Source: a virus (lineage: Duplodnaviria > Heunggongvirae > Uroviricota > Caudoviricetes). From it: a stretch of 64,000 bases of DNA. This document shows, piece by piece, positions 1 to 64,000 of this stretch. The DNA is taken from the IMG/VR virus record IMGVR_UViG_3300033485_000006, positions 25,402 through 89,401 of that record; one strand, written 5' to 3'. Below the pieces are notes generated by a model, which was not told the origin of the DNA, ran no database searches, and was given only the letters and a program-made list of their open reading frames with translations. Positions within the stretch are counted from its first letter, which is position 1; each line of letters starts with the position of its first letter. A program made the position numbers and the translations under genes.

Positions 1-1
1 A

Positions 2-151
2 GGATTTATTACTGGTAAACCTATTGATATTAATATCACTACAGTATTAGCTGCATATTTTGGTGGGGTCTATGGAGTAAGTAAAGGTTTTACAGTAGTA
101 AAATCTTATATGGATAAAAGGAAAAATAAAGATGAGCTTATTACTGAATAA
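2..151 (+). CDS. partial CDS (5' end outside window); holin-like C-terminus
   Basis: Frame 2 is open from the window start to a TAA at 149-151. It translates to ...ITTVLAAYFGGVYGVSKGF (hydrophobic TM-like) followed by a highly charged tail KSYMDKRKNKDELITE, as in holin C-termini. It lies directly upstream of a spanin pair. Confidence 0.35.
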   Translation, partial: GFITGKPIDINITTVLAAYFGGVYGVSKGFTVVKSYMDKRKNKDELITE

Positions 152-515
152 TATTTGGAAGTATATCTCTGGTTTGATGTTTGCTTTGCTAGTAGCTATT
201 AGTATTGCTTACTATATACAAGGCAATAAATTAGATACTGTTAATAGTAAATTAGAGAAGTCACTCGTTGATAATAAACTATTAGAGATTCAGAAAGATT
301 TATTAATTAATACTATTGGTATACAGAATGATGCCATGGATAAAATTACTATCTCTGAGAAGAAGAATACTGACGTGTATCATGAGCGTGCCATAGAGCT
401 ATCTAGAAGCCTCGAGAAGGAAAAGCTAAGAGTAAGAGACCTTAATGGTTCTGCTGACTGTACAGAGGCTTCTAGGATAATTAAAAGGATTATTGATGCG
501 AACACTTCTATTTAG
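132..515 (+). CDS. i-spanin (Rz-like)
   Basis: 127 aa. N-terminal TM (IWKYISGLMFALLVAISIAYYI) followed by a long coiled-coil-like charged region. An embedded, overlapping lipoprotein ORF follows at its 3' end. Confidence 0.65.
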   Translation: MSLLLNNIWKYISGLMFALLVAISIAYYIQGNKLDTVNSKLEKSLVDNKLLEIQKDLLINTIGIQNDAMDKITISEKKNTDVYHERAIELSRSLEKEKLRVRDLNGSADCTEASRIIKRIIDANTSI

Positions 516-717
516 TTTTATAGCTATGATTATGTTTTCTGGATGTATACCTAAAATAGTTTATGTAGATAGACCAGTAGTTGTTAAGGTACCTATTAGA
601 TGTAAAATTCCTGAGGTTAAACCATTAGTGTATGGTAAGAATATGTCTGAGTCAACTATTAATATTGAAGAGTACATTAGGAATCTAGAAAATGCTCTAA
701 GAGCATGTAAGGATTAA
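493..717 (+). CDS. o-spanin (Rz1-like outer-membrane lipoprotein)
   Basis: 74 aa. Signal peptide plus lipobox (AMIMFSGC), then a Pro-rich short mature region with Cys. The start lies inside the end of the i-spanin gene in another frame (overlapped architecture). Confidence 0.65.
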   Translation: MMRTLLFSFIAMIMFSGCIPKIVYVDRPVVVKVPIRCKIPEVKPLVYGKNMSESTINIEEYIRNLENALRACKD

Positions 718-719
718 TT

Positions 720-878
720 ATGCCATGCAATAAATGTAGTAATGGTAAATGGCAAATTGGTGCTAAGGGGCCTTGTGCATTCCTAACTAAAGAACAGTGT
801 GAAAGAGCTTTAGCAGCTATATATGCTACTGTTAATAAAATAAAGGATTTATATGCCACACTCAAAGGTAACTGCTAG
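720..878 (+). CDS. small Cys-containing hypothetical protein (52 aa)
   Basis: ATG at 720 with AAGGA 7 nt upstream; open to TAG 876-878 by manual translation (MPCNKCSNGKWQIGAKGPCAF...). Below the ORF-track size cutoff. Confidence 0.25.
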   Translation: MPCNKCSNGKWQIGAKGPCAFLTKEQCERALAAIYATVNKIKDLYATLKGNC

Positions 879-2052
879 AAATATCTTAGCACCTATAAAA
901 GATAGGGATAGACAAGAACTACTTGGTCTTACAGATTTAGTAGGTGATGCTTGGGGTAGGCAAAAAATTGTTAGTGACTATTCATTATTTCAAGCTCTAT
1001 GGACTTTTGAAGTCCCAAGTACTATATGGCTAGAATACGTAAATGGGGTGGAGAGCCCTATTACAAATTTTACTAGTTTTAATGGTATGTTAAGTGCAGT
1101 TGGTGCTAATGGGGTTACAAGATTACTTAGGTCTAGACGCTCACCACGATATCAAACTAATCGTGGGCACTTATTTAGTACCTCAGTTATCCTACCTACT
1201 GGTGCTAATTCTAGTGTATATAGATTTGGAATGTATAATGACCATTCTGGTGTGTTCTTTAAGATGACTAATGGACAACTATTTGCATGTCGTAGAACAC
1301 TGATTGGTACTACTATAACAACAATTGAGGAATTAATTCAAACTCCAGAAGGATTTGATTTTACTAAGGGTAATCTATATGACATCCAAATGCAATGGAG
1401 AGGTGTTGGTAATATTTATTTTTATATAAACCAGCAATTAATCCATACAATGAAGTTACTTGGTACATTAGTTAATGTATCTATATCTATTCCATCATTA
1501 CCAGTTAGTTTTGAAATTATCGGTACTGGAACTATGTATTCAGGTTGTGTTGACCTAGCTAGTGAAGGTGGTGGTCAAAGTGTCCGACAACGAGGTACTG
1601 TTGATAGTGGGGAAATATCACTATCTGCGATTGAAGTTCCAGTATTATTAGTATTTATCCCAAATACTATTACTTATAATACTAATTCTATTATGAATAG
1701 TAGAGACGTAGCACTGAGACGTATGAGTGCATTCTGTGATGTTAATAGTACACTTAAAGTATATACTACAAGAACAGCCACTAAATTCACTGGAACTACA
1801 TTTAGTAATTACGATACTTTAGGGACGATTAAATATGCAGTAAATGGTCAGATTGTACTTGATAATTTAACTACTAATATTAGTAGAGTATTAACTCGTA
1901 GACTACCTGCAAATATTAGTATTGATATTAATAATCCTGATGACCAATATGGTGAATTTTATATAACCCATGGGGACTACATATTAGTTACAATGCAAGC
2001 AAAGAATGTTGCTTTAGGTGGTGTCTCAATTGAATGGGGACAAGATACATAA
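853..2052 (+). CDS. hypothetical protein (399 aa), possibly virion/structural
   Basis: Long ORF with GGA RBS-like sequence upstream. No recognisable enzymatic motif; Ser/Thr/Asn/Gly-rich. Confidence 0.5.
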   Translation: MPHSKVTARNILAPIKDRDRQELLGLTDLVGDAWGRQKIVSDYSLFQALWTFEVPSTIWLEYVNGVESPITNFTSFNGMLSAVGANGVTRLLRSRRSPRYQTNRGHLFSTSVILPTGANSSVYRFGMYNDHSGVFFKMTNGQLFACRRTLIGTTITTIEELIQTPEGFDFTKGNLYDIQMQWRGVGNIYFYINQQLIHTMKLLGTLVNVSISIPSLPVSFEIIGTGTMYSGCVDLASEGGGQSVRQRGTVDSGEISLSAIEVPVLLVFIPNTITYNTNSIMNSRDVALRRMSAFCDVNSTLKVYTTRTATKFTGTTFSNYDTLGTIKYAVNGQIVLDNLTTNISRVLTRRLPANISIDINNPDDQYGEFYITHGDYILVTMQAKNVALGGVSIEWGQDT

Positions 2053-2065
2053 TAAAAGGAAATAA

Positions 2066-2500
2066 ATGTTATTAGAATCTATGGTAGGAAATCTGAAGAT
2101 TTTTCAAGATAATCCAAAAGGTACGTATAGAGGAATTCGCAGAGAGTTTTTCCCACTTTGGAATGGTTGGGAAATGTTAGAGCAAGGTCGTAGTATACAA
2201 GAGATTGATACTGCAGTAGAAGAATTTTATATAAATTTTTATTATTATCACCTTAAGTTAGACTTATTGGAAAACCAAAATATAGCCTATATTCTATTAA
2301 ACTTTGCAACACTGCATGGCAAAAAGAAATGTCTGCAGAAATTGCAAAAAGTATCTGGAGGTATTGATAAATTTAATGCCCTTGGTAAAGCTGGAGAATA
2401 CCAGCTTATAATTGAAATACTAGATTTCTATGAATATATTAGGAGCACAGATACCAAATGGGTATTTGATGCTTATAGTAAATTACTCATCACCAACTAA
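2066..2500 (+). CDS. hypothetical protein (144 aa)
   Basis: ORF follows the 399 aa gene with an AAAGGAAATAAATG RBS. No motif recognised. Confidence 0.45.
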   Translation: MLLESMVGNLKIFQDNPKGTYRGIRREFFPLWNGWEMLEQGRSIQEIDTAVEEFYINFYYYHLKLDLLENQNIAYILLNFATLHGKKKCLQKLQKVSGGIDKFNALGKAGEYQLIIEILDFYEYIRSTDTKWVFDAYSKLLITN

Positions 2501-3757
2501 TTTGATATAATCAATCTTACCTGTTGGTGTTATAGTACCTATAGTTTGCCCCCAATCTAATCCTAGAAAACCATTAGTATGACAATAACCATTGATTCCA
2601 GTAAGTGAACCATTAGTTATATACTTACCACTATTTGGCATTTCTTCTATAGAAAACTTATGGGTATGCCCTTGGAATATATTATCTGGAACTAGGCCAG
2701 TAGTTTGTCTAAAGGCCTCCTTAACTCTAAGGAATTTCATATCTCCTGAGAATCTAAACATATCCCCATGGTGCAATCCAATAGTTTTCCCATTACAATT
2801 AAATGCTAGTAAACCAGTAGTACTAATTTCAATTTTAATATTAGTGTACGCTGCTAGTTGTGCTTTAAGGATTTGATGGAATAAATATTCGAAGTTAAAT
2901 CCTTGTCCAGTTGCTTTCTTATGTTCAGATATTCTACCATGATTACCATGAATACATGGCATATAAACTTCTTCATATATACTAGACATTACAATTAAAT
3001 AACCAGATAGTATAGTTGCTAGTTCAGCTACAGCTTCACCTAGTGGCTTTGTAGTTGATTCAAGCGTATCATGTATAATACCACTGAAAATATCCCCACC
3101 AGACATAACAACTATCTTTTTCTCACCACGATAACTTCTAACAGACTCACTAAATACTCTTCCTAATCTTACCTTCGCAATGTCCCAATTAAACTCATTA
3201 GCTTGCCCGACATCTTTACGACTAATAGCTTCCTCAAAGTGTAAGTCACTTAGTAGTATAAATTGTGTGTACCCAGAGTAATTCTTTATACTTCTAGGTG
3301 GCACACCTATAGCGATATTCTGTGGTTTCAACATATTTACTTTAGCAACCGTATCATTCATGATTTGTTCATAAGTAGACTTCTCAATATCTTCATGGAG
3401 TTGAGATTTGTATTTACTAATTTGAGCCTTAGCAGTTATTAATTGTTTTTCTTTACCAACAACTTCTTTACTAAGATGGTCTAGGATACTATGAGCTTCT
3501 TCCAGTTCATTACTAATAAGACTTGTAGAAGACTCATCAAATCTTGTTAAGTATAATGAGTAATCTCCAGCACGGAACTTCTTTGGTAATCTTAAATTAA
3601 GTGTACTAGCATAAGTTCTGACTAAATACTCCTTACACCCTAGAATACTCGCCATCTCTTCTGTAGATTTCTTTTCTTTGTACACGTCAAGAAATTCATC
3701 AACCGTAACACCATATCTATTCTCTAATTCAACCTTAAGCTTCTCAACTTGTGTCAT
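2483..3757 (-). CDS. calcineurin-like metallophosphoesterase with N-terminal HTH/coiled-coil region
   Basis: C-terminal half has metallophosphatase motifs (GDIFSG, GNHG, GHTHK, GLHHGD). The N-terminus (KEYLVRTYASTLNL) is HTH-like. Confidence 0.55.
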   Translation of the reverse strand: MTQVEKLKVELENRYGVTVDEFLDVYKEKKSTEEMASILGCKEYLVRTYASTLNLRLPKKFRAGDYSLYLTRFDESSTSLISNELEEAHSILDHLSKEVVGKEKQLITAKAQISKYKSQLHEDIEKSTYEQIMNDTVAKVNMLKPQNIAIGVPPRSIKNYSGYTQFILLSDLHFEEAISRKDVGQANEFNWDIAKVRLGRVFSESVRSYRGEKKIVVMSGGDIFSGIIHDTLESTTKPLGEAVAELATILSGYLIVMSSIYEEVYMPCIHGNHGRISEHKKATGQGFNFEYLFHQILKAQLAAYTNIKIEISTTGLLAFNCNGKTIGLHHGDMFRFSGDMKFLRVKEAFRQTTGLVPDNIFQGHTHKFSIEEMPNSGKYITNGSLTGINGYCHTNGFLGLDWGQTIGTITPTGKIDYIKLVGDE

Positions 3758-3780
3758 CTTTGTCCTTTTGTTATCTATTA

Positions 3781-4656
3781 TTAATATTTAGATTTACTTA
3801 GTATGTCTATAGTAAATAGTTCAGTATTACCACTAGTTAATACCTTTGATCCCTTATATTGAAATTCCTTATACTCTCGTAATATCCTACGCTCTTCATT
3901 ATAGCACTCATTACCATTACTAAATTCTTTAGTCCACACTATATCTATAATATCTAGGTCCTCTAATGGGAATCTTTCTCTAACTGTACGATTCGTAATA
4001 CCTATCTTCCATAATGTGATACCACTAGTAGTTACTTTCAGATAATATAGTATACCAGGTTTATTTTTATTAAACCCAAATCTGGCACACTTTGGACAAC
4101 CTTTACCACTTAAATGGTTTGGTGGTGTCTGTAAGAACTCACCATGCTCTCTACAGTTAATTACTACTTTTATATCGGAGCGACTATAAATAGTGTTGCT
4201 GTAGTCGTACGTGAAATTATGTACATTATTAGCAGATAAAATAAAATCATTCTGATTAGAGAATAGCGCAGCATTAGCACACTTTTTACATCCCTGACCA
4301 TTTAAATGGTTATTTGGGGTTTGTAGAAACTCCCCGTGTAATTTGCATGTAATTATTACTTTATCTTTAGAACCAATATATTCCGTATTACTATAATCAT
4401 ATACATCACCATGTATATTAATAGCTCTAGTAATGAATTTTTCATTATTTAGAAACTGACGAACATCAGCACATTTTTTACATCCATGGCCTAATAAGTG
4501 GTGTCGTGGGTACTGAGTGAATTCCCCATGTGTTCTACATATAATAACTACTTTTTTATTCGTGGTAGTGTACTCTGTATTTTGATAATCATAAGTATCG
4601 CCATGTATACTAATAGCATTACTGATAAAAATAGCGGTATCCATTAATTTCCACAC
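3781..4656 (-). CDS. T5orf172/GIY-YIG-like domain protein with three N-terminal zinc-ribbon repeats (HEG-like)
   Basis: Three repeats of ~HG(D/E)xYDYxNTxY...HGEFxQxPxxHLxGxGCxKCA. The C-terminus (ILYYLKV...LWKIGITNRTVRERF...GNTELF) matches the T5orf172 (PF10544) pattern. Confidence 0.55.
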   Translation of the reverse strand: MWKLMDTAIFISNAISIHGDTYDYQNTEYTTTNKKVVIICRTHGEFTQYPRHHLLGHGCKKCADVRQFLNNEKFITRAINIHGDVYDYSNTEYIGSKDKVIITCKLHGEFLQTPNNHLNGQGCKKCANAALFSNQNDFILSANNVHNFTYDYSNTIYSRSDIKVVINCREHGEFLQTPPNHLSGKGCPKCARFGFNKNKPGILYYLKVTTSGITLWKIGITNRTVRERFPLEDLDIIDIVWTKEFSNGNECYNEERRILREYKEFQYKGSKVLTSGNTELFTIDILSKSKY

Positions 4657-5045
4657 CTAAGAAGTCTTACTGCTATACATTTATTTAAATACTCCGGGTC
4701 ACAAAGTACGTTCCTCATAACTTGTTCTTTCAATTCATGGAAAGTTGCACAAGTCTTACTATTACACCACATAAGAATTTCTCTCTTAGTTAACTTACCA
4801 CCATCCTTAAGCATTGCTTTAACATGTAGTGATGAACTCAGATATTTCTTCCAGTTACTCTCGGTAATCACAATCTTTCTTCTTGCAGACCCTGTAACCT
4901 TAGTTCTACGTGCAGATGTTAATTGTTTCTTTCCAATATACTTCCATAACTTACCAAGTTTATCAGTAATTTCTAGGTAATATACGAAAGCTACTGCACC
5001 AACTGGTGGTTCTGCCTCTTTTTCTTTAAAAGTCCAATTAATCAC
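4644..5045 (-). CDS. GIY-YIG nuclease domain protein (Seg/I-TevI-like catalytic domain only)
   Basis: FVYYLE...GKLWKYIGKK (GIY...YIG), conserved Arg cluster (SARRTKV), and ITESNWKKYL resembling I-TevI ERENFWIKEL. At 133 aa it is the catalytic domain only, lacking a DNA-binding domain. Confidence 0.5.
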   Translation of the reverse strand: MINWTFKEKEAEPPVGAVAFVYYLEITDKLGKLWKYIGKKQLTSARRTKVTGSARRKIVITESNWKKYLSSSLHVKAMLKDGGKLTKREILMWCNSKTCATFHELKEQVMRNVLCDPEYLNKCIAVRLLRCGN

Positions 5046-5105
5046 AAAATAACCCCGTAATCTTTACTAATATAAATATGACTATAAGTAATCCAATAGC
5101 AGTAG

Positions 5106-6074
5106 TCATCGTTTATTTCTAACTCTACTTGTAACTTTACTCGTAGTTTCTTCTGAGAATTTATATAAAGTTTTTGTATGTTCAATAAGTATATCATATA
5201 TAGATACCTTTTTCTTAACCATCTGTTTAATTTCGACTTCCTCATTTGTCTCATCTATAACTAATTTAGGGACTAACTCGCAGGTAACCTGTGGATGCCG
5301 TATGAGTTTGCTAAATTCATCTAGTAAATCAGTGATTGTAACCTTATATAAGTTATCGTCATCTAATGTTTTAACCCATTGGTTATGCTCTTGTATACTA
5401 GAAAAACTTTTAATATCTTTGTACGGTAACTCTTCTCTATGCCTAGTAACTTCTAGTGTCTCAGTATCTACTACGAGCCAACCATTAGTCTTCTTATATT
5501 TTGTGTAATGATTATGCGTGGGTTCAGAGGTATACCAGATATTTTCATATGGTTTATGCGGACTATGAATATCACCAAGAACTACTAACTTAAACTTCTC
5601 TGATAATTCCTTAAAGTTAATCTCTTCAATAATATATGGTGGTATTGTACACCTAGCATGGGTAAATAGTAGGTTACATTTAGTAGTGTGTATTTGGTTA
5701 TGTGTGAATCCAACGATATTACTCCAACCAACAAATACTATATTATCTATCTCTGTAATACCTTCATAATACTTAAAGTCTTTTTCTGGTAGAAATTTAA
5801 ATGTGGTTGAATCATGATTACCATCAATTATAATAATATTGGTGAAGTGTTCTGATAGGTCGTGAATAAACCCATAGAATAATTTTATTTCTTTTAGGGA
5901 TGGATTATTTTTATCGAAGACATCTCCAAGTAGATACAATGAGAATATATTTGGATGTTTTGTTTTTAATGCAGTGGAGAGTTTTGAAAGCCTATTTGTT
6001 TCAAATACTAATTGATTACTTACTTTAATATGTAGGTCACCAAGGCATATAGCCTTAGATGCACTAGTAGACAT
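5106..6074 (-). CDS. SbcD/Mre11-like recombination nuclease (T4 gp47-like)
   Basis: Metallophosphoesterase motifs CLGDLH, LLGDVFD and IIDGNHD, with an SbcC-like ATPase nearby. Confidence 0.75.
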   Translation of the reverse strand: MSTSASKAICLGDLHIKVSNQLVFETNRLSKLSTALKTKHPNIFSLYLLGDVFDKNNPSLKEIKLFYGFIHDLSEHFTNIIIIDGNHDSTTFKFLPEKDFKYYEGITEIDNIVFVGWSNIVGFTHNQIHTTKCNLLFTHARCTIPPYIIEEINFKELSEKFKLVVLGDIHSPHKPYENIWYTSEPTHNHYTKYKKTNGWLVVDTETLEVTRHREELPYKDIKSFSSIQEHNQWVKTLDDDNLYKVTITDLLDEFSKLIRHPQVTCELVPKLVIDETNEEVEIKQMVKKKVSIYDILIEHTKTLYKFSEETTSKVTSRVRNKR

Positions 6075-6655
6075 TAGTCAACCCAATCTTCAGTTGCTCC
6101 TGTAGTATTGGTATCATCAGCAGAGAATGTACCCTCATCTTCGTAACCATCAAAGGCGTCAGCTCCGTAGTTTGGTACATCAATGATTTTAATTCCATTC
6201 AAACGAAGAACGATACCTTTATACATACCAGAACTCACAATCTCTACACCAACCTGTAGACGAATCTTACTACGATTTGGGATAGCTGAGATACTATCAA
6301 ACTTTACAGGTTTACCAGCACTATCAAATAGATTTGGTGGATATTTAATTGAGGTCTTAGCCTTAATAATCATATCTCCTGTAGGATTCCCTTCACGGTC
6401 TACAGATTCTTTTACAGGCCATGCTGCTTTATCAAATGGTAAAACCATTTTAGTGCCATCAGCTTGTGCTTTCTCGTATAGAGCTTTTACCTCAGTTTGG
6501 AATGCAGTAAATTCATCAGCAGTGATAATAAGACTTGTTTCATACTTATTCTCATCATACTGAGATGCATTTGGTACTGAACAGTATAGTGCTGAGCCAA
6601 CTACTGTTACGATTCTGCCTAATTTGTTTGATTCAATTTTTGGTGCTGTTGCCAT
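6074..6655 (-). CDS. putative ssDNA-binding protein
   Basis: 193 aa with a strongly acidic C-terminal tail ending DEGTFSADDTNTTGATEDWVD (SSB-like). Located inside the recombination-nuclease cluster. No direct fold evidence. Confidence 0.3.
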   Translation of the reverse strand: MATAPKIESNKLGRIVTVVGSALYCSVPNASQYDENKYETSLIITADEFTAFQTEVKALYEKAQADGTKMVLPFDKAAWPVKESVDREGNPTGDMIIKAKTSIKYPPNLFDSAGKPVKFDSISAIPNRSKIRLQVGVEIVSSGMYKGIVLRLNGIKIIDVPNYGADAFDGYEDEGTFSADDTNTTGATEDWVD

Positions 6656-6809
6656 TTGTTATTTCCTTTGCCCTACTGGGACTTATAAATTTTATCAACC
6701 AGAAGTTTAACTTCAACTTATTTTTATCAACCTTAACTTAAACCTTAATAACTACAACATACCTCTCCTTTTCTTGAGTATACACATTATACCTGAAGTA
6801 ACCTTAAAT

Positions 6810-7466
6810 CTAGCTTAAAATAGCTTTTTGGTATTCAATAAATGGTAATGGGTACTCTTCTCGTATACTCTCGTATAGCTCTTGTTTAAGTACATAATAT
6901 ATAGTACTACCAGTTCGTAGTATCTCCCAATCTTTATACCTAAAATTAAATGGTTTATCAATAAACTTTTTAAAGTTTAGATAAGTAATAGGTACAATAA
7001 AATTCTCTCTTCTAAACTCAGTGTACTCTATAAGTTCTTGTACACATCTCCAGCAGAGTTCCTTTGTACTTACTACACCACATAATGAACATGTAGTTGT
7101 CCATGCGCTTACTCTAGATGTAACCTTGAGTGTTACAGGAGTATACCCTAAGACTTCCTGCAGTTTATCCCTAGTAGTTTGTGGTATGATATTAGAAGCT
7201 AATAGGAATATTACATAGTACATCTCTGATGGAATTGTTAAGAAATACACGGCACATATGATATTATCTAGAGTACCTTTATATGAATACTTAGTTGGAC
7301 CAATAGATACCTTATCCTTATTATCTAGTATTGCTTTTCTAGTATCTGGATTATGAGTGTAACTAAGGACTAACTTAATATCTTTATATGTGTACCCAAG
7401 ATTAAATAGGATATTATATCGTTCTTTTATAGATGACTCTTCTAATAACTGTAGGTATTCTATCAT
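6810..7466 (-). CDS. hypothetical protein with CxxC...CWRC zinc-binding motif
   Basis: 218 aa ORF with a 4-nt overlap to the upstream gene. Contains Cys pairs CSLCG...CWRC. Confidence 0.45.
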   Translation of the reverse strand: MIEYLQLLEESSIKERYNILFNLGYTYKDIKLVLSYTHNPDTRKAILDNKDKVSIGPTKYSYKGTLDNIICAVYFLTIPSEMYYVIFLLASNIIPQTTRDKLQEVLGYTPVTLKVTSRVSAWTTTCSLCGVVSTKELCWRCVQELIEYTEFRRENFIVPITYLNFKKFIDKPFNFRYKDWEILRTGSTIYYVLKQELYESIREEYPLPFIEYQKAILS

Positions 7467-9067
7467 GCTTCTCCTATCATAACAGATGATAATCCACCTG
7501 TCTTTTCTACAACTACCTCATAGTCATAGTTAATCAAATCTAATTCTTTACCATGTGTGATAATAAATATCGACTGACCAAGACCTTTAAGGTAACTAAA
7601 TAACCTCTGCATCTCTTGTGCACCAGAAGCATCCAATGAACTAGACGCCTCATCTATTGATAGAAAGTTATCATCAGACTCTGTGATTGCTTTCATTGCG
7701 TCTAGTAAGCTAATGAGTATCAGAAGTGATAGTCTAGTCTTCTCACCATTACTTAGAGAATCTATAGGGATTTGTACTTTATCTTGCTGGATAGTTATAC
7801 ACATACCTAATTTATCATTACCAACTACAATATCAAACTGTTCAAGATTAATTAGTTCAGAGTAATGTTTAATCTTATACTGAACGACACCAAAGAATTT
7901 ATCAAGTATATTTTGTACTACCTTACCAGACTTAATCTCTTTACGGGCACTTGCAGTAAATGCTAATTGTTGTTCATAATCAGTTAAAGTTTCTTTAAGC
8001 CCACCTTTTTCTTTTGGGATTAACTCAAGGTTACTTATCTCAGAGGCAATTCCGAGGTCTTGCTGTAGCTTATTTATAGATATAGTTAATTCATCCTTAG
8101 CATCAAGGTATTTCTTAGTTAGTATACTAAGCTTACCAGATACCTTACTATACATACTCTGGGTCTGTAATAACTGACTATTCGCGTCCTCTAATTGTTT
8201 AGCCATAGCTACTAGTACTTCTTGATTTAGTAGCGTTGTGCCACACATAGAACATATACCAGATTTCATAGATGTTTTTGTCTGATGGATAGTTTGTTCT
8301 AATTTAGCTATGATATTTTGATGTTCTACTACATCATCCTTAAGTTGTACAGATAGTTCTTGGTAGCGAGCCTCAAGCATACTTAATTCATCTTTAGTCA
8401 CACTTAATGTTTCCTCTAAACTATCCTTATCAAATCTATTACTTAGTAAGAGTATCTTTTCATATTCCTCGGCATCCTTGAGATTTTTACGGGTTTCAAT
8501 AATAGATACTTCTAATTCTTTACTAACTTCTCGTAGCACTTTATCAATTTCTTGTAATTCAACTACATGAAGAATATCATTGAATAAGGTTGGTTGACTA
8601 AGGTTCTGTGTTAATTCAGTTACAGTACGGCTTGTGATATAATGTGTTACCTTAAATGTTTCAAAACCAACCCCAAGTATTTCTTCAATAACTGGTAGGC
8701 AGTTAGTAACGCCAACTGCTATTACATCATCACCACTTGTTATCTGCATTTTCTTTGGTAGTGACCTATCATTTATTATAGTATAATCTGTACTCTCACT
8801 ATTTTTTGTGTTAGTTAACTCAAGGATTATACTATAAGGTTTCTTAGAGGTTCTGTTATTCAGATGGTCTAGGTTAACCCCAGTTAAATCCCTGTTGTAT
8901 AAGCAAAGTATTAGTGCTTGTAGGAATGTACTTTTACCAGCACCATTAGATATATACTTATCATCATTATTAATACCACGGACTTTATATAGTCCAGCCT
9001 CAAATAAGATTTCAGCTGAACCTATAGTCTTATAGTTATTAATCGTTAGTTTCTTGTAATTTACCAT
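7463..9067 (-). CDS. SbcC/Rad50-like recombination ATPase (T4 gp46-like)
   Basis: N-terminal Walker A (NGAGKST), a long coiled-coil middle with a CxxC zinc hook (CSMCG), C-terminal ABC signature/Walker B (LSIDEASSSLD) and a D-loop. Confidence 0.75.
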   Translation of the reverse strand: MVNYKKLTINNYKTIGSAEILFEAGLYKVRGINNDDKYISNGAGKSTFLQALILCLYNRDLTGVNLDHLNNRTSKKPYSIILELTNTKNSESTDYTIINDRSLPKKMQITSGDDVIAVGVTNCLPVIEEILGVGFETFKVTHYITSRTVTELTQNLSQPTLFNDILHVVELQEIDKVLREVSKELEVSIIETRKNLKDAEEYEKILLLSNRFDKDSLEETLSVTKDELSMLEARYQELSVQLKDDVVEHQNIIAKLEQTIHQTKTSMKSGICSMCGTTLLNQEVLVAMAKQLEDANSQLLQTQSMYSKVSGKLSILTKKYLDAKDELTISINKLQQDLGIASEISNLELIPKEKGGLKETLTDYEQQLAFTASARKEIKSGKVVQNILDKFFGVVQYKIKHYSELINLEQFDIVVGNDKLGMCITIQQDKVQIPIDSLSNGEKTRLSLLILISLLDAMKAITESDDNFLSIDEASSSLDASGAQEMQRLFSYLKGLGQSIFIITHGKELDLINYDYEVVVEKTGGLSSVMIGEA

Positions 9068-9434
9068 ACTTCCTCTTTAATAAATTATCCTTAATAAGCC
9101 TAAGCCTCTTGAAGTGATGTGCGAGTAGGAATTGACCAAAACCTTTAGGGTCTTCGTCATGTTCAAGTAGGTTATCAAGATATGGATTAGTACGTTTCTT
9201 AATAATTAATCTATCAGATGAATCAAGTCCAATTGTTAATGTAACCATATCTAATTGTAATGTACCTCTATCTATAAGAGTCATGAGCATAGCTGCTTGC
9301 ATAATATCTATGAATACCTTAGCTTCATTATACGTACAACCCATAAGATTTGCTACATTGTATCTTGAACTGTATTTCCCAGTATAATAATGAAGTCCAG
9401 TCAGCTTTCTTAGGTTGATATTAGTATTAGCCAT
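9039..9434 (-). CDS. hypothetical protein (131 aa)
   Basis: ORF in the operon context. No motif recognised. Confidence 0.4.
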   Translation of the reverse strand: MANTNINLRKLTGLHYYTGKYSSRYNVANLMGCTYNEAKVFIDIMQAAMLMTLIDRGTLQLDMVTLTIGLDSSDRLIIKKRTNPYLDNLLEHDEDPKGFGQFLLAHHFKRLRLIKDNLLKRKYGKLQETND

Positions 9435-10377
9435 GAATTCTCCTGTATATTTCTAACTGGTCTTCGCTTAGATACCATGGGTCACCAAAAGCTGACATGT
9501 ATCCTTGGTTATGTATTGAAGATAGCTCTGATGCTACCTCAAGATTAGTCTTTGGTTTAGTGCAATGGATTGCCCAACATGCATTGAGTTCAATCTTCTG
9601 TTCCTCTGTAAGATGTTTAACACCAGTCATAATAGTACCAAGTTTCACATTATAATCCCAGAGTTCTTCTAAGGAATGTAACCCTTCATAACTATAAATT
9701 TTATGCACTTTATTCCCAGAAATCCTACTACCAAGAGTGAGGAAGGATTCCTTTAAGGTAGTATCAGGAAGTTTAAAGGCTTCCGTAGCCCACTTACTAA
9801 ATGTAACTGGTCCAATTCCTGGTAGGCCAAAGATATGGTCACCGCTATCCCCTAGAATACATTTTTTAGTAATGAATCTTGCCTCAGAACTACACCCAGT
9901 TTCTTCAACAATATCTGAGTAGCCCATTAGTTTAAACTGCTTGATATTAAAGTATTTAACTCTATCAGGGTGTCTTAGTACTATTTGGTCCCAATCTCTA
10001 TCAGATGAGAATAGAATAACTTCCTCAGTTAACTTAGAGGATAGTATACCAGCTATGTCATCTGCCTCTAGATCTTTAATTGGGAAATTAGATATACCTA
10101 GAGCAGAGCCAATAGTTTTCACATATTGTTCATACACTGGCTTAAAGTCATCTGGGACTGTCCCATAGTTGCGGCCACCCTTATACTTACTATATAATCC
10201 AAGGCGATAACTGGATTTACCAATATCATATGTGAAGATGATTCGTGTAATCTTTTTACCAGCTAGTTGTTCTACTCTTGGTATAGTATTTGCTAGTGTA
10301 GCGAATAGATTTATTACAGGCTGTTTTCTATGCAACTCATTATACGCCATTAGTTTTGAATCTACTATTAATACCAT
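9427..10377 (-). CDS. 5'-3' exonuclease / flap endonuclease (RNase H-like, T5 D15 / T4 rnh family)
   Basis: PIN-like N-terminal domain followed by an H3TH motif (ILGDSGDHIFGLPGIGPVTFSKW) typical of the FEN/5'-nuclease family. Confidence 0.8.
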   Translation of the reverse strand: MVLIVDSKLMAYNELHRKQPVINLFATLANTIPRVEQLAGKKITRIIFTYDIGKSSYRLGLYSKYKGGRNYGTVPDDFKPVYEQYVKTIGSALGISNFPIKDLEADDIAGILSSKLTEEVILFSSDRDWDQIVLRHPDRVKYFNIKQFKLMGYSDIVEETGCSSEARFITKKCILGDSGDHIFGLPGIGPVTFSKWATEAFKLPDTTLKESFLTLGSRISGNKVHKIYSYEGLHSLEELWDYNVKLGTIMTGVKHLTEEQKIELNACWAIHCTKPKTNLEVASELSSIHNQGYMSAFGDPWYLSEDQLEIYRRIHG

Positions 10378-10793
10378 TTACTCTCCAATAACTCGGGTTT
10401 TTTATATTCGTTTCCAATTACTTCAACTGTAAAAAATCCTATTAAACTACTACTAGATTCTGACGATTTGATTATGTATCCACTATTAAGATATATTACT
10501 ACTCCAGTATAGCAACTATTTACTACATGGGCCGTATCATAAGTAGGAAATAAAGTAACTCGTAGAATATCACCCTCGTAAATCTCAATACCATTTTTAT
10601 CATTTACCCCAGTGTACTGCATTAGCACATGACCACTTCTTGAAATATAATCTAAGTGACCTTGTGGAGGGTTATTTCCACATGAAGGAAGTGCTTTATT
10701 AGCTACTAGATGACACAGACTATTACTTTGATACATCATTACACCACCCTCATCATAGCTATCTACCCATGCCCTAAACTTAATTGCTCTCAT
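10368..10793 (-). CDS. YopX-domain protein
   Basis: YTGVNDKNGIEIYEGDIL matches the YopX signature TGLKDKNGKEIYEGDIV. Confidence 0.45.
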   Translation of the reverse strand: MRAIKFRAWVDSYDEGGVMMYQSNSLCHLVANKALPSCGNNPPQGHLDYISRSGHVLMQYTGVNDKNGIEIYEGDILRVTLFPTYDTAHVVNSCYTGVVIYLNSGYIIKSSESSSSLIGFFTVEVIGNEYKKPELLESKWY

Positions 10794-10918
10794 TGAAACT
10801 TACTTAATCTATAACTATTCCAATCCATACTCACCCTTTTCTATTAGTGTACTATAAGATGCTTCGCATCCCATATGTCGGCATTATACCATAAAATATA
10901 TTAATTTGTCAAGATTCC

Positions 10919-11845
10919 CTAGTGAGTTCCTAGGGATTGTAAATAATCATTCGCATCTTTATGACCTGATTTACGAATAGCTTTTGTTACTTCATCTGGT
11001 TTACCTATATTAATATAATCACGCCATATATCTTTTAGGCCAACCTTACCAGTTAACTCGTCACCTTGCCATGCCTTAATACTAGGTGAATCTGTATCAA
11101 GACTATTAATAATCTCCATAGCACCTAGACTTAATAGATGTCCAACCTTATTTTGACTAGGAGCACCTAATCCAAAGTTACACACAGCAGCTTTCCCAAG
11201 AGCAATATATGATAAGGCATCAAATATTCCTTCGGTTAAACTAATAGATGTTAGGCCTAGTTCTGGATGGTTAACAAGATAATCTAGTGGGTATAATACA
11301 TCCTTGGTTTTCATTGCTGTAGGTCTAAGATATTTTGCATCTTGTAAGTTAGCCTCAACGTTATACTTAGAATCTTCTATATAATATATCCTAGCGTCAA
11401 ACCCTAGAAGATTACCATAAACATCTCTAATTGGAAAGACAAGGCGACCTTTATACCTACCGTAAGTGCAATAGTAAACTCCTAGTTCCTCTAGGACTTC
11501 ACCAGGGATACCTCTGATGCTCTCAGAGACCCTAAAACCAATTGGTGGTAGGATTATGTCAACTGGTTCTTCTATGTCTTCTGAGGCCTCCCAGAGACGA
11601 TTTAGTTGGAGGTACTTTGAGAGTCGCTCTTGGTCTTCATCTTGTTTTACTCCTAGAATCCTATCAGCATGTGTTTTGAACTGACAGCTAAAGCAGTAAG
11701 CCAGACCTGTAGCATAATTAATAGAGAAACTAGGATTACTATCAGCATGCTCTGGGTTTAAACACTTTGTCTTTAATTCCTTTCCACTTATCGTGTAGTT
11801 TATATTTCTTGATTTGAAGTATGCTTCTAACTGTTCCCTGTACAT
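10919..11845 (-). CDS. DNA primase (DnaG/T4 gp61-like, CHC2 zinc finger + TOPRIM)
   Basis: N-terminal zinc finger CLNPEHADSNPSFS...CFSC, followed by an acidic TOPRIM-like region. Lies adjacent to a DnaB-type helicase gene. Confidence 0.65.
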   Translation of the reverse strand: MYREQLEAYFKSRNINYTISGKELKTKCLNPEHADSNPSFSINYATGLAYCFSCQFKTHADRILGVKQDEDQERLSKYLQLNRLWEASEDIEEPVDIILPPIGFRVSESIRGIPGEVLEELGVYYCTYGRYKGRLVFPIRDVYGNLLGFDARIYYIEDSKYNVEANLQDAKYLRPTAMKTKDVLYPLDYLVNHPELGLTSISLTEGIFDALSYIALGKAAVCNFGLGAPSQNKVGHLLSLGAMEIINSLDTDSPSIKAWQGDELTGKVGLKDIWRDYINIGKPDEVTKAIRKSGHKDANDYLQSLGTH

Positions 11846-12006
11846 ATTCTTGCCCCATCTCTAACCATTTTAACTCTTCTACTATCTGTTTTTCTTTTTG
11901 TTGCCTATAAAATTCAGAAATCATTTAAGCACACTATCTGCTATTGCTGTGTATAACAATACTATAAATGTTATAATAAGATGTATTCTATCAATTCTTG
12001 TAAACA

Positions 12007-13251
12007 TTATATACTCATCACAAAATTGAATTGCATCGTAGCAAACTTTTTCTCGAATAATAGTTGTGCTCTTGGGCCATTTCTATTTTTCATAATATAA
12101 ATAACTGCAGCATCACAGTCACCCTCCTCATCAGTCTCTGGGCTGTATATAAATAATACTAGGGTCGCACTAAAGAATAATTCAGAACTCCCTCTAGTAG
12201 TAATCTCTGGATACTTACCTTGTTTTGGTGCTTTATCCACATTTACCTGACTAGCAGATACAGTAACTACCCCAAGAGACATTGATAGTCTGTGTAGTGC
12301 TCTTGCAGTATCACTAAGCGCTTGCCAACCACCAACAGAACCCTTAGCTGGCATAACAAGATTTAGGTAGTCAAGAACAACTACATCTAAATCAAATAGA
12401 CTCTTTTCAACTTTAATTAGGTTGAGTAGTTCTAAGTTATCTAGTGGGTCTGTAACAATTCGGAATACATTCTCACGATTCTTAAAGTCAGCCATAGCAT
12501 CAGCTATACGTTTCTTCTCATCATCTGTGAGTAACCCTTTATTGACTTGGTTGAATGGAATGCCTGTTAGGAATGACTTTAGGCGATTACCAAGAGTCTG
12601 TGCTGAAAGTTCCAAGGATACAAATAGGATATTCTTGCCTTGTAGGTACATGCCAATTGCCATTTGTAATAGGAGAATTGACTTACCACCACCCGAAGTA
12701 CCTGATACAATTGTAAGTCCAGCTACACCTTCAATATGTTCATCCAGCTCTTTAATACCACTAGATATTAAAGAGGAGCTATCCTCCATTTCCATAGCAT
12801 CCATAAAGTTTGTAGGTCTAACAGAATCTAGGTTGATTTCCTCAATTAGACTATTAAGTACTCCGCGAACACCTTGTACATCCTTTAGCATAGCGCAATT
12901 ATTTAATTCTTGAACTTTAGAATCCATAGTTAACAATAGGTGTTTATCTTTAAGACCACTTAAGATTTGATTAATGTCTACTCCGAGTAAATCAACTCGT
13001 TCCATAGTGCCTAGGATTGCATTTAGTTGTGGTTTGATATTTGTTGGTGCTTTATCATTAATAATTGATTCAACAATGCGCATACTAGGTAACTTATGGC
13101 TAGTTGAAAATTCTTTATTAATCAGTTTAAATATCTGGCTATATTGATTAGAGAATAAATCTGGGTGTAACCCAAGGAATAATTCTTGGTCACCCTCACG
13201 AATTAGTTTTGATAGTGCAAGTAACTCATAATTAATCTTTGGTTGTGTCAT
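12007..13251 (-). CDS. replicative DNA helicase (DnaB family)
   Basis: Walker A (SGTSGGGKS), Walker B (VVVLDYL) and the RecA-like C-terminal domain layout of DnaB/gp41 helicases. Confidence 0.75.
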   Translation of the reverse strand: MTQPKINYELLALSKLIREGDQELFLGLHPDLFSNQYSQIFKLINKEFSTSHKLPSMRIVESIINDKAPTNIKPQLNAILGTMERVDLLGVDINQILSGLKDKHLLLTMDSKVQELNNCAMLKDVQGVRGVLNSLIEEINLDSVRPTNFMDAMEMEDSSSLISSGIKELDEHIEGVAGLTIVSGTSGGGKSILLLQMAIGMYLQGKNILFVSLELSAQTLGNRLKSFLTGIPFNQVNKGLLTDDEKKRIADAMADFKNRENVFRIVTDPLDNLELLNLIKVEKSLFDLDVVVLDYLNLVMPAKGSVGGWQALSDTARALHRLSMSLGVVTVSASQVNVDKAPKQGKYPEITTRGSSELFFSATLVLFIYSPETDEEGDCDAAVIYIMKNRNGPRAQLLFEKKFATMQFNFVMSI

Positions 13252-13445
13252 TTATTTCCTTTGTGTTGATATACTATTCGTTGGTAACTACTCGGTTCTA
13301 CTTTTAATGTATTTAGAAGGATTATGAGTTCTTCAAAGTTACCTTTAAAGTAGAACTCTGAACCATCTAATAGAAATGTTGTAGTCCTATTCCAACCAGA
13401 ACGTTGTGACCACTCAAGTTCACTTTTAAAATTTGTTATTTTCAA
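13248..13445 (-). CDS. hypothetical small protein (65 aa)
   Basis: 4-nt overlap with the helicase gene. No motif. Confidence 0.35.
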   Translation of the reverse strand: MKITNFKSELEWSQRSGWNRTTTFLLDGSEFYFKGNFEELIILLNTLKVEPSSYQRIVYQHKGNK

Positions 13446-13642
13446 TTGTAGTTCCTATCGTCATCTGAAATTAAGTACTCTAGGTTATCCCATAATATAT
13501 CTTCTAGGAAGTCTAACGCTTCACTTTGTTCATATGACACATACCCCTCAGCAATCTGTACCATTCTCTTGACCATTTCATCAAACTCTGTTACTTTCAT
13601 TTATCCCCTTTGTTGTACTAGGCACCACAAGGATGCCTATAA

Positions 13643-14389
13643 TTAAGCTTTGGTTGCCCGTGGCTTATTCTTTGGTTTTTCTTTTACTGGAAGTTTTGAT
13701 TTAAGAATTGTTAATTGTTTCTCTAGGTATTCCACATGGTCAGCTAAATGTTCTGCCTCTGCTTCATCAACTAGTTTTTCTCGTTGTTCTTTCACAAGTG
13801 ACCAACGCGCCATAGTTTCATCTGCATCAAAGTATAGGTCACCACCTTTGATTACTTCTTCAATTTCATCGTTACTTAGAAAATACTTATAAGTTTCCTC
13901 AATTAATTTACGAGATTGTTTAAGAATAAACTCAACGGATGCTTTAGCTTCATGCATCTTACCACCACTACCAAAACTCACTGAATGTACCATAAACATA
14001 CTATGGTCTGTCATAATAATCTCATCACAGTTAAGAGCAATAATAGTAGCTGCACTCGCAGCTGTATCAGTAATAATTGCTGTGCATACTGCAGCTGTAC
14101 TATTAATACCAGTGATAATCATTTGAGCACCAGATAGGTAACCCCCACCATTATCAATAATAAAATTTATATTATCATTGTCAGTTAGTGCTAGTGCAAT
14201 TTCCATATACTCATGGTATTCACTAGAAGATTCAATACCTTCAGTTAAATAATAGTTTACTGTAATTGTTTCCCCAAAGATAACATATAGTCCTTTATTA
14301 TTACAACGTTCTCTTACCATAGCATCTGTATGGTAAGCCTCTAGTGTATTATTTACATCACCACCAAACATATTATCATGTTTACTCAT
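13643..14389 (-). CDS. ClpP/S14-family serine protease-like protein
   Basis: TDTAASAATIIALNCDE resembles the ClpP active-site Ser region (GxAASMG). A downstream His (MVHSV) and Gly-rich turns fit the ClpP fold. 248 aa. Confidence 0.55.
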   Translation of the reverse strand: MSKHDNMFGGDVNNTLEAYHTDAMVRERCNNKGLYVIFGETITVNYYLTEGIESSSEYHEYMEIALALTDNDNINFIIDNGGGYLSGAQMIITGINSTAAVCTAIITDTAASAATIIALNCDEIIMTDHSMFMVHSVSFGSGGKMHEAKASVEFILKQSRKLIEETYKYFLSNDEIEEVIKGGDLYFDADETMARWSLVKEQREKLVDEAEAEHLADHVEYLEKQLTILKSKLPVKEKPKNKPRATKA

Positions 14390-16782
14390 TTGTGTCCTTT
14401 TGAAAATATATTCTCTGCGAATTCTGTTAGTCTTCCTCTAACAACCTTAGTTAGTTTAGCACCAAATAATTTTACATTTGGGTATTCTTTCTTTAGCGCA
14501 CCAAGTAACACTGCAAGACTAGTAGTATACTTATTTAGGTACGCATTGTCAATCTGGCGACTAGACCCAATAGCGATTACCATACAACCCTCACCAATAC
14601 GTGTAAGTGCTGTTTGCGCTGAGCTAGGTGAGAAGTTTTGTGCCTCATCCATAATGATGATAGAGTCAGTTAACGTCCTTCCACGTAGTCCAAGAGTTGT
14701 TATTGGTTTGATATTATAGCTCTTCATGAGTTCTTCTAGTTTTTCCTCTACAGCTAACTCAAGGTCCTCTGCCTTCATCTTCTTATTACTGAGATGTTTT
14801 CTCACCATGATTCTCAGGGTATCATATAATGGTGCAAAGAATGGTGCGAACTTTTCATCAGAGTTATGCGTCACAATATAGTCATCTGTAAGATATAGGC
14901 CGTCCTGGTTGTCTAATGTAATACACTGCACCTCGTCATCACGAACATACTCTACACTTTTAATCATCCTTGGTCTACCAATGCGTGCTGCCTTGTAATT
15001 AGTAGCTTTACGTTGTAGCTTTGCTAAGTTAAAGTGTGGGGAGTCTATCTGAACAATATATTGAATATGGTTGCAGTTACATTGTATACCTAAAATCTCT
15101 GTTAAGCCGATTCTATCCCTTGTAGAAATTCTTGCAATACCGCCAATTGAGTGGACTAAGTCTTTAACATCACTGGATAATACACTAGATGAAGTGTAGA
15201 ATATTATCTCTCCTGATGGTCTAATAGAGCCATCAGAGTCTATCATACCCCTCAAAAGTTCCACTCTAGTATTCAGTGTAGCTACCTTGTAGCTTTCAGG
15301 TATAAATTTAGTTTCTGCTTTTTTATATTGAAGACCTAGCATAGTTAAGGCCTCTTTAAGCTTATTCGTGTGGCCTCTTCCATTAATACCTGATATAGTG
15401 TATAATACATTTTTATCTGAAGAACGGTTTATAGCGCACCCAATATCTTTTAAGGTACTAGCTATATTATTAATAATCTCTTCACTATCAGAATTTCCTA
15501 GAGCTAACCTGACGTGACTTCCTGATAAGCTACCATCTCCAATTAGTAATCCTAATAGGTATGGGTCAACTAAAGGCTCACTATAATCAAATTCTACTGG
15601 TAGGTTCTTCGGTAGTTTATGACGTAAAGCCCCCCATTTAGTAATAGTAGACATAATTTCTGCAGTGCTTCTAAGTTTTGTAACTTTATCTCTTGTAGTT
15701 TCCCATAAGTGGTCCTCAGAACATTCAGTTACGCCCCCATCGGTAGTAGTTACTCTATACACTTTTTTAGTGCCTTGTGGTGTTACATGCTTTACTGTTG
15801 AGTATTCCCCAGTATTAGTTATAACTAAGTCCCCAACAGCAATATCACCCATCACTACCCAACCAGTAGGTGTAAGTATCTTGGCAGTTAAAGGCTGTGG
15901 CCCAGGTAAAAAACCAACCTCTTCATTACGTTCTAAGTTATGAACAGTATTCCTAAGATAATATATACCAGAATACTTCTTAGCCCTTACAAGCTTCATA
16001 GCAGAAGATATAGCAGCAAAGGATTTACCTGAACCAGCCAAGGCATCACAAATAATAAAGTCATAATTCTGTGATAGTATAGCTGCTGAGTACACAAGTT
16101 GTTCTAGGTTCCGTGGGCTTGCCTCTTGCTTTCTTACTTCATCCTCATCAATAGACTCAAGTTTCCCATTGTTAACCAAGAATACCGATTGGTTACCATC
16201 AGTTGATGTGATATGGTATGCATAGTTTTCTTGCGTATGAGTTGGGTTAATACTAATAACTTCCTTAAGCTCCAACTCTTGAAACACTTCTGGGTCAACT
16301 GTTAGGTACACTAATGGTTCTATATTAATGTCCTCTTGCTCCCTAACAAAGTCTACCTTAATACCCCGAGTTAATGCAAGAAATCTACAGTTAGTATCAT
16401 TGCTAATAAATGTAACATCCATAGAGCTATTATGGATATCCTCGGCTATCTCAATAATTTTTAAGTCATTCTTCTCATCTTTATATTCTTTCTTAGAGAC
16501 TAACATAAGAGTTACTTCAAACTCGCCTGTATCATACTTAGCATGAATAGTGGTTCTATCTTCCTGTCTATCAACACTTACTAAACGTGCATCTGATAGC
16601 ATACCAGAGGTTCTCCTAGCATGAAAACCTATCTCTTCCATTAATGTTTTCTTAGAATCAAGTTCTTGTATAACAGTATCTGGAATAACTATTACCTTAC
16701 TACCAGAATTACTAAGTGTATATAGGTTAGTTGAATCTAATAGTAGTATATTTGTGTCCAACACTAGGTATTCATTTTGCAT
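14386..16782 (-). CDS. phoH: PIN-PhoH (YlaK-like) ATPase interrupted by an intein
   Basis: N-terminal PIN (LVLDTNILL), Walker A (DALAGSGKS) and PhoH motif GFLPG. An insert of about 340 aa carries two LAGLIDADG motifs and ends ...VTHN|S. The extein then resumes with DEKFAPFFAPLYD and Walker B (IIIMDEAQNF). Confidence 0.8.
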   Translation of the reverse strand: MQNEYLVLDTNILLLDSTNLYTLSNSGSKVIVIPDTVIQELDSKKTLMEEIGFHARRTSGMLSDARLVSVDRQEDRTTIHAKYDTGEFEVTLMLVSKKEYKDEKNDLKIIEIAEDIHNSSMDVTFISNDTNCRFLALTRGIKVDFVREQEDINIEPLVYLTVDPEVFQELELKEVISINPTHTQENYAYHITSTDGNQSVFLVNNGKLESIDEDEVRKQEASPRNLEQLVYSAAILSQNYDFIICDALAGSGKSFAAISSAMKLVRAKKYSGIYYLRNTVHNLERNEEVGFLPGPQPLTAKILTPTGWVVMGDIAVGDLVITNTGEYSTVKHVTPQGTKKVYRVTTTDGGVTECSEDHLWETTRDKVTKLRSTAEIMSTITKWGALRHKLPKNLPVEFDYSEPLVDPYLLGLLIGDGSLSGSHVRLALGNSDSEEIINNIASTLKDIGCAINRSSDKNVLYTISGINGRGHTNKLKEALTMLGLQYKKAETKFIPESYKVATLNTRVELLRGMIDSDGSIRPSGEIIFYTSSSVLSSDVKDLVHSIGGIARISTRDRIGLTEILGIQCNCNHIQYIVQIDSPHFNLAKLQRKATNYKAARIGRPRMIKSVEYVRDDEVQCITLDNQDGLYLTDDYIVTHNSDEKFAPFFAPLYDTLRIMVRKHLSNKKMKAEDLELAVEEKLEELMKSYNIKPITTLGLRGRTLTDSIIIMDEAQNFSPSSAQTALTRIGEGCMVIAIGSSRQIDNAYLNKYTTSLAVLLGALKKEYPNVKLFGAKLTKVVRGRLTEFAENIFSKGHK
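14863..15885 (-). mobile_element. intein with LAGLIDADG homing endonuclease domain inside the PhoH-like gene
   Basis: Hint N-block-like ILTPTGWVVMGDIAVGDLV. LAGLIDADG motifs LLGLLIGDGSL and LLRGMIDSDGSI about 100 aa apart. C-terminal splice block IVTHN followed by Ser. The upstream boundary is uncertain by a few codons. Confidence 0.7.
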
Positions 16783-16950
16783 AATAATCCTATTTATTTA
16801 ATAAAAGTGCTACAAGGCCTGCGATACTCGCAAGTTGTACTAAATCTGTAACCTTATCCATATTTCTATAAGTACCAATTGGTACATTCAGCCACTGCTT
16901 AACTGCGTAAAATTTTTGTTCAAGATATAATTTTATACCAAATAAATCCA

Positions 16951-17217
16951 CTAGTCGTCCTTTACTGTTTTCTCAAGGTAAAACTTTTGGGCTTTAACTC
17001 GGTATGTTCTAAGATGGTTTTTACTTGGTTCCATCCAATCTTTTCCTTCGGTAGATTGTTTAATAAGCTCACCTAACTTATGAACTGACCATAAGCTAAA
17101 CTGATTCATGGTTAAAGTCTTTTTAAGGCGGTTTAGCTCCGCCTTTGTCATATCCCATAATTCTTCATCGCTATAACGTACTGTACTCATATTAATCACC
17201 CATGACAAGATAAACAT
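16951..17217 (-). CDS. hypothetical protein (88 aa)
   Basis: ORF overlapping the start of the NrdA-like gene. No motif. Confidence 0.35.
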   Translation of the reverse strand: MFILSWVINMSTVRYSDEELWDMTKAELNRLKKTLTMNQFSLWSVHKLGELIKQSTEGKDWMEPSKNHLRTYRVKAQKFYLEKTVKDD

Positions 17218-18932
17218 TCTGAATTATCAACTTTATATGTTGATGGTTCATTTAGACTATGTACATAATATAGTGACTGCACATAATCATCCTCAAAAGC
17301 TATATTATGAATTCTAGAAATATCTTCTTCTGTCGCCTCCATTGGAAAGTATAAGTTTAATGACTGACCTTGTCCACCACCACCTTCATTCATAATACGC
17401 TGTCGATGTGACGCCATTAGAATGATAGACTCTTGTGGTAATTCAAATGCTGTTCTGAATACTAATTTCTCTTGGTCTGATAACCAATCCTCACCTTGAA
17501 CTGAACCTTGAGCTTCTGATATACGAGACATAACTTCTTCATTATACATACCACGTTCTTTCATAATAGGTAGAAGCACTGGGTTAATACGATAGACTAA
17601 ACCACCAGCTGTCTCTTGTTCATATACGTTAGCATACACTGGCATAATACCCTCAGATACCCCACCAACGATAATTGCAGTTGACTTAGTAGGAGGTAAA
17701 GCTAGACGATGTGAATTACGTAAATTGTAACCTTGCATCCATTCTGGTTCGCCTAATTCTTTTGCAAGTAATTTGGAAGCAATTAAGGATTCCTTATCCA
17801 TCTCTTTCATTAATTGTTGGTTAAATAGGATTGAACTCATATCACCAAATGCCCACATATTCTGTTGGTAGTATGTTGATAACCCTAGGATACCAAGACC
17901 TAGTGCTCGTGATTTCTCCGTGAAGGCAATAATCTTATCAAAGCCCTCCTCCTGTTTAGCTTTAATCAACATATCCTCAACAACTGCATCCAAGAATATA
18001 GTTGCTAGTTGTATTACATACGTACTTTTCCATTCATTATATTTAGAAACATTTAATGATGATAGGACACAAGTGAATGAGTGATTCTCATCTGACATTA
18101 GGTTTATCTCAGCACATAGATTAGAATGTCTAACAAAGAATCCTCTGTCTTTATACATTTGTGGTCTAGCACGATTAACCTTATCAACAAAATACATATA
18201 ACCTTTTCCAGGGGTCATACGTGTCTTTAACATACGCTTCCAAATACGGTCTGCTTCTTGTGAGTCACGATTAAATAATTCAGCATACTCATCAGTGATA
18301 TTCCAACCAACATTCCATCCATCGTGGTCAGCTATTAATTGGTCTACTAACTCATCAAAGTCAGGATGCATCGGGTCTAAGTATTGTCCTACAGAACCTC
18401 TACGTGAATTCTGTGATACATCTTTCATATCTTGGACTACACCAGCCGCTGGTTGCATGATACCGTTAGCAGTACCACCTCTTGATACAAGAGAACCTCT
18501 CGCACGCACTGGATCTAATCCCCAAGACGTACCATAACCACGTTGAGTTAATTGAGCGATTTCCATTCGAGCTTGGTAGAAGGAACGAATGGAATCCCCT
18601 AAGTATGTACCAGAACATGCGATTGGGTGTCCTCTTGAATTACCCATATTAGTTAATACTGGGGTAGATGGGGACAGCCATCCTTTCCACATAATATCAA
18701 AGAAGGCGTTATCCCATGAGTCATACCCAAAGTAACTAGGGATTTCAAAAGTAGTTAATTCTGCGGCACGTTTAGCAATACGTGAATACATATCTTTTGG
18801 TGTTTCAGCAGTATTCAAATAGTTTTGGTTGAGTAATAATTGGTAACTTGCTGTACTCATCCAGTCAGGAGCTAGATTATCTGCTTGTAATTGTTTTCGT
18901 TTATATGATAGTTGTTCGTATTTATTTTCCAT
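17196..18932 (-). CDS. nrdA: ribonucleoside-diphosphate reductase large subunit (class I, no ATP-cone)
   Basis: Active-site motif HSNLCAEI, a C-terminal CxxC (CLSCHG), and NrdB directly upstream. 578 aa, so the N-terminal ATP-cone is absent. Confidence 0.7.
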   Translation of the reverse strand: MENKYEQLSYKRKQLQADNLAPDWMSTASYQLLLNQNYLNTAETPKDMYSRIAKRAAELTTFEIPSYFGYDSWDNAFFDIMWKGWLSPSTPVLTNMGNSRGHPIACSGTYLGDSIRSFYQARMEIAQLTQRGYGTSWGLDPVRARGSLVSRGGTANGIMQPAAGVVQDMKDVSQNSRRGSVGQYLDPMHPDFDELVDQLIADHDGWNVGWNITDEYAELFNRDSQEADRIWKRMLKTRMTPGKGYMYFVDKVNRARPQMYKDRGFFVRHSNLCAEINLMSDENHSFTCVLSSLNVSKYNEWKSTYVIQLATIFLDAVVEDMLIKAKQEEGFDKIIAFTEKSRALGLGILGLSTYYQQNMWAFGDMSSILFNQQLMKEMDKESLIASKLLAKELGEPEWMQGYNLRNSHRLALPPTKSTAIIVGGVSEGIMPVYANVYEQETAGGLVYRINPVLLPIMKERGMYNEEVMSRISEAQGSVQGEDWLSDQEKLVFRTAFELPQESIILMASHRQRIMNEGGGGQGQSLNLYFPMEATEEDISRIHNIAFEDDYVQSLYYVHSLNEPSTYKVDNSECLSCHG

Positions 18933-18940
18933 TTACCCTC

Positions 18941-19948
18941 CTATGGATTGTGGGTTTTCATATGTGGTAGTCGTGAGAAATTATCAATTTTCCAGTTCTT
19001 ACGATATTGAGTCGTACTAGCAGAGAAGAAATCATGAACCTTGATTGATTTAATACCACGGTAAAACCATGTTGAAATTTTATCCTCTAATGGGTTAATT
19101 AGATATGCTGCGGTAAAATTCATATCAGCAAGTAGCGCATTTGCTCTAACACGAATAAATGTTTTTAATTGACCTACTGTAATATCATTGATACTATCAA
19201 GTCCATCATAAACATAGTCAATAACCGAATCTTCATGTTCTATAATCTCATCTAATACTGCCATACAGTTTTCATGATGGTCACCAAGAGCAAAAGGATT
19301 ATTAAGAATTAATTCTGTTGTATATGTGTTATGTAAATATGCTGCAAATACTCCATGTAACTGCTCATCTTGAATTACGTAATCAACACCAGTTAAAGTT
19401 TTCTTAATAAGATTATTACCATTAGCCTTGAATGACTTAAGCATTGCAAAATTACTGAATAGTAATACCTGCTCAATCGCAGCAACTGTAAATAATGTTA
19501 GAGCTTTATCTTTATCAAGGTTACTAGTTATCTTTTCAAGGAGTACTAGTTTATCTTTCAATGCTTTAACAGCTTGTTGCTGTTCTGCTACATGTGCTGG
19601 GTCAATATTAAGTACATCAGACATTTTCTGATAAAAGAATGCATGTACTGATTGTTCCATTCGTGCAATCTCAATACAAGTACCTTCTATTTCTGAATGC
19701 GGAAACCACGAGGCGATTATATTCCATACATCACCAACACGCTGTTCAATTTCAACAAATAAATGTAGAGTTGTATCAGTTAGGCGTCGTTGTGGGACAG
19801 ACATTTTAACTAGATAATCATGCTTATCATCCTCTACTGGGATTTCTTGCGCAGACCAACTCTTATCTTGTTGTTCTTCCATAATCTCTTTGGCTTGGGG
19901 ATACAGATATAGTCCAAATAAAGGGTTTTTAGTTTCAATAGGTAGCAT
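18941..19948 (-). CDS. nrdB: ribonucleoside-diphosphate reductase small subunit
   Basis: Diiron ligand motifs ExxH (EQSVH, EQVLLF, QDEQLHG) and the ferritin-like helical pattern. Lies upstream of NrdA. Confidence 0.65.
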   Translation of the reverse strand: MLPIETKNPLFGLYLYPQAKEIMEEQQDKSWSAQEIPVEDDKHDYLVKMSVPQRRLTDTTLHLFVEIEQRVGDVWNIIASWFPHSEIEGTCIEIARMEQSVHAFFYQKMSDVLNIDPAHVAEQQQAVKALKDKLVLLEKITSNLDKDKALTLFTVAAIEQVLLFSNFAMLKSFKANGNNLIKKTLTGVDYVIQDEQLHGVFAAYLHNTYTTELILNNPFALGDHHENCMAVLDEIIEHEDSVIDYVYDGLDSINDITVGQLKTFIRVRANALLADMNFTAAYLINPLEDKISTWFYRGIKSIKVHDFFSASTTQYRKNWKIDNFSRLPHMKTHNP

Positions 19949-20261
19949 TATGCTCCTTGGTAATTAGACTATATAATTTATCCACAGTGTCAATTTGTAT
20001 ATTATCTACAGTTAGCCCAGTAGTACCCATGTTATTATCAAAGACATACCAAGCAATCCAACTATCACCACCCATATGTTTATCAAGGGTATCAACTAAG
20101 TTATCTAATAGAAGACATAATCCTTGGAAATCCTCAAGTAGAAACTCATAGTGTACTTGTTCTGTTGAGATACGGTTTGAGGTATTATCAATGATTAACA
20201 TTAAGTCTTTAAATAATTCTTTATTCATTATGCACCTCCAAATAACAGGAAGCCTTCCCAT
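19935..20261 (-). CDS. hypothetical protein (108 aa)
   Basis: ORF in the operon. No motif. Confidence 0.35.
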   Translation of the reverse strand: MGRLPVIWRCIMNKELFKDLMLIIDNTSNRISTEQVHYEFLLEDFQGLCLLLDNLVDTLDKHMGGDSWIAWYVFDNNMGTTGLTVDNIQIDTVDKLYSLITKEHNATY

Positions 20262-20410
20262 AATACAAAGGCAAGTGACACAAATATCCCTACAATCTTT
20301 GCACTAATAGTTGGCTTAGTAATAAACTTTTCTGGATTAGTTAGTTGTATAAGCGTCAGTATAATTGAGATAACCCCAAGAATAAATAAGGTTGTTACTA
20401 ATGTTACCAT
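20228..20410 (-). CDS. small membrane protein (60 aa)
   Basis: Two hydrophobic helices. Confidence 0.35.
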   Translation of the reverse strand: MVTLVTTLFILGVISIILTLIQLTNPEKFITKPTISAKIVGIFVSLAFVLWEGFLLFGGA

Positions 20411-20411
20411 A

Positions 20412-20618
20412 TTAAACCTTTAACCCAAGAATTTGTGCTACCATACCAAGATAAATAGTATTCATAGTAATATATTTAGGTTTCTCAACTTTACCAGTTT
20501 TAATCAGCTTTGTATATTCCCCATTAGGGACAACTACGTAGTATGGCGGGTAAGTGTGTGGTTGCTTAGCAACTGCCTGTCGTGCTCGTTTTGCTTCTAG
20601 TGAATTCTTTTTACTCAT
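20412..20618 (-). CDS. hypothetical basic small protein (68 aa)
   Basis: ORF with an RBS-like upstream sequence. Confidence 0.35.
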   Translation of the reverse strand: MSKKNSLEAKRARQAVAKQPHTYPPYYVVVPNGEYTKLIKTGKVEKPKYITMNTIYLGMVAQILGLKV

Positions 20619-20653
20619 ATTATTTCCTTAAATGTATTTTATAATAGTCTAGG

Positions 20654-20818
20654 TTAAATCCCTAGACCAACTCGTAGTGCAATTTGTTCGATTGCAAGAT
20701 ACCATGAGTATACTGGAATTAAAATTGCTAGTGCCATCATCCAGAAGCCTTTAGCTATAACCATACCGTATACCCATAACATAACTAGGAGTGTTCCTCC
20801 TGTATTAACTTTACCCAT
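20654..20818 (-). CDS. small membrane protein (54 aa)
   Basis: Manually translated: MGKVNTGGTLLVMLWVYGMVIAKGFWMMALAILIPVYSWYLAIEQIALRVGLGI. Its ATG overlaps the stop of the upstream gene (AATGGGTAA). Confidence 0.3.
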   Translation of the reverse strand: MGKVNTGGTLLVMLWVYGMVIAKGFWMMALAILIPVYSWYLAIEQIALRVGLGI

Positions 20819-21314
20819 TTAACACCTCCCAGTCATTAGCAAGAATATCTGCCTGTGATGCCAACCAACCTGGTTGCATTGTTTTACCAGTAGTAAACAT
20901 ATCTATATGTGCATCAATAGTAACTACTTCTTGGGTACCAGATAAAGCTTTAGCATAACAAGAACCAGCGTATGGTTTTATATCTGGAGTTTCACCTTGT
21001 AAAACGAGCCACATACCTTTACCATTCCAACCACTACGAGCAACCTTATAACCTAATTTAAGATATTCAATAGCACCACCAAATGATAAATTGCCAGATA
21101 ATTTATAAGCATTTTCAAACTGTTCTTTAGGTGACCAAGAAACATATCCTTTAAATTCTTCTGTGTTTGGTTTCCCACCATCTACATACTCTACTAAGTA
21201 GCCTTCATCAGTACCATCCTCATCATCTGGTAGTTTCCAACCACGAAACTCATTATACTCTAAACGATTCATCGTTTTTGCATTAATAATCTTTATTCCA
21301 ATATACTGCTTCAT
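20811..21314 (-). CDS. DUF2829-domain protein (Tad2-like, candidate anti-Thoeris signal sponge)
   Basis: AIEYLKLGYKVARSGWNGKGMWLVLQ and the C-terminal ...SQADILANDWEVL match the DUF2829 consensus (ALKxGKKVxRxGWNGKGMxI ... DxLAEDWEIV). There is an N-terminal extension of about 65 aa. Confidence 0.55.
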   Translation of the reverse strand: MKQYIGIKIINAKTMNRLEYNEFRGWKLPDDEDGTDEGYLVEYVDGGKPNTEEFKGYVSWSPKEQFENAYKLSGNLSFGGAIEYLKLGYKVARSGWNGKGMWLVLQGETPDIKPYAGSCYAKALSGTQEVVTIDAHIDMFTTGKTMQPGWLASQADILANDWEVLNG

Positions 21315-21889
21315 AAAATTTCCTTTAATTTTTCTTTAAGTTCATCTTCTGTACCATTATTACTAATAATATGGTCGAAGTTGCAATCATCTAGTTCAAC
21401 CTCTGAACTGTGACTATCAAATAGATTAGTATTATCTCGTGTGATGCGCACAGTCTTAATATTATAATCTGGGAAATGGTCTTGAATTGCATCTAACTCT
21501 AATGTAAATCGCCAGTCAGTAATAACAACAGTATCTGTTGAGATTAACATATGGTTAATGAACTTAGCGGCTACATCAACCCATACAGTATCACCAAAGA
21601 TTGGTTTCATACCCTCTGTACCAAAGTTCTGTAGAATCTCACGGTATGTTTGCATACGAAAACTAGTATCATTCTGGTCTTCTGGTGGTATACCATGAAC
21701 TAGAACATAACCACTGTTCTTCCAACCCTCTAGTTCCTGCATATCAATACCGAAAGTTGCAGCTATAATTTGTTTGAGCGGACCAGCAAACGCAATGAGT
21801 TTAACTGTTGGGTCAATTTGTTTTAGGAGTTTAGCACTGGTGTCTTTACCAGCCCTGGCCTTCCCCGATAGTAAAATTATTTGTTTCAT
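21311..21889 (-). CDS. deoxynucleoside monophosphate kinase (T4 gp1-like)
   Basis: N-terminus MKQIILLSGKARAGKDT resembles the T4 dNMP kinase P-loop (LSGVKRSGKDT). Confidence 0.65.
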   Translation of the reverse strand: MKQIILLSGKARAGKDTSAKLLKQIDPTVKLIAFAGPLKQIIAATFGIDMQELEGWKNSGYVLVHGIPPEDQNDTSFRMQTYREILQNFGTEGMKPIFGDTVWVDVAAKFINHMLISTDTVVITDWRFTLELDAIQDHFPDYNIKTVRITRDNTNLFDSHSSEVELDDCNFDHIISNNGTEDELKEKLKEIL

Positions 21890-22335
21890 GATAAGTGAGT
21901 CTCCTCAAGTAGTGTTTGTCGTAACTCTTCTTTAATTTCTTTTAGTTCAGCATCATTGGCTGAATATTTACATTTAGAATAATCAGCTTTATATAATGTA
22001 TTTTTTGGTTGTTCTTTCCACTTCTGCCATTTAGCACCTTCTGGTACTCCGTACCAATCCCATTGTTCTGCTTGGTCTGGGTCTTGCATTCGACTCTCAA
22101 TTTCTTTTAAAGTTTCATCCATAGTTAACTCTGGACTATACCCAAGTTTATATAGGGCGCCAGTAGCTACTACAATAATGTCACACAGGGCATCAACCAT
22201 CTCGTCTTCGTTCTTAGCATCTTTAAACTCTACGCCTAATTCTTCCATAAGCATATCATACTCATTCTGATGATTAAACGATAAGTTTAACCTTTCTGCA
22301 TTCCAGCCGATAACCCTACTAAAAATATTACTCAT
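21886..22335 (-). CDS. MazG-like nucleotide pyrophosphohydrolase
   Basis: EELGVEF...EDEMVDALCDIIV matches the all-alpha NTP-PPase ExxE...ExxD pattern. Confidence 0.5.
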   Translation of the reverse strand: MSNIFSRVIGWNAERLNLSFNHQNEYDMLMEELGVEFKDAKNEDEMVDALCDIIVVATGALYKLGYSPELTMDETLKEIESRMQDPDQAEQWDWYGVPEGAKWQKWKEQPKNTLYKADYSKCKYSANDAELKEIKEELRQTLLEETHLS

Positions 22336-23011
22336 TAATTTCCTTTAAGTGATTTTGAAATAGATATTTGTGTTCTTCTGGTAATGCTTCATAAATAGCA
22401 TTCGCTAAATCACGAATCTCCCATAGCGCACTCTTATCAGACCTAAGAGATATAAAGTTTTGTAGACTACGAATATTTACAGTCCATGTAAGTTCTGTCT
22501 TGTACGCTTCAGGTAGTGCATATTTAATCTTGTCATTAGACCCTCCTAATGTAAGAAGCTTTCTTAGGTTATCTAAGGCAACTAAGATGAAATAATCAAT
22601 CATATTTTCACCAGTAAATACTACAAATTTTGATGCCCTAGGTTTGTCTATATTAATATCAGTAAATGCAGGCTCATCTTTCAATTCTTTAAGTGTATAC
22701 CTAGTAGACTTCACTGATAGTGAGGCTATGCGGTGACGTGCAAGTTCTTGGAGTAATGCCCTAGATACCCCAGAGATATGAAAGTTATATGAGACATGCT
22801 CAAGGATAGATGCATGTTTGAACTTATTTCCAACTCTATCAATAAGTTCCATATCTTTAGGTCCACACTCTATGATATCTTTTCCATCACCACAAGTAGC
22901 ACATGACATTAATTCTGTTTTTGTATCAGATTTATCACCACTATCCCAACAGGTACGAGCACCATGTGCTGCGATATGTAGTGGTGTATTATGTAGTAAT
23001 TCTACTTTCAC
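22328..23011 (-). CDS. thyX: flavin-dependent thymidylate synthase
   Basis: ThyX signature RHRxxxxxxxS (ELARHRIASLSVKSTRY). Confidence 0.8.
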   Translation of the reverse strand: MKVELLHNTPLHIAAHGARTCWDSGDKSDTKTELMSCATCGDGKDIIECGPKDMELIDRVGNKFKHASILEHVSYNFHISGVSRALLQELARHRIASLSVKSTRYTLKELKDEPAFTDINIDKPRASKFVVFTGENMIDYFILVALDNLRKLLTLGGSNDKIKYALPEAYKTELTWTVNIRSLQNFISLRSDKSALWEIRDLANAIYEALPEEHKYLFQNHLKEINE

Positions 23012-23643
23012 TCGTAGTCTCCTATTGATTGTTTTAGTTTATTTATGGCTACATCCATCATATTATTAATCTTACTAATATGGATACCAAGAGATACCGC
23101 AGCTTGTCTAGGGGTTAAATCTTGGAAGAAGACTAAATCAACTAATTGTTGTTCTAATGATGTTAAGACAGCCAAATGGTCTGTAACCCAAGCATAACTT
23201 GTGTGTTCTTCCTCAACCATATCTGTAAGTGATATTTCACGTTCTCTATCAAAATAAACTGATAGAATATCTATATAAGATAGTTTAGACCATGCTTGGA
23301 TACTAGCGATATCAGGGTACTCCCCGTACTTCTCAATATATTCATTAATAGATTTTAATACTAACTTATATACTTTAGTCTTACTATGTGGATTACCAAA
23401 CTCATCTTGAATAGCTGTCTCAATTGGTTTAGTCACATAAGAATAAAATGTAGCTCCTTGGTCAACATATCGTGACTCATAACGGCAAGCAGTAGCTACT
23501 GCAACTTGCTGAAAGTCTTCTTCATTATGTTCTTGCTTATATCTAAATGATAGTTTTTTAGCTAACCCAAGAATTCCTGGGAGGAATTGTGAAACTAAAG
23601 GGTAATCATTTAGTAAAGCTTCTTGTGTTTTCTGTATATTCAT
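23008..23643 (-). CDS. sigma-70 family-like transcription factor
   Basis: C-terminal region-4-like HTH (DLTPRQAAVSLGIHISKINNMMDVAINKLKQSI) and a region-2-like segment. Confidence 0.45.
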   Translation of the reverse strand: MNIQKTQEALLNDYPLVSQFLPGILGLAKKLSFRYKQEHNEEDFQQVAVATACRYESRYVDQGATFYSYVTKPIETAIQDEFGNPHSKTKVYKLVLKSINEYIEKYGEYPDIASIQAWSKLSYIDILSVYFDREREISLTDMVEEEHTSYAWVTDHLAVLTSLEQQLVDLVFFQDLTPRQAAVSLGIHISKINNMMDVAINKLKQSIGDYE

Positions 23644-23921
23644 TAGATGGAAGCCTTTGTGTATTCTCCACCAGAAGGGAACTCGTCCACTACTAGGTTA
23701 CACCAGTCGGCTAATAGTTGTTTTTGATTAAAGACTTCGGTGTGAATAAACCCACCACACACAACCGATACTTCTTTACCATCACTACGTGTTATAATAG
23801 CCGAACTATCAGAAACTACAGCTTTACAGAGTTTATCAACATCATCAATATTATTGATACTAAATAGATTCTTAACTGTCTTTGGGCTTGTACACATTCT
23901 ACTTGTTACTCTTACATTCAT
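23643..23921 (-). CDS. hypothetical protein (92 aa)
   Basis: ORF with a 1-nt overlap to the sigma-like gene. Confidence 0.35.
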   Translation of the reverse strand: MNVRVTSRMCTSPKTVKNLFSINNIDDVDKLCKAVVSDSSAIITRSDGKEVSVVCGGFIHTEVFNQKQLLADWCNLVVDEFPSGGEYTKASI

Positions 23922-23969
23922 TTTCTTTCCTTATTTTAATATTATACCAAAAGTTTGCTTCAAGTAAGC

Positions 23970-25055
23970 TTAATCTTTTTTCTTCAAGAGATATTCATTT
24001 GAAATACACTTGAAACTCAGACCTGGAATTGTAGTTGACTTATAAACTCTACCCTCAGATACTGTACCTTTATTCATTGATGGTCCTGTAACTCTCTCTT
24101 GGAGTTCTTGGAGATTAGTACATACTTCGAATACTTTACATGAGGCACTAACAACTGGCACATGTTTAATATCGCATTTTGCAAAACTAAAATATTCCTC
24201 GAAGAATTCAGTGCGCTCTACTGGTAGTAGATATTTGCCATTAGTAATATCATAAATATCAAATACGTAGAAGTCTAACTCTTGAACTTTCTCATGGTTG
24301 GCTTGAATTCTAGGTCCAATTACCTCACCTTGAACAGCATATCCAACTGGTAGGTACTCAGCAAGTTTATACTTATTAGTCATCTTCCAGAAGTCGGAAT
24401 CATTTGGTCTTAACTCTAAGTTTCTAGAACATACTCCAAGTTTCACAGCCTCTTGTTTAAATCCTAAGGATTCTTTAATACGCTGCCATAGATTTAACTT
24501 CTGATGAATTTTAAATACAGTCATACTAGAACCATCAAGTTTCAATGTTTCTTCCCATTGATGGTCTTTGTATCGCTCATAGTAACTAGTTAAGTTTTGA
24601 ATTCGCTCTTGGTCTGTCTTAGGTAGAAAACTTGGGAATCTATCTTGAGTACTTCCAGGAGATTGCTTGGTGGATCCACCTGTAGTTTGCTCAGGTTCGT
24701 ACTTAACTACTTTAAGTATATCTGTAACATCATCTCCGAGTTTAAACCCCTGGTGAATCTCTGGGAAACTACTAAGTGGTAAGGCCAACCCTTGGCTGAT
24801 AACTTTACGCAACTTCATAGTCTTTAGGCGGTGTCTGTCATCTATAAGATACTTCTTTGGTGTACCAAGAAATGAATATCTAGGCTCATCTGGTAGCATG
24901 GAGTCAATCTCAAAGAATACACATGAGTCACCAAAATTAAACTCACCTTTCTTAACCACAACTTGCCAGTCGTCAACTAAGGCAATCTCAATAAAATCTG
25001 CACCATCAATTGGTAATAGTGCACCAATACACCTAATTGTTACTAATTTTCGCAT
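23970..25055 (-). CDS. ATP-dependent RNA ligase (Rnl1-like)
   Basis: Nucleotidyltransferase motif I KLDGSS (T4 Rnl1 has KEDGSL), a downstream EG/QGEVIG motif IV-like, and a size of 361 aa similar to T4 Rnl1. Confidence 0.5.
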   Translation of the reverse strand: MRKLVTIRCIGALLPIDGADFIEIALVDDWQVVVKKGEFNFGDSCVFFEIDSMLPDEPRYSFLGTPKKYLIDDRHRLKTMKLRKVISQGLALPLSSFPEIHQGFKLGDDVTDILKVVKYEPEQTTGGSTKQSPGSTQDRFPSFLPKTDQERIQNLTSYYERYKDHQWEETLKLDGSSMTVFKIHQKLNLWQRIKESLGFKQEAVKLGVCSRNLELRPNDSDFWKMTNKYKLAEYLPVGYAVQGEVIGPRIQANHEKVQELDFYVFDIYDITNGKYLLPVERTEFFEEYFSFAKCDIKHVPVVSASCKVFEVCTNLQELQERVTGPSMNKGTVSEGRVYKSTTIPGLSFKCISNEYLLKKKD

Positions 25056-25357
25056 TCTGCGATCTCCTTAATGTAAATATTGTAGTAATCATAGTCATAT
25101 CCTCTATCCTCAGGCATCCCTAATGTGTCTTCAAATTCTTTTAATCTATCGTAAAATTCATCCTCATCTTTATAAACTTCATATAAGGAATCATATTCAT
25201 TATCCAATAGTTCTTTTAACTTATCATACTTAACTTTCTGTTCCAGTAGTTCACTTACAACAGTCCCAGCTTCTTCCTTAGTTTTACAGTAACCAACATA
25301 ATTAGTCCAACCTGATTCATAACTAAACCCGTATTCTTCAATTACTAGATAAATCAT
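25043..25357 (-). CDS. acidic hypothetical protein (104 aa)
   Basis: Highly acidic, Tyr/Glu-rich. Confidence 0.35.
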   Translation of the reverse strand: MIYLVIEEYGFSYESGWTNYVGYCKTKEEAGTVVSELLEQKVKYDKLKELLDNEYDSLYEVYKDEDEFYDRLKEFEDTLGMPEDRGYDYDYYNIYIKEIAECEN

Positions 25358-26185
25358 TTAATTCCCAATCTCAAAATATTTAATAGTTTTACTCTTCGAC
25401 TCACTTGGATAACCAAGAGGGTTAGCTAATAGGTTAACCCCAATAAAATCAAAGTCTTCTACTACGTGTGTATGACCATAAATCCATGTCTTAAGTCTAG
25501 AGTCATTAGCGATATTCTCCTCAAAGTCGAATGAATAGAACGCATTAGTCATATCATTTTGATACATTGGAGAAAAGAATTTATTGTCTACTACAGGCTT
25601 CATATGAGTTACCATAATATCACAAGAATCCTTTAGAAGTTTAAGTTTATCCTTCTCTTGCTTTGCATATTCCCAAAAGTCGTCCATCTTCATGTACTTT
25701 GAGTCATTCATAGTACGCTTCCAATATCCTTGCAGTCCTCCATCAGACTGGTAATAACCAGAAGCCATCCTGTAATAAATAGTACCATCGTAGAAACTAT
25801 TTGCTCCACCTATAGTTAAACCATTTGGTAGCGCATACTTAGTCCCATCAAGTACTTTAACCCAATTCTCTAGGAATAAGTCTTGCTGATAAGCAATCTT
25901 ATGTAAACCAGTTGGGAACATACTGCGTTGCTTATCATTTACTAGGTATCCTTCATGATTTCCTAGTACTATAAATATGTCTTTAATATTATATTTACCC
26001 CTGATAATATCCATAAATTCCATGGACTGCTCTGGGTAGTGCCCAAGATCCCCAGCTATAATTAGGTACTCAGAATCCATACTATCAAAGTATTTACTAA
26101 AAGCTTTATCAAAAAGTAGTTTTGAGCACTGAGCATCTCTCATATAAAAATCTATATGTAAATCTGAAGTGTACGCTATCTTCAT
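25358..26185 (-). CDS. calcineurin-like metallophosphoesterase
   Basis: Motifs SDLHID, IIAGDLGH, LGNHEG and GHTHV. Adjacent to the RNA ligase. Confidence 0.65.
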   Translation of the reverse strand: MKIAYTSDLHIDFYMRDAQCSKLLFDKAFSKYFDSMDSEYLIIAGDLGHYPEQSMEFMDIIRGKYNIKDIFIVLGNHEGYLVNDKQRSMFPTGLHKIAYQQDLFLENWVKVLDGTKYALPNGLTIGGANSFYDGTIYYRMASGYYQSDGGLQGYWKRTMNDSKYMKMDDFWEYAKQEKDKLKLLKDSCDIMVTHMKPVVDNKFFSPMYQNDMTNAFYSFDFEENIANDSRLKTWIYGHTHVVEDFDFIGVNLLANPLGYPSESKSKTIKYFEIGN

Positions 26186-26407
26186 TTATATCTCCTAAGA
26201 ATGTTAGTACCAGTCTATATATATATATTACCAATCTATGTTGTAACTTTCTAAACTCTAATATTTGTGCGTCTGGAATAATACCAATAGTAGCTTGTTG
26301 TATTACAGAACCATTTAGTTTCCTATCTGTCTCAATAGCAATAGCGTCTGATAAATCTTCTAGCTTCTGTAGTATTACTTATAATCGTTTATTTATTAAT
26401 TCTTTAA

Positions 26408-26611
26408 TTATTTGTTTCCTTTACTAAAAAGTTCGCAAGTATGGTCGCATGGTAGGATACCGAGTATATGCTTAGTACGCTCTGCTCTTTTTTCATGTGA
26501 CCATATAGACGCTTTATTCGTGCACCTAAAAGTCTTTCCTGTTGTCATCCCTTCAGATGAGTATTTACAATTATGACACCCATCATAATCTGGTGTATAC
26601 CAATAACACAT
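26408..26611 (-). CDS. small Cys-rich protein (67 aa)
   Basis: Contains CHNC...C...C...CDHTC, a possible zinc ribbon. Confidence 0.35.
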   Translation of the reverse strand: MCYWYTPDYDGCHNCKYSSEGMTTGKTFRCTNKASIWSHEKRAERTKHILGILPCDHTCELFSKGNK

Positions 26612-26655
26612 ATTACTTCCTTTAAAAGGCTACACACCCATTTAATGGTGTATGA

Positions 26656-29208
26656 TTATACCGAAAGTTCACTTAAGACTTCCTTAATATAATCATCTGA
26701 ACACCAATTTGGTAATGTTACACAATGTGCCCAATCTTTTCCGATATCTAACTCGGCACCAATTTTAACATTTGACTTAAGCTTCTCATCCTCTTGCCAT
26801 TCCATACATTCAATTAGGTGTTTATTCACCCAAGCAACTGTATCAACATCATCTTTAATTAGCATGTACACAGCATCATGAATGGTATTGATTAGTTTAA
26901 CTTTACCTGTCATACCATGGGACTCGATACGTTCTTGAAACTCAATGAAGGCTCTATTCATAAGTGTACCGTAAGATTGAGTAGCGGCATTACTAGCACT
27001 TCTAGACTCACCAGACTGAATACCACCATCCCTAGAGTTAATTCGTGGTGTCTTTAAGGTAAGACCAAAAGCTAACTCAATATAGCCATTGGCTTTAGCA
27101 AATTGCTCATTTCTTTTGGCGAAGTCCCCAAGACCAGAGTAGAGTTTATGATACGCATTGAAAATGTTCTGAGCTTTATCCATAGTACACTTAAGCATCT
27201 TTTGCAACTTAGGCGCAGCACAACCGTATTGCATAGCAAAAGATGGACCTTTACTCATACCACGAATATCTGGTGCTTCATCCTTAATCCGATTAATTGA
27301 TTCTGGATTAGTCATATCAATAAATATTCCACGTTCCTCAAGTTCTTCAGGGAAGAATGCCGCACCACGCATTGAGTGACCATCTACACCATCAGTAAAC
27401 TCCATAGTCTTATTCTTATCACCACTTAGGATGGCTCCTATTTTATCCTCTAGTGAGCTAAAGTCAGCATAGGCAAACAACCAACCATCTGGAGCAACAA
27501 AACAATTCTTAATAGTCTTACCATAAGAAGAACCGCTTGGGAGATTCTGTAGATTAGGCTCAGATGAACTAAGACGTGCAGACTGTGTACCACCTAATCG
27601 TAGATTACCATGTAATGTATAGTTACCATCAGCATCAGTTAAGGATAATTCTTGGAAAGATGAGATAAATGTATTCTGAATAATAGCTGTCTCAGAGATT
27701 GCCTTCAATGCTTTAAGTGTATCAAGTCTTGGGTCATCCTCAGGACATGAGGAGATAAACTCTGCAATACTCGCCCTATCTGTCTTAGCCGCACCAGTCT
27801 CAGTAAACTCAACTGGCTCAAATTCCATAACATCAAAGAGTAGTACTCTGAGTTGTACTGCTGAATTAGCATTGAATTCAACATCAAATTCCCATGCCTC
27901 TTTATTACCAACGTGAGTTGCATTATACTTAACCATTGCTAAGTATCGTAGGTTCTCCTCAGAATCTCTAACATACGTAGAATCCTTAAGAATAGCTTTA
28001 GCTTTCTCTAACTCACCAGTGATTGTCTCTGAAGCCTCAGCAACTCTATCCATATCTATTGGTAGACCATTAATCATCATATGTAATAATGGTTTAAGAC
28101 TAGGTCGCATAATCTCAGTGTAACCTCTAGATGTTTCTTGATGTTTATATAAGTTGTAAACATAGAATGTGCCACAACAGTCTTTGGCGTTATAGATAGC
28201 TAAGTTATCAAGTGGGACTACTTTACAATCTTTAACATCCTCAGCGTAATTCCCAAGATGGTCTTTAGATAGTGTCTTAAGACCTATTGATGGTCGCTCA
28301 GTACTATTTAACTCACAGTAGGCAAGTAGCATAGTATCATGTATGTTATCAATGTTTAATGCTTCAAGACCATCATAGATACCCTGTGTATCATTAAAGC
28401 CAGACATAAACCAGTTGAATACGATATGTTTTACATCAAATAAAGCATTATGAAATAGTAACTTACCCTTATAATTCCTAAAGAATTCCTTAAGTATACT
28501 AATCGTCTCCTCTGTATCCATAGTTAAACACCAATGGTCATGACAAGGAATAGTTACAGCATTATACTCATCCCAAGCAAATGCTATCGTTAATATTTCG
28601 GCCTCACCAAGTCGTAGACCCGTAGTTTCAATATCGCAGGTAATTATTGGATGTTCTAGTAACTTAGCAAGTATTAGTTTAAGTCTATCAGTAGAAGTCA
28701 CAAGTTCGTATGATTCAAACTCAAACTCTTTCTTTGCTGAATAAGTACCAGCAATAAGATGCCCGAATGTATCGAGTGATTTTGTAAGTAGTCCTTTCTT
28801 ATTTGGTTGCGCAGAGATTACTGCTGGATTAATACATGGGCATATCTTAATATGCTCATAGCCACCAATATTACAGCTTAGTACATTACCAATCTCATCT
28901 TCGAATCCTTTAGTGCCACTAAGATATTTGAAGTAATCCGCAGATACTACTAACAACTTATCAATTCCCATTGTATCACAAGCTTCAAGTATCTCTTCAC
29001 AGTGGTTTACGAGTTGTTTCTTAGGCAACTTTTTACCATCTGCTAATTCCATTGTGGAAATACCAAGCATGCGCCGAGCGATATCTGTGTCATATTTCTT
29101 TAGTGGGATACCAAAATTCTTCCCTATAAAATCAGTCCAAGCGTAATATTTATTACCTACTATAAGACCAATTGACTTATCACCTTTAGCATATTCAAAG
29201 CTTAACAT
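26656..29208 (-). CDS. DNA polymerase I family (family A) with 3'-5' exonuclease domain and an N-terminal extra domain
   Basis: Exo I (ITCDIETTGL), exo motifs (YNAKDC), Pol motif B (KxxxFAMQYG) and motif C (IHDAVYM). The first approximately 150 aa are unassigned. Confidence 0.8.
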   Translation of the reverse strand: MLSFEYAKGDKSIGLIVGNKYYAWTDFIGKNFGIPLKKYDTDIARRMLGISTMELADGKKLPKKQLVNHCEEILEACDTMGIDKLLVVSADYFKYLSGTKGFEDEIGNVLSCNIGGYEHIKICPCINPAVISAQPNKKGLLTKSLDTFGHLIAGTYSAKKEFEFESYELVTSTDRLKLILAKLLEHPIITCDIETTGLRLGEAEILTIAFAWDEYNAVTIPCHDHWCLTMDTEETISILKEFFRNYKGKLLFHNALFDVKHIVFNWFMSGFNDTQGIYDGLEALNIDNIHDTMLLAYCELNSTERPSIGLKTLSKDHLGNYAEDVKDCKVVPLDNLAIYNAKDCCGTFYVYNLYKHQETSRGYTEIMRPSLKPLLHMMINGLPIDMDRVAEASETITGELEKAKAILKDSTYVRDSEENLRYLAMVKYNATHVGNKEAWEFDVEFNANSAVQLRVLLFDVMEFEPVEFTETGAAKTDRASIAEFISSCPEDDPRLDTLKALKAISETAIIQNTFISSFQELSLTDADGNYTLHGNLRLGGTQSARLSSSEPNLQNLPSGSSYGKTIKNCFVAPDGWLFAYADFSSLEDKIGAILSGDKNKTMEFTDGVDGHSMRGAAFFPEELEERGIFIDMTNPESINRIKDEAPDIRGMSKGPSFAMQYGCAAPKLQKMLKCTMDKAQNIFNAYHKLYSGLGDFAKRNEQFAKANGYIELAFGLTLKTPRINSRDGGIQSGESRSASNAATQSYGTLMNRAFIEFQERIESHGMTGKVKLINTIHDAVYMLIKDDVDTVAWVNKHLIECMEWQEDEKLKSNVKIGAELDIGKDWAHCVTLPNWCSDDYIKEVLSELSV

Positions 29209-29411
29209 TTAACTCCTTTAGTACTCATCGCATTTTTAACATATGTTAAACACCACTTGACAACTTCATCATCACTAGCCATACAACCAGTAGCACGATA
29301 GTGATAAGTTCGTAGTTTAGCAAAAGCTTTATTAGTAGCAATTAGTTGGTCTAATGTATTTGGTGGGTTATTACTAATCATCCAAGTCTCCTTCTTTAAT
29401 CCCAAGGTCAC
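29202..29411 (-). CDS. hypothetical protein (69 aa)
   Basis: ORF overlapping the start of the polymerase gene. Confidence 0.3.
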   Translation of the reverse strand: MTLGLKKETWMISNNPPNTLDQLIATNKAFAKLRTYHYRATGCMASDDEVVKWCLTYVKNAMSTKGVKC

Positions 29412-29507
29412 TATAAGTGCCTTGTTGTGTATATGACCAAGAGCTTTCCTCTAGGTCGTCTAAGTAATCTGAGTGTTTACCATTAGACTCACTATCTAAT
29501 TCTTCCT

Positions 29508-29729
29508 CTAGTTCTTCCATTTTTCGTCACCCCTTTCCCATCGTTCGCAGAATCCTCTACTTGGAACATATCTGTAAAACTCTAGACACAGTAAATTCTC
29601 ATCTAACACCTCAGAAAACTTGCAGTTAGCACACGGGTTTATTATCCAACTTTCTTCGGTACTTGACCATAATGATATAATATTCATAGTTTCCTCAATG
29701 TTGTTTAAATAGGATAGGTGTACCCTCAT
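29508..29729 (-). CDS. hypothetical Cys-containing protein (73 aa)
   Basis: ORF only; contains CANC...C...C. Confidence 0.3.
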   Translation of the reverse strand: MRVHLSYLNNIEETMNIISLWSSTEESWIINPCANCKFSEVLDENLLCLEFYRYVPSRGFCERWERGDEKWKN

Positions 29730-30249
29730 TACATTTCTGCATGCACCATGTGCAACTTAGTCCGCACTTCACGTCTTCTCCAAGTGTATCTGGGCATACA
29801 TACCCAGTCTTAGATTCAACATCCTTACTGTAGTTAATAGATCCATCACTAAGTAGACTGTTATGCACTACAAAATTACTTAAGGCTTTTACTTTAGAGA
29901 AATCAAACTGCTTCATACGCTTAGTGTAAGCGTAGAATATTGTATTTGGATTACTCTCTGCAATCTTAACCCATTTATCAATGTACTCCTGACTATAGAA
30001 CTCACCATCAGCGTGTACTCTAACATACTTGTGGCCTCTACCAATAGCAATACCAAAATCGCTGCTCTTAGAAGCCTCATAGTTTCGTTCTCGTGACTTT
30101 AGCACAGATGGAAAACGCTTTTGTGCTTTGTATGAGTAGCATCCTGGGCATACTCGTCCGCATACTTCAATGCTAGCTGGTAGTGACCATGCACCAATAC
30201 TCTTATCTAACTTTGTATTCCCTGATTGTAACTTACTTTTTACACCCAT
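29695..30249 (-). CDS. putative Fe-S / radical-SAM-like protein
   Basis: CxxxCxxC (CGRVCPGCY) near the N-terminus and a second Cys cluster (CGLSCTWCMQKC). At 184 aa it is short for a full radical-SAM enzyme. Confidence 0.3.
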   Translation of the reverse strand: MGVKSKLQSGNTKLDKSIGAWSLPASIEVCGRVCPGCYSYKAQKRFPSVLKSRERNYEASKSSDFGIAIGRGHKYVRVHADGEFYSQEYIDKWVKIAESNPNTIFYAYTKRMKQFDFSKVKALSNFVVHNSLLSDGSINYSKDVESKTGYVCPDTLGEDVKCGLSCTWCMQKCNEGTPILFKQH

Positions 30250-30251
30250 AA

Positions 30252-30494
30252 CTACATCCTTGAATCATATATAGATAACACGTTCTCACCCTCAACAACC
30301 TGAGTCACAAGTGGTGGTGTTTTATGTATACCGTTAATAACACTGAGTTCATGTACGATACGCTTCTTGTCAGCCTTAACATCATTAAGTTTTACTTCAA
30401 GACTCTCTTTAAGTTTTTCATAAGTAAACCCAAGATTATCCAAGGTTTCCATCAATTCCAATGTTTTAATATCACTATAATTAATCTTTCTCAT
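30252..30494 (-). CDS. hypothetical protein (80 aa)
   Basis: ORF only. Confidence 0.3.
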   Translation of the reverse strand: MRKINYSDIKTLELMETLDNLGFTYEKLKESLEVKLNDVKADKKRIVHELSVINGIHKTPPLVTQVVEGENVLSIYDSRM

Positions 30495-30626
30495 CCCACA
30501 AGTACCTTTCCGATAACTAGAAGTAGTGTTGTAATTACTAATCCTAGTACAACTAGTCCGCCATACACATATAATTTTACTGTACGCTTAGCCTCAGTAA
30601 CTGTTCCATTGATAACATCTTCAATA

Positions 30627-31808
30627 TTAAGCTTCATTTATTAGCTCCTTTAGTAGATTTAATTTTTCTCTATAAACTTTTTGTTTGATTTGCTCAGTAG
30701 TTAATCCTGAACAATCAGTTTTGTGTTTTGTGATAGTATACCACATATTTCTAATATCTAACTGAGAATACACAAAAGGTTTCTTAATACCGTAACGACC
30801 AAGCATATCCGCATAGACTGCTTCTAATACATAACTAAGGAATTTACCATCACGAATACCGAGTAGTAACTTAAGAAATTTCTTAGAGCCTGTGTGACCA
30901 TCTATGACATTCTGCCAACGGTGATGATTTAGGGCTACATACTCAGCAACTTTAAATTCTTCTGATGAGAAACCGTAAGTAGTCCTCATGGTTTCAAATG
31001 CTGGTTTAACCCATTGTTCATCTGAGTGACCATGAAATGTACCAATAGTTTGCTTACATGGTACTTTACCAATATCATGAAATAGTGCTGCAATCTTAGC
31101 AACCTGAGTTTCGCATTGGTCAACTACAAGCATAGTATGGTTAAATACTGAACCTTCCATGTGATATGGGTTGTCATGTTCCATAGATTTCATCTTATAA
31201 ATCTCTGGGAAGAAATCATTAAGAACATTGAGTTCATCCAAGGCTCTAAAGAATACTGAGGGTTTGTCAGATGCTAATACCTTAACCAACTCTTTGTAGA
31301 CTCTTTCTTTTGGCATCGAAGTATATAATAACTTCATATCATTAGCGTATTCTTTAAGTTCATTACTAATAACCCAATGTCCACCAAGTGTACACTTAAG
31401 GCGAGCGGCCCTTAGTACTCTAAGTGGGTCTTCTTTAAATGCTTCTGACACTGGTCTAAGTACTCCTTCAGCCAAATCTTTACATCCACCATAAGGGTCT
31501 ATAAGATTGTCTTCTAAATCCATGGCTATCGCATTGATAGTTAAATCCCTACGCAATAGGTCTTGCTCTAGAGTCACATCATTAGTACCAACTACAAACT
31601 TATCTCCTGATAACCTTTCTTGCCTAGCTAGAGCGTACTCATCGCTAGACTCAGGGTGTAGAAATACTGGGAAATCTCTACCAACCTGAGTGTATCCTAG
31701 TGACAGCATTTCTTCTACTGAAGAACCAACTACAACATAGTCTAGGTCACTAGGAGTTTTGCCTAGGAGCTTATCTCGGATGGCCCCACCAACCCTATAT
31801 ACTTCCAT
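30627..31808 (-). CDS. tRNA nucleotidyltransferase (CCA-adding enzyme) with HD domain
   Basis: Pol-beta-type head motif GGAIRDKLLGKTPSDLDYVV, RDLTINA, and the HD motif FHDIGK. Confidence 0.75.
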   Translation of the reverse strand: MEVYRVGGAIRDKLLGKTPSDLDYVVVGSSVEEMLSLGYTQVGRDFPVFLHPESSDEYALARQERLSGDKFVVGTNDVTLEQDLLRRDLTINAIAMDLEDNLIDPYGGCKDLAEGVLRPVSEAFKEDPLRVLRAARLKCTLGGHWVISNELKEYANDMKLLYTSMPKERVYKELVKVLASDKPSVFFRALDELNVLNDFFPEIYKMKSMEHDNPYHMEGSVFNHTMLVVDQCETQVAKIAALFHDIGKVPCKQTIGTFHGHSDEQWVKPAFETMRTTYGFSSEEFKVAEYVALNHHRWQNVIDGHTGSKKFLKLLLGIRDGKFLSYVLEAVYADMLGRYGIKKPFVYSQLDIRNMWYTITKHKTDCSGLTTEQIKQKVYREKLNLLKELINEA

Positions 31809-32773
31809 AATATCTCCTCAAATTTCTCAGAGTTTCTTTTAACTTTCTTAAGGTAATTTCCGTCTGTCTTCTCCAATGCTGATACACTATCATATAATTC
31901 TTCAAGTTGTTTAAATGCGAATTCAGGTTTCCAGTGTTGCAATCTAATTGATAGTAGTCTTTCAGAAGTTTCTAGTGGAAAACTAATAGTACCATGTGTC
32001 ATTAACTCTTGACATTCATCAAGTACCCTGAATGCATGATACATCGACTTCCAATCTACTAGATTATTTTCCATAGAAGCCTTGGCACGAGTACCGTATT
32101 TGCTTTCCATCTCAATGAGTTTTTCCATAAACTCCGATAGGCGGATATTAGTAATAAATCTTTTATCTAACACTTGGTAATAATCTGTAGTATCATCACT
32201 AACTACTTTAAGGTTTTGGGATACTGGCAATTGGGTGATAACATCCTTAAGCTTATCATTAGTAATCATTAATCCTTGTACTAATGATTTAACTGAAAGA
32301 ATATCGTGTAACTTGTCACCCTTAACACTATACATCTTGACTTGCCCAAGAGCATAACCAAAAAATGAACGAAGCGACTCTGGATAGAAGCACTCACGGT
32401 TGTTGTAGATTTCCTTGAACAACTCATGACATCCTATTTGACAGTGTGAACCATAGGCAAACAAAGTGTCGAATGCATTAGTATCCCCTACTTGTAATAA
32501 CTTAATGAACTTATGCACTGACCATAGGGTAAAATCTTCATCATCACTTGAATTCTTAGAATCTTTACCATTTGAATTGCTAGTCCATTGGTCAATATCC
32601 TTCTTTAATACCAAGTCCTTCAACGATGGTAGAAAGATGCCTCTATAGTCTTTATCAGAGGTTGGTAACTGTGTACCATACAACGTACTTCCTGATATAT
32701 GTAGGAAGATTACTGTATATTCTGGATATAACTCTTTAAACTTTTCTAGTTGTTTCATCTGCTTCCTTATCAT
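31763..32773 (-). CDS. predicted nucleotidyltransferase (Pol-beta superfamily)
   Basis: N-terminal GSTLYGTQLPTSDKDYRGIF matches the GSxxYGxxxxxSDxDxxGV nucleotidyltransferase fold motif. Confidence 0.4.
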   Translation of the reverse strand: MIRKQMKQLEKFKELYPEYTVIFLHISGSTLYGTQLPTSDKDYRGIFLPSLKDLVLKKDIDQWTSNSNGKDSKNSSDDEDFTLWSVHKFIKLLQVGDTNAFDTLFAYGSHCQIGCHELFKEIYNNRECFYPESLRSFFGYALGQVKMYSVKGDKLHDILSVKSLVQGLMITNDKLKDVITQLPVSQNLKVVSDDTTDYYQVLDKRFITNIRLSEFMEKLIEMESKYGTRAKASMENNLVDWKSMYHAFRVLDECQELMTHGTISFPLETSERLLSIRLQHWKPEFAFKQLEELYDSVSALEKTDGNYLKKVKRNSEKFEEILWKYIGLVGPSEISS

Positions 32774-32948
32774 ATTTTAGGTATATCTTAAAATCTCTTT
32801 CAAACTTCACATTACCTCTAATAGCAAAGTGTGAATAATAACATGGGAACTTCTTAGAAGAAGCATCGAAAGGTTCTTTTATGTGGTACTTACAATCATG
32901 GCAAAACTCGTAGTTACCTTTATTTGTTGGTGTCATTTTCTGCCACAC
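32736..32948 (-). CDS. small Cys/His-rich protein (70 aa)
   Basis: CHDCKYH...C...H, a possible zinc binder. Confidence 0.3.
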   Translation of the reverse strand: MWQKMTPTNKGNYEFCHDCKYHIKEPFDASSKKFPCYYSHFAIRGNVKFERDFKIYLKYDKEADETTRKV

Positions 32949-33133
32949 TTAACAGTATGTATAACCTCTTTATTTTTACAGATAAATGTATTTGCGTCTT
33001 CTAATGTATCAAATTTTACTTGTTCTACGCCATCATAACAAACACCCTTATAATAGTTTCTCCAAAAGAAGAACATCCAAGTATACTGTGGGTAATACGT
33101 ATATCCATATTGTTGTATTCTATATTTAGTCAT
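32933..33133 (-). CDS. hypothetical protein (66 aa)
   Basis: ORF only. Confidence 0.3.
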   Translation of the reverse strand: MTKYRIQQYGYTYYPQYTWMFFFWRNYYKGVCYDGVEQVKFDTLEDANTFICKNKEVIHTVKCGRK

Positions 33134-33477
33134 CTATTCTCCAATACCCATTGGCAAGCTTTAAATACTGCTTCTGGTTCAGTATCTGCTTCAATCCATT
33201 GATACTCACAACCATTATTTGAAACTGCCTGAGCACATGGAGTATTATCACCCATCCAACTATTTGTTGAAGTAATACTAAACCCAGCAGTTAATGCCCA
33301 CGCTTTACATTTATGTGTAAGTTCGTAGATATTGATTTCACTGTTATCTACTCGGACATACTCACTCCATGTGACGTCATATTCATATTTATAATGTATG
33401 AGATTATATGTATCTTCAAAATAACACTCAGAGCAATCACACCCAAGAACTTCACTCAACAATTCATTGCTTATCAT
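33130..33477 (-). CDS. hypothetical protein (115 aa)
   Basis: ORF only. Confidence 0.35.
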   Translation of the reverse strand: MISNELLSEVLGCDCSECYFEDTYNLIHYKYEYDVTWSEYVRVDNSEINIYELTHKCKAWALTAGFSITSTNSWMGDNTPCAQAVSNNGCEYQWIEADTEPEAVFKACQWVLENR

Positions 33478-34852
33478 AAATCAATCCTTTAATTTTATCC
33501 ATAACTTCATGTGGTTTACACATAGTTACACCATGAGTTGTCTCTTGGTATAACTTCCAGCGTTTCTTTGCGGAGTACTCGAGGTTACCAGAAATTCTAA
33601 AATCAATCCATAAAGGGGATTGTGTAGTCTTCCATTCTATGAAACGTTTAAGCCTTCCCTTCTGTTGTTCAAGTAACTCCTCGGAGGAACTATTTGGCAT
33701 CAGTCGGATACCTATGGATAACTCTGGAATACTTATACCAGCAGATAATGGTGCGCTACCTATAAGTATATTCATTCTATCTAAATGGATAGCTTCAAGT
33801 ATTACCTGACGCTTCTTCTGTGAGGTTGTACCTCGGATAATACCTACAGTTAACCCTTGAGCTACTAGTAGCTCTTCCAATTTATCCTGAACAGCATTTA
33901 GGTCAGCTATAATCCAGAACGTACCTTTAACATTATTTTCCTTTAGCTCACGACACATTCTAGCGATATCTGAAGGAATACTAGAGCGTAGTATAAATTT
34001 ACCAAGAGATGTTTTATACATATTGGTATTTCCTGGAGATTGCCATGTTAGATGTGAATAATCTAGGAATAGGTGCCGTGAATGAATAACAGTTTCAGTT
34101 GGTTGTTCCATCTCAACAACCTTATTACCAAATAAGTAATTAAGTCCCTGAGTTTGCTTCATCAAATCTTTAGTTGGTGTTGCAGTAAGATACAACTGAT
34201 ACTGTGGCATAAGCGTAAATAACACTTTAAGCCTACTAGAAGTAAAACTATTATCAGCTTCGTCAACTATAACCATACCATAGTATGCCTTACAACTATC
34301 AAGTAGTTTTTTAGAACTATTAAGTAGTTGAAAGGTTGCAATGGCAACATCTGGTAGTTGTTTATCATGGTCGGATGCTTCAAGTATTTTTATGGAGGCG
34401 TCTGGAAGATTCTTAGTCATCTCCTTAAACATTTGTGTCGATAACATAGTTAGATGAGAGAGGATTAAAGTTCGTCTATGTACACCAACTAGAACACCAG
34501 CAAGACTAGTAGTCTTACCAGAACCTGTACCAGCACTTAATAATAACTGCCCATAATCATTACCAGCTAGATGGGTAATAATTTCGCCTACAGCAACCTC
34601 TTGGTAATCCCTGAGGTTATAACTTTGGGCTGTCTCAAAGTCACAATGTGATTTAATTAACTTTGAAGAATCGACTTCATCAGTTAATGGATAACCTCGA
34701 GGAATTACAAGGTATTCAGGACTAATGAAGTATGCAATGAAGTTTTTATTTGGTTCGAAGGGATTGATAAAGGTAAGATTATTTATAATCCCTTGTAATT
34801 TATGGTGGTCTTTAGGGACTTTAAGTGCACCACTAGCGACTATTGAACCCAT
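33464..34852 (-). CDS. SF2 DEAD/DEAH-box helicase (UvsW/Res-subunit-like)
   Basis: Walker A (SAGTGSGKTT), DEAD box (VIVDEADN) and helicase C-terminal motifs (QKGRLKR). Confidence 0.65.
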   Translation of the reverse strand: MGSIVASGALKVPKDHHKLQGIINNLTFINPFEPNKNFIAYFISPEYLVIPRGYPLTDEVDSSKLIKSHCDFETAQSYNLRDYQEVAVGEIITHLAGNDYGQLLLSAGTGSGKTTSLAGVLVGVHRRTLILSHLTMLSTQMFKEMTKNLPDASIKILEASDHDKQLPDVAIATFQLLNSSKKLLDSCKAYYGMVIVDEADNSFTSSRLKVLFTLMPQYQLYLTATPTKDLMKQTQGLNYLFGNKVVEMEQPTETVIHSRHLFLDYSHLTWQSPGNTNMYKTSLGKFILRSSIPSDIARMCRELKENNVKGTFWIIADLNAVQDKLEELLVAQGLTVGIIRGTTSQKKRQVILEAIHLDRMNILIGSAPLSAGISIPELSIGIRLMPNSSSEELLEQQKGRLKRFIEWKTTQSPLWIDFRISGNLEYSAKKRWKLYQETTHGVTMCKPHEVMDKIKGLIYDKQ

Positions 34853-35334
34853 TTGACATCTTCTTGTTGTGGTATACTCATGGTATTACTTATGAGTAGG
34901 CCGTAAGTAGCCTGAAAGTTTGAAATTGTAAATGGTGTTTCAATAATTAGAAGCGTTTCTCTAGCCTTATAATATGAAATTATAGAATTAAGAATAGTCA
35001 TCGAAAATTCTTTATTCTTAGCAGATTCTAAACCTACATCATAGATTAAAACTACAGGTGAATTAGGGTAACCCTCATTATCCCCTGAGTTAAACTTATC
35101 ATCAAATACTTCTGGAAAGCTAATACCTATTACTTTTCTATCCATATCAAACATCTGGTTTACGATAGGTGCGCTAGTACCAGCGACTAATAGTAAACCA
35201 GAGATTGGTGCCCGTGATATTGACTCTTGGAATGCTCTTTGTTTTGTTGGTAATAATTTAGTATCACCCCACGTTTTATCATAGAAATGTTGTGGGATAC
35301 CTAATATACTGAATGCTGATTTAGGTAATTTCAT
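34840..35334 (-). CDS. hypothetical protein (164 aa)
   Basis: ORF only. Confidence 0.35.
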   Translation of the reverse strand: MKLPKSAFSILGIPQHFYDKTWGDTKLLPTKQRAFQESISRAPISGLLLVAGTSAPIVNQMFDMDRKVIGISFPEVFDDKFNSGDNEGYPNSPVVLIYDVGLESAKNKEFSMTILNSIISYYKARETLLIIETPFTISNFQATYGLLISNTMSIPQQEDVKWVQ

Positions 35335-35477
35335 TTAATAAACCTTTAATTCTTTTGAAGTATAATACTTTGGAAAACCAAACATTAACATATAGAGCGC
35401 CCCAAGAAGACTATCTGTATAATAATGATGTACTACATTCTTACCTATAAACCAAAGCACAGCATAGTGTTTATGTC

Positions 35478-35672
35478 TCATTTAATAACCTTTAATTCAT
35501 ATTTTTGAAACCATTTAGAATTATAGTTGCCATTAGTAAACCAACTAACTTCTATAAGTACACCTGAATCTCTAATTAAGTAGCCAATAACTATACCGAT
35601 TAGTTCATTATCATGTAAGAATTTGACTTTTTGCCCTAATTGTGGGTCGTCAATTAGATAGAGTAATCTCAT
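35478..35672 (-). CDS. hypothetical protein (64 aa)
   Basis: ORF only. Confidence 0.3.
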   Translation of the reverse strand: MRLLYLIDDPQLGQKVKFLHDNELIGIVIGYLIRDSGVLIEVSWFTNGNYNSKWFQKYELKVIK

Positions 35673-35995
35673 CCATTACTTCTAAGAGCTGAACAACCTA
35701 TGGTAACACCATAAGCATCCTTGATTGGTCTATGTGTAGCAAGACAATCAGTACGCTCTGGGTATAGATGTTTAACTGCATTTAGTACAACTGATGGTAC
35801 TATATACACTACACCTTCAACTGGCCCTGGTAATCCTGTAATTCTAACATACTCCATCTCAAATACTGGGAGCTGGTCTATAATGCAGACTAAATTTTGT
35901 CTTTGATTTGCTTTTGCCACTTCCATAGCTGGTGGTATTTCTAAACCTAGATGTGGAATATTTAATTTGTGACCTGTTAAGTTTATGAGTTTCAC
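35669..35995 (-). CDS. hypothetical protein (108 aa)
   Basis: ORF only. Confidence 0.35.
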   Translation of the reverse strand: MKLINLTGHKLNIPHLGLEIPPAMEVAKANQRQNLVCIIDQLPVFEMEYVRITGLPGPVEGVVYIVPSVVLNAVKHLYPERTDCLATHRPIKDAYGVTIGCSALRSNG

Positions 35996-36021
35996 TTATC
36001 TCCTTTTTGTTTTTGTTGGTG

Positions 36022-36118
36022 TTAGCGATGGGAATTGAACCCATAATATTATGTCTCTACCATACCAAATGGCTAACCCGAATCGAACGGGATACAACTG
36101 ACCACAGACTAACGTAAA
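36022..36118 (-). other. tRNA-like remnant with two T-arm-like hairpins and a CCA-terminated 3' end
   Basis: The minus strand reads ...CCCGTTCGATTCGGG...ATGGGTTCAATTCCCATCGCTAACACCA. The acceptor-like pairing GTTAG(C/T)C with CGCTAAC is 6/7. I could not fold a canonical D/anticodon arm, and the length is wrong for a single tRNA. Confidence 0.3.
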
Positions 36119-36119
36119 T

Positions 36120-36204
36120 TGGCGGATAGTATAGGATTCGAACCTATAAGAGTGTTACCTCGACAGATTAGCAATCTGCTCACTTACCATTAGTGTAACT
36201 ATCC
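36120..36204 (-). tRNA. tRNA-Ser (anticodon GCU), type II with long variable arm
   Basis: The minus strand reads GGATAGT TA CAC-TAATGGTAA-GTG A GCAGA-TTGCTAA-TCTGT ... ATAGG-TTCGAAT-CCTAT ACTATCC G CCA. It has a 7-bp acceptor, a 3-bp D stem and an encoded CCA. Confidence 0.75.
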
Positions 36205-36583
36205 AATTAAAAGCACACCAAGAGTCCACCAGATAAGCTCCAATGACTCTTGGTATACAAAGCATTCCAAATCCCAATTAAGGGGATAGCTAGGAGTTTA
36301 ACCACATCAGCAGTAGTAAGGCACATACAACATTCTTTCAGTGAACTAACTGTGAAACATACCAAACTAGTACATGGTGTCTCATAAAATTTACATAGCC
36401 ATAGGACTCTCACCTATGGACGATTTAGTATAGTTATTGTGGTAAATTCGGCCATGTTGCGTCTTCTAACCACCCGCTTACAGCAAGTGTAGCACCAACA
36501 TCCCACTCTCTCCTCGATTACAGAACCTGCGTCTATACTCCGCCACTATGTAGGTTACATTATACCTAAAGTATTCTTAAGGT

Positions 36584-37399
36584 TTACTTAGAGTTTACCA
36601 TTGGTTGCGGAGTAGCACCAAGGAATACTTGAACATTATCCTTCTTAGCAATAATATCCAATTGTTTATTCTGTAGGTATTGTTGAGGTGTCATATTCAT
36701 CTCTTGCATATACGCTTTATCAGCTGATGCTGAGGCTTTCTCAGCAACCTCACGACTTTGCTCTGCTTTTACACGAGCCTCTTGTGTTAGAACACGTTGT
36801 TTCTGCGCAGCTGTCTCTAGAGTTGCTGTGATTACAGACTCTGGTGGCATAACTTTACCAACCGAGACATTCACTAGAGTTGTAGGAATACCTTGTTGTT
36901 TAATAAAAATTCGAATCTTATTCGCTACAACTTCTTGTAACTTATTAGCAATTGCTGGGTCTGTTGAGATATCGAACATATGGTATTCTTTTACAAACTC
37001 ACGTACATCATTTCGTAATGGTTGTCGAATTTTAGAACCATACCAACCACCGTTACCATTCTCATCAGAGAGTCCAAACTTCTCAATTAACTTAGGGGTT
37101 TGTCCTTCAATATGTTTGAAGGTCATGTGAACTTCAAAATCAACTGGATTATTATCCTTGGTAATCAAATCTGCAAACTTCTCATCAATACTGAAAGGTT
37201 TAACATTTACACGTTCTACTTGGGTACTCCATACTGTCCAAGTCATACCTGTAGTAATTGGGTCTTTATCAACACCACCATGACCAAAAATCCAAGGCTT
37301 ATAAATAAGTACACCCTCTTCTCCAGCATCAATATTACTAGGGCCAACACAACCTGAAAACATTAGAACCATAAGGCTCATTAACACGTATTTTAACAT
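36584..37399 (-). CDS. lipoprotein (271 aa)
   Basis: Signal peptide with lipobox VLMFSGC, the same MFSGC lipobox as the o-spanin. C-terminal charged helix. Confidence 0.5.
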   Translation of the reverse strand: MLKYVLMSLMVLMFSGCVGPSNIDAGEEGVLIYKPWIFGHGGVDKDPITTGMTWTVWSTQVERVNVKPFSIDEKFADLITKDNNPVDFEVHMTFKHIEGQTPKLIEKFGLSDENGNGGWYGSKIRQPLRNDVREFVKEYHMFDISTDPAIANKLQEVVANKIRIFIKQQGIPTTLVNVSVGKVMPPESVITATLETAAQKQRVLTQEARVKAEQSREVAEKASASADKAYMQEMNMTPQQYLQNKQLDIIAKKDNVQVFLGATPQPMVNSK

Positions 37400-37581
37400 T
37401 CTTTTCCTTTTGTTTTATTATTGGGCTTACTACTAGGATGCCAATTGATTAGTAACTTCTACTCTTTTCTATCGTGTCTTTCTGCTTTGTACCACCAAAA
37501 TGTGGAATCGCTACACTAGCTAGGATACCTAAAACTACTGCTAGAAAGATAACCTCAATAAGTGTAAAACCTTTTTTAATA

Positions 37582-37989
37582 TCAAACCTTTTTCTTATAC
37601 TTTTCTTCAAGATACTCAATAGCTTCTTCTAAAATCTCAATATCAGAGGTATGTATATAGTCGTACTTTGTATTTGGGTTACGGACTCTAGGTAATCTCT
37701 TGAATATAGCTACGAGTTTATCAGCATTTTCATTTTTCTGGTTAGAAACTAGAAGGTCACCAATCATAAAATTTATTGTTCTATCTACAACAGTCACAGA
37801 GGTCTTCTTTGTGATAGCCCAATCATGAAATTTAGTAATCACGTATTTAATTAGCAATAGAATACTCAGTAACTGAGTTAGCTTAAATGCTAAGAAGCCA
37901 ACTATAGCTGTGACTGCGACAGCTAAGGTGTATGCTCCGAGTGTACCTAGGAGCTGTAATAGCTCCATTAAGGGTTGTATTACGTCCAT
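37582..37989 (-). CDS. membrane protein (135 aa)
   Basis: Two or three hydrophobic helices in the N-terminal half. Confidence 0.4.
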   Translation of the reverse strand: MDVIQPLMELLQLLGTLGAYTLAVAVTAIVGFLAFKLTQLLSILLLIKYVITKFHDWAITKKTSVTVVDRTINFMIGDLLVSNQKNENADKLVAIFKRLPRVRNPNTKYDYIHTSDIEILEEAIEYLEEKYKKKV

Positions 37990-38909
37990 TACTTAATCCA
38001 AGACCACTTATAACCACCAGCAGTAGCACGAGACCCGTTACAGCATGCTCTAGTATTCTGTGACCAGATTCCAGTTATAGCCTCAATATGCTGAGCATCT
38101 TTAAACTGCGCTAACTTATTTCCTTGTAGGTCGTACTGTTGGATAGTATTTTTAGTACATTGAGTAGTAACTAATGGTTTTTCCACAAGCACATTCATAC
38201 TTTTATAATAAGAATCAGTTACGTCCTGTACAACTTCATAACGACTACAGCGTAACTTTGAGTCATGATAATCAGAAGGAATAGATACTACATCTCGTGG
38301 ATTAATCTTAACGACTACAACTTTATTATCAGGGCTACCACCAAAATGCTTTAGGTATGAGAATGAGCAGGCATGTAGTCCAGCGCTGCAAGTTCGTGAT
38401 GAGTCTTCATCTACCATGTTACGTGGCATCTCGCAGATAGACCCAACTGAATTATCAAATGTGCCACTATGAATATCTTTGAAGTTACGGTCAACTTTCT
38501 TATAACATAGGAAGTTTCCATCATCTGTTAAAGGCATTTGACCAACTTCGAGGAACTTATATAACTCTTTAACAGCTCGATAACTTGGGTTATCCATTAA
38601 GTTATCAAGGAACTTAATAATAGGTTCAACTGGTAGGTCTAACTCCATAAACTCTAGAACTTTATCGACCCCGTAGTTTTCAAGTAGTGTATCTTTATAG
38701 TACACATTACCATTCTTTACAACAATCTTTGAGTTACCAAAAGTATTAATTGAAGTGGACACATCAGATAGTTTAATAACTTTATCAACATCACCTTCTT
38801 GTACTGCTTCAATAATGCTTTTGAAATTCGCATGAGTCTTATCGACAACTTTTGGTAGACCATTAATCAAGACAGTTAGGCTGCTTGAGGTTAGTGTATA
38901 TGGTATCAT
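37989..38909 (-). CDS. rIIB: rIIB-like protein
   Basis: The C-terminal region (TFDNSVGSICEMPRNMVDEDSSRTCSAGLHACSFSYLKHFG...INPRDVVSIPSDYHDSKLRCSRYEVVQDVT) closely parallels T4 rIIB. Lies directly downstream of rIIA. Confidence 0.75.
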   Translation of the reverse strand: MIPYTLTSSSLTVLINGLPKVVDKTHANFKSIIEAVQEGDVDKVIKLSDVSTSINTFGNSKIVVKNGNVYYKDTLLENYGVDKVLEFMELDLPVEPIIKFLDNLMDNPSYRAVKELYKFLEVGQMPLTDDGNFLCYKKVDRNFKDIHSGTFDNSVGSICEMPRNMVDEDSSRTCSAGLHACSFSYLKHFGGSPDNKVVVVKINPRDVVSIPSDYHDSKLRCSRYEVVQDVTDSYYKSMNVLVEKPLVTTQCTKNTIQQYDLQGNKLAQFKDAQHIEAITGIWSQNTRACCNGSRATAGGYKWSWIK

Positions 38910-39080
38910 TTGTTTTCCTTTATTTTTGTATAGTTACTTGGCTAAATACTCGTGAATCTTCTATAGCTTCCGCTTCATCCCAAGAGCCATAATCGGTCTC
39001 ACAATAATCATTATATGCTTCAATACTAGCAAATACTCCTACAACACAATCCCAACCTAATTCAGTATCTGTCACTACGA

Positions 39081-41087
39081 TTACTTCCATTTAATCTCCT
39101 TTAGTTCTGTTTTAATCAAAGCATTCGCTATTTTTAGGTAGTCATCCCAATCATTATATCTGTAGTACACTGAATTCAGTGGTTTGAATACACTATGTAA
39201 TTCAATGAGTCGATTTGGTACTTTCAATTCTTTAACTTTTACTTTACATCCAAGTTTCTCAAGATGCTGTTTTAAGTGTCTATTATGATATGTCTTATTG
39301 GCTTGTGCACTAACGTCTTTAGCTAATTGAAAGTACTCCACGAGATATTTTGGGCATTTTGAATCTTTAATAACAGTCTCACTGATAGAGACCGTGTTAC
39401 ATGGCTCCATAACTTCTAGCTCTTTTATATTTAGACTATCGAGATAGGTGTAAATATCAATAGTATTTACTAAATGCTTTTTATGGGTCACTGGTATTAC
39501 TACAAAGTATAAATCATCCTTAGGTTTTACAATTCTTAGTACCTCTTTAACAACCTCCAATGGGTTCAAGGTAGAGGTCTCATTAGAGTACTTAACATCA
39601 GTTAACCCATTTAACTTAACAGGGATTCCAATAGTCTTGCTCTTATTTTTATCCGATACTTCCACTTGATTATGATATGTAGGATATACTGAACCATCCT
39701 TAGTGACTTTAAAACCAGTTGCACTATATCTTTCATGTGTTGCAACTACACCTTTAGGTAACTTCTGCTTTTTACCAAATAATTTCTCATGCTTCTCAGA
39801 GGCTAATGAGTAGGGAACACCAAGTTTATCCGCAAATTCCTTAAGATAAGCTAAAGTTTGTTCTTTATCACCAATATGACCATCATTTACTATAATAATA
39901 CTATTCTCAGTGAGTGCCACCTCACGAGCTTTTGGCATACTATCAGAAATAATAACACCATATTTATTTAGACTAGATGGTGTTATCTGTGTATTTCCAC
40001 TAAATCTATTTTGATATCCTTTAAGCATAAACTTTACATCATCACAACGTATATTCATGTTATATGATATATTATCACTTAAATGCTTACTACCAAGGAT
40101 GCTGCGGATACTATACGGTAATGCTGAAAGGCTGGTAGATAGTGTGCATAAATCATTTTCATACTTCTTAATAATAACATTAATTTGGGCTAGTAGTTCG
40201 ACCTCAATAGCTTTATCAATAGCTTTAAGTTTATTTAGAGTAGCCTCAGTATAACTTAAAGCCTCTCTAGAAGCCGCAAATTGTATACTACCTGTTGGTA
40301 CTTCAATCTCAAACCCAGAGTTCCTAATGGTGCGTAACTCATTAGCGATACTGCCATCAAGTGGGTATGCAACATTTGCCATAATTATTACACCATTTGT
40401 GCCACTTTCAGTTAACCTCCAAGCACAATGCTCATTATTTCCCTCGAATAATGGTACGGTATTTTGTATATTAAGCTCTTGATTTATCTCTGGTTTTACT
40501 TTGAAGTGTCGATATAATTTTTCAGCTGATGAGATGAATTTTTGTATATCGTTAATTTGTACTGGGACAGACACTGATACACCATTTGGTTCTTCTGTAG
40601 AAAAACTTCCAAGTTCTGCGATACTAGGGATGCCGTTATCAGCGAATACTGAGTAGACATTACTTGTACCTTCAAAGTACGATGTAACAGTAAAAGCAGA
40701 ACCAGCGGTATAGGCAAAAGGTGACTTCGAACCCACCCCTAGGGCCCCATTGAGAGCGTTACTATTTCGTTTACTGGAAGCACCCATAGTTCCGTAGAGT
40801 TCAAATACGGTATCATTACTCATACCAGTACCGTAGTCACGAATGGTTAGGAATGGTTCAAGTCGAGTTGGTAAATGAACATCAAATGGTTTATCTGGAT
40901 TACCGTTTACAATCTGGGCATCCAAGGCATTAGTTGATAGTTCTCTAAGTACAGCCATTGGTTTATCAGAATATAGTCGAGAAGACAACAATTCGAACAT
41001 CGTAGAGTTTGCCTCGATCTTTACTGTATGAACATTCTGAGCGTTAGTCTGTGCTTGACCATTTATATTTTCTAGAATCATTTCCAA
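39081..41087 (-). CDS. rIIA: rIIA-like protein (GHKL ATPase N-domain)
   Basis: The N-terminus (SSRLYSDKPMAVLRELSTNALDA ... IRDYGTGMS) parallels T4 rIIA (ANRLYSDPIGSIVRELTSNCVDA) and carries GHKL/HATPase motifs. 668 aa. Confidence 0.75.
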   Translation of the reverse strand: MEMILENINGQAQTNAQNVHTVKIEANSTMFELLSSRLYSDKPMAVLRELSTNALDAQIVNGNPDKPFDVHLPTRLEPFLTIRDYGTGMSNDTVFELYGTMGASSKRNSNALNGALGVGSKSPFAYTAGSAFTVTSYFEGTSNVYSVFADNGIPSIAELGSFSTEEPNGVSVSVPVQINDIQKFISSAEKLYRHFKVKPEINQELNIQNTVPLFEGNNEHCAWRLTESGTNGVIIMANVAYPLDGSIANELRTIRNSGFEIEVPTGSIQFAASREALSYTEATLNKLKAIDKAIEVELLAQINVIIKKYENDLCTLSTSLSALPYSIRSILGSKHLSDNISYNMNIRCDDVKFMLKGYQNRFSGNTQITPSSLNKYGVIISDSMPKAREVALTENSIIIVNDGHIGDKEQTLAYLKEFADKLGVPYSLASEKHEKLFGKKQKLPKGVVATHERYSATGFKVTKDGSVYPTYHNQVEVSDKNKSKTIGIPVKLNGLTDVKYSNETSTLNPLEVVKEVLRIVKPKDDLYFVVIPVTHKKHLVNTIDIYTYLDSLNIKELEVMEPCNTVSISETVIKDSKCPKYLVEYFQLAKDVSAQANKTYHNRHLKQHLEKLGCKVKVKELKVPNRLIELHSVFKPLNSVYYRYNDWDDYLKIANALIKTELKEIKWK

Positions 41088-41329
41088 ACCTTCTTAAAAT
41101 GGATTTCTTGCACTGTACTAAGGTTAATATTACGATAACCTTTATCAGATACAGAATAGACCGTTACAAAATCGTTTTGGTCAACATTATTAGCACCACC
41201 ATTAGTATGCTTCTTGACACCAAGGCGACAGTTAATGGTTCTTACTGTCGCATCCTTCTTCACAAAACGTACTGTGAAAAACTTACCTTTGGTATTCTCT
41301 ATGATACCTTTTGCTATACTTTTAGTCAT
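41078..41329 (-). CDS. hypothetical protein (83 aa)
   Basis: ORF only. Confidence 0.35.
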   Translation of the reverse strand: MTKSIAKGIIENTKGKFFTVRFVKKDATVRTINCRLGVKKHTNGGANNVDQNDFVTVYSVSDKGYRNINLSTVQEIHFKKVWK

Positions 41330-42092
41330 TTCTTATCTCCTTAAGTTTGTCTAATGGAAACTCCATAATTTTCTTGAAGTTTACTATTAGGTAAATATTA
41401 AACCATCCAGTAGTCATACTAGTGATTAACTGTTTCAGCGCTTTATACCTTGAGATTTTTATTGGGTAGTCAGAGTAACGCTCAAGTGCGATTACAAATA
41501 CTTCCTCAACTGCACACATTAATCTTTCATCTTCTGAGAGTTGATTAAATAAACTCTCAGAGCAATATGGCTTGCTTAAATCTTCCCTAATTAACTTATG
41601 CATTGGCTCAGAACTCAACTTCACCAATTCGTGTAGTTCGTCATGAGGGATACTCCGAGTAATACTCTGGGTAAAGAAGTCGGTTTCTGGAACATCCATG
41701 TGCACCTGTTTCTTTCCATGAACATTCTGGAAGTCATTAAAAATAAAATGGTAAAATACTCTATCTAACTTACAGTCTTTACTTAAAAGGAACTGTACGT
41801 CAGCCATGTGTTTATCCCATTTGATATCCCAAGATAGGTGTGCAATCTTTATCGTCAGCAACAAGTCTTTACCTAAGTATTCCTGCGGAGCAAGTGTACT
41901 TAGAGTTGGGCTATTGAAAACCTCATTAGAACCTTTGGGATACTTCAAGTAATCTAACTCCGTGTCTATCACATCTAAATCTTTTGGTTCTCTGAAATCT
42001 GGGAACCAGTGCTTAATTGCAGTAGACCCAAAGATTATTCTACTCATATACCGTAATAGTCTTTTCTTTTGGTTCAACGAATTTAGCTGCAT
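41322..42092 (-). CDS. hypothetical protein (256 aa)
   Basis: ORF only. Confidence 0.4.
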   Translation of the reverse strand: MQLNSLNQKKRLLRYMSRIIFGSTAIKHWFPDFREPKDLDVIDTELDYLKYPKGSNEVFNSPTLSTLAPQEYLGKDLLLTIKIAHLSWDIKWDKHMADVQFLLSKDCKLDRVFYHFIFNDFQNVHGKKQVHMDVPETDFFTQSITRSIPHDELHELVKLSSEPMHKLIREDLSKPYCSESLFNQLSEDERLMCAVEEVFVIALERYSDYPIKISRYKALKQLITSMTTGWFNIYLIVNFKKIMEFPLDKLKEIRND

Positions 42093-42378
42093 GCCATTCT
42101 GAGCTATCCCAAGAGCTGTAATACCCAGTAACTTTTACATACTTTACGTCATCATCCTTAGTAATTTTAAGGACAACTTCCATATGTTCACCACCTCCTT
42201 CATAGCCACCCTTAGAATCAACCTGCTCTACGTTATAGTTTTTTAAAGAGTGCTCTAATTGCTCTTCCCACATCATATAGTTAAGACCATCCCATACCTT
42301 ACCTTCAGTCTCTATGACTAACTTTAAAAATTCTTCAACTTTCATTATTTTTCCTTTAGTTAGCTCAGTAAGAGCCAT
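42040..42378 (-). CDS. hypothetical protein (112 aa)
   Basis: ORF only. Confidence 0.35.
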   Translation of the reverse strand: MALTELTKGKIMKVEEFLKLVIETEGKVWDGLNYMMWEEQLEHSLKNYNVEQVDSKGGYEGGGEHMEVVLKITKDDDVKYVKVTGYYSSWDSSEWHAAKFVEPKEKTITVYE

Positions 42379-42589
42379 TTAATTTATACTCAAAGTTTAA
42401 ACTCTGGGTAATATCCGTATAATCTAGTACAAGTGCGCACATATCATCAAATCTTCTTATAATAACCTGATGGTGAGTGTCAAAAGTACTTTTATACACC
42501 TTGAATTCATGATTAGAGTAGACCTTAGTCATTGAAGGAGTCATAAACACCTGCTTTGACTTTGGGTCAACTAATAGTAGTGTTTTCAT
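42365..42589 (-). CDS. hypothetical protein (74 aa)
   Basis: ORF only. Confidence 0.3.
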   Translation of the reverse strand: MKTLLLVDPKSKQVFMTPSMTKVYSNHEFKVYKSTFDTHHQVIIRRFDDMCALVLDYTDITQSLNFEYKLNGSY

Positions 42590-42825
42590 TATTCTAAGCC
42601 TTTACAAGAATGAATGCATTGAGTAACTGTAGACGCTAAAGATTCAATCTGCTCAATTACATCTTCAATCGGCCAATACTCAAATGGTTGCCATACTGAA
42701 TACTCTTCAAGGTATTCAATTAATTCAGCTTCATCTAGCTCCTCCCACATAGTAGCATCCACACTATCTGACATATACTCATTAATAGCTAGCTGTAGCG
42801 CTTTTAACCTAATAGTATCACTCAT
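42589..42825 (-). CDS. acidic hypothetical protein (78 aa)
   Basis: ORF only. Confidence 0.3.
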   Translation of the reverse strand: MSDTIRLKALQLAINEYMSDSVDATMWEELDEAELIEYLEEYSVWQPFEYWPIEDVIEQIESLASTVTQCIHSCKGLE

Positions 42826-43325
42826 GATATACCCCTTGCCATGTTAATTGTCTCTTTTAGTCGCTTAAGCGTGTCACTTTCAGTTTTATCTGGTCTTAAA
42901 CCAAGGAATCTGGGATGGCTTAAAGCCCATGTGGTAGAACCACTAGCTAGGCTAAGGTCATTAAACTCAATATCGCAGTAAGTTCCTATGAGTTCCTCAC
43001 GCCTGCCATTAAAATCTTGTAGCTCATCGTCTGTGAACCCCGATGTCTGGCCTTTGACTAGACCATCGTCAGTCTCAAACATCATAGCACCAAAGGTTTG
43101 CTCTCGTGAAGTACCAACTGTACCTTCAGTAAAACCAGTAATCTTGAATGTTCCCTCAATTTGTAACTTAATCTTCAACTGTTGGTTACTAGTACAGTTA
43201 CGGAATCCAAGGGTTTTATCCTTTAATACTGAGCCTTCTAAGCCTTTCTCTAGAAAGCCCATAGTTACCTTAAGCGCCTCAGCCTCAGAGTTAACCTCAT
43301 GGGTTTCTACTATATTTATTATCAT
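42822..43325 (-). CDS. DNA ligase, C-terminal fragment (OB domain; T4 gp30-like) of a split gene
   Basis: LEKGLEGSVLKD (motif IV/V region, EGxxxK) and ALSHPRFLGLRPDK (motif VI). The N-terminus MIINIVETHEV parallels T4 ligase VILIENQVV. It has its own start with AAGGAG 6 nt upstream. Confidence 0.7.
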   Translation of the reverse strand: MIINIVETHEVNSEAEALKVTMGFLEKGLEGSVLKDKTLGFRNCTSNQQLKIKLQIEGTFKITGFTEGTVGTSREQTFGAMMFETDDGLVKGQTSGFTDDELQDFNGRREELIGTYCDIEFNDLSLASGSTTWALSHPRFLGLRPDKTESDTLKRLKETINMARGIS

Positions 43326-43374
43326 TTAAGCTCCTTTTAAGTTAATTTTAGTTATAATAGTGTAAAGGGGAATT

Positions 43375-44166
43375 ATGTTTTTAGAAAAGATACAATCAGC
43401 AAACGTAATAAAATCAGAATTTTACATTAAAAGATATATAAAATTTATTAATGCTTTTGGTGGGGTTAGATATGGTAATAACACAGAATACCATCATATA
43501 CTACCAAAAGCATACTTCAAGCAATATGAGTACAGCTCTTGGAACATAATTGAGTTAGACGTAAGAGTGCATTACGTAGCACATATGTTACTTGCTAAAG
43601 CTGTTGGTGGTAAGATGATACAAGCTTTTCAACTAATGGGCAGATTTAAAAAACATACATCTACAATGTTTGCTATGTTTAAGAAGTACGCTAAGCCTTT
43701 ATCACCAGAAGTAAATGCACAAATATCTAAATCAGTTACAAAACTATGGGAAGACCCTGAATACAGAAAAAGACAATCAGAAGCTCATAAAGGGTACGTA
43801 CAATCACAAGAAGCTAGGGATAAAGTATCTAAAGCTAATAGAGGGAAGAAAAAGCCAGAAGGTTTTAGGGTTGGTGCTAGAGCATCGGAAGAAACCAGAG
43901 AAAAATTATCAAAGGCTAAAATGGGTATTAGGCCTGGTACAAAAGTACCATTAACTCTGTATAACGCTGATGGGGTACCAGTACTTACAATTATCGGGGC
44001 AGTAGAATCTACATTACGTGAGCTAGGATTACCAAGTAGTCTGCTATCTGCGTATAGAAATGGGGGTAAAGTATATGATAACCTAAGGGGCTGTGATATA
44101 TCTAAACTAATGAATCTTGGACTGTACCAGAAGTACGCTGATTGGTATCTACAAAAAGCGATTTAA
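43375..44166 (+). CDS. HNH homing endonuclease with NUMOD3 repeats
   Basis: HNH motif (EYHHILPKAY...NIIELDVRVHYVAH). The C-terminal repeats (KRQSEAHKG, RDKVSKANRGKK, TREKLSKAKMG) match NUMOD3. It lies on the opposite strand to all neighbours, between the two ligase fragments. Confidence 0.75.
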   Translation: MFLEKIQSANVIKSEFYIKRYIKFINAFGGVRYGNNTEYHHILPKAYFKQYEYSSWNIIELDVRVHYVAHMLLAKAVGGKMIQAFQLMGRFKKHTSTMFAMFKKYAKPLSPEVNAQISKSVTKLWEDPEYRKRQSEAHKGYVQSQEARDKVSKANRGKKKPEGFRVGARASEETREKLSKAKMGIRPGTKVPLTLYNADGVPVLTIIGAVESTLRELGLPSSLLSAYRNGGKVYDNLRGCDISKLMNLGLYQKYADWYLQKAI

Positions 44167-44977
44167 GAGTGTTTAACCTATCAGCGTACGGAATAGTGCA
44201 GTTACAATTAGTGTAGTCTGATAATGGTATTATGTCCCATAATGTATAGACTATTTTATCTTCATCTAAGTGTATAAATGATAAGTCTGTATTAACAGAG
44301 TACACTGATTTAATTGAATTAAACACACCATTAGATTCAGACCTATTTAGTGTAGGAATAGTCACTTCTCCTTGGATTACTGTGTCAACCAATTCAGGAA
44401 TATCTTGTAGATATTGTAAAGACCTGAGAATGATTTCCTCACCACTTCTTGTATGCGAAGTTACACCATCACAAGTTATAATCGTAAATAATCCTAACCC
44501 ATCCATTTTTAATTGTATATATGCAGGATACTTAATATGTCTCCGAGTTTTGTCTGAAAGTAAATTACAGCGTTGATAAGGAGGCTTCACAATACTTCCT
44601 GGCCATACTTTAAGTGTCTGAGTACGACCTAGCCCGCACTTAAGGTCTCTATCAATAACTCTTCTAATAACTAGAAAGTCCTCTTGGCTTAACTGCGTTA
44701 ACTGCATAGCTAATCGTTGTGTAGCATTATTACCAGTAGCATTTCTAGTAGCTAACTCTAATTCTAAGAAATCTAATACATCAGATAATGTAATACTTGG
44801 ATTTACTGCTGGCGGTACATTAGGAAACTTTCGAATACCATAACTAAACTTAACCTTATCCAAGGTCATTACAAAGACTCTTTTAAGTAGCTCATTGCCA
44901 CTATTAGCTTTCAATAAAGCAATCTTTGTGTTTGTACCTTGGGCATTACTAATTTTATCAAGGATTTCATATATCAT
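44102..44977 (-). CDS. DNA ligase, N-terminal fragment (adenylation domain; T4 gp30-like) of a split gene
   Basis: The N-terminus MIYEILDKISNAQGTNTKIALLKANSGNELLKRVF parallels T4 ligase MILKILNEIASIGSTKQKQAILEKNKDNELLKRVY. Motif I is PAYIQLKMDGLG (T4 PAFAQLKADGAR) and motif III is TVIQGEVTI. The last approximately 20 codons overlap the HEG 3' end. Confidence 0.75.
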   Translation of the reverse strand: MIYEILDKISNAQGTNTKIALLKANSGNELLKRVFVMTLDKVKFSYGIRKFPNVPPAVNPSITLSDVLDFLELELATRNATGNNATQRLAMQLTQLSQEDFLVIRRVIDRDLKCGLGRTQTLKVWPGSIVKPPYQRCNLLSDKTRRHIKYPAYIQLKMDGLGLFTIITCDGVTSHTRSGEEIILRSLQYLQDIPELVDTVIQGEVTIPTLNRSESNGVFNSIKSVYSVNTDLSFIHLDEDKIVYTLWDIIPLSDYTNCNCTIPYADRLNTLKSLFVDTNQRTSGTVQDSLV

Positions 44978-45321
44978 TTACACAACTCCTCGTACATATA
45001 TTTGTATTCTTTAAGTTCACCTAGTTCCTTTAACAACTCTGAATTATGCTTACGCAACATCTTATTAGTGTCAACGTAAGGTGACTTAAAGCTTGTCCAA
45101 TCATCCAGTAGATTCTGAAAAATATCATCTGCAGAATACTCAAGGCCATAGTCTCTAAGTTCTCCTACTAATTTATCGTATAAAACTTGGAGTGGCTCAG
45201 CATCAAAAGCTTCTGAGATATCCTCTAGTACTTCCTCAGCGTTACGATTGGCGTACCTACGGTCATCCTGTGCGTCCATCTTATACTCTAACTCACGGTC
45301 TAATCTTTCCTCTTCAGTCAT
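44974..45321 (-). CDS. acidic hypothetical protein (115 aa)
   Basis: ORF only. Confidence 0.35.
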   Translation of the reverse strand: MTEEERLDRELEYKMDAQDDRRYANRNAEEVLEDISEAFDAEPLQVLYDKLVGELRDYGLEYSADDIFQNLLDDWTSFKSPYVDTNKMLRKHNSELLKELGELKEYKYMYEELCK

Positions 45322-45548
45322 TCTTGTGCCTCACATTTAACAGGTTCTTCCCATTTGTTACGTTCCATTGTATCTATCCAGTTACCTTTCTGTAATTCCC
45401 AATGGTGCATAAGGAACCCAGTTTCATGGCAGTAATATCTGTCGTGGTCTGGTTGTAGTTCGGTTTTAATAGTATGTTTTGGATCTGATGTAAGTACAAC
45501 TGTTGTTATGATTATAGAAAGTATCCCACCTACTAGGTAATATTTCAT
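45318..45548 (-). CDS. small membrane-anchored protein (76 aa)
   Basis: N-terminal TM helix. Confidence 0.35.
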   Translation of the reverse strand: MKYYLVGGILSIIITTVVLTSDPKHTIKTELQPDHDRYYCHETGFLMHHWELQKGNWIDTMERNKWEEPVKCEAQE

Positions 45549-45597
45549 TATTTGGCCCCTATATACCCAAGGTGTAGTTTAAATATAGTATTATTAT

Positions 45598-46023
45598 TCA
45601 TCGTCTAATCCTTTTAGTTTCTTCAAATTTAATCCATCCATCAGTAGTATATTTCTCATCTTCTGTAAAATATTGCTTAACTTCCCATGTATGAGTTGAA
45701 TCAATATGTCCATTAACGAATTTATACCACTGCCATTCATATATTGGCTCTGATGGTTTGATACGGTATTCATACTTAAAAACTTTAGTTACTGTTGGCA
45801 TATTTGAATGTTGGTTATATCCCATTAGTTTTTGATTTACTTCCATTTCAGTACCTTCAATCCACTTATGCAATACATCAGCATAAGGATGGCGATTAGC
45901 TCCTTTAGGAATACAGATGTTTGAGTCGAAGAACTCATCTAGGCATTTTTTAACATCAGATGCATTAATACCATATTCTGTTTCACAGTCTTCAAGATGT
46001 GAATACAAATCTTCTTTATTCAT
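45598..46023 (-). CDS. hypothetical protein (141 aa); intact copy of a duplicated gene
   Basis: ORF only. A decayed paralog lies at 49730-50080. Confidence 0.45.
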   Translation of the reverse strand: MNKEDLYSHLEDCETEYGINASDVKKCLDEFFDSNICIPKGANRHPYADVLHKWIEGTEMEVNQKLMGYNQHSNMPTVTKVFKYEYRIKPSEPIYEWQWYKFVNGHIDSTHTWEVKQYFTEDEKYTTDGWIKFEETKRIRR

Positions 46024-46304
46024 TTAATACTCCTATATGCTGTTTCTTATATGTTGTACACGTAATGCGTATTGATACCCTAACGGGCACCAGGATTTGT
46101 AGCGTTTAAAAGCTAAAGTGTATGTTTTATACACTGTGAGATGATTACGCAGTCTCTTGGCTGACTCATATATATTGCCTTGATCTGTAAATACATTGTA
46201 GGTAATAGATGAGCCATCTGTTATGTTTATGCCACCTAAGCCTATCCAGTTTGAGTTAGAATGTTGCCTATGAATAAAGCCACTCTCAGAGGCTAGGAGA
46301 GCAG

Positions 46305-46802
46305 CTAAAGCTTTGGGTCAAGATTATATACCTCTGCCGCACGAATGACAGTTATAGCCTGAGCATGTGATGCTCCTAATGATTTAATTGCTCTTATAGT
46401 AGAGCGATAATACTGAAGATGTTTAGTTAACTCAGAAATCTCGTGGTTTGCTTGAGATACTTCTTGGAATAAGCAGGCATTCTCATTAAGCAGTGGGTCA
46501 ACATTTGGTACCTCTGCTTTAAACATAAAAAGGATTGAAAGACCCATAAGAAAACCAATGATTAATAATCCAATATTATGTAGGTCATTACTACTATCGC
46601 AACACTTAAGTGCAGTAGGTTTGGACTTGCGAGATATACGCCACATATCTGGAGAGCTAAAAGCAAACTCCCTACCTTTCCTTTTCTTACCCATATTAAT
46701 GGTACGTTGTACCCCATGCTCAAGCCATACAAGACCACCTGTGATATTCTCTAACATCTTACCATTTTTAAGTGCGGTTAGGCACTCTTCAGTTGTTCTC
46801 AT
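46305..46802 (-). CDS. hypothetical membrane protein (165 aa)
   Basis: Central TM helix (IGLLIIGFLMGLSILFMF). Confidence 0.4.
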   Translation of the reverse strand: MRTTEECLTALKNGKMLENITGGLVWLEHGVQRTINMGKKRKGREFAFSSPDMWRISRKSKPTALKCCDSSNDLHNIGLLIIGFLMGLSILFMFKAEVPNVDPLLNENACLFQEVSQANHEISELTKHLQYYRSTIRAIKSLGASHAQAITVIRAAEVYNLDPKL

Positions 46803-46811
46803 ATTTTCTCC

Positions 46812-47033
46812 TTAGACTACATCATAATCAATCAGAAATTGCATTGACTTACAATGTATTTTGTCAGTATTCAAATCGTATAGCATATCTGAAATAAGTT
46901 CATACTTCATGTAATCACTTACAACATATTTAGGTATAGCCCTGCAGTATTTATGTGATGCTATAAACATAGGGTTAGTAGTGGTGTTCCAATTACCCGT
47001 GGAATCTTTGTAAATATAATAATATTTTTCCAT
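46812..47033 (-). CDS. hypothetical protein (73 aa)
   Basis: ORF only. Confidence 0.3.
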   Translation of the reverse strand: MEKYYYIYKDSTGNWNTTTNPMFIASHKYCRAIPKYVVSDYMKYELISDMLYDLNTDKIHCKSMQFLIDYDVV

Positions 47034-47950
47034 TAGTAAGCCAATTCATCTAATGCTAGACATTCTTTACAAATCATACCCCAACCAGCATCGTATAATG
47101 GCTTGTGTTTCATACACCCATCACAAAGTACAGCTTCTGGAATTGTCTCATCAACCCATGAAGTATACTTTGGGTAACCTTTAGTCTCCGCTAAGAATTT
47201 ACGTTGCCATAAATCATCTGGGATAACTGATGATAGAAACTCACGAGTTCGTTCCATATCTTTTACTACTAGGTGCTCATTCTTAGTATGTTCATTGTAA
47301 TAACCAATAGATAAGTTACAACATGCCAAATCTGAATATTGTGAAAATGTCATAATATCAGTGAATGACCCAAAAGCATACTTATAGTTACCATACTCTT
47401 CCATGAGTCCAAATAGTTCCTCATTATCATAACCATAACTAGCACAGTCATCATACCCTTTACGGTCGAGACCAATAAAACAAGTTAAGAATGGTAGTAA
47501 CTCTTGGAATATATCAGACTTTGCGAAAGCATCGCCACCAATACCACCAACCTCTTCCTTATCAGTTAATAGATATACATAGTTATACCCAGTAGATATT
47601 AGTTTATGCATAATATATACGCCTGCTCTACAGTCAGCTCCAATCCCTTTACTGGTGTCCATATTAGTAATCATACCATTAATATCATTTAGTAATATTG
47701 GTTTGATCGAGTGAACAGTATCAGTATGCGCATTCAACAATGGTGCGAGTTCAATATACTTTGGGACATATAGTGACCATAGTTCATTGTGAACAACATT
47801 AAACTCTTCTAGATCTACCCCAGACTCAAATAAAGAAATAACATCAAGATGCGTTTTAGCCTTTAGGAAATCATGTACAGTCTTCATCTTCTTCAACCTC
47901 ATTTTCATACCATAATCCATCATGGCTATATAATCCAGCGTTATCCTCAA
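47033..47950 (-). CDS. M20/M28/M42-family metallopeptidase-like protein with C-terminal zinc ribbon
   Basis: Ordered metal-ligand motifs HTDTVH (HxD), GADCRAG (D), DKEEVGG (EE) and NEHTKNEH, plus a C-terminal CDGC...CKEC. The true start is probably an internal Met. Confidence 0.45.
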   Translation of the reverse strand: MRITLDYIAMMDYGMKMRLKKMKTVHDFLKAKTHLDVISLFESGVDLEEFNVVHNELWSLYVPKYIELAPLLNAHTDTVHSIKPILLNDINGMITNMDTSKGIGADCRAGVYIMHKLISTGYNYVYLLTDKEEVGGIGGDAFAKSDIFQELLPFLTCFIGLDRKGYDDCASYGYDNEELFGLMEEYGNYKYAFGSFTDIMTFSQYSDLACCNLSIGYYNEHTKNEHLVVKDMERTREFLSSVIPDDLWQRKFLAETKGYPKYTSWVDETIPEAVLCDGCMKHKPLYDAGWGMICKECLALDELAY

Positions 47951-49187
47951 AATAACTACCAGTATCTTCCGTTAGGAATAAATTCTTAGAAGACTCAAAG
48001 TACACCTCAGTATCAACTGTAAAGAATAAACCATCGGCAGACTCAAAATATCTCTCGGTATCCTCTGTTTGTATTAAACCAAATCTAGAGTGTACGAATT
48101 CATCTTTGTCATACACATGAACATAATCATCTGAGTAGTCGTTAATATCTGTGCAATAAACGTAACCTTTAATCTCTAGACAGTCTTCACAAAGTGAGCC
48201 GTAACTTACCTCATGGATATTATCATGTTCAAAAGCATCACAACAACGTTCACATGTAGTATACACTTCATGGAAACAATCGGAACAATACATATCATCA
48301 CCATCTGGGCCATAATATCTGTCATCTTCATTGTCTATACAATAATCACATGAACAACAAACGTGTACTGAGCCAGTACCACCATCTGTATCATCTAATT
48401 TAGTATCACAACCATCAGATTTATTATGGAAGTTACGAAGATTATCTGTAAAACTAAACGTATCTATATACGGGTAGTAGTCACTACTTTGTACTTCTGG
48501 CGGGCTTAATGATAATCTACAGTTTACTTCATTACCATTAAAGATAAAATTATCTTTATCAGAATAGTTCTGACGTTTCTTATACATGAGATTATGCTTA
48601 TTAGCATAATCCTTAAACACATTAACAATCTTATGGTTATCTGATGGATAAATCCTATCCATCAACCCTTGGCAGCCATCAGGTAATCCTGAGATGTAAC
48701 TATCAGACCAAATGATAGCACGACCATTAGTTTCCCCAACTAGTTGGAGTAGTACACCAGCACCCTCGAAGTTTGCAAAGTATTCGCCATTACCTTTCAT
48801 ACATGAGTCTACATTTGTATTATTATATCCATGTACAAGACTCTCGTCAATTTCAAACTCAACGTTATCACTTATGGAATTCGTATCGGACATTATACCA
48901 AGTATACTCTCAGCATATTCACTTCTACTACTGAGAAACGTAAAGGTTTTTAGTTGTGTCCAATATGTCTTATCATCAAATGTCTTTATACCATATACAG
49001 TACCCTCGTCATCAAATTTATACGCTAGGTACTTTGTGGAGTGTTGTTCTGTAGTATAGTAGTTATCAATAAGTGTACCACTAATTATGCCGTATTCCTC
49101 TAGCACCCCTAAATGTTTGTTATTCTCAGCTATAAAGACATAGGCCCTACCAGTAGGTAGTTCTGGCAACTTTAGTATTTCATCCAT
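47871..49187 (-). CDS. Cys-rich hypothetical protein (438 aa) with C-terminal triple repeat
   Basis: Dense Cys/Asp/Tyr cluster (CCSCDYC...CSDC...CERCC...CEDC). Three C-terminal repeats of ~(E/D)xYFE(S/D)xxxLF. Confidence 0.45.
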   Translation of the reverse strand: MDEILKLPELPTGRAYVFIAENNKHLGVLEEYGIISGTLIDNYYTTEQHSTKYLAYKFDDEGTVYGIKTFDDKTYWTQLKTFTFLSSRSEYAESILGIMSDTNSISDNVEFEIDESLVHGYNNTNVDSCMKGNGEYFANFEGAGVLLQLVGETNGRAIIWSDSYISGLPDGCQGLMDRIYPSDNHKIVNVFKDYANKHNLMYKKRQNYSDKDNFIFNGNEVNCRLSLSPPEVQSSDYYPYIDTFSFTDNLRNFHNKSDGCDTKLDDTDGGTGSVHVCCSCDYCIDNEDDRYYGPDGDDMYCSDCFHEVYTTCERCCDAFEHDNIHEVSYGSLCEDCLEIKGYVYCTDINDYSDDYVHVYDKDEFVHSRFGLIQTEDTERYFESADGLFFTVDTEVYFESSKNLFLTEDTGSYFEDNAGLYSHDGLWYENEVEEDEDCT

Positions 49188-49213
49188 TATTTTCTCCTTG
49201 TGTAAATTTTACG

Positions 49214-49423
49214 TTAAGCATACTCTTCACCTTTCATTCTGTAAAACTCATGTAAATTATGATAGATACAGTCCCTATCTACTGTAGTTGCTTGGGATTT
49301 AATCACCTTTAATGACGCATCAAGTGCCAAATAACCTTCATAATCACAAGTGGATAAATACTCCAAAAACTTAACGCAATACTCAAGATACTGCTCATCA
49401 GTTACTTTTAAAAACATAATCAA
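49214..49423 (-). CDS. hypothetical protein (69 aa)
   Basis: ORF only. Confidence 0.3.
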   Translation of the reverse strand: MIMFLKVTDEQYLEYCVKFLEYLSTCDYEGYLALDASLKVIKSQATTVDRDCIYHNLHEFYRMKGEEYA

Positions 49424-49632
49424 ACCCTCAAGTCAACGAATTTAGGTTTTGCACGAGTCTTATATATGTCGAGAGCAATCTGTGCAGATTCTAGTCTATC
49501 AGAAACTAGATTAAAAGCTCTTTCCATTCGCTCATTTTGGATAATTAGGTCAATCAATTCAAGGGCATTGACCTCAACAACGTCATCTTTACCATAGTGC
49601 ATTCGGTCATCTATGAGTTCTTTTTTGTTCAT
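49420..49632 (-). CDS. hypothetical protein (70 aa)
   Basis: ORF only. Confidence 0.3.
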   Translation of the reverse strand: MNKKELIDDRMHYGKDDVVEVNALELIDLIIQNERMERAFNLVSDRLESAQIALDIYKTRAKPKFVDLRV

Positions 49633-49729
49633 TCTCTACTCCTTATACTTGAGTTTAGCTATTTCAAGTGCGTAGTGACTTAGCAGCCATATAGCAATTA
49701 TAAATGATACACCATCTATATAATAGTTC

Positions 49730-50080
49730 ATTCTCTAATCCTTTTAGTTTCTTTATCTTTTATTGCCATATTAATAGTGTGATATTCAAACTTACCAAAC
49801 TCTTCATTTGTCATATATTTACTATATGCCCATAATTTAGTATCGTCATCTTTATACTTCCATTGTCATTCGTACGTTAACTTTTCTGGTTTGATACGGA
49901 TATTATCAAGATACCCATTATCAGATACAAACCACATATCATCATTTTCTTGTATCTCAAATACTAAATCCTTATCTTCTGCAAATGCATGCAATACATC
50001 AGCACAAGGATGTCTATTGTCTCCTTTAGGAATACAAATGTTTTGTGAGAAGAACTCATTAATCCTAGCATACCTTTAAG
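49730..50080 (-). pseudogene. decayed paralog of the 141 aa gene at 45598-46023
   Basis: Blocks of nucleotide identity with the 3' and 5' parts of 45598-46023 (e.g. ggtttgatacgg..., gcaatacatcagcaYaaggatgNcNattgNctcctttaggaatacaRatgttt...gaagaactcat). No intact minus-strand ORF remains. Confidence 0.55.
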
Positions 50081-50426
50081 TCTATTTTTCGTAAATCTTC
50101 CATGCGTAAGAAATGCTTACACCACCCATTTGGCATAAGAAAGTACCCCCATTCCATCTTTTACTTCATTATTCAGCATTTGTACAATTTGCCCCTTTGT
50201 AGCATATGTACTACTTATAATTACTTCAAAATACTTTTCAGTCATACGTTGTGTTAACATATTATCCCCTAATTTAATTTAATTATGTGTATACTTTGGG
50301 AAATACCTTTAGAAGCCATAACACGTCCTTACGACTTGAGGTACTCCATAAAGTATACTTATTACATAGCCATAGTTCATAGATAAATGGCGGTGGCATC
50401 AGTTGATCAAATTGACCCCACCAAGT

Positions 50427-50507
50427 GAAGACTGGTAGGATTTGAACCTACCACCATCCTCTGTTTCACGGGAGATAGCTCTGCCAGTATGAGTCTTACA
50501 GTCTTCA
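50427..50507 (-). tRNA. tRNA-like element (possibly degenerate tRNA)
   Basis: The minus strand has a perfect 7-bp acceptor pairing (GAAGACT/AGTCTTC) and a T-arm GTAGG-TTCAAAT-CCTAC. I could not place a convincing anticodon arm, and there is no encoded CCA. Confidence 0.3.
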
Positions 50508-50549
50508 TTAATAGCGATATAGAGGGCAACGCCCTCAATGGTATTGTAT

Positions 50550-50936
50550 CTATATCTTACTTAATTCAGCCTGAAGTTCTTCTAGGGACTTACCTTTAAG
50601 TTCATCAATCTGTTTTTCCTTGATGATTTCCTTGAGAAACTCTTTCTTGGATTGGTTAACCATAGCCTGTTCTTTGGCTTCAGCTTCAGATAATTTCTGT
50701 GCGATGACATACTTGACAACATCCAGTTTATCCTTAAGCAACTTCGATGAAGTATTTGTAGTCTTCACAAAGCTTACTTCAGGTGTTTCCTGAATCTTTT
50801 GAGCCAAAGTAATAGCAACGCTGTCTAGGTCAAAACCATTACGACTACTTAGTGGTAGGTCGAATAGGTCTTCTGTAGTAATAAGGCCCTTAGTGGTCTC
50901 AAAGCGGTATTTATTTTTAAGTGCTGACTCGAACAT
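50550..50936 (-). CDS. hypothetical protein (128 aa), Lys/Glu-rich C-terminal helix
   Basis: ORF only. Confidence 0.4.
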   Translation of the reverse strand: MFESALKNKYRFETTKGLITTEDLFDLPLSSRNGFDLDSVAITLAQKIQETPEVSFVKTTNTSSKLLKDKLDVVKYVIAQKLSEAEAKEQAMVNQSKKEFLKEIIKEKQIDELKGKSLEELQAELSKI

Positions 50937-50939
50937 TGT

Positions 50940-51482
50940 TTATCCTTTAATTATTTTAATAGTTTTACCTAGTGCTTTACACACCTCAGCCATAGTCATT
51001 TCTTGTACTGGCTCTTTGTATTCCCAGATACACTTGGTGTACTCAAGAAAATGTTTATCTAGCAACCAAAACCCTAAATCAGCACCAAAATGTGAACCAC
51101 CAGGATACACTGGCTCTGTATACACTTTCATAACATTCCATGATTTTGCACCAGAATTGTCAAACTTAATACTGTTCATTGGTACACCGCCACCTTTACT
51201 ATGGGCAATTAGTGTATTACCAATACATAGTCTTAGTAGACCATCACCCATTTCAACCAACATCCCAGTTTTAATATCACCGACTTTAAACATAACTTTT
51301 CCTTCATATTTTAATTTAGCTTCAAGAGCTTCTCCATAGGTTTCCCAATAACCAACATTACCTGTGTGAACCCCAGTTTCTCGTAGTACTTCACCACTAG
51401 GTCTAAGATAATGACACTCATCTGTGGCAGCAACATACCAACCCAAACTAACTATTTCTGGTGACTTTAATTCATACTTCAT
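50940..51482 (-). CDS. hypothetical protein (180 aa)
   Basis: ORF only. Confidence 0.4.
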   Translation of the reverse strand: MKYELKSPEIVSLGWYVAATDECHYLRPSGEVLRETGVHTGNVGYWETYGEALEAKLKYEGKVMFKVGDIKTGMLVEMGDGLLRLCIGNTLIAHSKGGGVPMNSIKFDNSGAKSWNVMKVYTEPVYPGGSHFGADLGFWLLDKHFLEYTKCIWEYKEPVQEMTMAEVCKALGKTIKIIKG

Positions 51483-51730
51483 CTACAAAACCTTTCGTCT
51501 ACTTCTAGTAGAACCCGTACCAGCCGAGTGTCGAACTTGGTCAACTTACAATTAACTGAGTATTCTGCGAGAATGTCAAGTGACTCACCGAGCAATTTAC
51601 AATCAACTGCATTACTAGTTAAAGCCTTATCCACAAGGTTTACCCATTGTTTCTCTTGTTGTACACATTCATCTGCACTTAGAGTTAACTGAGTGACTAG
51701 TACCATACTTACTAATCCCAAGAGTTTCAT
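51479..51730 (-). CDS. small secreted protein (83 aa)
   Basis: N-terminal signal peptide (MKLLGLVSMVLVTQLTLSA). Confidence 0.35.
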   Translation of the reverse strand: MKLLGLVSMVLVTQLTLSADECVQQEKQWVNLVDKALTSNAVDCKLLGESLDILAEYSVNCKLTKFDTRLVRVLLEVDERFCR

Positions 51731-51806
51731 AACTTCCCCTTCTTCAATAGTTTACCATCATCACCATAAACATCCCCAGTTTCTGGGTCTTGAATATAAC
51801 GCATAA

Positions 51807-52022
51807 TCACTCCTCTACAATTTGAAAGTAACCATCCTCCACTAATAGGATTGTATCCTCATCAGCTTCTGGGTGTACATTCAGCGTTTCCACTAGGATT
51901 CCATTGAGTATATCCAACTTGAACTGTTGGCATTCCTCTTGTGTACCACGAAACATAGAACGTTTCTGATTAGATATTTTACACTTACGCCATACTACAA
52001 ACATCACTTTTGTTTCCTCCAA
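51807..52022 (-). CDS. hypothetical protein (71 aa)
   Basis: ORF only. Confidence 0.3.
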   Translation of the reverse strand: MEETKVMFVVWRKCKISNQKRSMFRGTQEECQQFKLDILNGILVETLNVHPEADEDTILLVEDGYFQIVEE

Positions 52023-52179
52023 ATAATATCACCAGTGGTCGCACTATAATAAGCCATACCATGTTCAACCAATTTTTCGTTAACTGCCCTAACATTATAC
52101 GGAAATAAATAAGCACCCACAGTATGGAATAGTAACCCAAAGATAAACCCTATAACCAGACTACTAATCTTACCCTCAG

Positions 52180-52524
52180 TCATACGAACTCCTTTGGTAA
52201 TTCCCCAGTGAACTCAACACACTTATTATACGCACAACCATTATGTGTTGTATATTTGTTACCTAAATAGCAAGTAAATTTTGCTAGTGCCGCAATAGTT
52301 CCACCATTGTCAAAGAATAGGCAGTACTCACCTTTTTTAGGTTCCCATACTTCTACTAAGTCATAGATATGGACTCCATTATTACAAAATTGTCCACTAC
52401 TAGTGAATGTCTCTATAGCAGTATCAATTATTGTGACAACTGGTTGAGTGCCCCCACCATCAGTACACAAAATACGTACTGGTTTACCATTTGAAGTATA
52501 CTTTTTGTCCATTGATATTGTCAT
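52180..52524 (-). CDS. hypothetical protein (114 aa)
   Basis: ORF only. Confidence 0.35.
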   Translation of the reverse strand: MTISMDKKYTSNGKPVRILCTDGGGTQPVVTIIDTAIETFTSSGQFCNNGVHIYDLVEVWEPKKGEYCLFFDNGGTIAALAKFTCYLGNKYTTHNGCAYNKCVEFTGELPKEFV

Positions 52525-52709
52525 GGGAATTCCTTTCTAAGTCGCTTAAGACATGCTTTAGTTGCACGAGGTTTTCTAAGACCATTCTCTTTGTACCATT
52601 TAGAAACATAATTTTGTTCCTCAGTATTTAGGGGCTTTGCCCATTGTCCTACCACTGGATGCCCAGCACCATTATTATAAGTTTTCATTTGTTTTCTCAT
52701 TTTTTGCAT
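52521..52709 (-). CDS. basic small protein (62 aa)
   Basis: ORF only. Confidence 0.3.
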   Translation of the reverse strand: MQKMRKQMKTYNNGAGHPVVGQWAKPLNTEEQNYVSKWYKENGLRKPRATKACLKRLRKEFP

Positions 52710-52912
52710 TGTTTAGGTATTGTTCTTTTCCATTTTTCTATAAATACTTGTGTTAGTTGTGCTGATTCTTCATAGTTAGTAGGGTACGCATTAACTTTTA
52801 CGGTTGTTAAAATAAATTCGTACCCTCCAATACATTTAACCTCATGTTGTACATAAGTACCACCAGCAAAAACGCTTTGGATGGCTAAAAATAAAGTAAT
52901 TAGTAATCTCAT
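52697..52912 (-). CDS. small secreted protein (71 aa)
   Basis: Signal peptide (MRLLITLFLAIQSVFA). Confidence 0.35.
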   Translation of the reverse strand: MRLLITLFLAIQSVFAGGTYVQHEVKCIGGYEFILTTVKVNAYPTNYEESAQLTQVFIEKWKRTIPKQCKK

Positions 52913-53101
52913 TTGTTTTCTCCTTGATTATTAATTACCCAAGATACATATTAATTATGCTCTTGGCTTTTCTCACTGCTCCGCCATAACTAGCTGAGGT
53001 GTCCTCATGGCTAATCCCACCATTCTGTGAGTACACAGTTAGCTGGAATCTTGAGCCACTCTTCATAATAGTATAACTGTACCCTTTATACCACTCTTTA
53101 T

Positions 53102-53284
53102 TCATTCTTTAGGCTCCAACCAAAATTCATTAAACTCTCCCATAACTTCCGATAGCCCAGCTATAAGTTCATCTTTACGAAATGTAAAAATAACCATAAC
53201 TATGAATATCACAGTATACGCTAAAGCAACCAATAATGTTACAAATACTTTTAGTAAAATTCTAATCATTTTAAAAAGTTCCAT
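53102..53284 (-). CDS. small membrane protein (60 aa)
   Basis: Hydrophobic helix. Confidence 0.3.
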   Translation of the reverse strand: MELFKMIRILLKVFVTLLVALAYTVIFIVMVIFTFRKDELIAGLSEVMGEFNEFWLEPKE

Positions 53285-53360
53285 CCTTTCATTAACATGT
53301 ATACAACGAATTTTCGTGGTATATTTACCTCTCTACCACGCTTAACCAATGTAACGTATT

Positions 53361-53546
53361 TCATAACAATCTCCTCGCAATTTCACCATAATTAGTAGTT
53401 CCATAGTATGCACAGAGTACACCATAAAACCCAACAGTTGCCATAATACCTGCTAATACGTATAATTCCATATTAATTACACCCCCAAATATAGATTCAA
53501 CTATAATTATCAGAAGTAAAACCAATAGCGCCATAAATATAATCAT
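53361..53546 (-). CDS. small membrane protein (61 aa)
   Basis: Two hydrophobic helices. Confidence 0.3.
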   Translation of the reverse strand: MIIFMALLVLLLIIIVESIFGGVINMELYVLAGIMATVGFYGVLCAYYGTTNYGEIARRLL

Positions 53547-53584
53547 AAGTATCTCCTTAATTCAATCCTCCGAGGAGGACTGTG

Positions 53585-53806
53585 TTAAATGATTACTTCA
53601 CCAGAAGTTTCATTCAATAACTTCTGACCATAAGGGCCAGTAGCAACCAGTGTCGCAACATCATCAACAATACGTGTTTCCAATGATGTATAACCAATTT
53701 GAACCCATCGACTTTGTTTAGTCTTAGGGTCATACTCACGACAAGTCGTAATAATACCAGTAGCTGTACGCTCAGTTTGTGTTTCGTTTGTTCTTTTAAA
53801 GCTCAT
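53585..53806 (-). CDS. hypothetical protein (73 aa)
   Basis: ORF only. Confidence 0.3.
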   Translation of the reverse strand: MSFKRTNETQTERTATGIITTCREYDPKTKQSRWVQIGYTSLETRIVDDVATLVATGPYGQKLLNETSGEVII

Positions 53807-53905
53807 AATTTATCCTTAGTGTTTGTTTTTGGTTGTAAGATCGAATTGAGCACAGAATAGTCTGCTGGCTATTAAACAATCATTGCTTTATACCTTTATC
53901 CATAA

Positions 53906-54376
53906 TTAACTCCTTATATCAAATTGCGGATTTATAACTCTCATAGCATTCTGTAAATGCCTCAATATGGCTGACTTCTTGTTGATTTCAGTAACCAATT
54001 GTAAATCTCTTGGCGAACTAAGACCACCTTTATGGTACATATCCTTAATTTCTTCATACAATGCACCAATTAAATTATATAAGATTATCTCTGTGGAATC
54101 CCTATTATTTTCCTTATGTTTAAGCTTATTAAATATATCCCAGAATACCGATAAATCTTTTCCTGATTCGGATGCAGAAGTATACCATAACCCATAATCT
54201 GAGTATGCATGGGAGGCTTTACGAATTGTTAAACCTTTCCATGTATTACAAGCTGGTACAGTCTTATAGTATATTTCTATAGCTTCTTTATATAAATTAC
54301 GTCTATCTACACTAAAATTAGTGATAAGTGTAAAATTTCCTTCTGTTGTGGGGTTCCCTCCAAAATTGTGTGGCAT
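53906..54376 (-). CDS. hypothetical protein (156 aa)
   Basis: ORF only. Confidence 0.4.
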   Translation of the reverse strand: MPHNFGGNPTTEGNFTLITNFSVDRRNLYKEAIEIYYKTVPACNTWKGLTIRKASHAYSDYGLWYTSASESGKDLSVFWDIFNKLKHKENNRDSTEIILYNLIGALYEEIKDMYHKGGLSSPRDLQLVTEINKKSAILRHLQNAMRVINPQFDIRS

Positions 54377-54970
54377 AATTATCTCCTATATAGAAAATAA
54401 GAACATAGCCAGCGTATCGGCTGGAACTATGATAAGCCACCAAGCAGTATCAGTGTATGTAACATGCCATAATGCTGTTGGTACAACCCCAATAATCATT
54501 GAACACATAATGAATAATGTAAAACGTGTAGGTGTCATGATTTAGCCTCCCTCATGTTAATTAATTTAACTATTGAGTCGTAGGGTATACTTACACCGCT
54601 ACGTGCTTCATACATAACATACCCTAGGATATACTTTATGGTATCCTCCGAGGTATTCTCCAATATGTTAGCAATCTCTGCTACTAATTCTTTATCCATA
54701 ATTTACTCCTTTGGTTGGGCTTACACCCTAAATATACACTATGTAATATTATTGTGATAGTGCATAATTAAAAGGTAATGCGTATTAGGAGAGTACCTCT
54801 CCCCGTCTTAAGACTCTAATTATATCGAAATCTTCCTGATATGTCAAGAGCAAACCATAATTAGTTTGAAGTCTTAAGTTTAGATTAATGTGTAGGAAGC
54901 CCTAGGCTTACCATAATTGCTCGGGAATACCAGAGGTTACTATAATAGTCGTTTGGCTGTTCTAGGTACT

Positions 54971-55183
54971 TTAAAATGACTCTGAGCGCAACTCCTCGTC
55001 AATATACTGCTTTGCTTGTTCAATACTAGGGATTGAACTAACATAATCCCCATCATTTTCACCAAACCAATACGTGTAACCACCAACGTATCTAAATATA
55101 GTATGCCTCTTGTATTCCACCATATCCTCTGGGTTGGTGGAAGCTAACCACTCTTGCTCATATGAGCTTATGATTCTAACCAT
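54971..55183 (-). CDS. hypothetical protein (70 aa)
   Basis: ORF. Its 3' end overlaps a 25-nt element that recurs at 60837. Confidence 0.35.
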   Translation of the reverse strand: MVRIISSYEQEWLASTNPEDMVEYKRHTIFRYVGGYTYWFGENDGDYVSSIPSIEQAKQYIDEELRSESF

Positions 55184-55329
55184 AATTTCAACACCCCATC
55201 CATAATTTATACGCTACCCAATATTCAGGAAAAGCCATAGCAAGCTTACTTCTGTTATTATTATCAGCTTTCATAAACAACTCAAACAGAGCTGTTGAAA
55301 ACCCTCCAAGTGTTCCAGCATTATAGTAT

Positions 55330-55578
55330 TTAACGATTTCTTCTGGTGACATAATTCTCTCCTTGTTCGCAATGACGTATTACTTTATACACTTTTGATG
55401 GTGAGTAGTATCTACGGTAATTTGGGTACTTCCCAATAAAAGATGTTTTAACTAAAACATCAAAATCACTACTCCATACATGTCCATCAAGCGAAATTAA
55501 CTTATTGTAGATTTTTAAGACCTCTGTCTTATCTTCACCATCATCCTGTTGGTTAATCCTGTCCAATAGTTTGCCCAT
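55330..55578 (-). CDS. hypothetical protein (82 aa)
   Basis: ORF only. Confidence 0.35.
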   Translation of the reverse strand: MGKLLDRINQQDDGEDKTEVLKIYNKLISLDGHVWSSDFDVLVKTSFIGKYPNYRRYYSPSKVYKVIRHCEQGENYVTRRNR

Positions 55579-55674
55579 AATTCTCTCCTTGTTCGCAATG
55601 GTGGATATAGCAATAGCCTAGTACACAGTAAGCCATAATTACGGATAACGCCATAATTTCAAAGTTTACCATAC

Positions 55675-56196
55675 TTAGCATTTTACTAATTTAACCGTGT
55701 TCATCTGAAAATAGTGGTGGTCTGGCACTTGGTTTGCTAGGTCATTAGCAGTTCGCTTAAGCTTACTAATACGACCTTGAATCTCTTGTAGTTGTCTTTG
55801 AAATCTGAGGGGTATCTTTGAGCCGTGACCCTTGGAAATTCTCTCAGCTTGTTTCTTCATCACTAAAGTATGTAGTGGGATGAACTCTGTGCGGTACACG
55901 TAATCCGCCTCATCTTTAAGGGCTGTTGAAATATTAATAGAACCTTTATAAGCTCTGCTGTTATCTGTACGTACTGTGACCCCTGATTTAATAGTACCAC
56001 CGAATTTAAGCTTTTGGGCTGGTAGGGTGTGTGAGTATTCAAGCATTAAGCCATCACGAAAATCTTTATACATGGTTATCTCCTTGTTAATTAGGTAAAA
56101 TCCTAAAGTAAGCCAATAGTTGGTATCGGTGTACCTAGACGTAAGTATCCGTAGCAATATTATAGTAATATCAATATTGGGACTGTGAGGACGCAA
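55675..56196 (-). CDS. hypothetical protein (173 aa; true start probably internal Met)
   Basis: ORF only. Confidence 0.35.
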   Translation of the reverse strand: MRPHSPNIDITIILLRILTSRYTDTNYWLTLGFYLINKEITMYKDFRDGLMLEYSHTLPAQKLKFGGTIKSGVTVRTDNSRAYKGSINISTALKDEADYVYRTEFIPLHTLVMKKQAERISKGHGSKIPLRFQRQLQEIQGRISKLKRTANDLANQVPDHHYFQMNTVKLVKC

Positions 56197-56203
56197 GGGA
56201 AGT

Positions 56204-56386
56204 CTATTGACTTACTTTAGGATTTATTAATAGCCCTCTTATTTTCTCTGTGAGTGAAGCGCAGGTATCCACAAGGGATACCATGAGGGCTAAATTGTAG
56301 CGCATTGGTAACGTGAGATAATTCCAAGATTTGGCAGATTTTGCGTAAAAGTCCTTAATAGTCCTTAAGCTTAGTTTTAACGTCAC
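56204..56386 (-). CDS. hypothetical protein (60 aa)
   Basis: ORF only; doubtful. Confidence 0.2.
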   Translation of the reverse strand: MTLKLSLRTIKDFYAKSAKSWNYLTLPMRYNLALMVSLVDTCASLTEKIRGLLINPKVSQ

Positions 56387-56450
56387 GTTACCCGTTTGTT
56401 ATTTTTTATGGCTAACTATACCATTTTATTTTTTGTTATACCTTGTAACA

Positions 56451-56530
56451 CGCTTTTAGCTGGTGTGGTTGTTACCGTTCCGCTTTTAGCTGGTGTGGCT
56501 GTTACCGTTCCGCTTTTAGCTGGTGTGGTA
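56451..56530. repeat. 30-bp tandem repeat x2.7 (cgcttttagctggtgtggYtgttaccgttc)
   Basis: Direct reading: units at 56451-56480 and 56481-56510, partial at 56511-56530. Flanked by the short inverted repeat ccttgta / tacaagg. Confidence 0.9.
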
Positions 56531-56786
56531 CAAGGTAATAGAATATTCTATTGATTACTAAGTATAACGCCTTATGATTTTGATTATAGAAAATACTATA
56601 ACCGCCTCATAGGTAGTTTATAAATTTTTCTTACCTCTATTATTATAGCCTTAGAATAAACGATAAAACACGCCTATAATAACTATAATCTAGTTAATAA
56701 GTGTAACAATAACAATTTGAAAAAACACAGATTATAACTTATAATCTCATTAAGGGGATACTAATATCCCCCTATGAAACGATAAA

Positions 56787-57503
56787 TTAAGCCGTTTTAA
56801 GTTGCTTCGCCCGCTCCTTACTATTATCCAATGTCAATTGTAATTTTTTAATCATAACCTCAATCTCGTTATCGGTTGCACTTGCAACGAATTGCGCTGT
56901 TGCCTCTTCCATTAACTCATAGTAAGATTTAACAAACTCCTCTTCCGCTACTTTTTTCCCGTATTGTTTGGCGTAGGTAGTGATTTGCTCATTTAATAGG
57001 TCGTTATAAGTGATTTTAAAGGCTTCATCTTTTAAGCCTTTCAATACTTCACTTTTAAACACCAAAGACAACGACGTTTGAATAGTTGTTAATGCTCCTT
57101 CTTTGTCCACTTGTACAATATCGCTATCTTTATCGGCTTTATAACCAACAGTATCGCCTTCCGTTGCTTTAATCTTTGTGAGTAGCCCAACGATAGCGTG
57201 GGTATTGTTATACTCTACTTTATCAAACGCAAGGATTAGCCCTAAAGTATGATAGTTTTTAGCGGTTGTTAGAATGTTTTTTGCTACTTTCTTGTTATTC
57301 GCTGATGCTGAAAGTGTTTTTAGTTCGCTATCAATAGCCGTGACAATAGCCCCTTGTAACTGCTCGTTTGTTCCAGCTTCACGGATACGCTTCAACGTCT
57401 GACTAAAAAACAATGCTTTTGCATTATCATTTTTAACGATATTAGTAACTACCGCTGTAACCTCTTGTTTGATTGTCAAGTTAGTGCTTACTTCTGTTTT
57501 CAT
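56787..57503 (-). CDS. hypothetical protein (238 aa) in repeat-rich region
   Basis: ORF with locally higher GC and different codon flavour (gcg, ccg, cgc codons). No motif recognised. Confidence 0.45.
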   Translation of the reverse strand: MKTEVSTNLTIKQEVTAVVTNIVKNDNAKALFFSQTLKRIREAGTNEQLQGAIVTAIDSELKTLSASANNKKVAKNILTTAKNYHTLGLILAFDKVEYNNTHAIVGLLTKIKATEGDTVGYKADKDSDIVQVDKEGALTTIQTSLSLVFKSEVLKGLKDEAFKITYNDLLNEQITTYAKQYGKKVAEEEFVKSYYELMEEATAQFVASATDNEIEVMIKKLQLTLDNSKERAKQLKTA

Positions 57504-57869
57504 TTTATCCCCTTTTTGCGGTTAGTGTTCGCCAACGTATTAAGCTACCCTATCGGATAACTTTATAACCCCTTACTAATAAGAGGCAAAAAGTTATTTA
57601 TTGGTATAACTATACCCGTTTATTTCTTAATGTTTCCTTCGATTAGAGATTTAACTATTCTAAGAGTGATTAAAGCTCCACTCAATGACAGTGTTATAGT
57701 ATTAATAAGAGTTTGTCCGTTATCAATTACATTTAATAACGATAAGCAAAGGATAATGATTAAGATTATAGTTTTCATTGAGTAGCCTTTATTAGTTAAT
57801 TAATTTATGTTTGAAGTATGCCCACTTAATTATTAGAGTAACCTTCAGCTATTCAATTAATATTTTATC

Positions 57870-57929
57870 AGTCCTTCTATTAGTACGCCCTTAGTCCTTC
57901 TATCAGTACGCCCTTAGTCCTTCTTATCG
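57870..57929. repeat. 23-bp tandem repeat x2.6 (agtccttctatYagtacgccctt)
   Basis: Direct reading: 57870-57892, 57893-57915, partial to 57929. Confidence 0.85.
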
Positions 57930-58115
57930 TTCATTTTATACGGTTTACCGTATGTTATGTACTAAATAACGTATAAATTTTTTTTAGTAATTGTTTTCTC
58001 GTTTACTTTTTGCGCTCCTCTTGTTTGTTTGTAGTTTTGTGGATGGTTATTTTTAGGTGTGTTTTGGGTTGATTTGATACTCATTATCATATAAAGTAAT
58101 TAAACGTTTTCAAAT

Positions 58116-58232
58116 AGTACACTATGAGTACACTATGAGTACACTATGAGTACACTATGAGTACACTATGAGTACACTATGAGTACACTATGAGTACACT
58201 ATGAGTACACTATGAGTACACTATGAGTACAC
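58116..58232. repeat. 11-bp tandem repeat x10.6 (agtacactatg)
   Basis: Direct reading: ten perfect units from 58116 to 58225 plus a partial agtacac. Confidence 0.95.
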
Positions 58233-58489
58233 CCTTAACCGCTTAGTAGTGTACGCACGTACTACCTGAATTAACCTTTGGTTAACCTTAAGTCACTAGT
58301 AGAAATTATAGGCAACTAATTGTTTATTTATTAATCATGCCCTTAGAATCGTTTTAAGGTACTTCTAGCGCACGAATAGTTTTTAGTAGGTTTACCCCTT
58401 GACTACTACGAGAACGCAGTTAGTTACATTTAGTAACACTTACCTTAAGCTAATCTTAAGTTTCAGCTATTGGTACACCAAGAGTAACT

Positions 58490-58850
58490 AATTGTTTTAC
58501 TTAAGGTGACTCAAAGGTAAACTATGAGTGTACTATGAGTCTATCGGAAGTACGTCCAGCAGGGCGTTTAGTGACCTAAGGTGTACTTAAGGAATACTAT
58601 GAGTGAGATTTATGGGTTTTACTTAGAGTTTACTTAAGGTTTACTACTAGTTTACTTAAGGTTTGCTTGTGGGTAGGCTAGGGGGAGGTTAAGGTAGACT
58701 TAAGGTTGGTGTGGGTGGCGCCCATACGTAGAAATTTTCGGGGTAATTTTGAAAGTGCCTAGGGTGCATTAGAGGTATAGTAGAAGTTTACTTAAGGATT
58801 GATTATAGGTTGCACTAGAAGTTTACTTAAGTATATAGCAGAAGTTTACT
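58490..58850. repeat. dispersed short-repeat cluster: about 8 copies of TTACTTAAGG (palindromic core CTTAAG) and several CTATGAG motifs
   Basis: agtttacttaagg is seen at about 58627, 58649, 58782, 58819 and 58842, with variants at about 58495, 58581 and 58690. actatgag is seen at 58521, 58531 and 58596. Confidence 0.7.
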
Positions 58851-58853
58851 TAA

Positions 58854-58919
58854 GGATGCTATGAGGTTTCTTAAAGGATGCTATGAGGTTTCTTAAAGGA
58901 TGCTATGAGGTTTCTTAAA
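58854..58919. repeat. 22-bp tandem repeat x3 (ggatgctatgaggtttcttaaa)
   Basis: Direct reading: 58854-58875, 58876-58897, 58898-58919. Confidence 0.9.
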
Positions 58920-58926
58920 GGAGACC

Positions 58927-60171
58927 CTAGACTCGCTCATGGAGTCCCTTAGGGTTCTGGAAGGGGTTTAGCCTATTGGATAAGGCTGCGGTTATTAGGG
59001 GAGGTCTAGGGATTTGGGTAGGCTGGAAGTTATCTATGGTGTAACCGACAGTCTCCATTAGGTTTCTATGGAGTAGTGCATGGCGGAATAGCTTTGAGTG
59101 AATCCTGCGTACCCTCTTTAACTCTGATACTATATAGGTAGAGGAGTAGATTTTATTGTTATACTCTTGGAATTCCCATGTCGATGGGTCCCCTTTAAGG
59201 ATATTTAGATATGCTATAACTGTCCTAGGGTAATATTTAAGGGTTGCCTTGGGCAACTTATAGTGTTCTATAATGGAATTGACGATGTATTCAACTACTT
59301 CTGAGCATTCTTCATGGCCTTTAATACGAGAAAATGTGGTATATCTAGTATAATACTTGGGCATTTTAGTACCATTTGGTGGTGGAACATCAAGTAATTT
59401 ACGTACAAATGGTAGTTTTGTGGCTATCATGACACCATTTGGTAGGTACAAGTACTCCCTAGTGGCTATAAGTATGCTATAATGATACGCATACCTACGC
59501 ATATACTCCCTTTGGTGTGATAGACTACTAGAAGAGCACTTATTACCCATTGGTATAATCATTGCAAGCTCATGAAGGTCATTTAAGTCCTGTAGAAATA
59601 TCCCATTGACTTTAGTTAACTTAAATTTCCCATGATTGAATGGTTGGTATGGTAACTGGTAGTTTACCTTGGGTGGGAGTTGTGCGTATGTAAAGTTGCT
59701 ATGCCTAAGTTCTAGTGATGGTAGGTAAGTTACTAATTCGAACTTCTCCTTATCTGAGTACACCCTTGGGTTTCCCTGATGGTCTACTAGTAGCGCTAAC
59801 TCTAAGCAACTACATCGCTGTAACTGCTGCGGATGATAGGTACTTAGATTATTACTTAGGGTTAATTCCTTGGATAGCCTAGGTATATGTCTAAACATAT
59901 ATAAATAGTCTCCGCATAGGGTGCATCTAATAGCTTCCCTATGCTCTGGTTGTAACTTAGCCTTATGATTTGGGTACATGGATGTATAATATGGAACCCT
60001 TAGCTGTGTAGGGAGTACTTCTGGTATATAGATATTACTATAGGCTGCTATGGATATGGACATCTTCACAGAAGACCTAATAATTTTCCTATAGTCATCA
60101 TCTAGTCTGTTTAGGTAGAACCCCTGCGCATGATTAGTCTTCCCATAGTCGTATAAGTCTTCTACTGTCAT
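58927..60171 (-). CDS. hypothetical protein (414 aa) in compositionally distinct segment
   Basis: Long ORF. Locally GC-richer DNA with many tagg/ctag strings. Cys pairs (CTLCGDY, RCSC); a weak box-II-like HxxRHxxL stretch near the C-terminus, not convincing. Function unknown. Confidence 0.5.
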   Translation of the reverse strand: MTVEDLYDYGKTNHAQGFYLNRLDDDYRKIIRSSVKMSISIAAYSNIYIPEVLPTQLRVPYYTSMYPNHKAKLQPEHREAIRCTLCGDYLYMFRHIPRLSKELTLSNNLSTYHPQQLQRCSCLELALLVDHQGNPRVYSDKEKFELVTYLPSLELRHSNFTYAQLPPKVNYQLPYQPFNHGKFKLTKVNGIFLQDLNDLHELAMIIPMGNKCSSSSLSHQREYMRRYAYHYSILIATREYLYLPNGVMIATKLPFVRKLLDVPPPNGTKMPKYYTRYTTFSRIKGHEECSEVVEYIVNSIIEHYKLPKATLKYYPRTVIAYLNILKGDPSTWEFQEYNNKIYSSTYIVSELKRVRRIHSKLFRHALLHRNLMETVGYTIDNFQPTQIPRPPLITAALSNRLNPFQNPKGLHERV

Positions 60172-60530
60172 TAAATCCTACCTATAGAATAGTTCAGGGA
60201 ATCTATCTCAGCCTGTGAGTTTGCCCTGAGTATCAAAATAGTCTGTACCTTTTGTGTATTGAATAACTTAAAGTGATCACGGTGTATTAGTTTATTCAGG
60301 GTTGCTGTGGATGTTCCAAGAAATTTAGCTAGTGAATGGACAGACCAGTACTTTGCGTTAGCCTTTAGGAATTGCCTAAGGTCTTTCTTCAGTGGTATTA
60401 GTTCAGGAGGTGGGTTATCTAGGCATAACTCAATATTCTCTGGGTCATAATCAGGAATGTCAAACTGCGGAACTTGTAGTTCAGAGTTCCCAATAAATGC
60501 TTCAGTGTAATTAAGAGCATTATCGAACAT
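60171..60530 (-). CDS. HTH-containing hypothetical protein (119 aa)
   Basis: SVHSLAKFLGTSTATLNKLIHR is HTH-like. Start overlaps the stop of the 414 aa gene (ATGA). Confidence 0.4.
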   Translation of the reverse strand: MFDNALNYTEAFIGNSELQVPQFDIPDYDPENIELCLDNPPPELIPLKKDLRQFLKANAKYWSVHSLAKFLGTSTATLNKLIHRDHFKLFNTQKVQTILILRANSQAEIDSLNYSIGRI

Positions 60531-60759
60531 TCTTATGCCCTACTATGGTATACTCACCCTTAGTCGTAGTTATTACTACTGGACCAATATATGGGATAGT
60601 ATAGTATTGCCCAGTGCACACATAACCCTTCATATCATAGGAATCTGTTTGGAAATCTACTGGCGTACCGTTAGAAGTGACTGATAGTATATTATTATTT
60701 CGACTTGTTAGCACTCTTATATGGTCTGAGTATCTGTCTATTAGAATTATTGGTTGCAA
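60520..60759 (-). CDS. hypothetical protein (79 aa)
   Basis: ORF only. Confidence 0.35.
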   Translation of the reverse strand: MQPIILIDRYSDHIRVLTSRNNNILSVTSNGTPVDFQTDSYDMKGYVCTGQYYTIPYIGPVVITTTKGEYTIVGHKNVR

Positions 60760-60905
60760 TGTAGTCCTTTTATAGAGCCTAGGAGGCCTTTAGTTGTTAA
60801 TATAGGTTAGGAGTCGACTAGAAGTAGTTTAGGTCTTCTAGGTACTTTAGAATGCTTCTGGTGTACTACTAGAGTTACTCTAGGTTAAACCCTGCGCACT
60901 ACTCA

Positions 60906-61367
60906 TTATGACATAACCTGATTTAGAATACTTACATAGATATTATCAGCTTCCTGTGGCTTCCTAGACTTCTTCTCTGAGGTTAGGAGGTCAGCATATG
61001 CCTTAACAACCTCTAGAGTATCCTTACGTGTGCTCTCTCCAGCGGAGTCAACTTCAGATATCCTATCATCTATGACTTCCTCAAACCAACCCTTGAGTTT
61101 ATCTATACGTGCCTGGTCTAGTAACTCTAAGAGTTGCTCTACATGCTCCTTCACATCCTTGCGTTTAAGAATTTCTATAATAGTAGAGGTTGGTATGGCT
61201 AGGCGCAGAGATATATCAGCTGGACTAGAACCTTTTACCCTTAGTTCTATTATATCTTGTTCTAATGGTTTGAATAGGTTTAGACTAGGGAGGATCTGTA
61301 TTGATTCTGGTAATTCTATAAGTTCTGGTGGGTCTAATTCCTCCAGAAAGTCTCTTGCTTTAGACAT
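60906..61367 (-). CDS. HTH DNA-binding protein (153 aa; possible regulator or small-terminase-like)
   Basis: HTH-like SPADISLRLAIPTSTIIEIL with an acidic N-terminus. It is on the opposite strand to the terminase large subunit, so a TerS assignment is weak. Confidence 0.3.
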   Translation of the reverse strand: MSKARDFLEELDPPELIELPESIQILPSLNLFKPLEQDIIELRVKGSSPADISLRLAIPTSTIIEILKRKDVKEHVEQLLELLDQARIDKLKGWFEEVIDDRISEVDSAGESTRKDTLEVVKAYADLLTSEKKSRKPQEADNIYVSILNQVMS

Positions 61368-61989
61368 GTAGTGGTCCTTTAATATTAATAGTTAGTTGGG
61401 TCGGTGTAGGAATTAACCCAAGGGCATAAGCTCTTAGTGTACTATAGTTTAGGCCAAGAGCTTTACTAGCAATACTAATAGAGGCGTAGGTAGTACCATT
61501 GATAATCACAGGAATACCCTTAGTCTGTTGTATGCCTCTATTAGTAATCTCACCTAGTATACTCTGTGCTTTCCCTAGGCAGATATCACACACCTTATGT
61601 TTCTTTGAGGAGAACTTGGTAGTATCAGTAGTTCCATGGCATTTATTGCATACTTGAGGCTTTTCCTTTAGTAGACTGAAAGGACCAACTATTTTAGCAT
61701 TAGGATTCGATTTAAGAACTAAGTAACATCTCTTACATATTAAGGAGTTACCATGGAAGTCGAATAGTTCACTCTGGGTCTTAGCTTTTAGTCCGCAGTG
61801 TTTACATACCCGAATTGGTAGGTTAACTCCTAATATATCTCTGAGTTTAATAAAACCTAGGATTACACCTAGTTCCCTACGTCTTTCCTTAGTTGTGTTA
61901 GGAGACTTATATTCTTTCATAAGTTTACGTCTCTCAATCTTATCAACTCTTGATTCTTCTCTTAGCTTTTCTTTTATTCTATTATTCAA
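61360..61989 (-). CDS. zinc-finger protein with NUMOD1-like C-terminal HTH (homing-endonuclease-related)
   Basis: Two Cys-His clusters (CKHCG...FDFHG...CKRCY and CNKCHG...KKHKVCDIC) resembling degenerate HNH/zinc ribbons. C-terminal INGTTYASISIASKALGLNYSTLRAYALG resembles NUMOD1. Confidence 0.35.
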   Translation of the reverse strand: MNNRIKEKLREESRVDKIERRKLMKEYKSPNTTKERRRELGVILGFIKLRDILGVNLPIRVCKHCGLKAKTQSELFDFHGNSLICKRCYLVLKSNPNAKIVGPFSLLKEKPQVCNKCHGTTDTTKFSSKKHKVCDICLGKAQSILGEITNRGIQQTKGIPVIINGTTYASISIASKALGLNYSTLRAYALGLIPTPTQLTINIKGPLHV

Positions 61990-62151
61990 AATCGCCCTAC
62001 TTAATTTTAGCTAATATATTGGTTATCCCAAGGGAATAATTCCCTCGCGTACTATAAGTATACTATATCAGCTTCTCGTTGGCCTATAAATATATTGTAG
62101 TATTTTATAGGTTTACTACAAAACTAATCACGTTTAAGCAAACTTTAAGTT

Positions 62152-62508
62152 TCACACTTGGTAAAACTTTGGTAATTCCTGTATAGAAATTTCAGATAAA
62201 CTACCTATTTTTTCTGAAAGTTTACTATCAATAACTTCCTTACGTTCTGCGAATGGATAATGTTTACTGGCAGATATCATTGACTTCTGGGCCTCTAACT
62301 GTAACTCATCTTGGTAATCTGCATAATATTTATTAGCAGCAACTAATTGACTAATACGTTCTTTAAGATCACTTCTAATCTCTTCCTTAACCCGATATTC
62401 AGCTATATCATCAAAATCCTCATGACTTATAATATGCTTCATGTCTAACCAAAGGCTACTTTTAGTATATAAACCACTTGCTAACTTAACTCTTATTGCT
62501 TCAATCAT
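62152..62508 (-). CDS. hypothetical protein (118 aa)
   Basis: First gene of the long minus-strand block; ORF only. Confidence 0.4.
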   Translation of the reverse strand: MIEAIRVKLASGLYTKSSLWLDMKHIISHEDFDDIAEYRVKEEIRSDLKERISQLVAANKYYADYQDELQLEAQKSMISASKHYPFAERKEVIDSKLSEKIGSLSEISIQELPKFYQV

Positions 62509-62610
62509 GGATATCCTTCTTTAAATATAGTACATTATATCTAATCTAACCTTAAAGTTTGCTTAAAGTATAAAACTTTTGTAGTAAACCGATAAAATAC
62601 CCCAAAGTAC

Positions 62611-62637
62611 TTGTAGATTAAGTTTTCTAAGTATACA
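62611..62637 (+). promoter_or_regulatory. possible sigma70-like promoter (TTGTAG-N15-TATACA) in the divergent region upstream of the terminase gene
   Basis: Sequence read in the 230-bp divergent intergenic region. The spacer is short (15 nt). Weak. Confidence 0.15.
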
Positions 62638-62741
62638 GGATGAACAAGTGGTGTGGGAGTTAATCCAACTTCTTTACAAAAGGACAAGACGAGTACGTAA
62701 TGCGTCAATAATGGTTCTCCTGTGTAGTTAAAAGGTTTTAA

Positions 62742-64000
62742 ATGGTAATTAATAATGAGATATCTACTTATCAGGAAATAAGTAGTAGGGTTAAGCTTAA
62801 TAAGGTTTGGGAGTTAGTTAAAGCTACTCCGCATTCTGGTCAAGCCCCAATTGTATACGACTTCGATAATAATGACGCAGTTAACTGTTACGTTATTGTA
62901 TTAGGTCGTCGTTCTGGTAAAAGTATGAGTACATCATTAATAGTACTTAGAGAAATGCTCATACCAAATAGTAATACAATACTACTAACTCCAGCTTATA
63001 AGAACTCAGATATTATGTTTAAAGAAGTTCTAAAACATGTTCAAGGATTAAAACTTCCAGTCAAAGCGATTAACAAGAATCAGTTTACAATAGAATTAGA
63101 GAATGGTGCGAAGTTTACTTCTGTTACCCAGACTAACTATGAGTCAGCTCTTGGTTCACGTCTTAGTCTACTCGTAGTTGATGAAACACAATCTATAACT
63201 GATATTAAAAGTATCTATGAAGAGATTCTTGGTCCGATGATGTTGGACTTCGGTGTTAAAGATAATGGTGTTCTATACGCTAGAGCAGTTTTCCTTGGTA
63301 CACCTCGTGGTGTTGGTACAGCATTCCATGCACTATACCTGAAAGAATTATCAAATAGCAACTGGAAGTCGTATAATAGCCCATCCAGCTGTAATCCATT
63401 ATTACCTAGAGTATATTTGGACCAACAGAAAGAATTACTACCAGACCATGTGTATAGACAAGAACTATTATCTGAATGGTTATCTAAAGGTAGTGGGGTA
63501 TTTCATGCGTTTGACCCTGAAGTAAATCTATATGACCCTGAAGAATTAATATTCGCTAAAGACTCAAGATTTATTATTGGACAAGACTATGGTCATACCG
63601 ATAGCACAGCTTCAGTATTTATCTATATAGATAATGCTGGTAACTACTATGTACATGATACATATCAAGAAGCTGCAAAACCAACTAAAGAACATGTTAA
63701 GTCATTCTTGAGTATGGAAAATAGAAATCCTGGTGAGCTAGAAGAAAGATATGGTGACCCATCAGCTGCTCAGATGCTATTGGATTTAAGAAGCCAGTAT
63801 GACTATGAAGTGTCTAAGGGTGTTAATAAGATTGCCCCTGGATTAGCTTGTATTAATGATCTACTTGCTCCTCAAGGTTATAATAAGAAGCCTAAACTAT
63901 ACATTAATAAAAATCTTACGGAATTACGAAGACAAGTCCAATCTGTTACGTATAAAGAAAATAGTAATGGGACCGACCCATTCAATAAAGACCCAGAGGG
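62742..64000 (+). CDS. terminase large subunit (partial, continues beyond window)
   Basis: Manual translation from ATG 62742 (RBS AAAAGG): MVINNEISTYQEI...VIVLGRRSGKSMS (Walker A) ... LSLLVVDETQ (Walker B). No stop before the window end. Confidence 0.75.
   Translation, partial: MVINNEISTYQEISSRVKLNKVWELVKATPHSGQAPIVYDFDNNDAVNCYVIVLGRRSGKSMSTSLIVLREMLIPNSNTILLTPAYKNSDIMFKEVLKHVQGLKLPVKAINKNQFTIELENGAKFTSVTQTNYESALGSRLSLLVVDETQSITDIKSIYEEILGPMMLDFGVKDNGVLYARAVFLGTPRGVGTAFHALYLKELSNSNWKSYNSPSSCNPLLPRVYLDQQKELLPDHVYRQELLSEWLSKGSGVFHAFDPEVNLYDPEELIFAKDSRFIIGQDYGHTDSTASVFIYIDNAGNYYVHDTYQEAAKPTKEHVKSFLSMENRNPGELEERYGDPSAAQMLLDLRSQYDYEVSKGVNKIAPGLACINDLLAPQGYNKKPKLYINKNLTELRRQVQSVTYKENSNGTDPFNKDPE

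Follow-up and report, generated by a model that had tools for sequence, protein, structure and literature searches.

A very probable class 3 intein with a LAGLIDADG endonuclease domain in a phage PIN-PhoH ATPase, inserted at the GFLPG motif

How might an intein whose first residue is not a nucleophile be removed from its host protein, and is the insert in a phage phoH gene an intein of this kind? The question is raised by a gene in the window (the whole 64,000-nucleotide stretch of Caudoviricetes DNA that was analysed), in which a preliminary description had seen a PIN-PhoH ATPase interrupted by a LAGLIDADG intein whose N-terminal junction is non-canonical. Both parts of this description hold. 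The 798-aa product matches PIN_4 at residues 6–143 (E 7e-17, 62.4 bits against a cut-off of 21.9) and PhoH (E 1.5e-34, 119.7 bits against a cut-off of 27), the latter in two pieces, of which the second pairs residues 641–792 with profile positions 72–203. Both matches exceed the Pfam thresholds, and the protein has the PhoH2-type arrangement, a PIN domain at the N-terminus followed by a P-loop ATPase domain of the PhoH family. GSGKS (Walker A) and MDEAQN (Walker B) are recognisable, and the insertion point lies between them in the PhoH core. The whole gene gave zero megablast matches against 50,697 phage records, and at the protein level the nearest isolates are phages of Campylobacter (CP220-like) and of Vibrio (35–40% identity). 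The gene, its two exteins and the insert, as delimited by the open reading frame list, Pfam, intein-free alleles, the alignment with the MP-Be intein described below and AF2/Foldseek, are as follows (all on the minus strand):

14386..16782, minus strand: PIN-PhoH (PhoH2-like) ATPase precursor gene, 798 aa, 89.3 kDa, stop codon included
15901..16782, minus strand: N-extein, residues 1–294, with the PIN domain, Walker A GSGKS (250–254) and the C-terminal GFLPG, of which Gly294 is the -1 residue
14863..15900, minus strand: very probable class 3 intein, P295–N640, 346 aa, 38.2 kDa, in which a double-motif LAGLIDADG endonuclease is inserted into a HINT splicing domain
15898..15900, minus strand: codon CCA for Pro295, residue 1 of the intein (block A:1), which is not a nucleophile
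14389..14862, minus strand: C-extein, residues 641–798, beginning with Ser641 (+1, codon TCT), then DEKFAPFFAPLYD and Walker B IIIMDEAQN

The boundaries of the insert are set by alleles that lack it. Two intein-free homologs, P0031 (87% identity) and P0032 (85%), are collinear with the exteins across the site (NEEVGFLPG/ADEKFAPFFAPLYD; GFLPG/ADEKF; here and below a slash marks the junction), so residue 1 is Pro295 and the +1 residue is Ser641. The interruption is therefore flanked by GFLPG (290–294) on one side and SDEKFAPFFAPLYD (641 onwards) on the other, in agreement with its earlier placement between GFLPG and the next conserved block. By DNA alignment with intein-free alleles, the in-frame insertion measures 1038 nt, exactly 346 codons. 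The blastn match between the coding sequence and the intein-free allele L003 (6001–7353), which reads ...TTTTTACCAGGA/GCAGATGAGAAG... and ...GGCTTTTTACCAGGA/GCAGATGAGAAGTTTGC... across the insertion site, breaks at nucleotide 881 of the coding sequence and resumes at nucleotide 1924. The junction was taken from such HSP boundaries and from an extein-only alignment, since MAFFT, applied globally to the complete coding sequences, misplaced the large gap. The C-terminus, VTHN/S, lies where it had been predicted, with the codon of N640 at nucleotides 14863–14865. The N-terminal edge, formerly drawn at 15885, falls 15 nt short; it coincides with Ala300 and so leaves out the first five residues of the intein. 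Of the residues then considered for position 1 (Ala, Thr or Pro rather than Cys or Ser), Pro was the right one, and alignment with intein-free PhoH homologs, which had been suggested for fixing the junction, places no Cys, Ser or Thr there.

The reading frame of the intein-containing gene is intact and the GC content of the intein (37.8%) is close to that of the exteins (36.5%). The +1 codon specifies Ser here and Ala in the closest intein-free alleles, a difference that is expected if a nucleophile is required at +1. No co-conversion tract relative to L003 was seen, the flanking 60-nt windows being 73–88% identical compared with 77.5% gene-wide; the identity of the flanks is not raised, and there is hence no sign of recent homing from the L003 lineage. 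By tblastn, no further copies of the intein were found within the window.

Class 3 inteins are defined by a non-nucleophilic residue 1 that co-varies with Trp B:12, Cys F:4 and Thr G:5 (the WCT triplet), together with Ser, Thr or rarely Cys at +1 (Tori et al. 2010, PMC2807308). The corresponding residues of the PhoH intein lie in two conserved stretches:

15703..15720, minus strand: block B core, SEDHLW (355–360), with Ser B:7, His358 B:10 and Trp360 B:12 (the W of WCT), from MP-Be and PDB alignments
14863..14931, minus strand: blocks F and G, VQCITLDNQDGLYLTDDYIVTHN (618–640), with Cys620 F:4, Ile621, Tyr630 F:15, Thr638 G:5, His639 G:6 and Asn640 G:7

The Pfam Hint_2 match to the insert is weak (E 0.024), and inteins in the PDB match its splicing domain by phmmer with E values of 5e-14 to 4e-8, which bears out the Hint-like N-block noted earlier. 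Blocks A, B, F and G follow in order, with H358, H639 and N640 preceding S641. The block B residues align with S62, H65 and W67 of the MP-Be intein and with HQW of MchDnaB1 and MsmDnaB1, whereas those of blocks F and G (Cys620, Ile621, Tyr630, Thr638, His639, Asn640) align with C320, I321, F330, T339, H340 and N341 of MP-Be. The WCT triplet is thus formed by W360, C620 and T638, opposite W67, C320 and T339 of MP-Be and the triplet of 6rix and 6bs8. In the phmmer alignments with MchDnaB1 and MsmDnaB1 (6rix, 6riy, 6bs8), the HxW and VxC...THN motifs coincide and residue 1 is matched without offset. The full signature is present, that is Pro1, Ser B:7, His B:10, Trp B:12, Cys F:4, Ile F:5, Tyr F:15, Thr G:5, His G:6, Asn G:7 and Ser+1, and it includes the three sequence features of class 3, a residue 1 other than Cys, Ser or Thr, the WCT triplet and Ser or Thr at +1.

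Homology and fold agree with this assignment. In a BLASTP comparison the insert matches the 'DnaB' intein of mycobacteriophage Bethlehem (MP-Be), the class 3 prototype, from end to end, P1 to P1 and terminal Asn to terminal Asn (28% identity, E 2e-29), which is far beyond chance. The MP-Be intein was located in Bethlehem gp11, the terminase gene (7260..9971); it is absent, by tblastn and motif search, from the 30–52 kb region near the annotated DnaB-like gene. The AlphaFold (AF2) model of the PhoH intein (pLDDT 91.4, pTM 0.90) has the HINT fold and matches PI-SceI, TliVMA, MchDnaB1 and MsmDnaB1 in Foldseek searches. The best of these matches are to PI-SceI (E 1.7e-18, TM 0.69–0.72), and the class 3 DnaB mini-inteins match the HINT domain with a target-normalised TM of 0.81. 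We therefore consider it very likely that the insert is a class 3 intein, with a HINT domain and a LAGLIDADG homing endonuclease, in the GFLPG motif of PhoH.

The same residues recur among the relatives of the intein. In a set of 24, residue 1 is Pro in 8, Ala in 12, Ser in 4 and never Cys; His B:10, Trp B:12 and Cys F:4 are invariant, Thr G:5 is found in 22 and the +1 residue is Thr or Ser in 23. An additional 77 viral relatives display the same residue pattern, and at least 559 relatives are present in IMG/VR. The closest database relative is only 37–39% identical, and for this reason recent selection on this copy of the intein is not measurable. The GFLPG/ site is occupied here and in P0001, P0003, P0004, P0012 and P0014, always with Gly at -1 followed by Pro1, whereas in P0026, an actinobacterial-looking sequence, the intein is found at an MRGR/ site.

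As Pro295 is unable to start splicing, we infer that Cys620 of block F is the initiating nucleophile, and the PhoH intein is predicted from its sequence to splice through a block F branched intermediate. Translation of the phoH gene would yield the 89-kDa (89.3) precursor, in which Cys620, positioned by His358 and Trp360, would attack the Gly294–Pro295 bond and hold the N-extein as a thioester branch. Next, the N-extein would be transferred onto the side chain of Ser641, and cyclisation of Asn640 would release the 38-kDa (38.2) intein. An O-to-N shift would then give an intact 51-kDa (51.0) PIN-PhoH with the junction ...GFLPG-SDEKF... (...EEVGFLPGSDEKFAPFFAPLYDTLR). Hence, of the possibilities raised in the preliminary description, an Ala1-type mechanism, atypical splicing or an inactive intein, the second describes a class 3 element best.

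Inactivity is the least improbable of the alternatives. With a degenerate, splicing-dead intein, the phage would make the interrupted protein of 89 kDa, which would either lack function or be tolerated, and such a reading could draw on the missing N-terminal nucleophile, on nearest relatives below 40% identity and on Gly at F:13, where His is typical of the family and found in most relatives. It could also draw on the finding that a WCT triplet grafted onto the related class 1 intein gp41-1 led to C-terminal cleavage and no splicing, which indicates that the triplet alone is insufficient (PMC7664689). However, all residues essential in the prototype (His B:10, Trp B:12, Cys F:4, Ile F:5 and an aromatic residue at F:15) are kept, as are Thr G:5, the His-Asn pair and a nucleophile at +1, this last being a Ser where intein-free alleles carry Ala; the H328A substitution in the prototype, at position F:13, had no effect. 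The frame and both LAGLIDADG motifs are also intact. In addition, the insertion splits the conserved PhoH core; a copy unable to splice would therefore probably disable the gene, although the rest of its sequence is well conserved (intein-free homologs with 87% identity). We regard inactivity as improbable.

A second route has been described for inteins without a nucleophile at residue 1. In a class 2-like mechanism, as in the Ala1-type KlbA inteins, Ser641 would attack the Gly294–Pro295 bond directly, without a thioester at block F, and inteins with the class 3 signature could in principle take either route until Cys F:4 is mutated (Tori and Perler, PMC5222942). The known class 2 inteins, however, are archaeal KlbA orthologs that lack WCT, whereas here the triplet is present and the host is a phage PIN-PhoH; furthermore, the PhoH intein is homologous over its full length to inteins with an obligatory Cys F:4, and this residue is kept in 24/24 relatives. 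Direct attack by Ser641 thus appears highly improbable. There is next to no chance that the N-terminal boundary has been misplaced and that the intein belongs to the ordinary class 1, with a start at, for instance, Thr299, which follows Pro295 by four residues (PQPLTAKIL), since PQPL would then be a four-residue insertion in GFLPG-xDEK, the homologs of 87% identity are collinear only with a Pro295 start, sister inteins at the GK/T and RGR/T sites begin unambiguously with the equivalent A-Q-P-L, and Pro295 stands opposite residue 1 of gp41-1, MchDnaB1 and MP-Be in alignments.

The two LAGLIDADG motifs, reported earlier as about 100 aa apart, are indeed separated by 100 aa, and each carries its acidic residue:

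15529..15558, minus strand: LAGLIDADG motif 1, LLGLLIGDGS (409–418), with the acidic Asp416 (Asp in 21/24 relatives)
15226..15258, minus strand: LAGLIDADG motif 2, LLRGMIDSDGS (509–519), with the acidic Asp517 (Asp in 22/24 relatives)

Pfam LAGLIDADG_3 matches residues 507–555 (E 9e-8), and Foldseek matches to PI-SceI and I-DmoI likewise point to a double-motif LAGLIDADG enzyme, a type in which two LAGLIDADG helices with a catalytic acidic residue at the end of each belong to a pseudo-dimeric alpha/beta fold. Judging from the conservation of the motifs, the excised intein probably acts as a homing endonuclease; it would cut intein-free phoH alleles during co-infection and copy itself into them, and L003, in the region of the insertion site, is a candidate substrate.

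For annotation, a PIN-PhoH precursor with a class 3 intein/homing endonuclease is the best reading of the gene, in preference to a fusion or 'hint domain protein'. The present locus contributes a Pro1 representative of class 3, lodged in the GFLPG motif of a PIN-PhoH encoded by a phage. One class 3 clade, with the pattern (A or P)QPL...DHLW...QCI...THN/T, has invaded at least three sites in phoH and several other phage ATPase genes. This spread among phage genes agrees with an origin of class 3 inteins in phages, as proposed in the literature. The PhoH intein opens no new mechanistic question, and divergent class 3 inteins that naturally tolerate Pro1 may be of some use for protein engineering. 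It is doubtful that the GFLPG/ site is an insertion point uncatalogued for class 3 inteins and that, at the same time, splicing there is conditional on a redox or zinc switch at Cys620; if it were, such a switch, as reported for the class 3 intein MsmDnaB1, would gate the PIN-PhoH RNase/ATPase post-translationally during infection.

Published examples of class 3 inteins already exist for PhoH and for phages, and the non-nucleophilic junction seen here is real but explained. The closest system is the prototype, MP-Be DnaB (the TerL1-c intein of Bethlehem gp11, AY500153), which starts with Pro1 like the PhoH intein. The preliminary description had missed that the mechanism is known and that the prototype itself has Pro1, and the finding is therefore less unusual than was assumed. 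Both inteins come from phages, are of similar length (341 aa in MP-Be and 346 here), combine a HINT domain with a double-motif LAGLIDADG endonuclease and share Ser B:7, His B:10, Trp B:12, Cys F:4, Ile F:5, an aromatic residue at F:15, Thr-His-Asn and a hydroxyl residue at +1. They differ in the host protein, a terminase large subunit in Bethlehem and PIN-PhoH here, and in the -1, +1 and F:13 residues (Gln, Thr and His in MP-Be; Gly, Ser and Gly in the PhoH intein). The MP-Be intein splices with an absolute requirement for Cys F:4 (PMC2807308) and has an active endonuclease (PMC5050341), two demonstrated activities that are predicted for the PhoH intein. PhoH itself is already documented as a class 3 host in M. 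fortuitum and M. xenopi (Kelley et al. 2018, PMC6195587). These inteins, like the mycobacterial mini-inteins MsmDnaB1 (6bs8) and MchDnaB1 (6rix, 6riy), have the WCT triplet, a non-nucleophilic residue 1 and a THN C-terminus, as here; in contrast to the phage PhoH intein, they are bacterial, have Ala as residue 1 and, being mini-inteins for the most part, lack an endonuclease. Among PDB sequences, the splicing domain is best matched by the cyanophage-like gp41-1 (native 6qaz, E 7e-12; WCT-engineered 6riz, E 5e-14), which shares CSE(E or D)HL in block B and the THN C-terminus. However, gp41-1 has Cys1, Phe B:12 and Asp F:4, follows the class 1 mechanism, is naturally split and lacks an endonuclease. 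Finally, PI-SceI, the yeast VMA1 intein, and other LAGLIDADG-containing inteins have the same two-domain fold as the PhoH intein, although PI-SceI is a eukaryotic class 1 intein (Cys1, Cys+1) with about 16% identity to it.

On the minus strand, an ORF of 798 codons encodes a PIN-PhoH precursor. Its Pfam matches comprise a PIN_4 domain at residues 6-143 (E 7e-17) and a PhoH domain (E 1.5e-34) split into two stretches, the second of which, residues 641-792, corresponds to profile positions 72-203; between the two stretches lie a LAGLIDADG_3 match (507-555, E 9e-8) and weak Hint matches. Every motif listed in a preliminary description, which had proposed a LAGLIDADG intein with an N-terminal residue other than Cys or Ser, was found in this ORF by motif search:

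14386..16782, minus, PIN-PhoH precursor ORF, 798 codons (ORF list)
14863..15900, minus, intein (comparison with intein-free proteins and L003 DNA)
residues 290-294, minus, GFLPG
residues 409-418, minus, LLGLLIGDGS, LAGLIDADG motif 1
residues 509-519, minus, LLRGMIDSDGS, LAGLIDADG motif 2, 100 residues past motif 1
residues 637-640, minus, VTHN
residues 641-647, minus, SDEKFAP

With the extein, spliced in silico, as query against a protein database, PIN-PhoH proteins of 450-452 aa that lack the intein were recovered at up to 87% identity, and in the two closest, P0031 and P0032, the junction reads ...LERNEEVGFLPG|ADEKFAPFFAPLYDTLRIM.... Removal of P295-N640 is the sole way to make the window protein collinear with these two, and hence the intein spans 14863..15900. 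At the DNA level, the syntenic intein-free contig L003 (RNR, PIN-PhoH and a ClpP-like gene) aligns to nt 10-881 and 1924-2397 of the window CDS, and the 346 codons at CDS nt 883-1920 have no counterpart in it. The intein thus starts at Pro295 (codon CCA), preceded by Gly294, and ends at Asn640, followed by Ser641, whereas the nearest intein-free alleles have Ala at +1. Alignment to intein-free PhoH homologs, the check that the preliminary description had named, therefore leaves a residue 1 that is not Cys, Ser or Thr; the C-terminal coordinate first given, 14863, was exact, and the N-terminal one, 15885, falls at Ala300, 15 nt short of the true edge at 15900.

In phmmer searches of PDB sequences, the splicing domain matches gp41-1, both as the native intein (6qaz, E 7e-12) and in its WCT-engineered form (6riz, E 5e-14), and, among class 3 inteins, those in DnaB of M. 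chimaera and M. smegmatis (6rix, 6riy and 6bs8, E 4e-9 to 4e-8). Pro295 stands opposite residue 1 in every one of these alignments, with window HLW opposite HQW and VQC...VTHN opposite VRC...PTHN. BLASTP extends the similarity to MP-Be, the mycobacteriophage Bethlehem 'DnaB' intein and class 3 prototype, from Pro1-Pro1 through Asn346-Asn341, endonuclease domain included (28% identity, E 2e-29). The MP-Be sequence was taken from Bethlehem gp11, the terminase, and its flanks, VSQDQ|P...HN|TKNTF, agree with the publication. This gene (L002 7260-9971; Mycobacterium phage Bethlehem AY500153) is a 'hypothetical protein' in GenBank and was treated as a terminase large subunit (TerL1-c) by Kelley et al. 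2016 (PMC5050341); the annotated DnaB-like helicase gp62 is not the host of the 'DnaB' intein. The block positions align as follows (window intein, MP-Be):

B:7, S61, S62
B:10, H64, H65
B:12, W66, W67
F:4, C326, C320
F:5, I327, I321
F:15, Y336, F330
G:5, T344, T339
G:6, H345, H340
G:7, N346, N341

In class 3 inteins, by definition, residue 1 is non-nucleophilic and co-varies with a Trp/Cys/Thr triplet and Ser or Thr at +1 (Tori et al., PMC2807308). Judged by its sequence, the window intein is of this class, with every feature of the definition present. MP-Be itself starts with Pro1, splices in vivo, absolutely requires Cys F:4 and also depends on His B:10, Trp B:12, Ile F:5 and the aromatic F:15 (PMC2807308). 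Of the 24 relatives, 18 keep C354 (B:6, window 15721-15723), the Cys directly before B:7, as does gp41-1 (CSE[ED]HL), and many relatives have Cys-Cys in the B:6 region; this Cys may have a structural or a redox role.

A database search with the intein retrieved 30 relatives at 28-42% identity, and no close relative of this copy (above about 40%) was found in the databases searched. On inspection, the same element occupies several sites among them:

GFLPG| of PhoH: P0001, P0003, P0004, P0012, P0014
MRGR|T of PhoH: relatives of the window intein
Walker A GK|T of PhoH: includes P0040, a PIN-PhoH 67-71% identical to the window extein
AGDG|TTT, GroEL-like: relatives of the window intein
other host proteins: terminase, RecA, a PD-(D/E)XK protein

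The extein can be read without ambiguity at GK|T and RGR|T, where the intein starts with A-Q-P-L, the exact counterpart of window P-Q-P-L. In the isolate Vibrio phage 1.161.O, a sister intein likewise interrupts PIN-PhoH at Walker A; the gene (L007 304-2751, MG592529.1, NVP1161O_150) bears no annotation other than 'hedgehog/hint domain protein'. Both this gene and P0040 contain a class 3 intein of the window intein's clade at GSGK|AQPL...THN|T, which points to one gene family invaded independently at several sites. At AGDG|TTT, a motif resembling the GroEL/Cpn60 ATP-binding loop, members of the clade with Pro1 occur in P0013 and in the IMG/VR contigs L054, L058, L064 and L087.

Among 24 aligned full-length members, MP-Be included, residue 1 is Pro in 8, Ala in 12, Ser in 4 and Cys in none. 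All of them share His B:10, Trp B:12 and Cys F:4, F:15 is always Tyr or Phe (24/24), and 22/24 have Thr G:5. The +1 position holds Thr in 21 and Ser in 2, and the LAGLIDADG acidic residues are retained in 21/24 for one motif and 22/24 for the other. An IMG/VR scan yielded at least 559 relatives, 77 of which have both termini resolved: 49 of the 77 start with Ala, all carry Thr or Ser at +1, and in 62 Lys precedes the intein, mostly in P-loop GK| contexts. Pro1 mostly accompanies Gly-1 in this sample of relatives, and Ala1 mostly Lys/Arg-1.

The AlphaFold2 model, built from a 23-row family alignment, has a mean pLDDT of 91.4 and a pTM of 0.90. Foldseek against the PDB ranks PI-SceI first (E 1.7e-18, TM 0.69-0.72); the VMA, PI-PfuI and PI-PkoII inteins come next. 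Target-normalised TM is 0.81 for 6riy and 6bs8, both class 3 mini-inteins, and the predicted endonuclease domain is matched by I-DmoI.

By analogy with characterised homologs (PMC2807308, PMC5222942, PMC7664689), we infer that the 89.3-kDa precursor would fold, Cys620 would attack the Gly294-Pro295 bond to form a block F thioester branch, the N-extein would move onto Ser641, Asn640 would cyclise, and an O-to-N shift would release a 51.0-kDa PIN-PhoH and a 38.2-kDa intein endonuclease (computed masses). Grafting WCT onto gp41-1 did not yield a splicing class 3 intein (PMC7664689), and the signature alone is thus no proof of activity. The sequences beside the insertion show no raised identity to the intein-free allele, and GC content is similar (intein 37.8%, extein 36.5%); the insertion in phoH is therefore probably old. 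No second intein copy was detected in the window by tblastn. The gene lies in a minus-strand replication and nucleotide-metabolism module (12007-34852):

12007-13251, minus, DnaB-like helicase
13643-14389, minus, ClpP/S49-like protease ORF, 4-nt overlap with the phoH stop
17196-18932, minus, RNR large subunit (synteny with L003)
26656-29208, minus, family A DNA polymerase
30627-31808, minus, CCA-adding/poly(A) polymerase-like enzyme
33464-34852, minus, SNF2/ResIII helicase
36120-36204, minus, tRNA-Ser(GCT), the sole tRNA of the 64-kb window, beyond the module

The junction alignments and the homology to MP-Be bear out the initial observation of a LAGLIDADG intein in PIN-PhoH with a non-canonical N-terminal junction. 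The interpretation first attached to it holds in outline: of an Ala1-type mechanism, an atypical mechanism and an inactive intein, the atypical mechanism is the one supported, and the puzzle of the Pro1 junction is solved by the established class 3 mechanism. Recognition of class 3 inteins dates from 2009-2010, and their prototype is itself Pro1 (PMC2807308); a phage origin has been proposed for them, and they are common in phage ATPases (PMC2807308, PMC5050341). Novikova et al. list PhoH among intein hosts, with 21 cases (PMC4760082), a published alignment includes the class 3 PhoH inteins of M. fortuitum and M. xenopi (PMC6195587), and inteins have been reported in the phoH gene of Campylobacter phage IBB_35 (PMC3322345). 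Novelty may lie solely in finding a Pro1 class 3 intein, the GFLPG| site and the PIN-PhoH of an uncultured phage together. The one departure from its relatives is at F:13 (protein G628, window 14899-14901; DHLY to DGLY), where most relatives have His and Gly is shared with P0005 and several viral relatives. MP-Be, in contrast to the window intein, has His at this position, which is dispensable there, as H328A had no effect on splicing (PMC2807308).

What the first reader, a model, noticed from the sequence alone, without database searches (positions are those of the whole stretch)
20811..21314. DUF2829 (Tad2-like) protein: candidate anti-Thoeris signalling-molecule sponge
The C-terminal about 100 aa (AIEYLKLGYKVARSGWNGKGMWLVLQ ... 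ADILANDWEVL) fits the DUF2829 signature. Tad2 from this family is known to sequester the gcADPR immune signal of the Thoeris defence system. An unusual N-terminal extension of about 65 aa is present. The gene sits in the nucleotide-metabolism operon.
Basis: partly seen in the sequence, partly recalled or inferred. Interest (0 to 1): 0.6.

Follow-up and report, generated by a model that had tools for sequence, protein, structure and literature searches.

The report
Two-domain Tad2-family phage immune-signal sponge
This phage gene encodes an ordinary member of the known Tad2 family, which soaks up the bacterial Thoeris alarm molecule, and its N-terminal "extension" is a widespread, unnamed domain of unknown function that phages attach to many different signal sponges.

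Summary
The ORF is real: window 20811-21314, minus strand, 167 aa. Residues 77-165 match Pfam PF11195 (Tad2-like/DUF2829) at 79.9 bits against a cutoff of 25. A confident AlphaFold model (pLDDT 94) superposes on every solved Tad2.

Nine of the 12 gcADPR-contact positions of HgmTad2 are identical, including W96, N97, G98, W150, S153 and D156. The adenine-contacting Thr is Ala155. The cyclic-dinucleotide site of HgmTad2 and most of the tracrRNA groove of AcrIIA7 are not conserved.

The N-terminal extension (aa 1-74) is not unusual. The full two-domain form is phrog_872 and occurs in at least 89 sequenced phages. The module alone matches more than 1,400 protein clusters and has no Pfam family and no significant PDB relative.

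It is homologous to the N-terminal domain of RyR-Tad (Pectobacterium phage CB1 gp68). That domain forms a domain-swapped dimer and showed no anti-type I Thoeris activity alone.

The module is fused, in varying orders, to Tad2, Sequestin, Acb4, Acb2/Tad1-hairpin and RyR sponge domains, and it also stands alone. Its function is the only open question here.

The parts
20811..21314 (-). Complete CDS, 167 aa plus stop: two-domain X-Tad2 protein (phrog_872 architecture)
   Evidence: The ORF is listed. phrog_872 matches the full length at E = 6.4e-55. 4,689 database homologues have E <= 1e-5, and an identical protein occurs on metagenome contigs of up to 89 kb.
21093..21314 (-). N-terminal module 'X' (aa 1-74): beta-alpha-beta-beta-alpha domain homologous to the N-terminal domain of RyR-Tad. 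It has no Pfam family.
20814..21092 (-). C-terminal Tad2-like (DUF2829, PF11195) domain, aa 75-167
   Evidence: The Pfam hit is. PDB sequence hits are HgmTad2 at 1.1e-12, SptTad2 at 5.7e-12 and SPO1 Tad2 at 1.8e-10.
21021..21029 (-). W96-N97-G98 loop (beta1-beta2), equivalent to SPO1 Tad2 W25/N26 and HgmTad2 W21/N22/G23, which bind the diphosphate and ribose of gcADPR
   Evidence: The stretch translates to WNG. The mapping is and the residue roles. W and N are invariant in 117 of 117 homologues, and G is kept in 115.
20847..20867 (-). W150-L-A-S153-Q-A155-D156 motif, equivalent to HgmTad2 W87-L-A-S90-Q-T92-D93. It forms the second half of the gcADPR pocket, with a T-to-A change at the adenine contact.
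   Evidence: The stretch translates to WLASQAD. W150, Q154 and D156 are invariant. Position 155 is T in 74, A in 27 and S in 14 of 117 homologues.
21321..21325 (-). Likely ribosome-binding site AAGGA, 6 nt upstream of the ATG and inside the 3' end of the dNMP-kinase gene
   Evidence: Read from the upstream sequence printed and from the sequence. It was not tested statistically.

Best explanation
The gene encodes a phage counter-defence 'sponge' of the Tad2 family. Shown here: the C-terminal 90 residues have the Tad2 sequence signature, the Tad2 fold and an almost intact gcADPR pocket. Inferred from the solved Tad2 structures: four copies assemble through helix alpha1 and strand beta2 into a tetramer. 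Each of its two inter-protomer pockets, built from the W96-N97-G98 loop and the W150/S153/D156 motif, encloses one molecule of a TIR-made ADP-ribose-derived alarm signal. The most likely ligand is 1''-3' gcADPR (3'cADPR) of type I Thoeris. Sequestering the signal keeps the ThsA effector off, so the infected cell does not deplete NAD+ and abort the infection. The protein is predicted not to bind cyclic dinucleotides as HgmTad2 does, because the beta2-beta5 insertion is short (26 aa) and the contact residues are changed. The N-terminal 74 residues are a separate domain, homologous to the N-terminal domain of RyR-Tad. By inference from that crystal structure it forms a domain-swapped dimer. It most likely acts as an oligomerisation or stabilising accessory that phages attach to many sponge domains, not as the ligand-binding part. 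Its translationally coupled position among dNMP kinase, MazG-like, ThyX and RNR genes suggests co-expression with the early/middle nucleotide-metabolism genes, before or as TIR signalling would start.
For: The Pfam PF11195 hit scores 79.9 bits, E = 2e-22. PDB sequence hits are only Tad2-family proteins. The AF2 model has pLDDT 94.2 and pTM 0.82, and its top 24 Foldseek hits are all Tad2 structures. Nine of 12 gcADPR-contact positions are identical. These include four of the five residues of the HgmTad2 W21A/N22A and S90A/T92A/D93A mutants that markedly reduced binding, and the SPO1 contacts W25, N26, W73 and D79. W96, N97, W150, Q154 and D156 are invariant in 117 homologues. N-terminal additions do not prevent Tad2 function or tetramer formation: an Acb4-Tad2 fusion inhibits both Thoeris and CBASS, and pdAcrIIA7 with a 48-aa N-terminal head is still a tetramer. 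The N-module is homologous to RyR-Tad gp68_N, which is a domain-swapped dimerisation element and inactive alone against type I Thoeris. In N4-like phage IME11 the full-length homologue lies in the published anti-signalling hotspot, two genes from an Acb4-family gene. The Kapi1 homologue is the most highly expressed prophage gene.
Against: No experiment has been done on this protein, and I found none on any X-Tad2 protein in the literature I could read. The adenine-contacting Thr (SPO1 T78, HgmTad2 T92) is Ala155 here. This variant marks a sub-clade in which other pocket-lining residues co-vary (D134, T145, Q147), so the specificity may differ. Tad2 homologues bind at least five classes of signal. 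The oligomeric state could not be modelled with these tools. The host is unknown, so whether it carries Thoeris is unknown. One of five homologues tested in the original study did not inhibit Thoeris.
Confidence: 0.72

Rival explanations
1. The protein is a Tad2-family sponge, but its ligand is not type I Thoeris gcADPR. The Tad2 domain would be tuned to another signal, such as His-ADPR (type II Thoeris), N7-cADPR (type IV Thoeris) or cUMP/cCMP (Pycsar).
For: Tad2 homologues inhibit CBASS, Pycsar and three Thoeris types, and many inhibit more than one. All solved Tad2 proteins whose alignment I could see (HgmTad2, pdAcrIIA7, SptTad2, SPO1 Tad2) have Thr at the adenine contact, whereas this protein has Ala155. 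Ala155 co-varies with D134, T145 and Q147 in a sub-clade of 27 of 117 homologues.
Against: The residues that hold the diphosphate and the ribose-ribose linkage are all conserved. In SPO1 Tad2 the adenine makes very few contacts, so loss of one hydrogen bond may be tolerated. One study estimated that only about 1% of Tad2 proteins are non-functional in gcADPR binding. The co-variation may simply reflect shared ancestry.
Confidence: 0.2
2. The protein is a bifunctional anti-defence protein. The N-terminal module would itself be an independent ligand-binding or anti-defence domain, for a signal or target not yet tested, so the protein would be a two-sponge fusion like Acb4-Tad2 or Acb4-Sequestin.
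For: The module is fused, in several orders, to Tad2, Sequestin, Acb4, Acb2/Tad1-hairpin and RyR sponge domains. It also exists as a stand-alone 65-94 aa protein. Fusion to known sponges is the logic that led to the discovery of Sequestin, but that screen used Pfam annotations, and this module has no Pfam family. About 18 positions are invariant in the 40-sequence N-module alignment, many of them aromatic or charged: K8, R17, Y20, R24, W26, E42, Y57, W60 and Y70. That is more than a simple dimer interface would seem to need.
Against: gp68_N of RyR-Tad had no apparent activity against type I Thoeris, and the paper describes gcADPR only in the C-terminal domain of the crystal structure. The module is acidic (pI 4.73), whereas known sponge pockets are positively charged. 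The RyR-Tad version lacks R17, R24, W26 and the DGGxxN loop, so it may not represent this sub-family in either direction.
Confidence: 0.2
3. The protein is an anti-CRISPR of the AcrIIA7 type. The DUF2829 tetramer would bind tracrRNA in a basic groove and prevent assembly of the Cas9 ribonucleoprotein.
For: The best PDB sequence match is AcrIIA7/HgmTad2. Several GenBank records annotate full-length homologues as 'anti-CRISPR protein'. A 2026 paper reports tracrRNA binding by headless AcrIIA7.
Against: That activity needs the absence of any N-terminal domain: full-length pdAcrIIA7 with its 48-aa head neither binds RNA nor inhibits Cas9. This protein carries a 74-aa N-terminal domain. Only 3 of the 5 groove residues are basic here, and K66, whose mutation abolished binding, is Ser94. 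The protein is acidic, with pI 4.85 overall and 5.12 for the Tad2 domain. An independent group could not reproduce Acr activity for HgmTad2 either in vitro or in vivo.
Confidence: 0.03
4. The protein has a housekeeping role in phage nucleotide metabolism. It would bind a nucleotide metabolite or regulate neighbouring enzymes, not counter host immunity.
For: The gene is translationally coupled to dNMP kinase and embedded among MazG-like, ThyX and RNR genes. A 72%-identical homologue also sits beside RNR and a MazG-like dGTP diphosphohydrolase. One module-bearing protein has a MazG-like partner.
Against: Other close homologues sit in quite different places: a lambdoid nin-like region after RusA, the N4-like anti-signalling hotspot and a highly expressed prophage moron position. 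That pattern is typical of an accessory gene. The papers I read describe the DUF2829 family only as immune-signal sponges or as an anti-CRISPR, never in a metabolic role.
Confidence: 0.04

Closest known systems
SPO1 Tad2 (gp34.65; PDB 8SME/8SMF/8SMG), the founding Thoeris anti-defence 2 sponge
   Same: Same Pfam family, with the same fold (Foldseek E about 1e-6, target-normalised TM 0.72-0.83). The pocket residues correspond: W25/N26 to W96/N97, W73 to W150, S76 to S153 and D79 to D156. Both have a short beta2-beta5 insertion, 24 aa against 26 aa.
   Different: Identity over the domain is only 30-36%. SPO1 Tad2 is a single 89-aa domain, whereas this protein has an extra 74-aa N-terminal domain. 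The adenine-contacting T78 is Ala155 here.
HgmTad2 = meAcrIIA7 (PDB 8KBI-8KBM), and pdAcrIIA7 (9KZR)
   Same: This is the best sequence match in the PDB (E = 1.1e-12). Nine of the 12 gcADPR contacts are identical.
   Different: HgmTad2 has a 41-aa insertion that forms a second pocket for cGG and 3'3'-cGAMP. Here the insertion is 26 aa, and R31, S47, F70 and N85 are Q, P, I and P. The tracrRNA groove is only 3/5 conserved and the protein is acidic. The 48-aa helical 'head' of pdAcrIIA7 was not aligned to the N-module in the phmmer match to 9kzr.
RyR-Tad (gp68 of Pectobacterium phage vB_PatP_CB1, bioRxiv 10.64898/2026.06.04.730250)
   Same: Its N-terminal domain (aa 1-65) is homologous to aa 1-69 here (hhalign probability 96.1%, E = 3.2e-9). 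Both proteins place this domain in front of a gcADPR-type sponge domain.
   Different: The C-terminal sponge is an all-helical RyR Repeat12-like domain, not Tad2. The gp68 version of the module is shorter and lacks the DGGxxN loop and the R17, R24 and W26 equivalents.
Multi-sponge fusion proteins: Acb4-Tad2 (Pasteurella phage Pm86), Tad2-Sequestin, Acb4-Sequestin (Pseudomonas phage Ab09 gp59)
   Same: They share the modular 'beads on a string' build of small phage counter-defence domains. The N-module occurs inside exactly these combinations, for example Acb4-X-Sequestin, X-Sequestin-Tad2 and X-Acb4.
   Different: In those proteins every domain is a proven sponge. Here the partner of Tad2 has no demonstrated ligand.
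phrog_872 / uncharacterised X-Tad2 proteins of cultured phages (Kapi1_043, IME10, IME11_19, PhAPEC5, Vibrio crassostreae phages)
   Same: They have the same full-length architecture at 41-55% identity over at least 95% of the length.
   Different: There is no functional difference as far as the data go. All are untested, and they are annotated variously as hypothetical, DUF2829 or 'anti-CRISPR'.

Membership tests
Tad2 / PF11195 (DUF2829) sponge family | Significant full-length match to the PF11195 profile | tested here: met
   79.9 bits against a cutoff of 25, E = 2e-22, profile positions 2-73 of 73.
Tad2 / PF11195 (DUF2829) sponge family | [quoted passage not shown] | tested here: met
   The AF2 model has pLDDT 94.2, with H78-86 followed by strands and H154-158. 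The top 24 Foldseek PDB hits are all Tad2 chains, with E from 2.4e-8 to 3.6e-5.
Tad2 / PF11195 (DUF2829) sponge family | gcADPR pocket residues: the W-N(-G) loop and the W..S.(T)D motif | tested here: met
   W96, N97, G98, W150, S153 and D156 are conserved. One contact, the Thr equivalent to T78/T92, is Ala155. Nine of 12 HgmTad2 contact positions are identical.
Tad2 / PF11195 (DUF2829) sponge family | Homotetramer with ligand pockets at protomer interfaces | not testable with these tools
   Only single-chain prediction was available. The literature shows that N-terminal additions are compatible with tetramers.
Tad2 / PF11195 (DUF2829) sponge family | Binds and sequesters a TIR-derived signal and inhibits Thoeris in vivo | not testable with these tools
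   This needs biochemistry and phage assays.
CDN-binding Tad2 subgroup (HgmTad2, SptTad2) | Long (35-41 aa) insertion between beta2 and beta5 | tested here: not met
   The insertion is 26 aa here, with a family median of 24.
CDN-binding Tad2 subgroup (HgmTad2, SptTad2) | cGG/cGAMP contact residues R31, S47, F70 and N85 | tested here: not met
   They map to Q106, P114, I133 and P148. Only 1 of 9 site positions is identical. The alignment inside the insertion is less certain.
AcrIIA7-type tracrRNA-binding anti-CRISPR | Headless core with an exposed basic groove (K58, K66, K71, K93, R101) | tested here: not met
   The protein carries a 74-aa N-terminal domain. The groove residues map to K86, S94, K99, K113 and C119. 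The pI is 4.85.
RyR-Tad N-terminal domain-like module | Sequence homology to gp68 aa 1-65 | tested here: met
   BLASTP gives 38% identity, E = 8e-5. hhalign gives probability 96.1%, E = 3.2e-9.
RyR-Tad N-terminal domain-like module | Domain-swapped dimer, with beta1 inserted into the partner's sheet | not testable with these tools
   In the monomer model aa 1-9 have no assigned secondary structure and three strands are present. This is compatible with a swapped beta1 but is not evidence for it.
Lockin / TadIV-1 / Sequestin / Acb4 (other small sponges), considered for the N-module | Sequence, profile or distribution match | tested here: not met
   Lockin is reported absent from INPHARED, whereas the module is in 133 INPHARED records. 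TadIV-1 is restricted to Straboviridae. PF21825 and PF13876 hits lie outside the module in the fusion proteins. A profile search found no PDB sequence match.

The most novel reading that the evidence does not exclude
The unnamed N-terminal module (aa 1-74) would not be a passive dimerisation handle. It would be a counter-defence domain in its own right: a new sponge or inhibitor for an immune signal or target that nobody has assayed. Pfam-based fusion screens would have missed it because it has no Pfam family. It matches more than 1,400 protein clusters (50% identity level), stands alone in some phages, and is fused to at least five different proven sponge families.
Probability: 0.2. Interest if true: 0.7.

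Novelty: new member of a known kind. Interest (0 to 1): 0.38.

Why it matters
For this window, the result gives a confident functional label to one gene of an otherwise unclassified, uncultured phage whose DNA polymerase is only 36% identical to N4-like phages. It also suggests that the phage's unknown host uses TIR-based signalling immunity. More generally, the census of the N-terminal module is a usable lead. A small, highly conserved domain with no Pfam family accompanies Tad2, Sequestin, Acb4, Acb2/Tad1-hairpin and RyR sponges. Working out whether it only dimerises them or adds a function of its own would clarify how phages build multi-sponge proteins. The many unassigned partners of the module could also be mined for further anti-defence domains.

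Tried and rejected
- **Near-identical DNA:** megablast of the 4.8-kb neighbourhood against 50,697 phage records found nothing, so the phage is not in the collection.
- **NCBIfam:** no hit for this protein or its small neighbours.
- **AFDB50:** the library was unavailable. BFVD returned only uncharacterised phage proteins.
- **N-module as Lockin, TadIV-1, Sequestin or Acb4:** considered and rejected.
- **Cyclic-dinucleotide binding and AcrIIA7-type RNA binding:** considered and rejected.
- **Tested Tad2 homologues:** I tried to see whether any experimentally tested Tad2 homologue is of the X-Tad2 type, but no supplementary tables are held and the main texts do not say.
- **ModTad2 alignment:** I tried to obtain the ModTad2 (His-ADPR binder) alignment at position 155, but it ranked below the five alignments printed.
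- **Other sponge domains in the window:** local HMMs for the module, Tad2, Sequestin and Acb4, plus a RyR query, found only this gene.

Full report
**The observation.** Window 20811-21314 holds a 167-aa ATG-initiated ORF on the minus strand.
- Its start codon overlaps the stop of the upstream dNMP-kinase gene (21311-21889) by 4 nt. Its end overlaps the next small ORF (20654-20818) by 8 nt. An AAGGA lies 6 nt upstream of the ATG.
- GC (0.359) and GC3 (0.208) are the same as in the neighbours.
- An identical protein is present on independent metagenome contigs, and 4,689 database proteins match at E <= 1e-5. It is a real gene.

**The C-terminal domain.**
- Residues 77-165 match PF11195 (Tad2-like, formerly DUF2829) over the whole profile at 79.9 bits, against a gathering score of 25, with E = 2e-22.
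- The significant PDB sequence relatives are all Tad2-family proteins: HgmTad2/AcrIIA7 (1.1e-12), pdAcrIIA7, SptTad2, SPO1 Tad2 (1.8e-10) and ModTad2.
- An AlphaFold2 model built on 117 homologues is very confident (pLDDT 94.2, pTM 0.82). Its top 24 Foldseek hits in the PDB are all Tad2 chains, with E from 2.4e-8 to 3.6e-5 and target-normalised TM-scores of 0.67-0.89. Nothing else reaches significance.

**The ligand pocket.**
- Published structures define the gcADPR contacts. In SPO1 Tad2 they are W25, N26, W73, T78 and D79, with I63, T65, D67, H71 and S76 in supporting roles. In HgmTad2 they are W21, N22, G23, M76, A78, T82, V84, W87, L88, S90, T92 and D93. The W21A/N22A and S90A/T92A/D93A mutants markedly reduced binding.
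- Using the HMMER alignment, these map to W96, N97, G98, M139, T141, T145, Q147, W150, L151, S153, A155 and D156. Nine of the 12 are identical (motif coordinates checked).
- In 117 homologues W96, N97, W150, Q154 and D156 are invariant. Position 155 is T in 74, A in 27 and S in 14.
- The Ala155 variant marks a sub-clade in which D134, T145 and Q147 co-vary. This could mean a shifted specificity, or just shared ancestry.

**Activities that can be set aside.**
- HgmTad2's second pocket, for cGG and 3'3'-cGAMP, needs a 35-41 aa beta2-beta5 insertion and residues R31, S47, F70 and N85. Here the insertion is 26 aa and those residues are Q106, P114, I133 and P148.
- The tracrRNA-hijacking activity reported for AcrIIA7 works only without an N-terminal domain and depends on K58, K66, K71, K93 and R101. 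Here there is a 74-aa N-terminal domain, the equivalents are K86, S94, K99, K113 and C119, and the protein is acidic at pI 4.85. Another group could not reproduce Acr activity for HgmTad2.

**The N-terminal 'extension' is common.**
- phrog_872 covers the whole protein at E = 6.4e-55. Full-length homologues occur in at least 89 sequenced phages. They include lambdoid and P22-like phages (IME10, Kapi1), N4-like phages (IME11, PhAPEC5) and Vibrio phages.
- An exhaustive HMMER search with aa 1-72 alone found 1,432 cluster representatives at E <= 1e-3 and 801 at E <= 1e-10. The module sits at the N-terminus, in the middle or at the C-terminus of proteins of 76-354 aa. It occurs in 133 INPHARED records.
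- Modelled alone it is a confident beta-alpha-beta-beta-alpha domain (pLDDT 94.6).

**What the module is fused to.**
- Among the top 150 representatives, Pfam finds Tad2-like in 56, PF21825 in 37, PF13876 in 16 and the Acb2/Tad1 hairpin in 2. These domains lie outside the module itself.
- PF13876 is the Acb4 cGAMP sponge. PF21825 is Sequestin, a 3'cADPR sponge that was itself discovered because Pfam showed it fused to Tad2 and Acb4.
- A local census with custom HMMs gave X-Tad2 (37), X-unassigned partner (31), X-Sequestin (20), X alone (12), Acb4-X-Sequestin (5), X-Acb4 (3), X-RyR (1) and other combinations.
- The unassigned partners are mostly singletons. They include divergent or frameshifted Tad2, Acb2-like helices and one MazG-like domain.
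- Rhodoferax phage P26218 gp06 is an X-Acb4 fusion in a cultured phage.

**What the module is.**
- A 2026 preprint describes RyR-Tad, gp68 of Pectobacterium phage CB1. [quoted passage not shown] The N-terminal fragment (aa 1-86) had no apparent activity against type I Thoeris. In the crystal it forms a domain-swapped dimer, with beta1 inserted into the other protomer.
- I fetched gp68. Its aa 4-63 align to aa 1-67 of the window protein at 38% identity, E = 8e-5. A profile comparison gives probability 96.1% and E = 3.2e-9. The module is therefore the same domain family, in a longer sub-type that has an extra DGGxxN loop and invariant R17, R24 and W26.
- The most economical reading is an oligomerisation or stabilising accessory for sponge assemblies. 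This is compatible with dimeric Sequestin and RyR and with tetrameric Tad2 and Acb4.
- Two facts keep a role of its own open, at about 20%: the module also stands alone, and it is unusually strongly conserved. Against that, gp68_N was inactive on the one system tested, and the module is acidic, whereas known sponge pockets are basic.

**Genomic context.**
- The window is the replication and nucleotide-metabolism region of an uncultured tailed phage, 35.5% GC, with almost all genes on the minus strand. It encodes DNA polymerase (36% identical to N4-like LUZ7), helicase, primase, SbcCD, rIIA, RNR, ThyX, dNMP kinase, a MazG-like protein and a sigma-like factor.
- No other sponge domain was found in the window.
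- The nucleotide-metabolism neighbourhood recurs in a 72%-identical homologue, next to RNR and a MazG-like gene. Other homologues sit after RusA in a lambdoid nin-like region, in the N4-like anti-signalling hotspot beside an Acb4-family gene, or as the most highly expressed Kapi1 prophage gene. This mobility is typical of accessory counter-defence genes.

**Verdict.**
The gene is a new, ordinary member of the large Tad2 sponge family (2,783 non-redundant homologues in one survey).
- It most likely sequesters 3'cADPR-type signals. One pocket substitution leaves the exact ligand open.
- The 'unusual' extension is a common, unnamed, sponge-associated domain already seen, but not explained, in RyR-Tad. 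It is the only part of the finding that offers something new to test.

Noticed in passing
window 14386-16782 (-): This 798-aa ORF combines a PIN_4 domain (aa 6-143) with a PhoH ATPase that is split into two stretches. The roughly 350-aa interruption carries a LAGLIDADG_3 motif (aa 507-555) and hits many unrelated PHROGs (terminase, primase, helicase). It is probably an intein with a homing endonuclease inside PhoH.
   Followed up: partly
window 23970-26185 and 30627-32773 (-): An RNA-repair-style gene set lies just upstream of the nucleotide-metabolism genes. It comprises an RNA ligase with a PHA02142 OB domain, a calcineurin-like metallophosphatase, a PolyA_pol/CCA-adding-like enzyme and an RlaP nucleotidyltransferase. 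It may be a second counter-defence function, against anticodon nucleases.
   Followed up: no
window 20228-20818 (-): Three tiny ORFs of 54, 68 and 60 aa lie directly downstream of the Tad2-like gene. The 54-aa and 60-aa ones are rich in hydrophobic residues and look like membrane proteins. The 54-aa one matches phrog_16613, of unknown function, and overlaps the Tad2-like stop by 8 nt. The same set follows the gene on independent contigs L001 and L002.
   Followed up: no
alignment A1, positions 134/145/147/155 of the window protein: Within the X-Tad2 family, the Ala155 variant (27 of 117 sequences) goes with D134, T145 and Q147. Thr155 proteins mostly have L/N134, E/Q145 and L/Q147. This may be a specificity sub-clade.
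   Followed up: partly
proteins P0121-P0270 (module-bearing representatives): 31 of 150 module-bearing proteins have a partner of at least 45 aa that matched none of the Tad2, Sequestin, Acb4 or RyR models. Most are singletons, one cluster has six members, and one partner (P0167) is MazG-like. They could be mined for new anti-defence domains.
   Followed up: partly
window 36120-36204 (-) and 39081-41087 (-): A tRNA-Ser(GCT) gene and an rIIA-like gene that starts with TTG. The DNA polymerase at 26656-29208 is only 36% identical to its nearest cultured relatives, N4-like Pseudomonas phages, so the phage is unclassified.
   Followed up: no
GenBank records PQ850616, PQ850609, PQ310662, PP889499 (hits H1, H5, H34, H25): Full-length X-Tad2 homologues are annotated 'anti-CRISPR protein' in several recent phage records. 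The residue mapping and the requirement for a headless protein suggest this label is probably wrong for the two-domain form.
   Followed up: partly

Follow-up and report, generated by a model that had tools for sequence, protein, structure and literature searches.

In the phage genome described here, the T4 gp30-type ATP-dependent DNA ligase is present as two ORFs, ligN and ligC, with a free-standing homing endonuclease gene (HEG) on the opposite strand between them. Judged from sequence comparison, these ORFs probably encode the two subunits of a ligase that has a composite active site and has spread as a homing cassette. The split is best explained as a laterally spreading, shared allele and not as a private accident, with the core of the nucleotidyltransferase (NTase) domain acting as a laterally transferred cassette.

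A DNA ligase encoded by two reading frames

The locus lies in a 64,000-nt stretch (the window) of the record IMGVR_UViG_3300033485_000006 (Caudoviricetes), corresponding to record positions 25,402 to 89,401. In the ORF listing of the window, ligN, ligC and the HEG were found at the coordinates claimed earlier. The gap between ligN and ligC comprises 776 nt (43326-44101), of which 727 nt are taken up by the HEG, in agreement with the original prediction that an HNH/NUMOD3 HEG on the opposite strand fills the gap; with its 3' part it overlaps the 3' end of ligN, antisense, by a further 65 nt. Within a long block of minus-strand genes, the HEG is the sole large plus-strand ORF. The locus contains the following features:

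42822-43325, minus strand: ligC, 167 aa, C-terminal ligase subunit
43326-43374, no strand assigned: divergent spacer of 49 nt with the Shine-Dalgarno (SD) sequences of ligC and the HEG and a TATAAT
43375-44166, plus strand: HEG, 263 aa, free-standing, Mob-like HNH/NUMOD3
43483-43599, plus strand: HEG residues 37-75, HNH-type catalytic region (TEYHHILPK ... VRVHYVAHMLLA), from the alignment with homologues and MobE
43792-43857, plus strand: HEG residues 140-161, best-scoring NUMOD3 repeat (Pfam PF07460; a second stretch was also found)
44102-44977, minus strand: ligN, 291 aa, N-terminal ligase subunit
44102-44140, minus strand: non-homologous ligN tail QRTSGTVQDSLV and stop codon, from the alignment; read from the antisense of the HEG 3' end
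44133-44189, no strand assigned: inverted repeat, 14-bp arms (13/14 paired), 29-nt loop
44141-44587, minus strand: ligN residues 131-279, first NTase lobe or "split-associated module", with K157, E204 and W247
44588-44977, minus strand: ligN residues 1-130, DNA-binding domain (DBD) made of alpha helices, or "backbone" part (match to the T4 DBD 5wfy, E 5.6e-23; helices 2-124 in the model)

As originally proposed, both ORFs align contiguously to one T4-type ligase: on PHROG 114 (ATP-dependent DNA ligase), ligN covers profile positions 90-363 (E 1.9e-61) and ligC positions 367-512 (E 1.5e-31), and together they span a complete ligase with no segment absent or duplicated. Against the T4 ligase structure 6dt1 (PDB), the alignment of ligN begins at residue 1 (E 5e-30) and that of ligC, which likewise matched PDB ligases, at chain residue 339, i.e., T4 residue 319. 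The alignment also bears out the proposed placement of the motifs. ligN carries the DBD and the first NTase lobe with motifs I (QLKMDG, K157 = T4 K159), III (E204 = T4 E217) and IIIa (W247 = T4 W282), followed by a 12-residue non-ligase tail and a stop codon; ligC carries the second NTase lobe with motifs IV (EGSVLK, T4 E344-K349) and V (LKIK, T4 K365/K367) and the OB domain with motif VI (R/D = T4 R465/D467).

In an alignment of 59 sequences, the break falls between T4 G313/Y314 and D315, in a surface loop of the NTase domain with a variable linker of 3-10 residues, and MIINIVETHEV pairs with T4 KVILIENQVV as had been suggested. The last conserved stretch of ligN had been taken to be RTSG, but homology already stops at ...FVDTNQ (residue 279), and the RTSGTVQDSLV tail is non-ligase sequence with a pLDDT below 50 (residues 280-290 of the AlphaFold model). 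An AlphaFold model of ligN and ligC joined end to end (pLDDT 87.4, pTM 0.75) shows the junction as a disordered loop that follows helix 264-281 and precedes strand 293-296, with T4 ligase 6dt1 as the top structural match in the PDB (E 1.8e-38, TM 0.76).

The window ligase thus resembles T4 gp30 (6dt1, PMC6212786) in its DBD-NTase-OB architecture, found in both the model and the PHROG 114 coverage (positions 90-512), and in all six motifs. In joined numbering, it keeps K157, D159, G160, E204, W247, D248, E321, G322, K326, K342, K344, R435 and D437, which correspond, in this order, to T4 K159, D161, G162, E217, W282, D283, E344, G345, K349, K365, K367, R465 and D467. T4 gp30, in contrast, is a single chain with 29% identity to the window ligase and is unbroken at residues 313-315, the equivalent of which is interrupted here by a stop and a new start in two ORFs 776 nt apart; moreover, the gp45-binding loop of T4 (222-247) is absent from the window ligase.

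The break distributes the nucleotide-binding residues over both polypeptides. In T4 ligase, the adenine is stacked between W282 and I347, and K159 and K365/K367 hold the AMP phosphate (PMC6212786, from which T4 domain borders and active-site contacts were taken). The equivalents of W282 and K159 are located in ligN, those of I347 and K365/K367 in ligC. ligN and ligC would associate non-covalently and rebuild the NTase fold from two polypeptides, which would place the ATP/AMP pocket across the subunit interface.

In line with separate translation, ligN and ligC each have a ribosome-binding site and a start codon, as had been claimed for ligC: its SD sequence AAGGAG is located at 43336-43331 (minus strand), 5 nt upstream of its ATG. 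Five aligned C fragments all begin at one column, and an SD sequence precedes the ATG by 5-9 nt in 7/7 loci examined, a survey that left out L111. Transcripts of ligC probably arise from ligN by read-through that crosses the antisense HEG. Upstream of the HEG, the spacer contains the SD sequence AAAGGGG (43364-43370) and a TATAAT (43353-43358), both on the plus strand; a promoter scan gave no full sigma-70 match in the 49-nt spacer, with promoter-like matches fewer than in shuffles, and a terminator scan of the locus found none. The inverted repeat spans the 3' ends at which ligN and the HEG converge, with the HEG stop codon in its loop, and folds at -20.6 kcal/mol (z -3.2; as stable in 0/200 shuffles). 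Similar hairpins occur in L004 (z -3.2), L109 (-2.2) and L111 (-1.9), and none in L033.

The HEG product had been predicted to combine HNH and NUMOD3 modules. Of these, NUMOD3 is confirmed by Pfam (PF07460, 3.9e-8, above cut-off, in two stretches). The HNH assignment lacks a Pfam match and rests on PHROG 655 (4.4e-25), PHROG 12434 (HNH endonuclease, 1.2e-11) and the similarity to T4 MobE (BLASTP: 30% over 118 aa, E 1e-7); among curated models, Pfam gives NUMOD3 only, NCBIfam yielded nothing relevant and PDB sequences were unmatched. Aligned to ETHHIIPR...REHFIAH of T4 MobE, the HEG product shares E-x-HHI-P and H-(F/Y)-(I/V)-AH, and this HNH-type motif is fully conserved in three homologues and almost fully in six.

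Recurrence of the break and transfer of the catalytic core

The same loop is broken in the ligases of at least eight other metagenomic lineages. At the same aligned break, an HNH HEG lies antisense in L033 and L111 and sense in L006/L007, L110 and L118, and a T5orf172 HEG lies antisense in L004/L005 and sense in L010; two unrelated HEG families (HNH/NUMOD3-type and T5orf172) thus occupy the site, each in both orientations. L011 consists of a C fragment only. Homologues of the window HEG with 39-46% identity sit in this ligase site, and in L109 a homologous HEG is located just downstream of an unsplit ligase, which indicates that HEGs of this family target ligase genes generally.

Uninterrupted relatives, which the original prediction had called for, do exist: among the IMG/VR relatives, retrieved with the C-fragment alignment, the ligase is contiguous in 77/78 assessable cases, and the isolates pv27, ACP17, POP12 and vB_KpnM_M1 all have unsplit ligases (4/4). 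An IMG/VR search by the ligN sequence alone gave no match, megablast found no close DNA relative among cultured phages, all tblastn matches among isolates were below 60% identity, and a scan of metagenome and viral contigs with a HEG-alignment profile returned only distant HEGs besides L033. The homologues of the window locus reach at most about 50% amino-acid identity in module and HEG. Several candidates were rejected as split ligases, i.e., L012/P0057 (contiguous, with one in-frame stop), L113/L114 (P0317; a ligase frameshifted elsewhere, the 110-nt "gap" of which codes for ligase in another frame) and L112 (P0322; the ligase ends at the contig end).

Given this distribution, the split could be ancient and vertically inherited, having arisen by some other event, with the HEGs as later squatters that neither caused nor spread it. 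Such a history would fit the occupation of the same gap by HEGs of two unrelated families, in both orientations, and a similar ambiguity was described for gene 43 of the Aeromonas phages 25 and 44RR (PMC2988022). The phylogenies (NJ, Kimura distances, 130-170 columns) bear on it in two ways. In the NTase-N partition, all five fully sequenced split ligases form one cluster (94% bootstrap; 0% for the window with P000x), as a single old split would predict, and their first NTase lobes have in common an insertion after SNGxxNS. The DBD and C parts of the same five ligases, however, follow five different unsplit lineages, which excludes strictly vertical descent. For the window, the DBD is nearest to the unsplit ligases P0002-P0005 (54-62% identity) and clusters with P0002-4 (84% bootstrap), and the identity of its module to these backbone relatives is 17-18 points under expectation (z -2.2 to -2.5), within the range of 17-24 points (z -2.2 to -3.3) obtained across the split-ligase modules. 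The window module is the most divergent of the five, with 43-47% identity to the other splits and 43% to the best unsplit ligase. Parallel adaptation after splitting could account for part of the module clustering.

Direct evidence for transfer comes from L110 and L118, which share one 1364-nt block of 94.4% identity running from motif I through the ligN stop and the HEG to motif V of ligC. Outside this block, there is no DNA similarity, the flanking ligase domains being unrelated at the DNA level, and amino-acid identity rises at its edges from 23-66% to 96-100%. HEG and split NTase core have therefore moved as one 1.36-kb unit with sharp borders, which shows a complete catalytic domain being carried by homing between alleles otherwise unrelated to each other. 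Together with the mosaic phylogeny, this block documents co-conversion and mobility in the relatives. Furthermore, neither a HEG-free split locus (the HEG of L118 is decayed, and the contig of L011 is too short to judge) nor a two-ORF relative lacking a HEG and having unrelated flanks, which the original prediction had named as a contrary case, was found, and a homologous HEG lies beside the unsplit L109 ligase. Taken together, we consider an ancient split with HEGs as mere latecomers improbable. Of the HEG-mediated fission originally proposed, the link to the HEG is upheld, being recurrent and co-transferred; a de novo origin in this phage is probably to be discarded in view of the break in at least eight other lineages.

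The preferred reading is hence a split that travels with its HEG. During co-infection, the HEG product is predicted to cleave HEG-less ligase alleles, and repair would copy the HEG together with flanking NTase-coding sequence and the stop, RBS and ATG signals, i.e., homing with co-conversion. The HEG target is expected within or close to the NTase-coding region that is co-converted. The gap may later have served as a landing site for HEGs of two unrelated families, which reused it in both orientations.

Evidence for a probably functional two-piece enzyme

A different outcome of HEG invasion would be a dead gene, in which the HEG inactivated the ligase, the ORFs are decaying remnants, and the phage uses host LigA or another joining enzyme. 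T4-type phages can tolerate ligase loss in some genetic backgrounds, and a separate RNA ligase gene is encoded in the window (23970-25055), which together with host LigA could act as a buffer against loss of the phage ligase. Conservation was assessed at the 73 positions with a conservation of 90% or more among 54 unsplit ligases. Of these positions, split ligases retain 68-71, including all catalytic residues, and unsplit ligases a median of 71 with a minimum of 48. The window ligase, with 68/73, is the lowest of the split set, slightly below the others as decay might suggest, but within the unsplit range. Both its ORFs are also intact in an A+T-rich genome, a single alignment position holds the conserved SD sequence and ATG of ligC, and the two-ORF state persists in at least nine lineages which have diverged to 37-58% identity. 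Between L110 and L118, the ligN and ligC parts have dN/dS values of 0.10 and 0.15, respectively, against 0.52 for the HEG, which has an in-frame premature stop in L118; both ligase halves are thus maintained while the HEG decays. The pairs L004/L005 and L006/L007 are essentially identical and were uninformative for dN/dS. Consequently, we regard a dead gene as quite unlikely, and the purifying selection in relatives supports a two-piece enzyme that would be functional. Since the window has no close relative, selection and mobility are demonstrated in its relatives and not in the window genome itself.

Restoration of a single chain by a group I or II intron, a split intein or other recoding is hardly credible, even if introns and inteins are common homes of HEGs, metagenomes contain a FelixO1-like ligase interrupted by a HEG and equipped with split inteins (PMC2677866) and PhoH of the same phage contains a LAGLIDADG intein-like insert: only 49 nt of the gap lie outside the antisense HEG ORF, and cmscan (Rfam) of 42500-45300 at E<=10 returned only three chance snoRNA matches, so that, as originally argued, there is no room for a group I intron core; ligN exceeds the ligase homology by 12 residues and ligC by none, far too few for split-intein halves, and no Pfam intein domain was found; and in sense-type relatives, ligN stop and HEG start as well as HEG stop and ligC start overlap, which leaves no intron boundaries.

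Comparison with other genes in pieces

The window ligase shares the hallmarks of "genes-in-pieces", i.e., a HEG between halves that are contiguous in relatives, no intron or intein, and separate initiation signals for the downstream half. The ribonucleotide reductase of Aeromonas phage Aeh1, encoded as nrdA-a / mobE / nrdA-b, represents such a case (Friedrich et al., 2007, as relayed in PMC2988022). In both systems, a free-standing Mob-family HNH HEG lies in a critical region of an essential gene of nucleotide or DNA metabolism, two separately translated polypeptides need reassembly, and a related HEG is found elsewhere beside an intact gene (T4 mobE between nrdA and nrdB; here L109). The host gene is NrdA in Aeh1 and a gp30-type DNA ligase in the window, where the HEG is antisense, unlike in Aeh1. 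The ligase site further differs in its two HEG families in both orientations and in many lineages, and in the directly visible lateral transfer of the HEG with the flanking catalytic core. Activity has been shown for the split Aeh1 enzyme, whereas that of the ligase heterodimer is predicted from sequence.

Other T4-like replication enzymes likewise occur as two cistrons at a HEG insertion, namely the gene 39/60 topoisomerase of T4, the split of which is associated with mobA, and gene 43 of Aeromonas phage 25 (43A/43B), which has a seg-like HEG and subunits that co-purify and are active (PMC2988022). These are enzymes other than ligase, and for gene 43 the HEG as cause of the split is uncertain, whereas at the ligase site HEG and split core travel together. 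A similar arrangement is found in the "fractured genes" that combine split inteins with a free-standing HEG (Dassa et al., 2009, PMC2677866); among them is a FelixO1-like DNA ligase locus, also metagenomic and with two ORFs and the HEG between them. There, however, split-intein halves re-ligate the protein, and ligase lineage and HEG families differ from those in the window; lacking intein halves, the window enzyme would have to act as a heterodimer held together non-covalently. In T5, the ligase belongs to the NAD+-dependent LigA type, a different branch of the superfamily, and presumably has a different break point. A ligase annotated as two ORFs, as in the window, is also found in the T5-like phage AKFV33 (adjacent ORF119/ORF120; PMC3326045). 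A full-text literature search found no earlier report of a split gp30-type ligase, which does not prove that none exists.

We hold it to be an evenly balanced prospect that the split NTase core and the HEG form a mobile, domain-sized cassette which converts single-chain into heterodimeric ligases, with the gap as landing pad and a possible coupling of HEG and ligC. Homing of such a cassette into divergent ligase genes would shuffle the catalytic domain between phage lineages, and in the antisense arrangement convergent transcription could couple the expression of HEG and ligC.

The T4-type DNA ligase is essential to replication and at the same time one of the laboratory reagents in widest use. 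The break inside its adenylation domain, with an active site that would be assembled from two chains, offers designs for protein complementation or conditional ligation a split site already tested by evolution, and a two-chain ligase would be a direct system for studying how the NTase fold reassembles. Moreover, the few "genes-in-pieces" known so far are isolated examples (nrdA, gene 39/60, gene 43). The ligase adds a series of at least nine lineages, which comprises two HEG families found in both orientations, one decayed HEG and one HEG next to an uninterrupted gene. In this context, stages of the homing cycle and the turnover of HEGs become comparable side by side at one site.

Division of a ligase gene around a homing endonuclease gene

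The window stems from a large T4-like phage and also encodes rIIA, rIIB, a family-B DNA polymerase, NrdA/NrdB and an SbcC/gp46-like protein. An ORF check recovered three ORFs at exactly the coordinates which the original prediction had named for a T4 gp30-type DNA ligase split by an opposite-strand homing endonuclease gene (HEG).

Ligase locus of the window
42822-43325, minus strand: ligC, C-terminal ligase piece, ORF of 167 aa
43375-44166, plus strand, opposite to the ligase pieces: HEG ORF of 263 aa
44102-44977, minus strand: ligN, N-terminal ligase piece, ORF of 291 aa

Both pieces match phrog_114 (ATP-dependent DNA ligase), with ligN covering profile positions 90-363 (E 1.9e-61) and ligC positions 367-512 (E 1.5e-31); these spans abut with neither overlap nor loss, so the two are contiguous on one ligase, as had been claimed. 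Comparison with solved structures aligned ligN with T4 DNA ligase from residue 1 onwards (6dt1, E 5e-30) and with the isolated T4 DBD (5wfy, E 5.6e-23), and ligC with the C-terminal third of the T4 and Prochlorococcus-phage ligases. A 59-sequence alignment placed the breakpoint between T4 G313/Y314 and D315, with the ligC start MIINIVETHEV opposite T4 KVILIENQVV, as first proposed. A small correction concerns the end of ligN: RTSG, taken as its last conserved stretch, belongs to a non-ligase tail (RTSGTVQDSLV), and ligase homology stops at ...FVDTNQ. No second ligase-like sequence was found elsewhere in the window.

The HEG, which is the sole large plus-strand ORF within a long run of minus-strand genes, occupies 727 nt of the 776-nt gap, consistent with a gap filled almost wholly by this gene, and overlaps the 3' end of ligN, in antisense, by another 65 nt. 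The remaining 49 nt of the gap form a non-coding spacer, which holds the ribosome binding site of ligC that had been foreseen, an AAGGAG located 5 nt upstream of its ATG. The opposite-strand ORF is, judged by its matches, a predicted homing endonuclease: it features NUMOD3 repeats (Pfam, 3.9e-8), matches PHROG homing-endonuclease families, one of them HNH, and aligns with T4 MobE across the HNH core (30% identity over 118 aa, E 1e-7). Of the assignment as HNH plus NUMOD3, the latter is thereby confirmed by Pfam, while HNH is backed by PHROG and MobE and by none of the curated HNH domain models.

A group I intron was rejected, as Rfam, searched with 42500-45300 at E<=10, returned three chance snoRNA matches only and the 49-nt non-coding gap offers insufficient space for a ribozyme core, in agreement with the original prediction. 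Dassa et al. (PMC2677866) described fractured loci with split inteins, a FelixO1-like ligase among them; here, the extra residues amount to 12 on ligN and 0 on ligC, and this reading was discarded as well.

The T4 ligase consists of DBD (1-129), NTase (133-367) and OB (370-487) domains, sandwiches the adenine between W282 (motif IIIa) and I347 (motif IV), and contacts the AMP phosphate via K159, K365 and K367 (PMC6212786). According to these domain borders, the split falls inside the NTase domain. ligN retains motifs I, III and IIIa, and ligC motifs IV and V plus the OB domain, in which motif VI lies, and any active enzyme must consequently build its nucleotide pocket across both chains. A confident AlphaFold model of joined ligN-ligC (pLDDT 87.4, pTM 0.75) has T4 ligase as top structural match (E 1.8e-38, TM 0.76) and drops below a pLDDT of 50 in two segments only: residues 224-236, an internal insertion, and residues 280-290, the junction tail, which is flanked by helix 264-281 and strand 293-296. 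Unsplit relatives have a variable linker of 3-10 residues at this site, which makes the site permissive for a chain break.

Recurrence of the break in other phages

Protein and contig searches revealed further metagenomic loci split at the identical alignment column.

Loci sharing the break, with the element in the gap and its orientation
L033 (IMG/VR): homologous HNH HEG, antisense, like the window
L111: homologous HNH HEG without the NUMOD3 segment, antisense
L006/L007: homologous HNH HEG, sense, stops and starts overlapping
L110: homologous HNH HEG, sense
L118 (168-kb contig): homologous HNH HEG with an in-frame stop, sense
L004/L005: unrelated T5orf172/MUG113 HEG, antisense
L010: T5orf172 HEG, 60% identical to the L004 HEG, sense
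L011: short contig that shows the C fragment but no HEG

The six HNH HEGs share 38-56% full-length identity and keep the catalytic motif. A seventh homologue (L109) lies just downstream of, and convergent with, an unsplit 442-aa ligase, and the two arrangements mirror mobE, which is located beside nrdA in T4 and inside nrdA in Aeh1 (PMC2988022).

The split state is rare. Uninterrupted ligases, looked for among relatives, are the rule, with a single ORF in 77 of 78 assessable IMG/VR relatives, and about 1-3 of the top 150 representatives in a 1.8-billion-protein library had the size of a C fragment; two of these three representatives were artefacts. Two loci from different samples (L113 628-1928 and L114 1-1106, 99.7% identical) carry a distant ligase frameshifted between motifs III and IIIa; their 110-nt "gap" encodes ligase in another frame. 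This locus differs from the HEG-associated split; the frameshift could be programmed, mark a pseudogene or stem from an assembly error common to both samples. In L012 (2197-3138), the otherwise contiguous ligase P0057 has one in-frame stop (...EEIFKG*LAQGQEGIILKD) just before motif IV; the gene could be a pseudogene or recode its stop, or the stop could be an error of sequencing.

Mobile genes also gather beside the ligase gene in L008/L009, the locus of P0003, the closest unsplit relative of the window ligase. Here, a DUF723 gene (7262-8113, minus strand), probably another HEG-like element, converges on the ligase gene, the 3' end of which it overlaps by 35 nt; a second copy lies nearby (L009 8546-9268, minus strand) and a third at the locus edge. 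The 93-kb phage-like contig L004, bearing the T5orf172-split ligase, also encodes an IS605 OrfB/TnpB-like protein (9-1175, plus strand; HTH_OrfB_IS605, OrfB_IS605, Cas12f1-like_TNB).

Selection, expression and spread of the split ligase

Could the pieces be remnants of a dead gene that no longer function? Five fully sequenced split ligases keep 68-71 of the 73 columns that are at least 90% conserved among 54 unsplit ligases, including every catalytic residue (unsplit ligases: median 71, minimum 48). All C fragments begin at one alignment column, and a Shine-Dalgarno sequence precedes the ATG by 5-9 nt in all seven examined (L111 was not extractable). Rates were estimated for L110 and L118, a sufficiently close pair, within their shared block: the ligN part, with 13 synonymous and 6 non-synonymous differences, gave a dN/dS of 0.10 and the ligC part one of 0.15, compared to 0.52 for the HEG, which carries a premature TAA in L118. 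Selection thus keeps both halves while the HEG degenerates, as seen in relatives rather than in the lineage of the window. Of the evidence that speaks against a dead gene, this is the strongest.

The interrupted sense HEG (L118 3746-4549; CAA to TAA, ...STMW*SFQLMGR...) stems from a food-metagenome phage (SRR3747713), and its 90%-identity cluster comprises 22 members, among them several short fragments of this kind. Decay of the HEG would accordingly be widespread in the L118 lineage, with the split ligase staying intact.

Regarding expression, a scan of the locus found no terminator-like sites, and promoter-like matches were not commoner than in shuffles; most simply, ligC would be read from a ligN read-through transcript, antisense to the HEG. 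Where ligN and HEG converge, an inverted repeat (44133-44146/44176-44189; 14-bp arms, 13/14 paired, 29-nt loop; -20.6 kcal/mol, z about -3) extends across both 3' ends, one arm encoding PYADR of the ligase and the other, on the opposite strand, KYADW of the HEG. Similar hairpins occur at the equivalent junction of L004, L109 and L111, but not of L033.

Beyond a single common block of 1364 nt (94.4% identity), which runs from motif I via the ligN stop and the entire HEG to motif V of ligC, L110 and L118 share no blastn similarity. Their amino acid identity per 30 columns is 30, 51, 28, 23, 66 and 66, then 96, 100, 96 and 96 along ligN, and 90 and 73, then 23, 30, 66 and 52 along ligC. Such a block is the footprint that would be expected of homing with co-conversion, and the unit transferred amounts to roughly one NTase domain enclosing the HEG.

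In bootstrapped NJ trees, the window DBD groups with the unsplit ligases P0002-4 (84%) and its C fragment with P0002/P0004 (62%), whereas in the NTase-N partition, i.e., the first NTase lobe of ligN, the five split ligases form one clade (94%) and a grouping of the window with P000x was never recovered. The same mosaic was seen in the nearest-neighbour lists of all split ligases, and the unsplit backbone lineage differed from one to the next. Based on a regression calibrated on 1378 unsplit pairs, the central module of each split ligase is 17-24 identity points further than expected from its backbone relatives (z -2.2 to -3.3), and the modules share an insertion after SNGxxNS. An ancient vertical split, later colonised by HEGs, does not fit these mosaic backbones or the L110/L118 block. 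We conclude that the split probably represents a laterally spreading allele, which the window acquired long ago, since its module and HEG share no more than about 45% identity with the others. A single origin of the split followed by HEG turnover in the gap is compatible with the data.

Further elements of the window and known genes in pieces

A second kind of selfish element is probably present in the same phage. Here, the PhoH domain of a 798-aa PIN_4 plus PhoH-like ATPase ORF (14386-16782, minus strand) is broken at about residues 299-641 by a LAGLIDADG_3-bearing insert that also matches PHROG terminase, primase and helicase families. Cross-matches to such families typically reflect shared inteins, and the insert probably represents an intein that encodes a LAGLIDADG homing endonuclease. 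The minus strand further carries an RNA-repair-like gene set (23970-25055, 30627-31808 and 31763-32773), comprising an RNA ligase (PHA02142 OB plus RNA_ligase), a PolyA_pol-head nucleotidyltransferase (CCA-adding-like) and RlaP, an "RNA repair pathway DNA polymerase beta family" protein. Two large minus-strand ORFs gave no match, one of 438 aa (47871-49187) in Pfam or PHROG and one of 305 aa (47033-47950) in the Pfam scan.

The mechanism is already known and not conceptually new. Genes in pieces include Aeh1 nrdA/mobE, to which the window ligase corresponds in kind, T4 39/60/mobA and phage 25 gene 43 (PMC2988022), as well as nrdD in FelixO1-like phages (PMC4837284). Two-piece phage ligases are also on record, namely the intein-mediated fractured ligase (PMC2677866) and the two-ORF ligase of T5-like phages (PMC3326045); for a gp30-type ATP-dependent ligase split without an intein, no earlier report was found in a literature of incomplete coverage. 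Unusual are, however, the occupation of one site by two HEG families, each in either orientation, the HEG decay series and the co-conversion tract of domain size. Taken together, the locus offers a clean natural experiment across many lineages, on an enzyme of broad practical importance.
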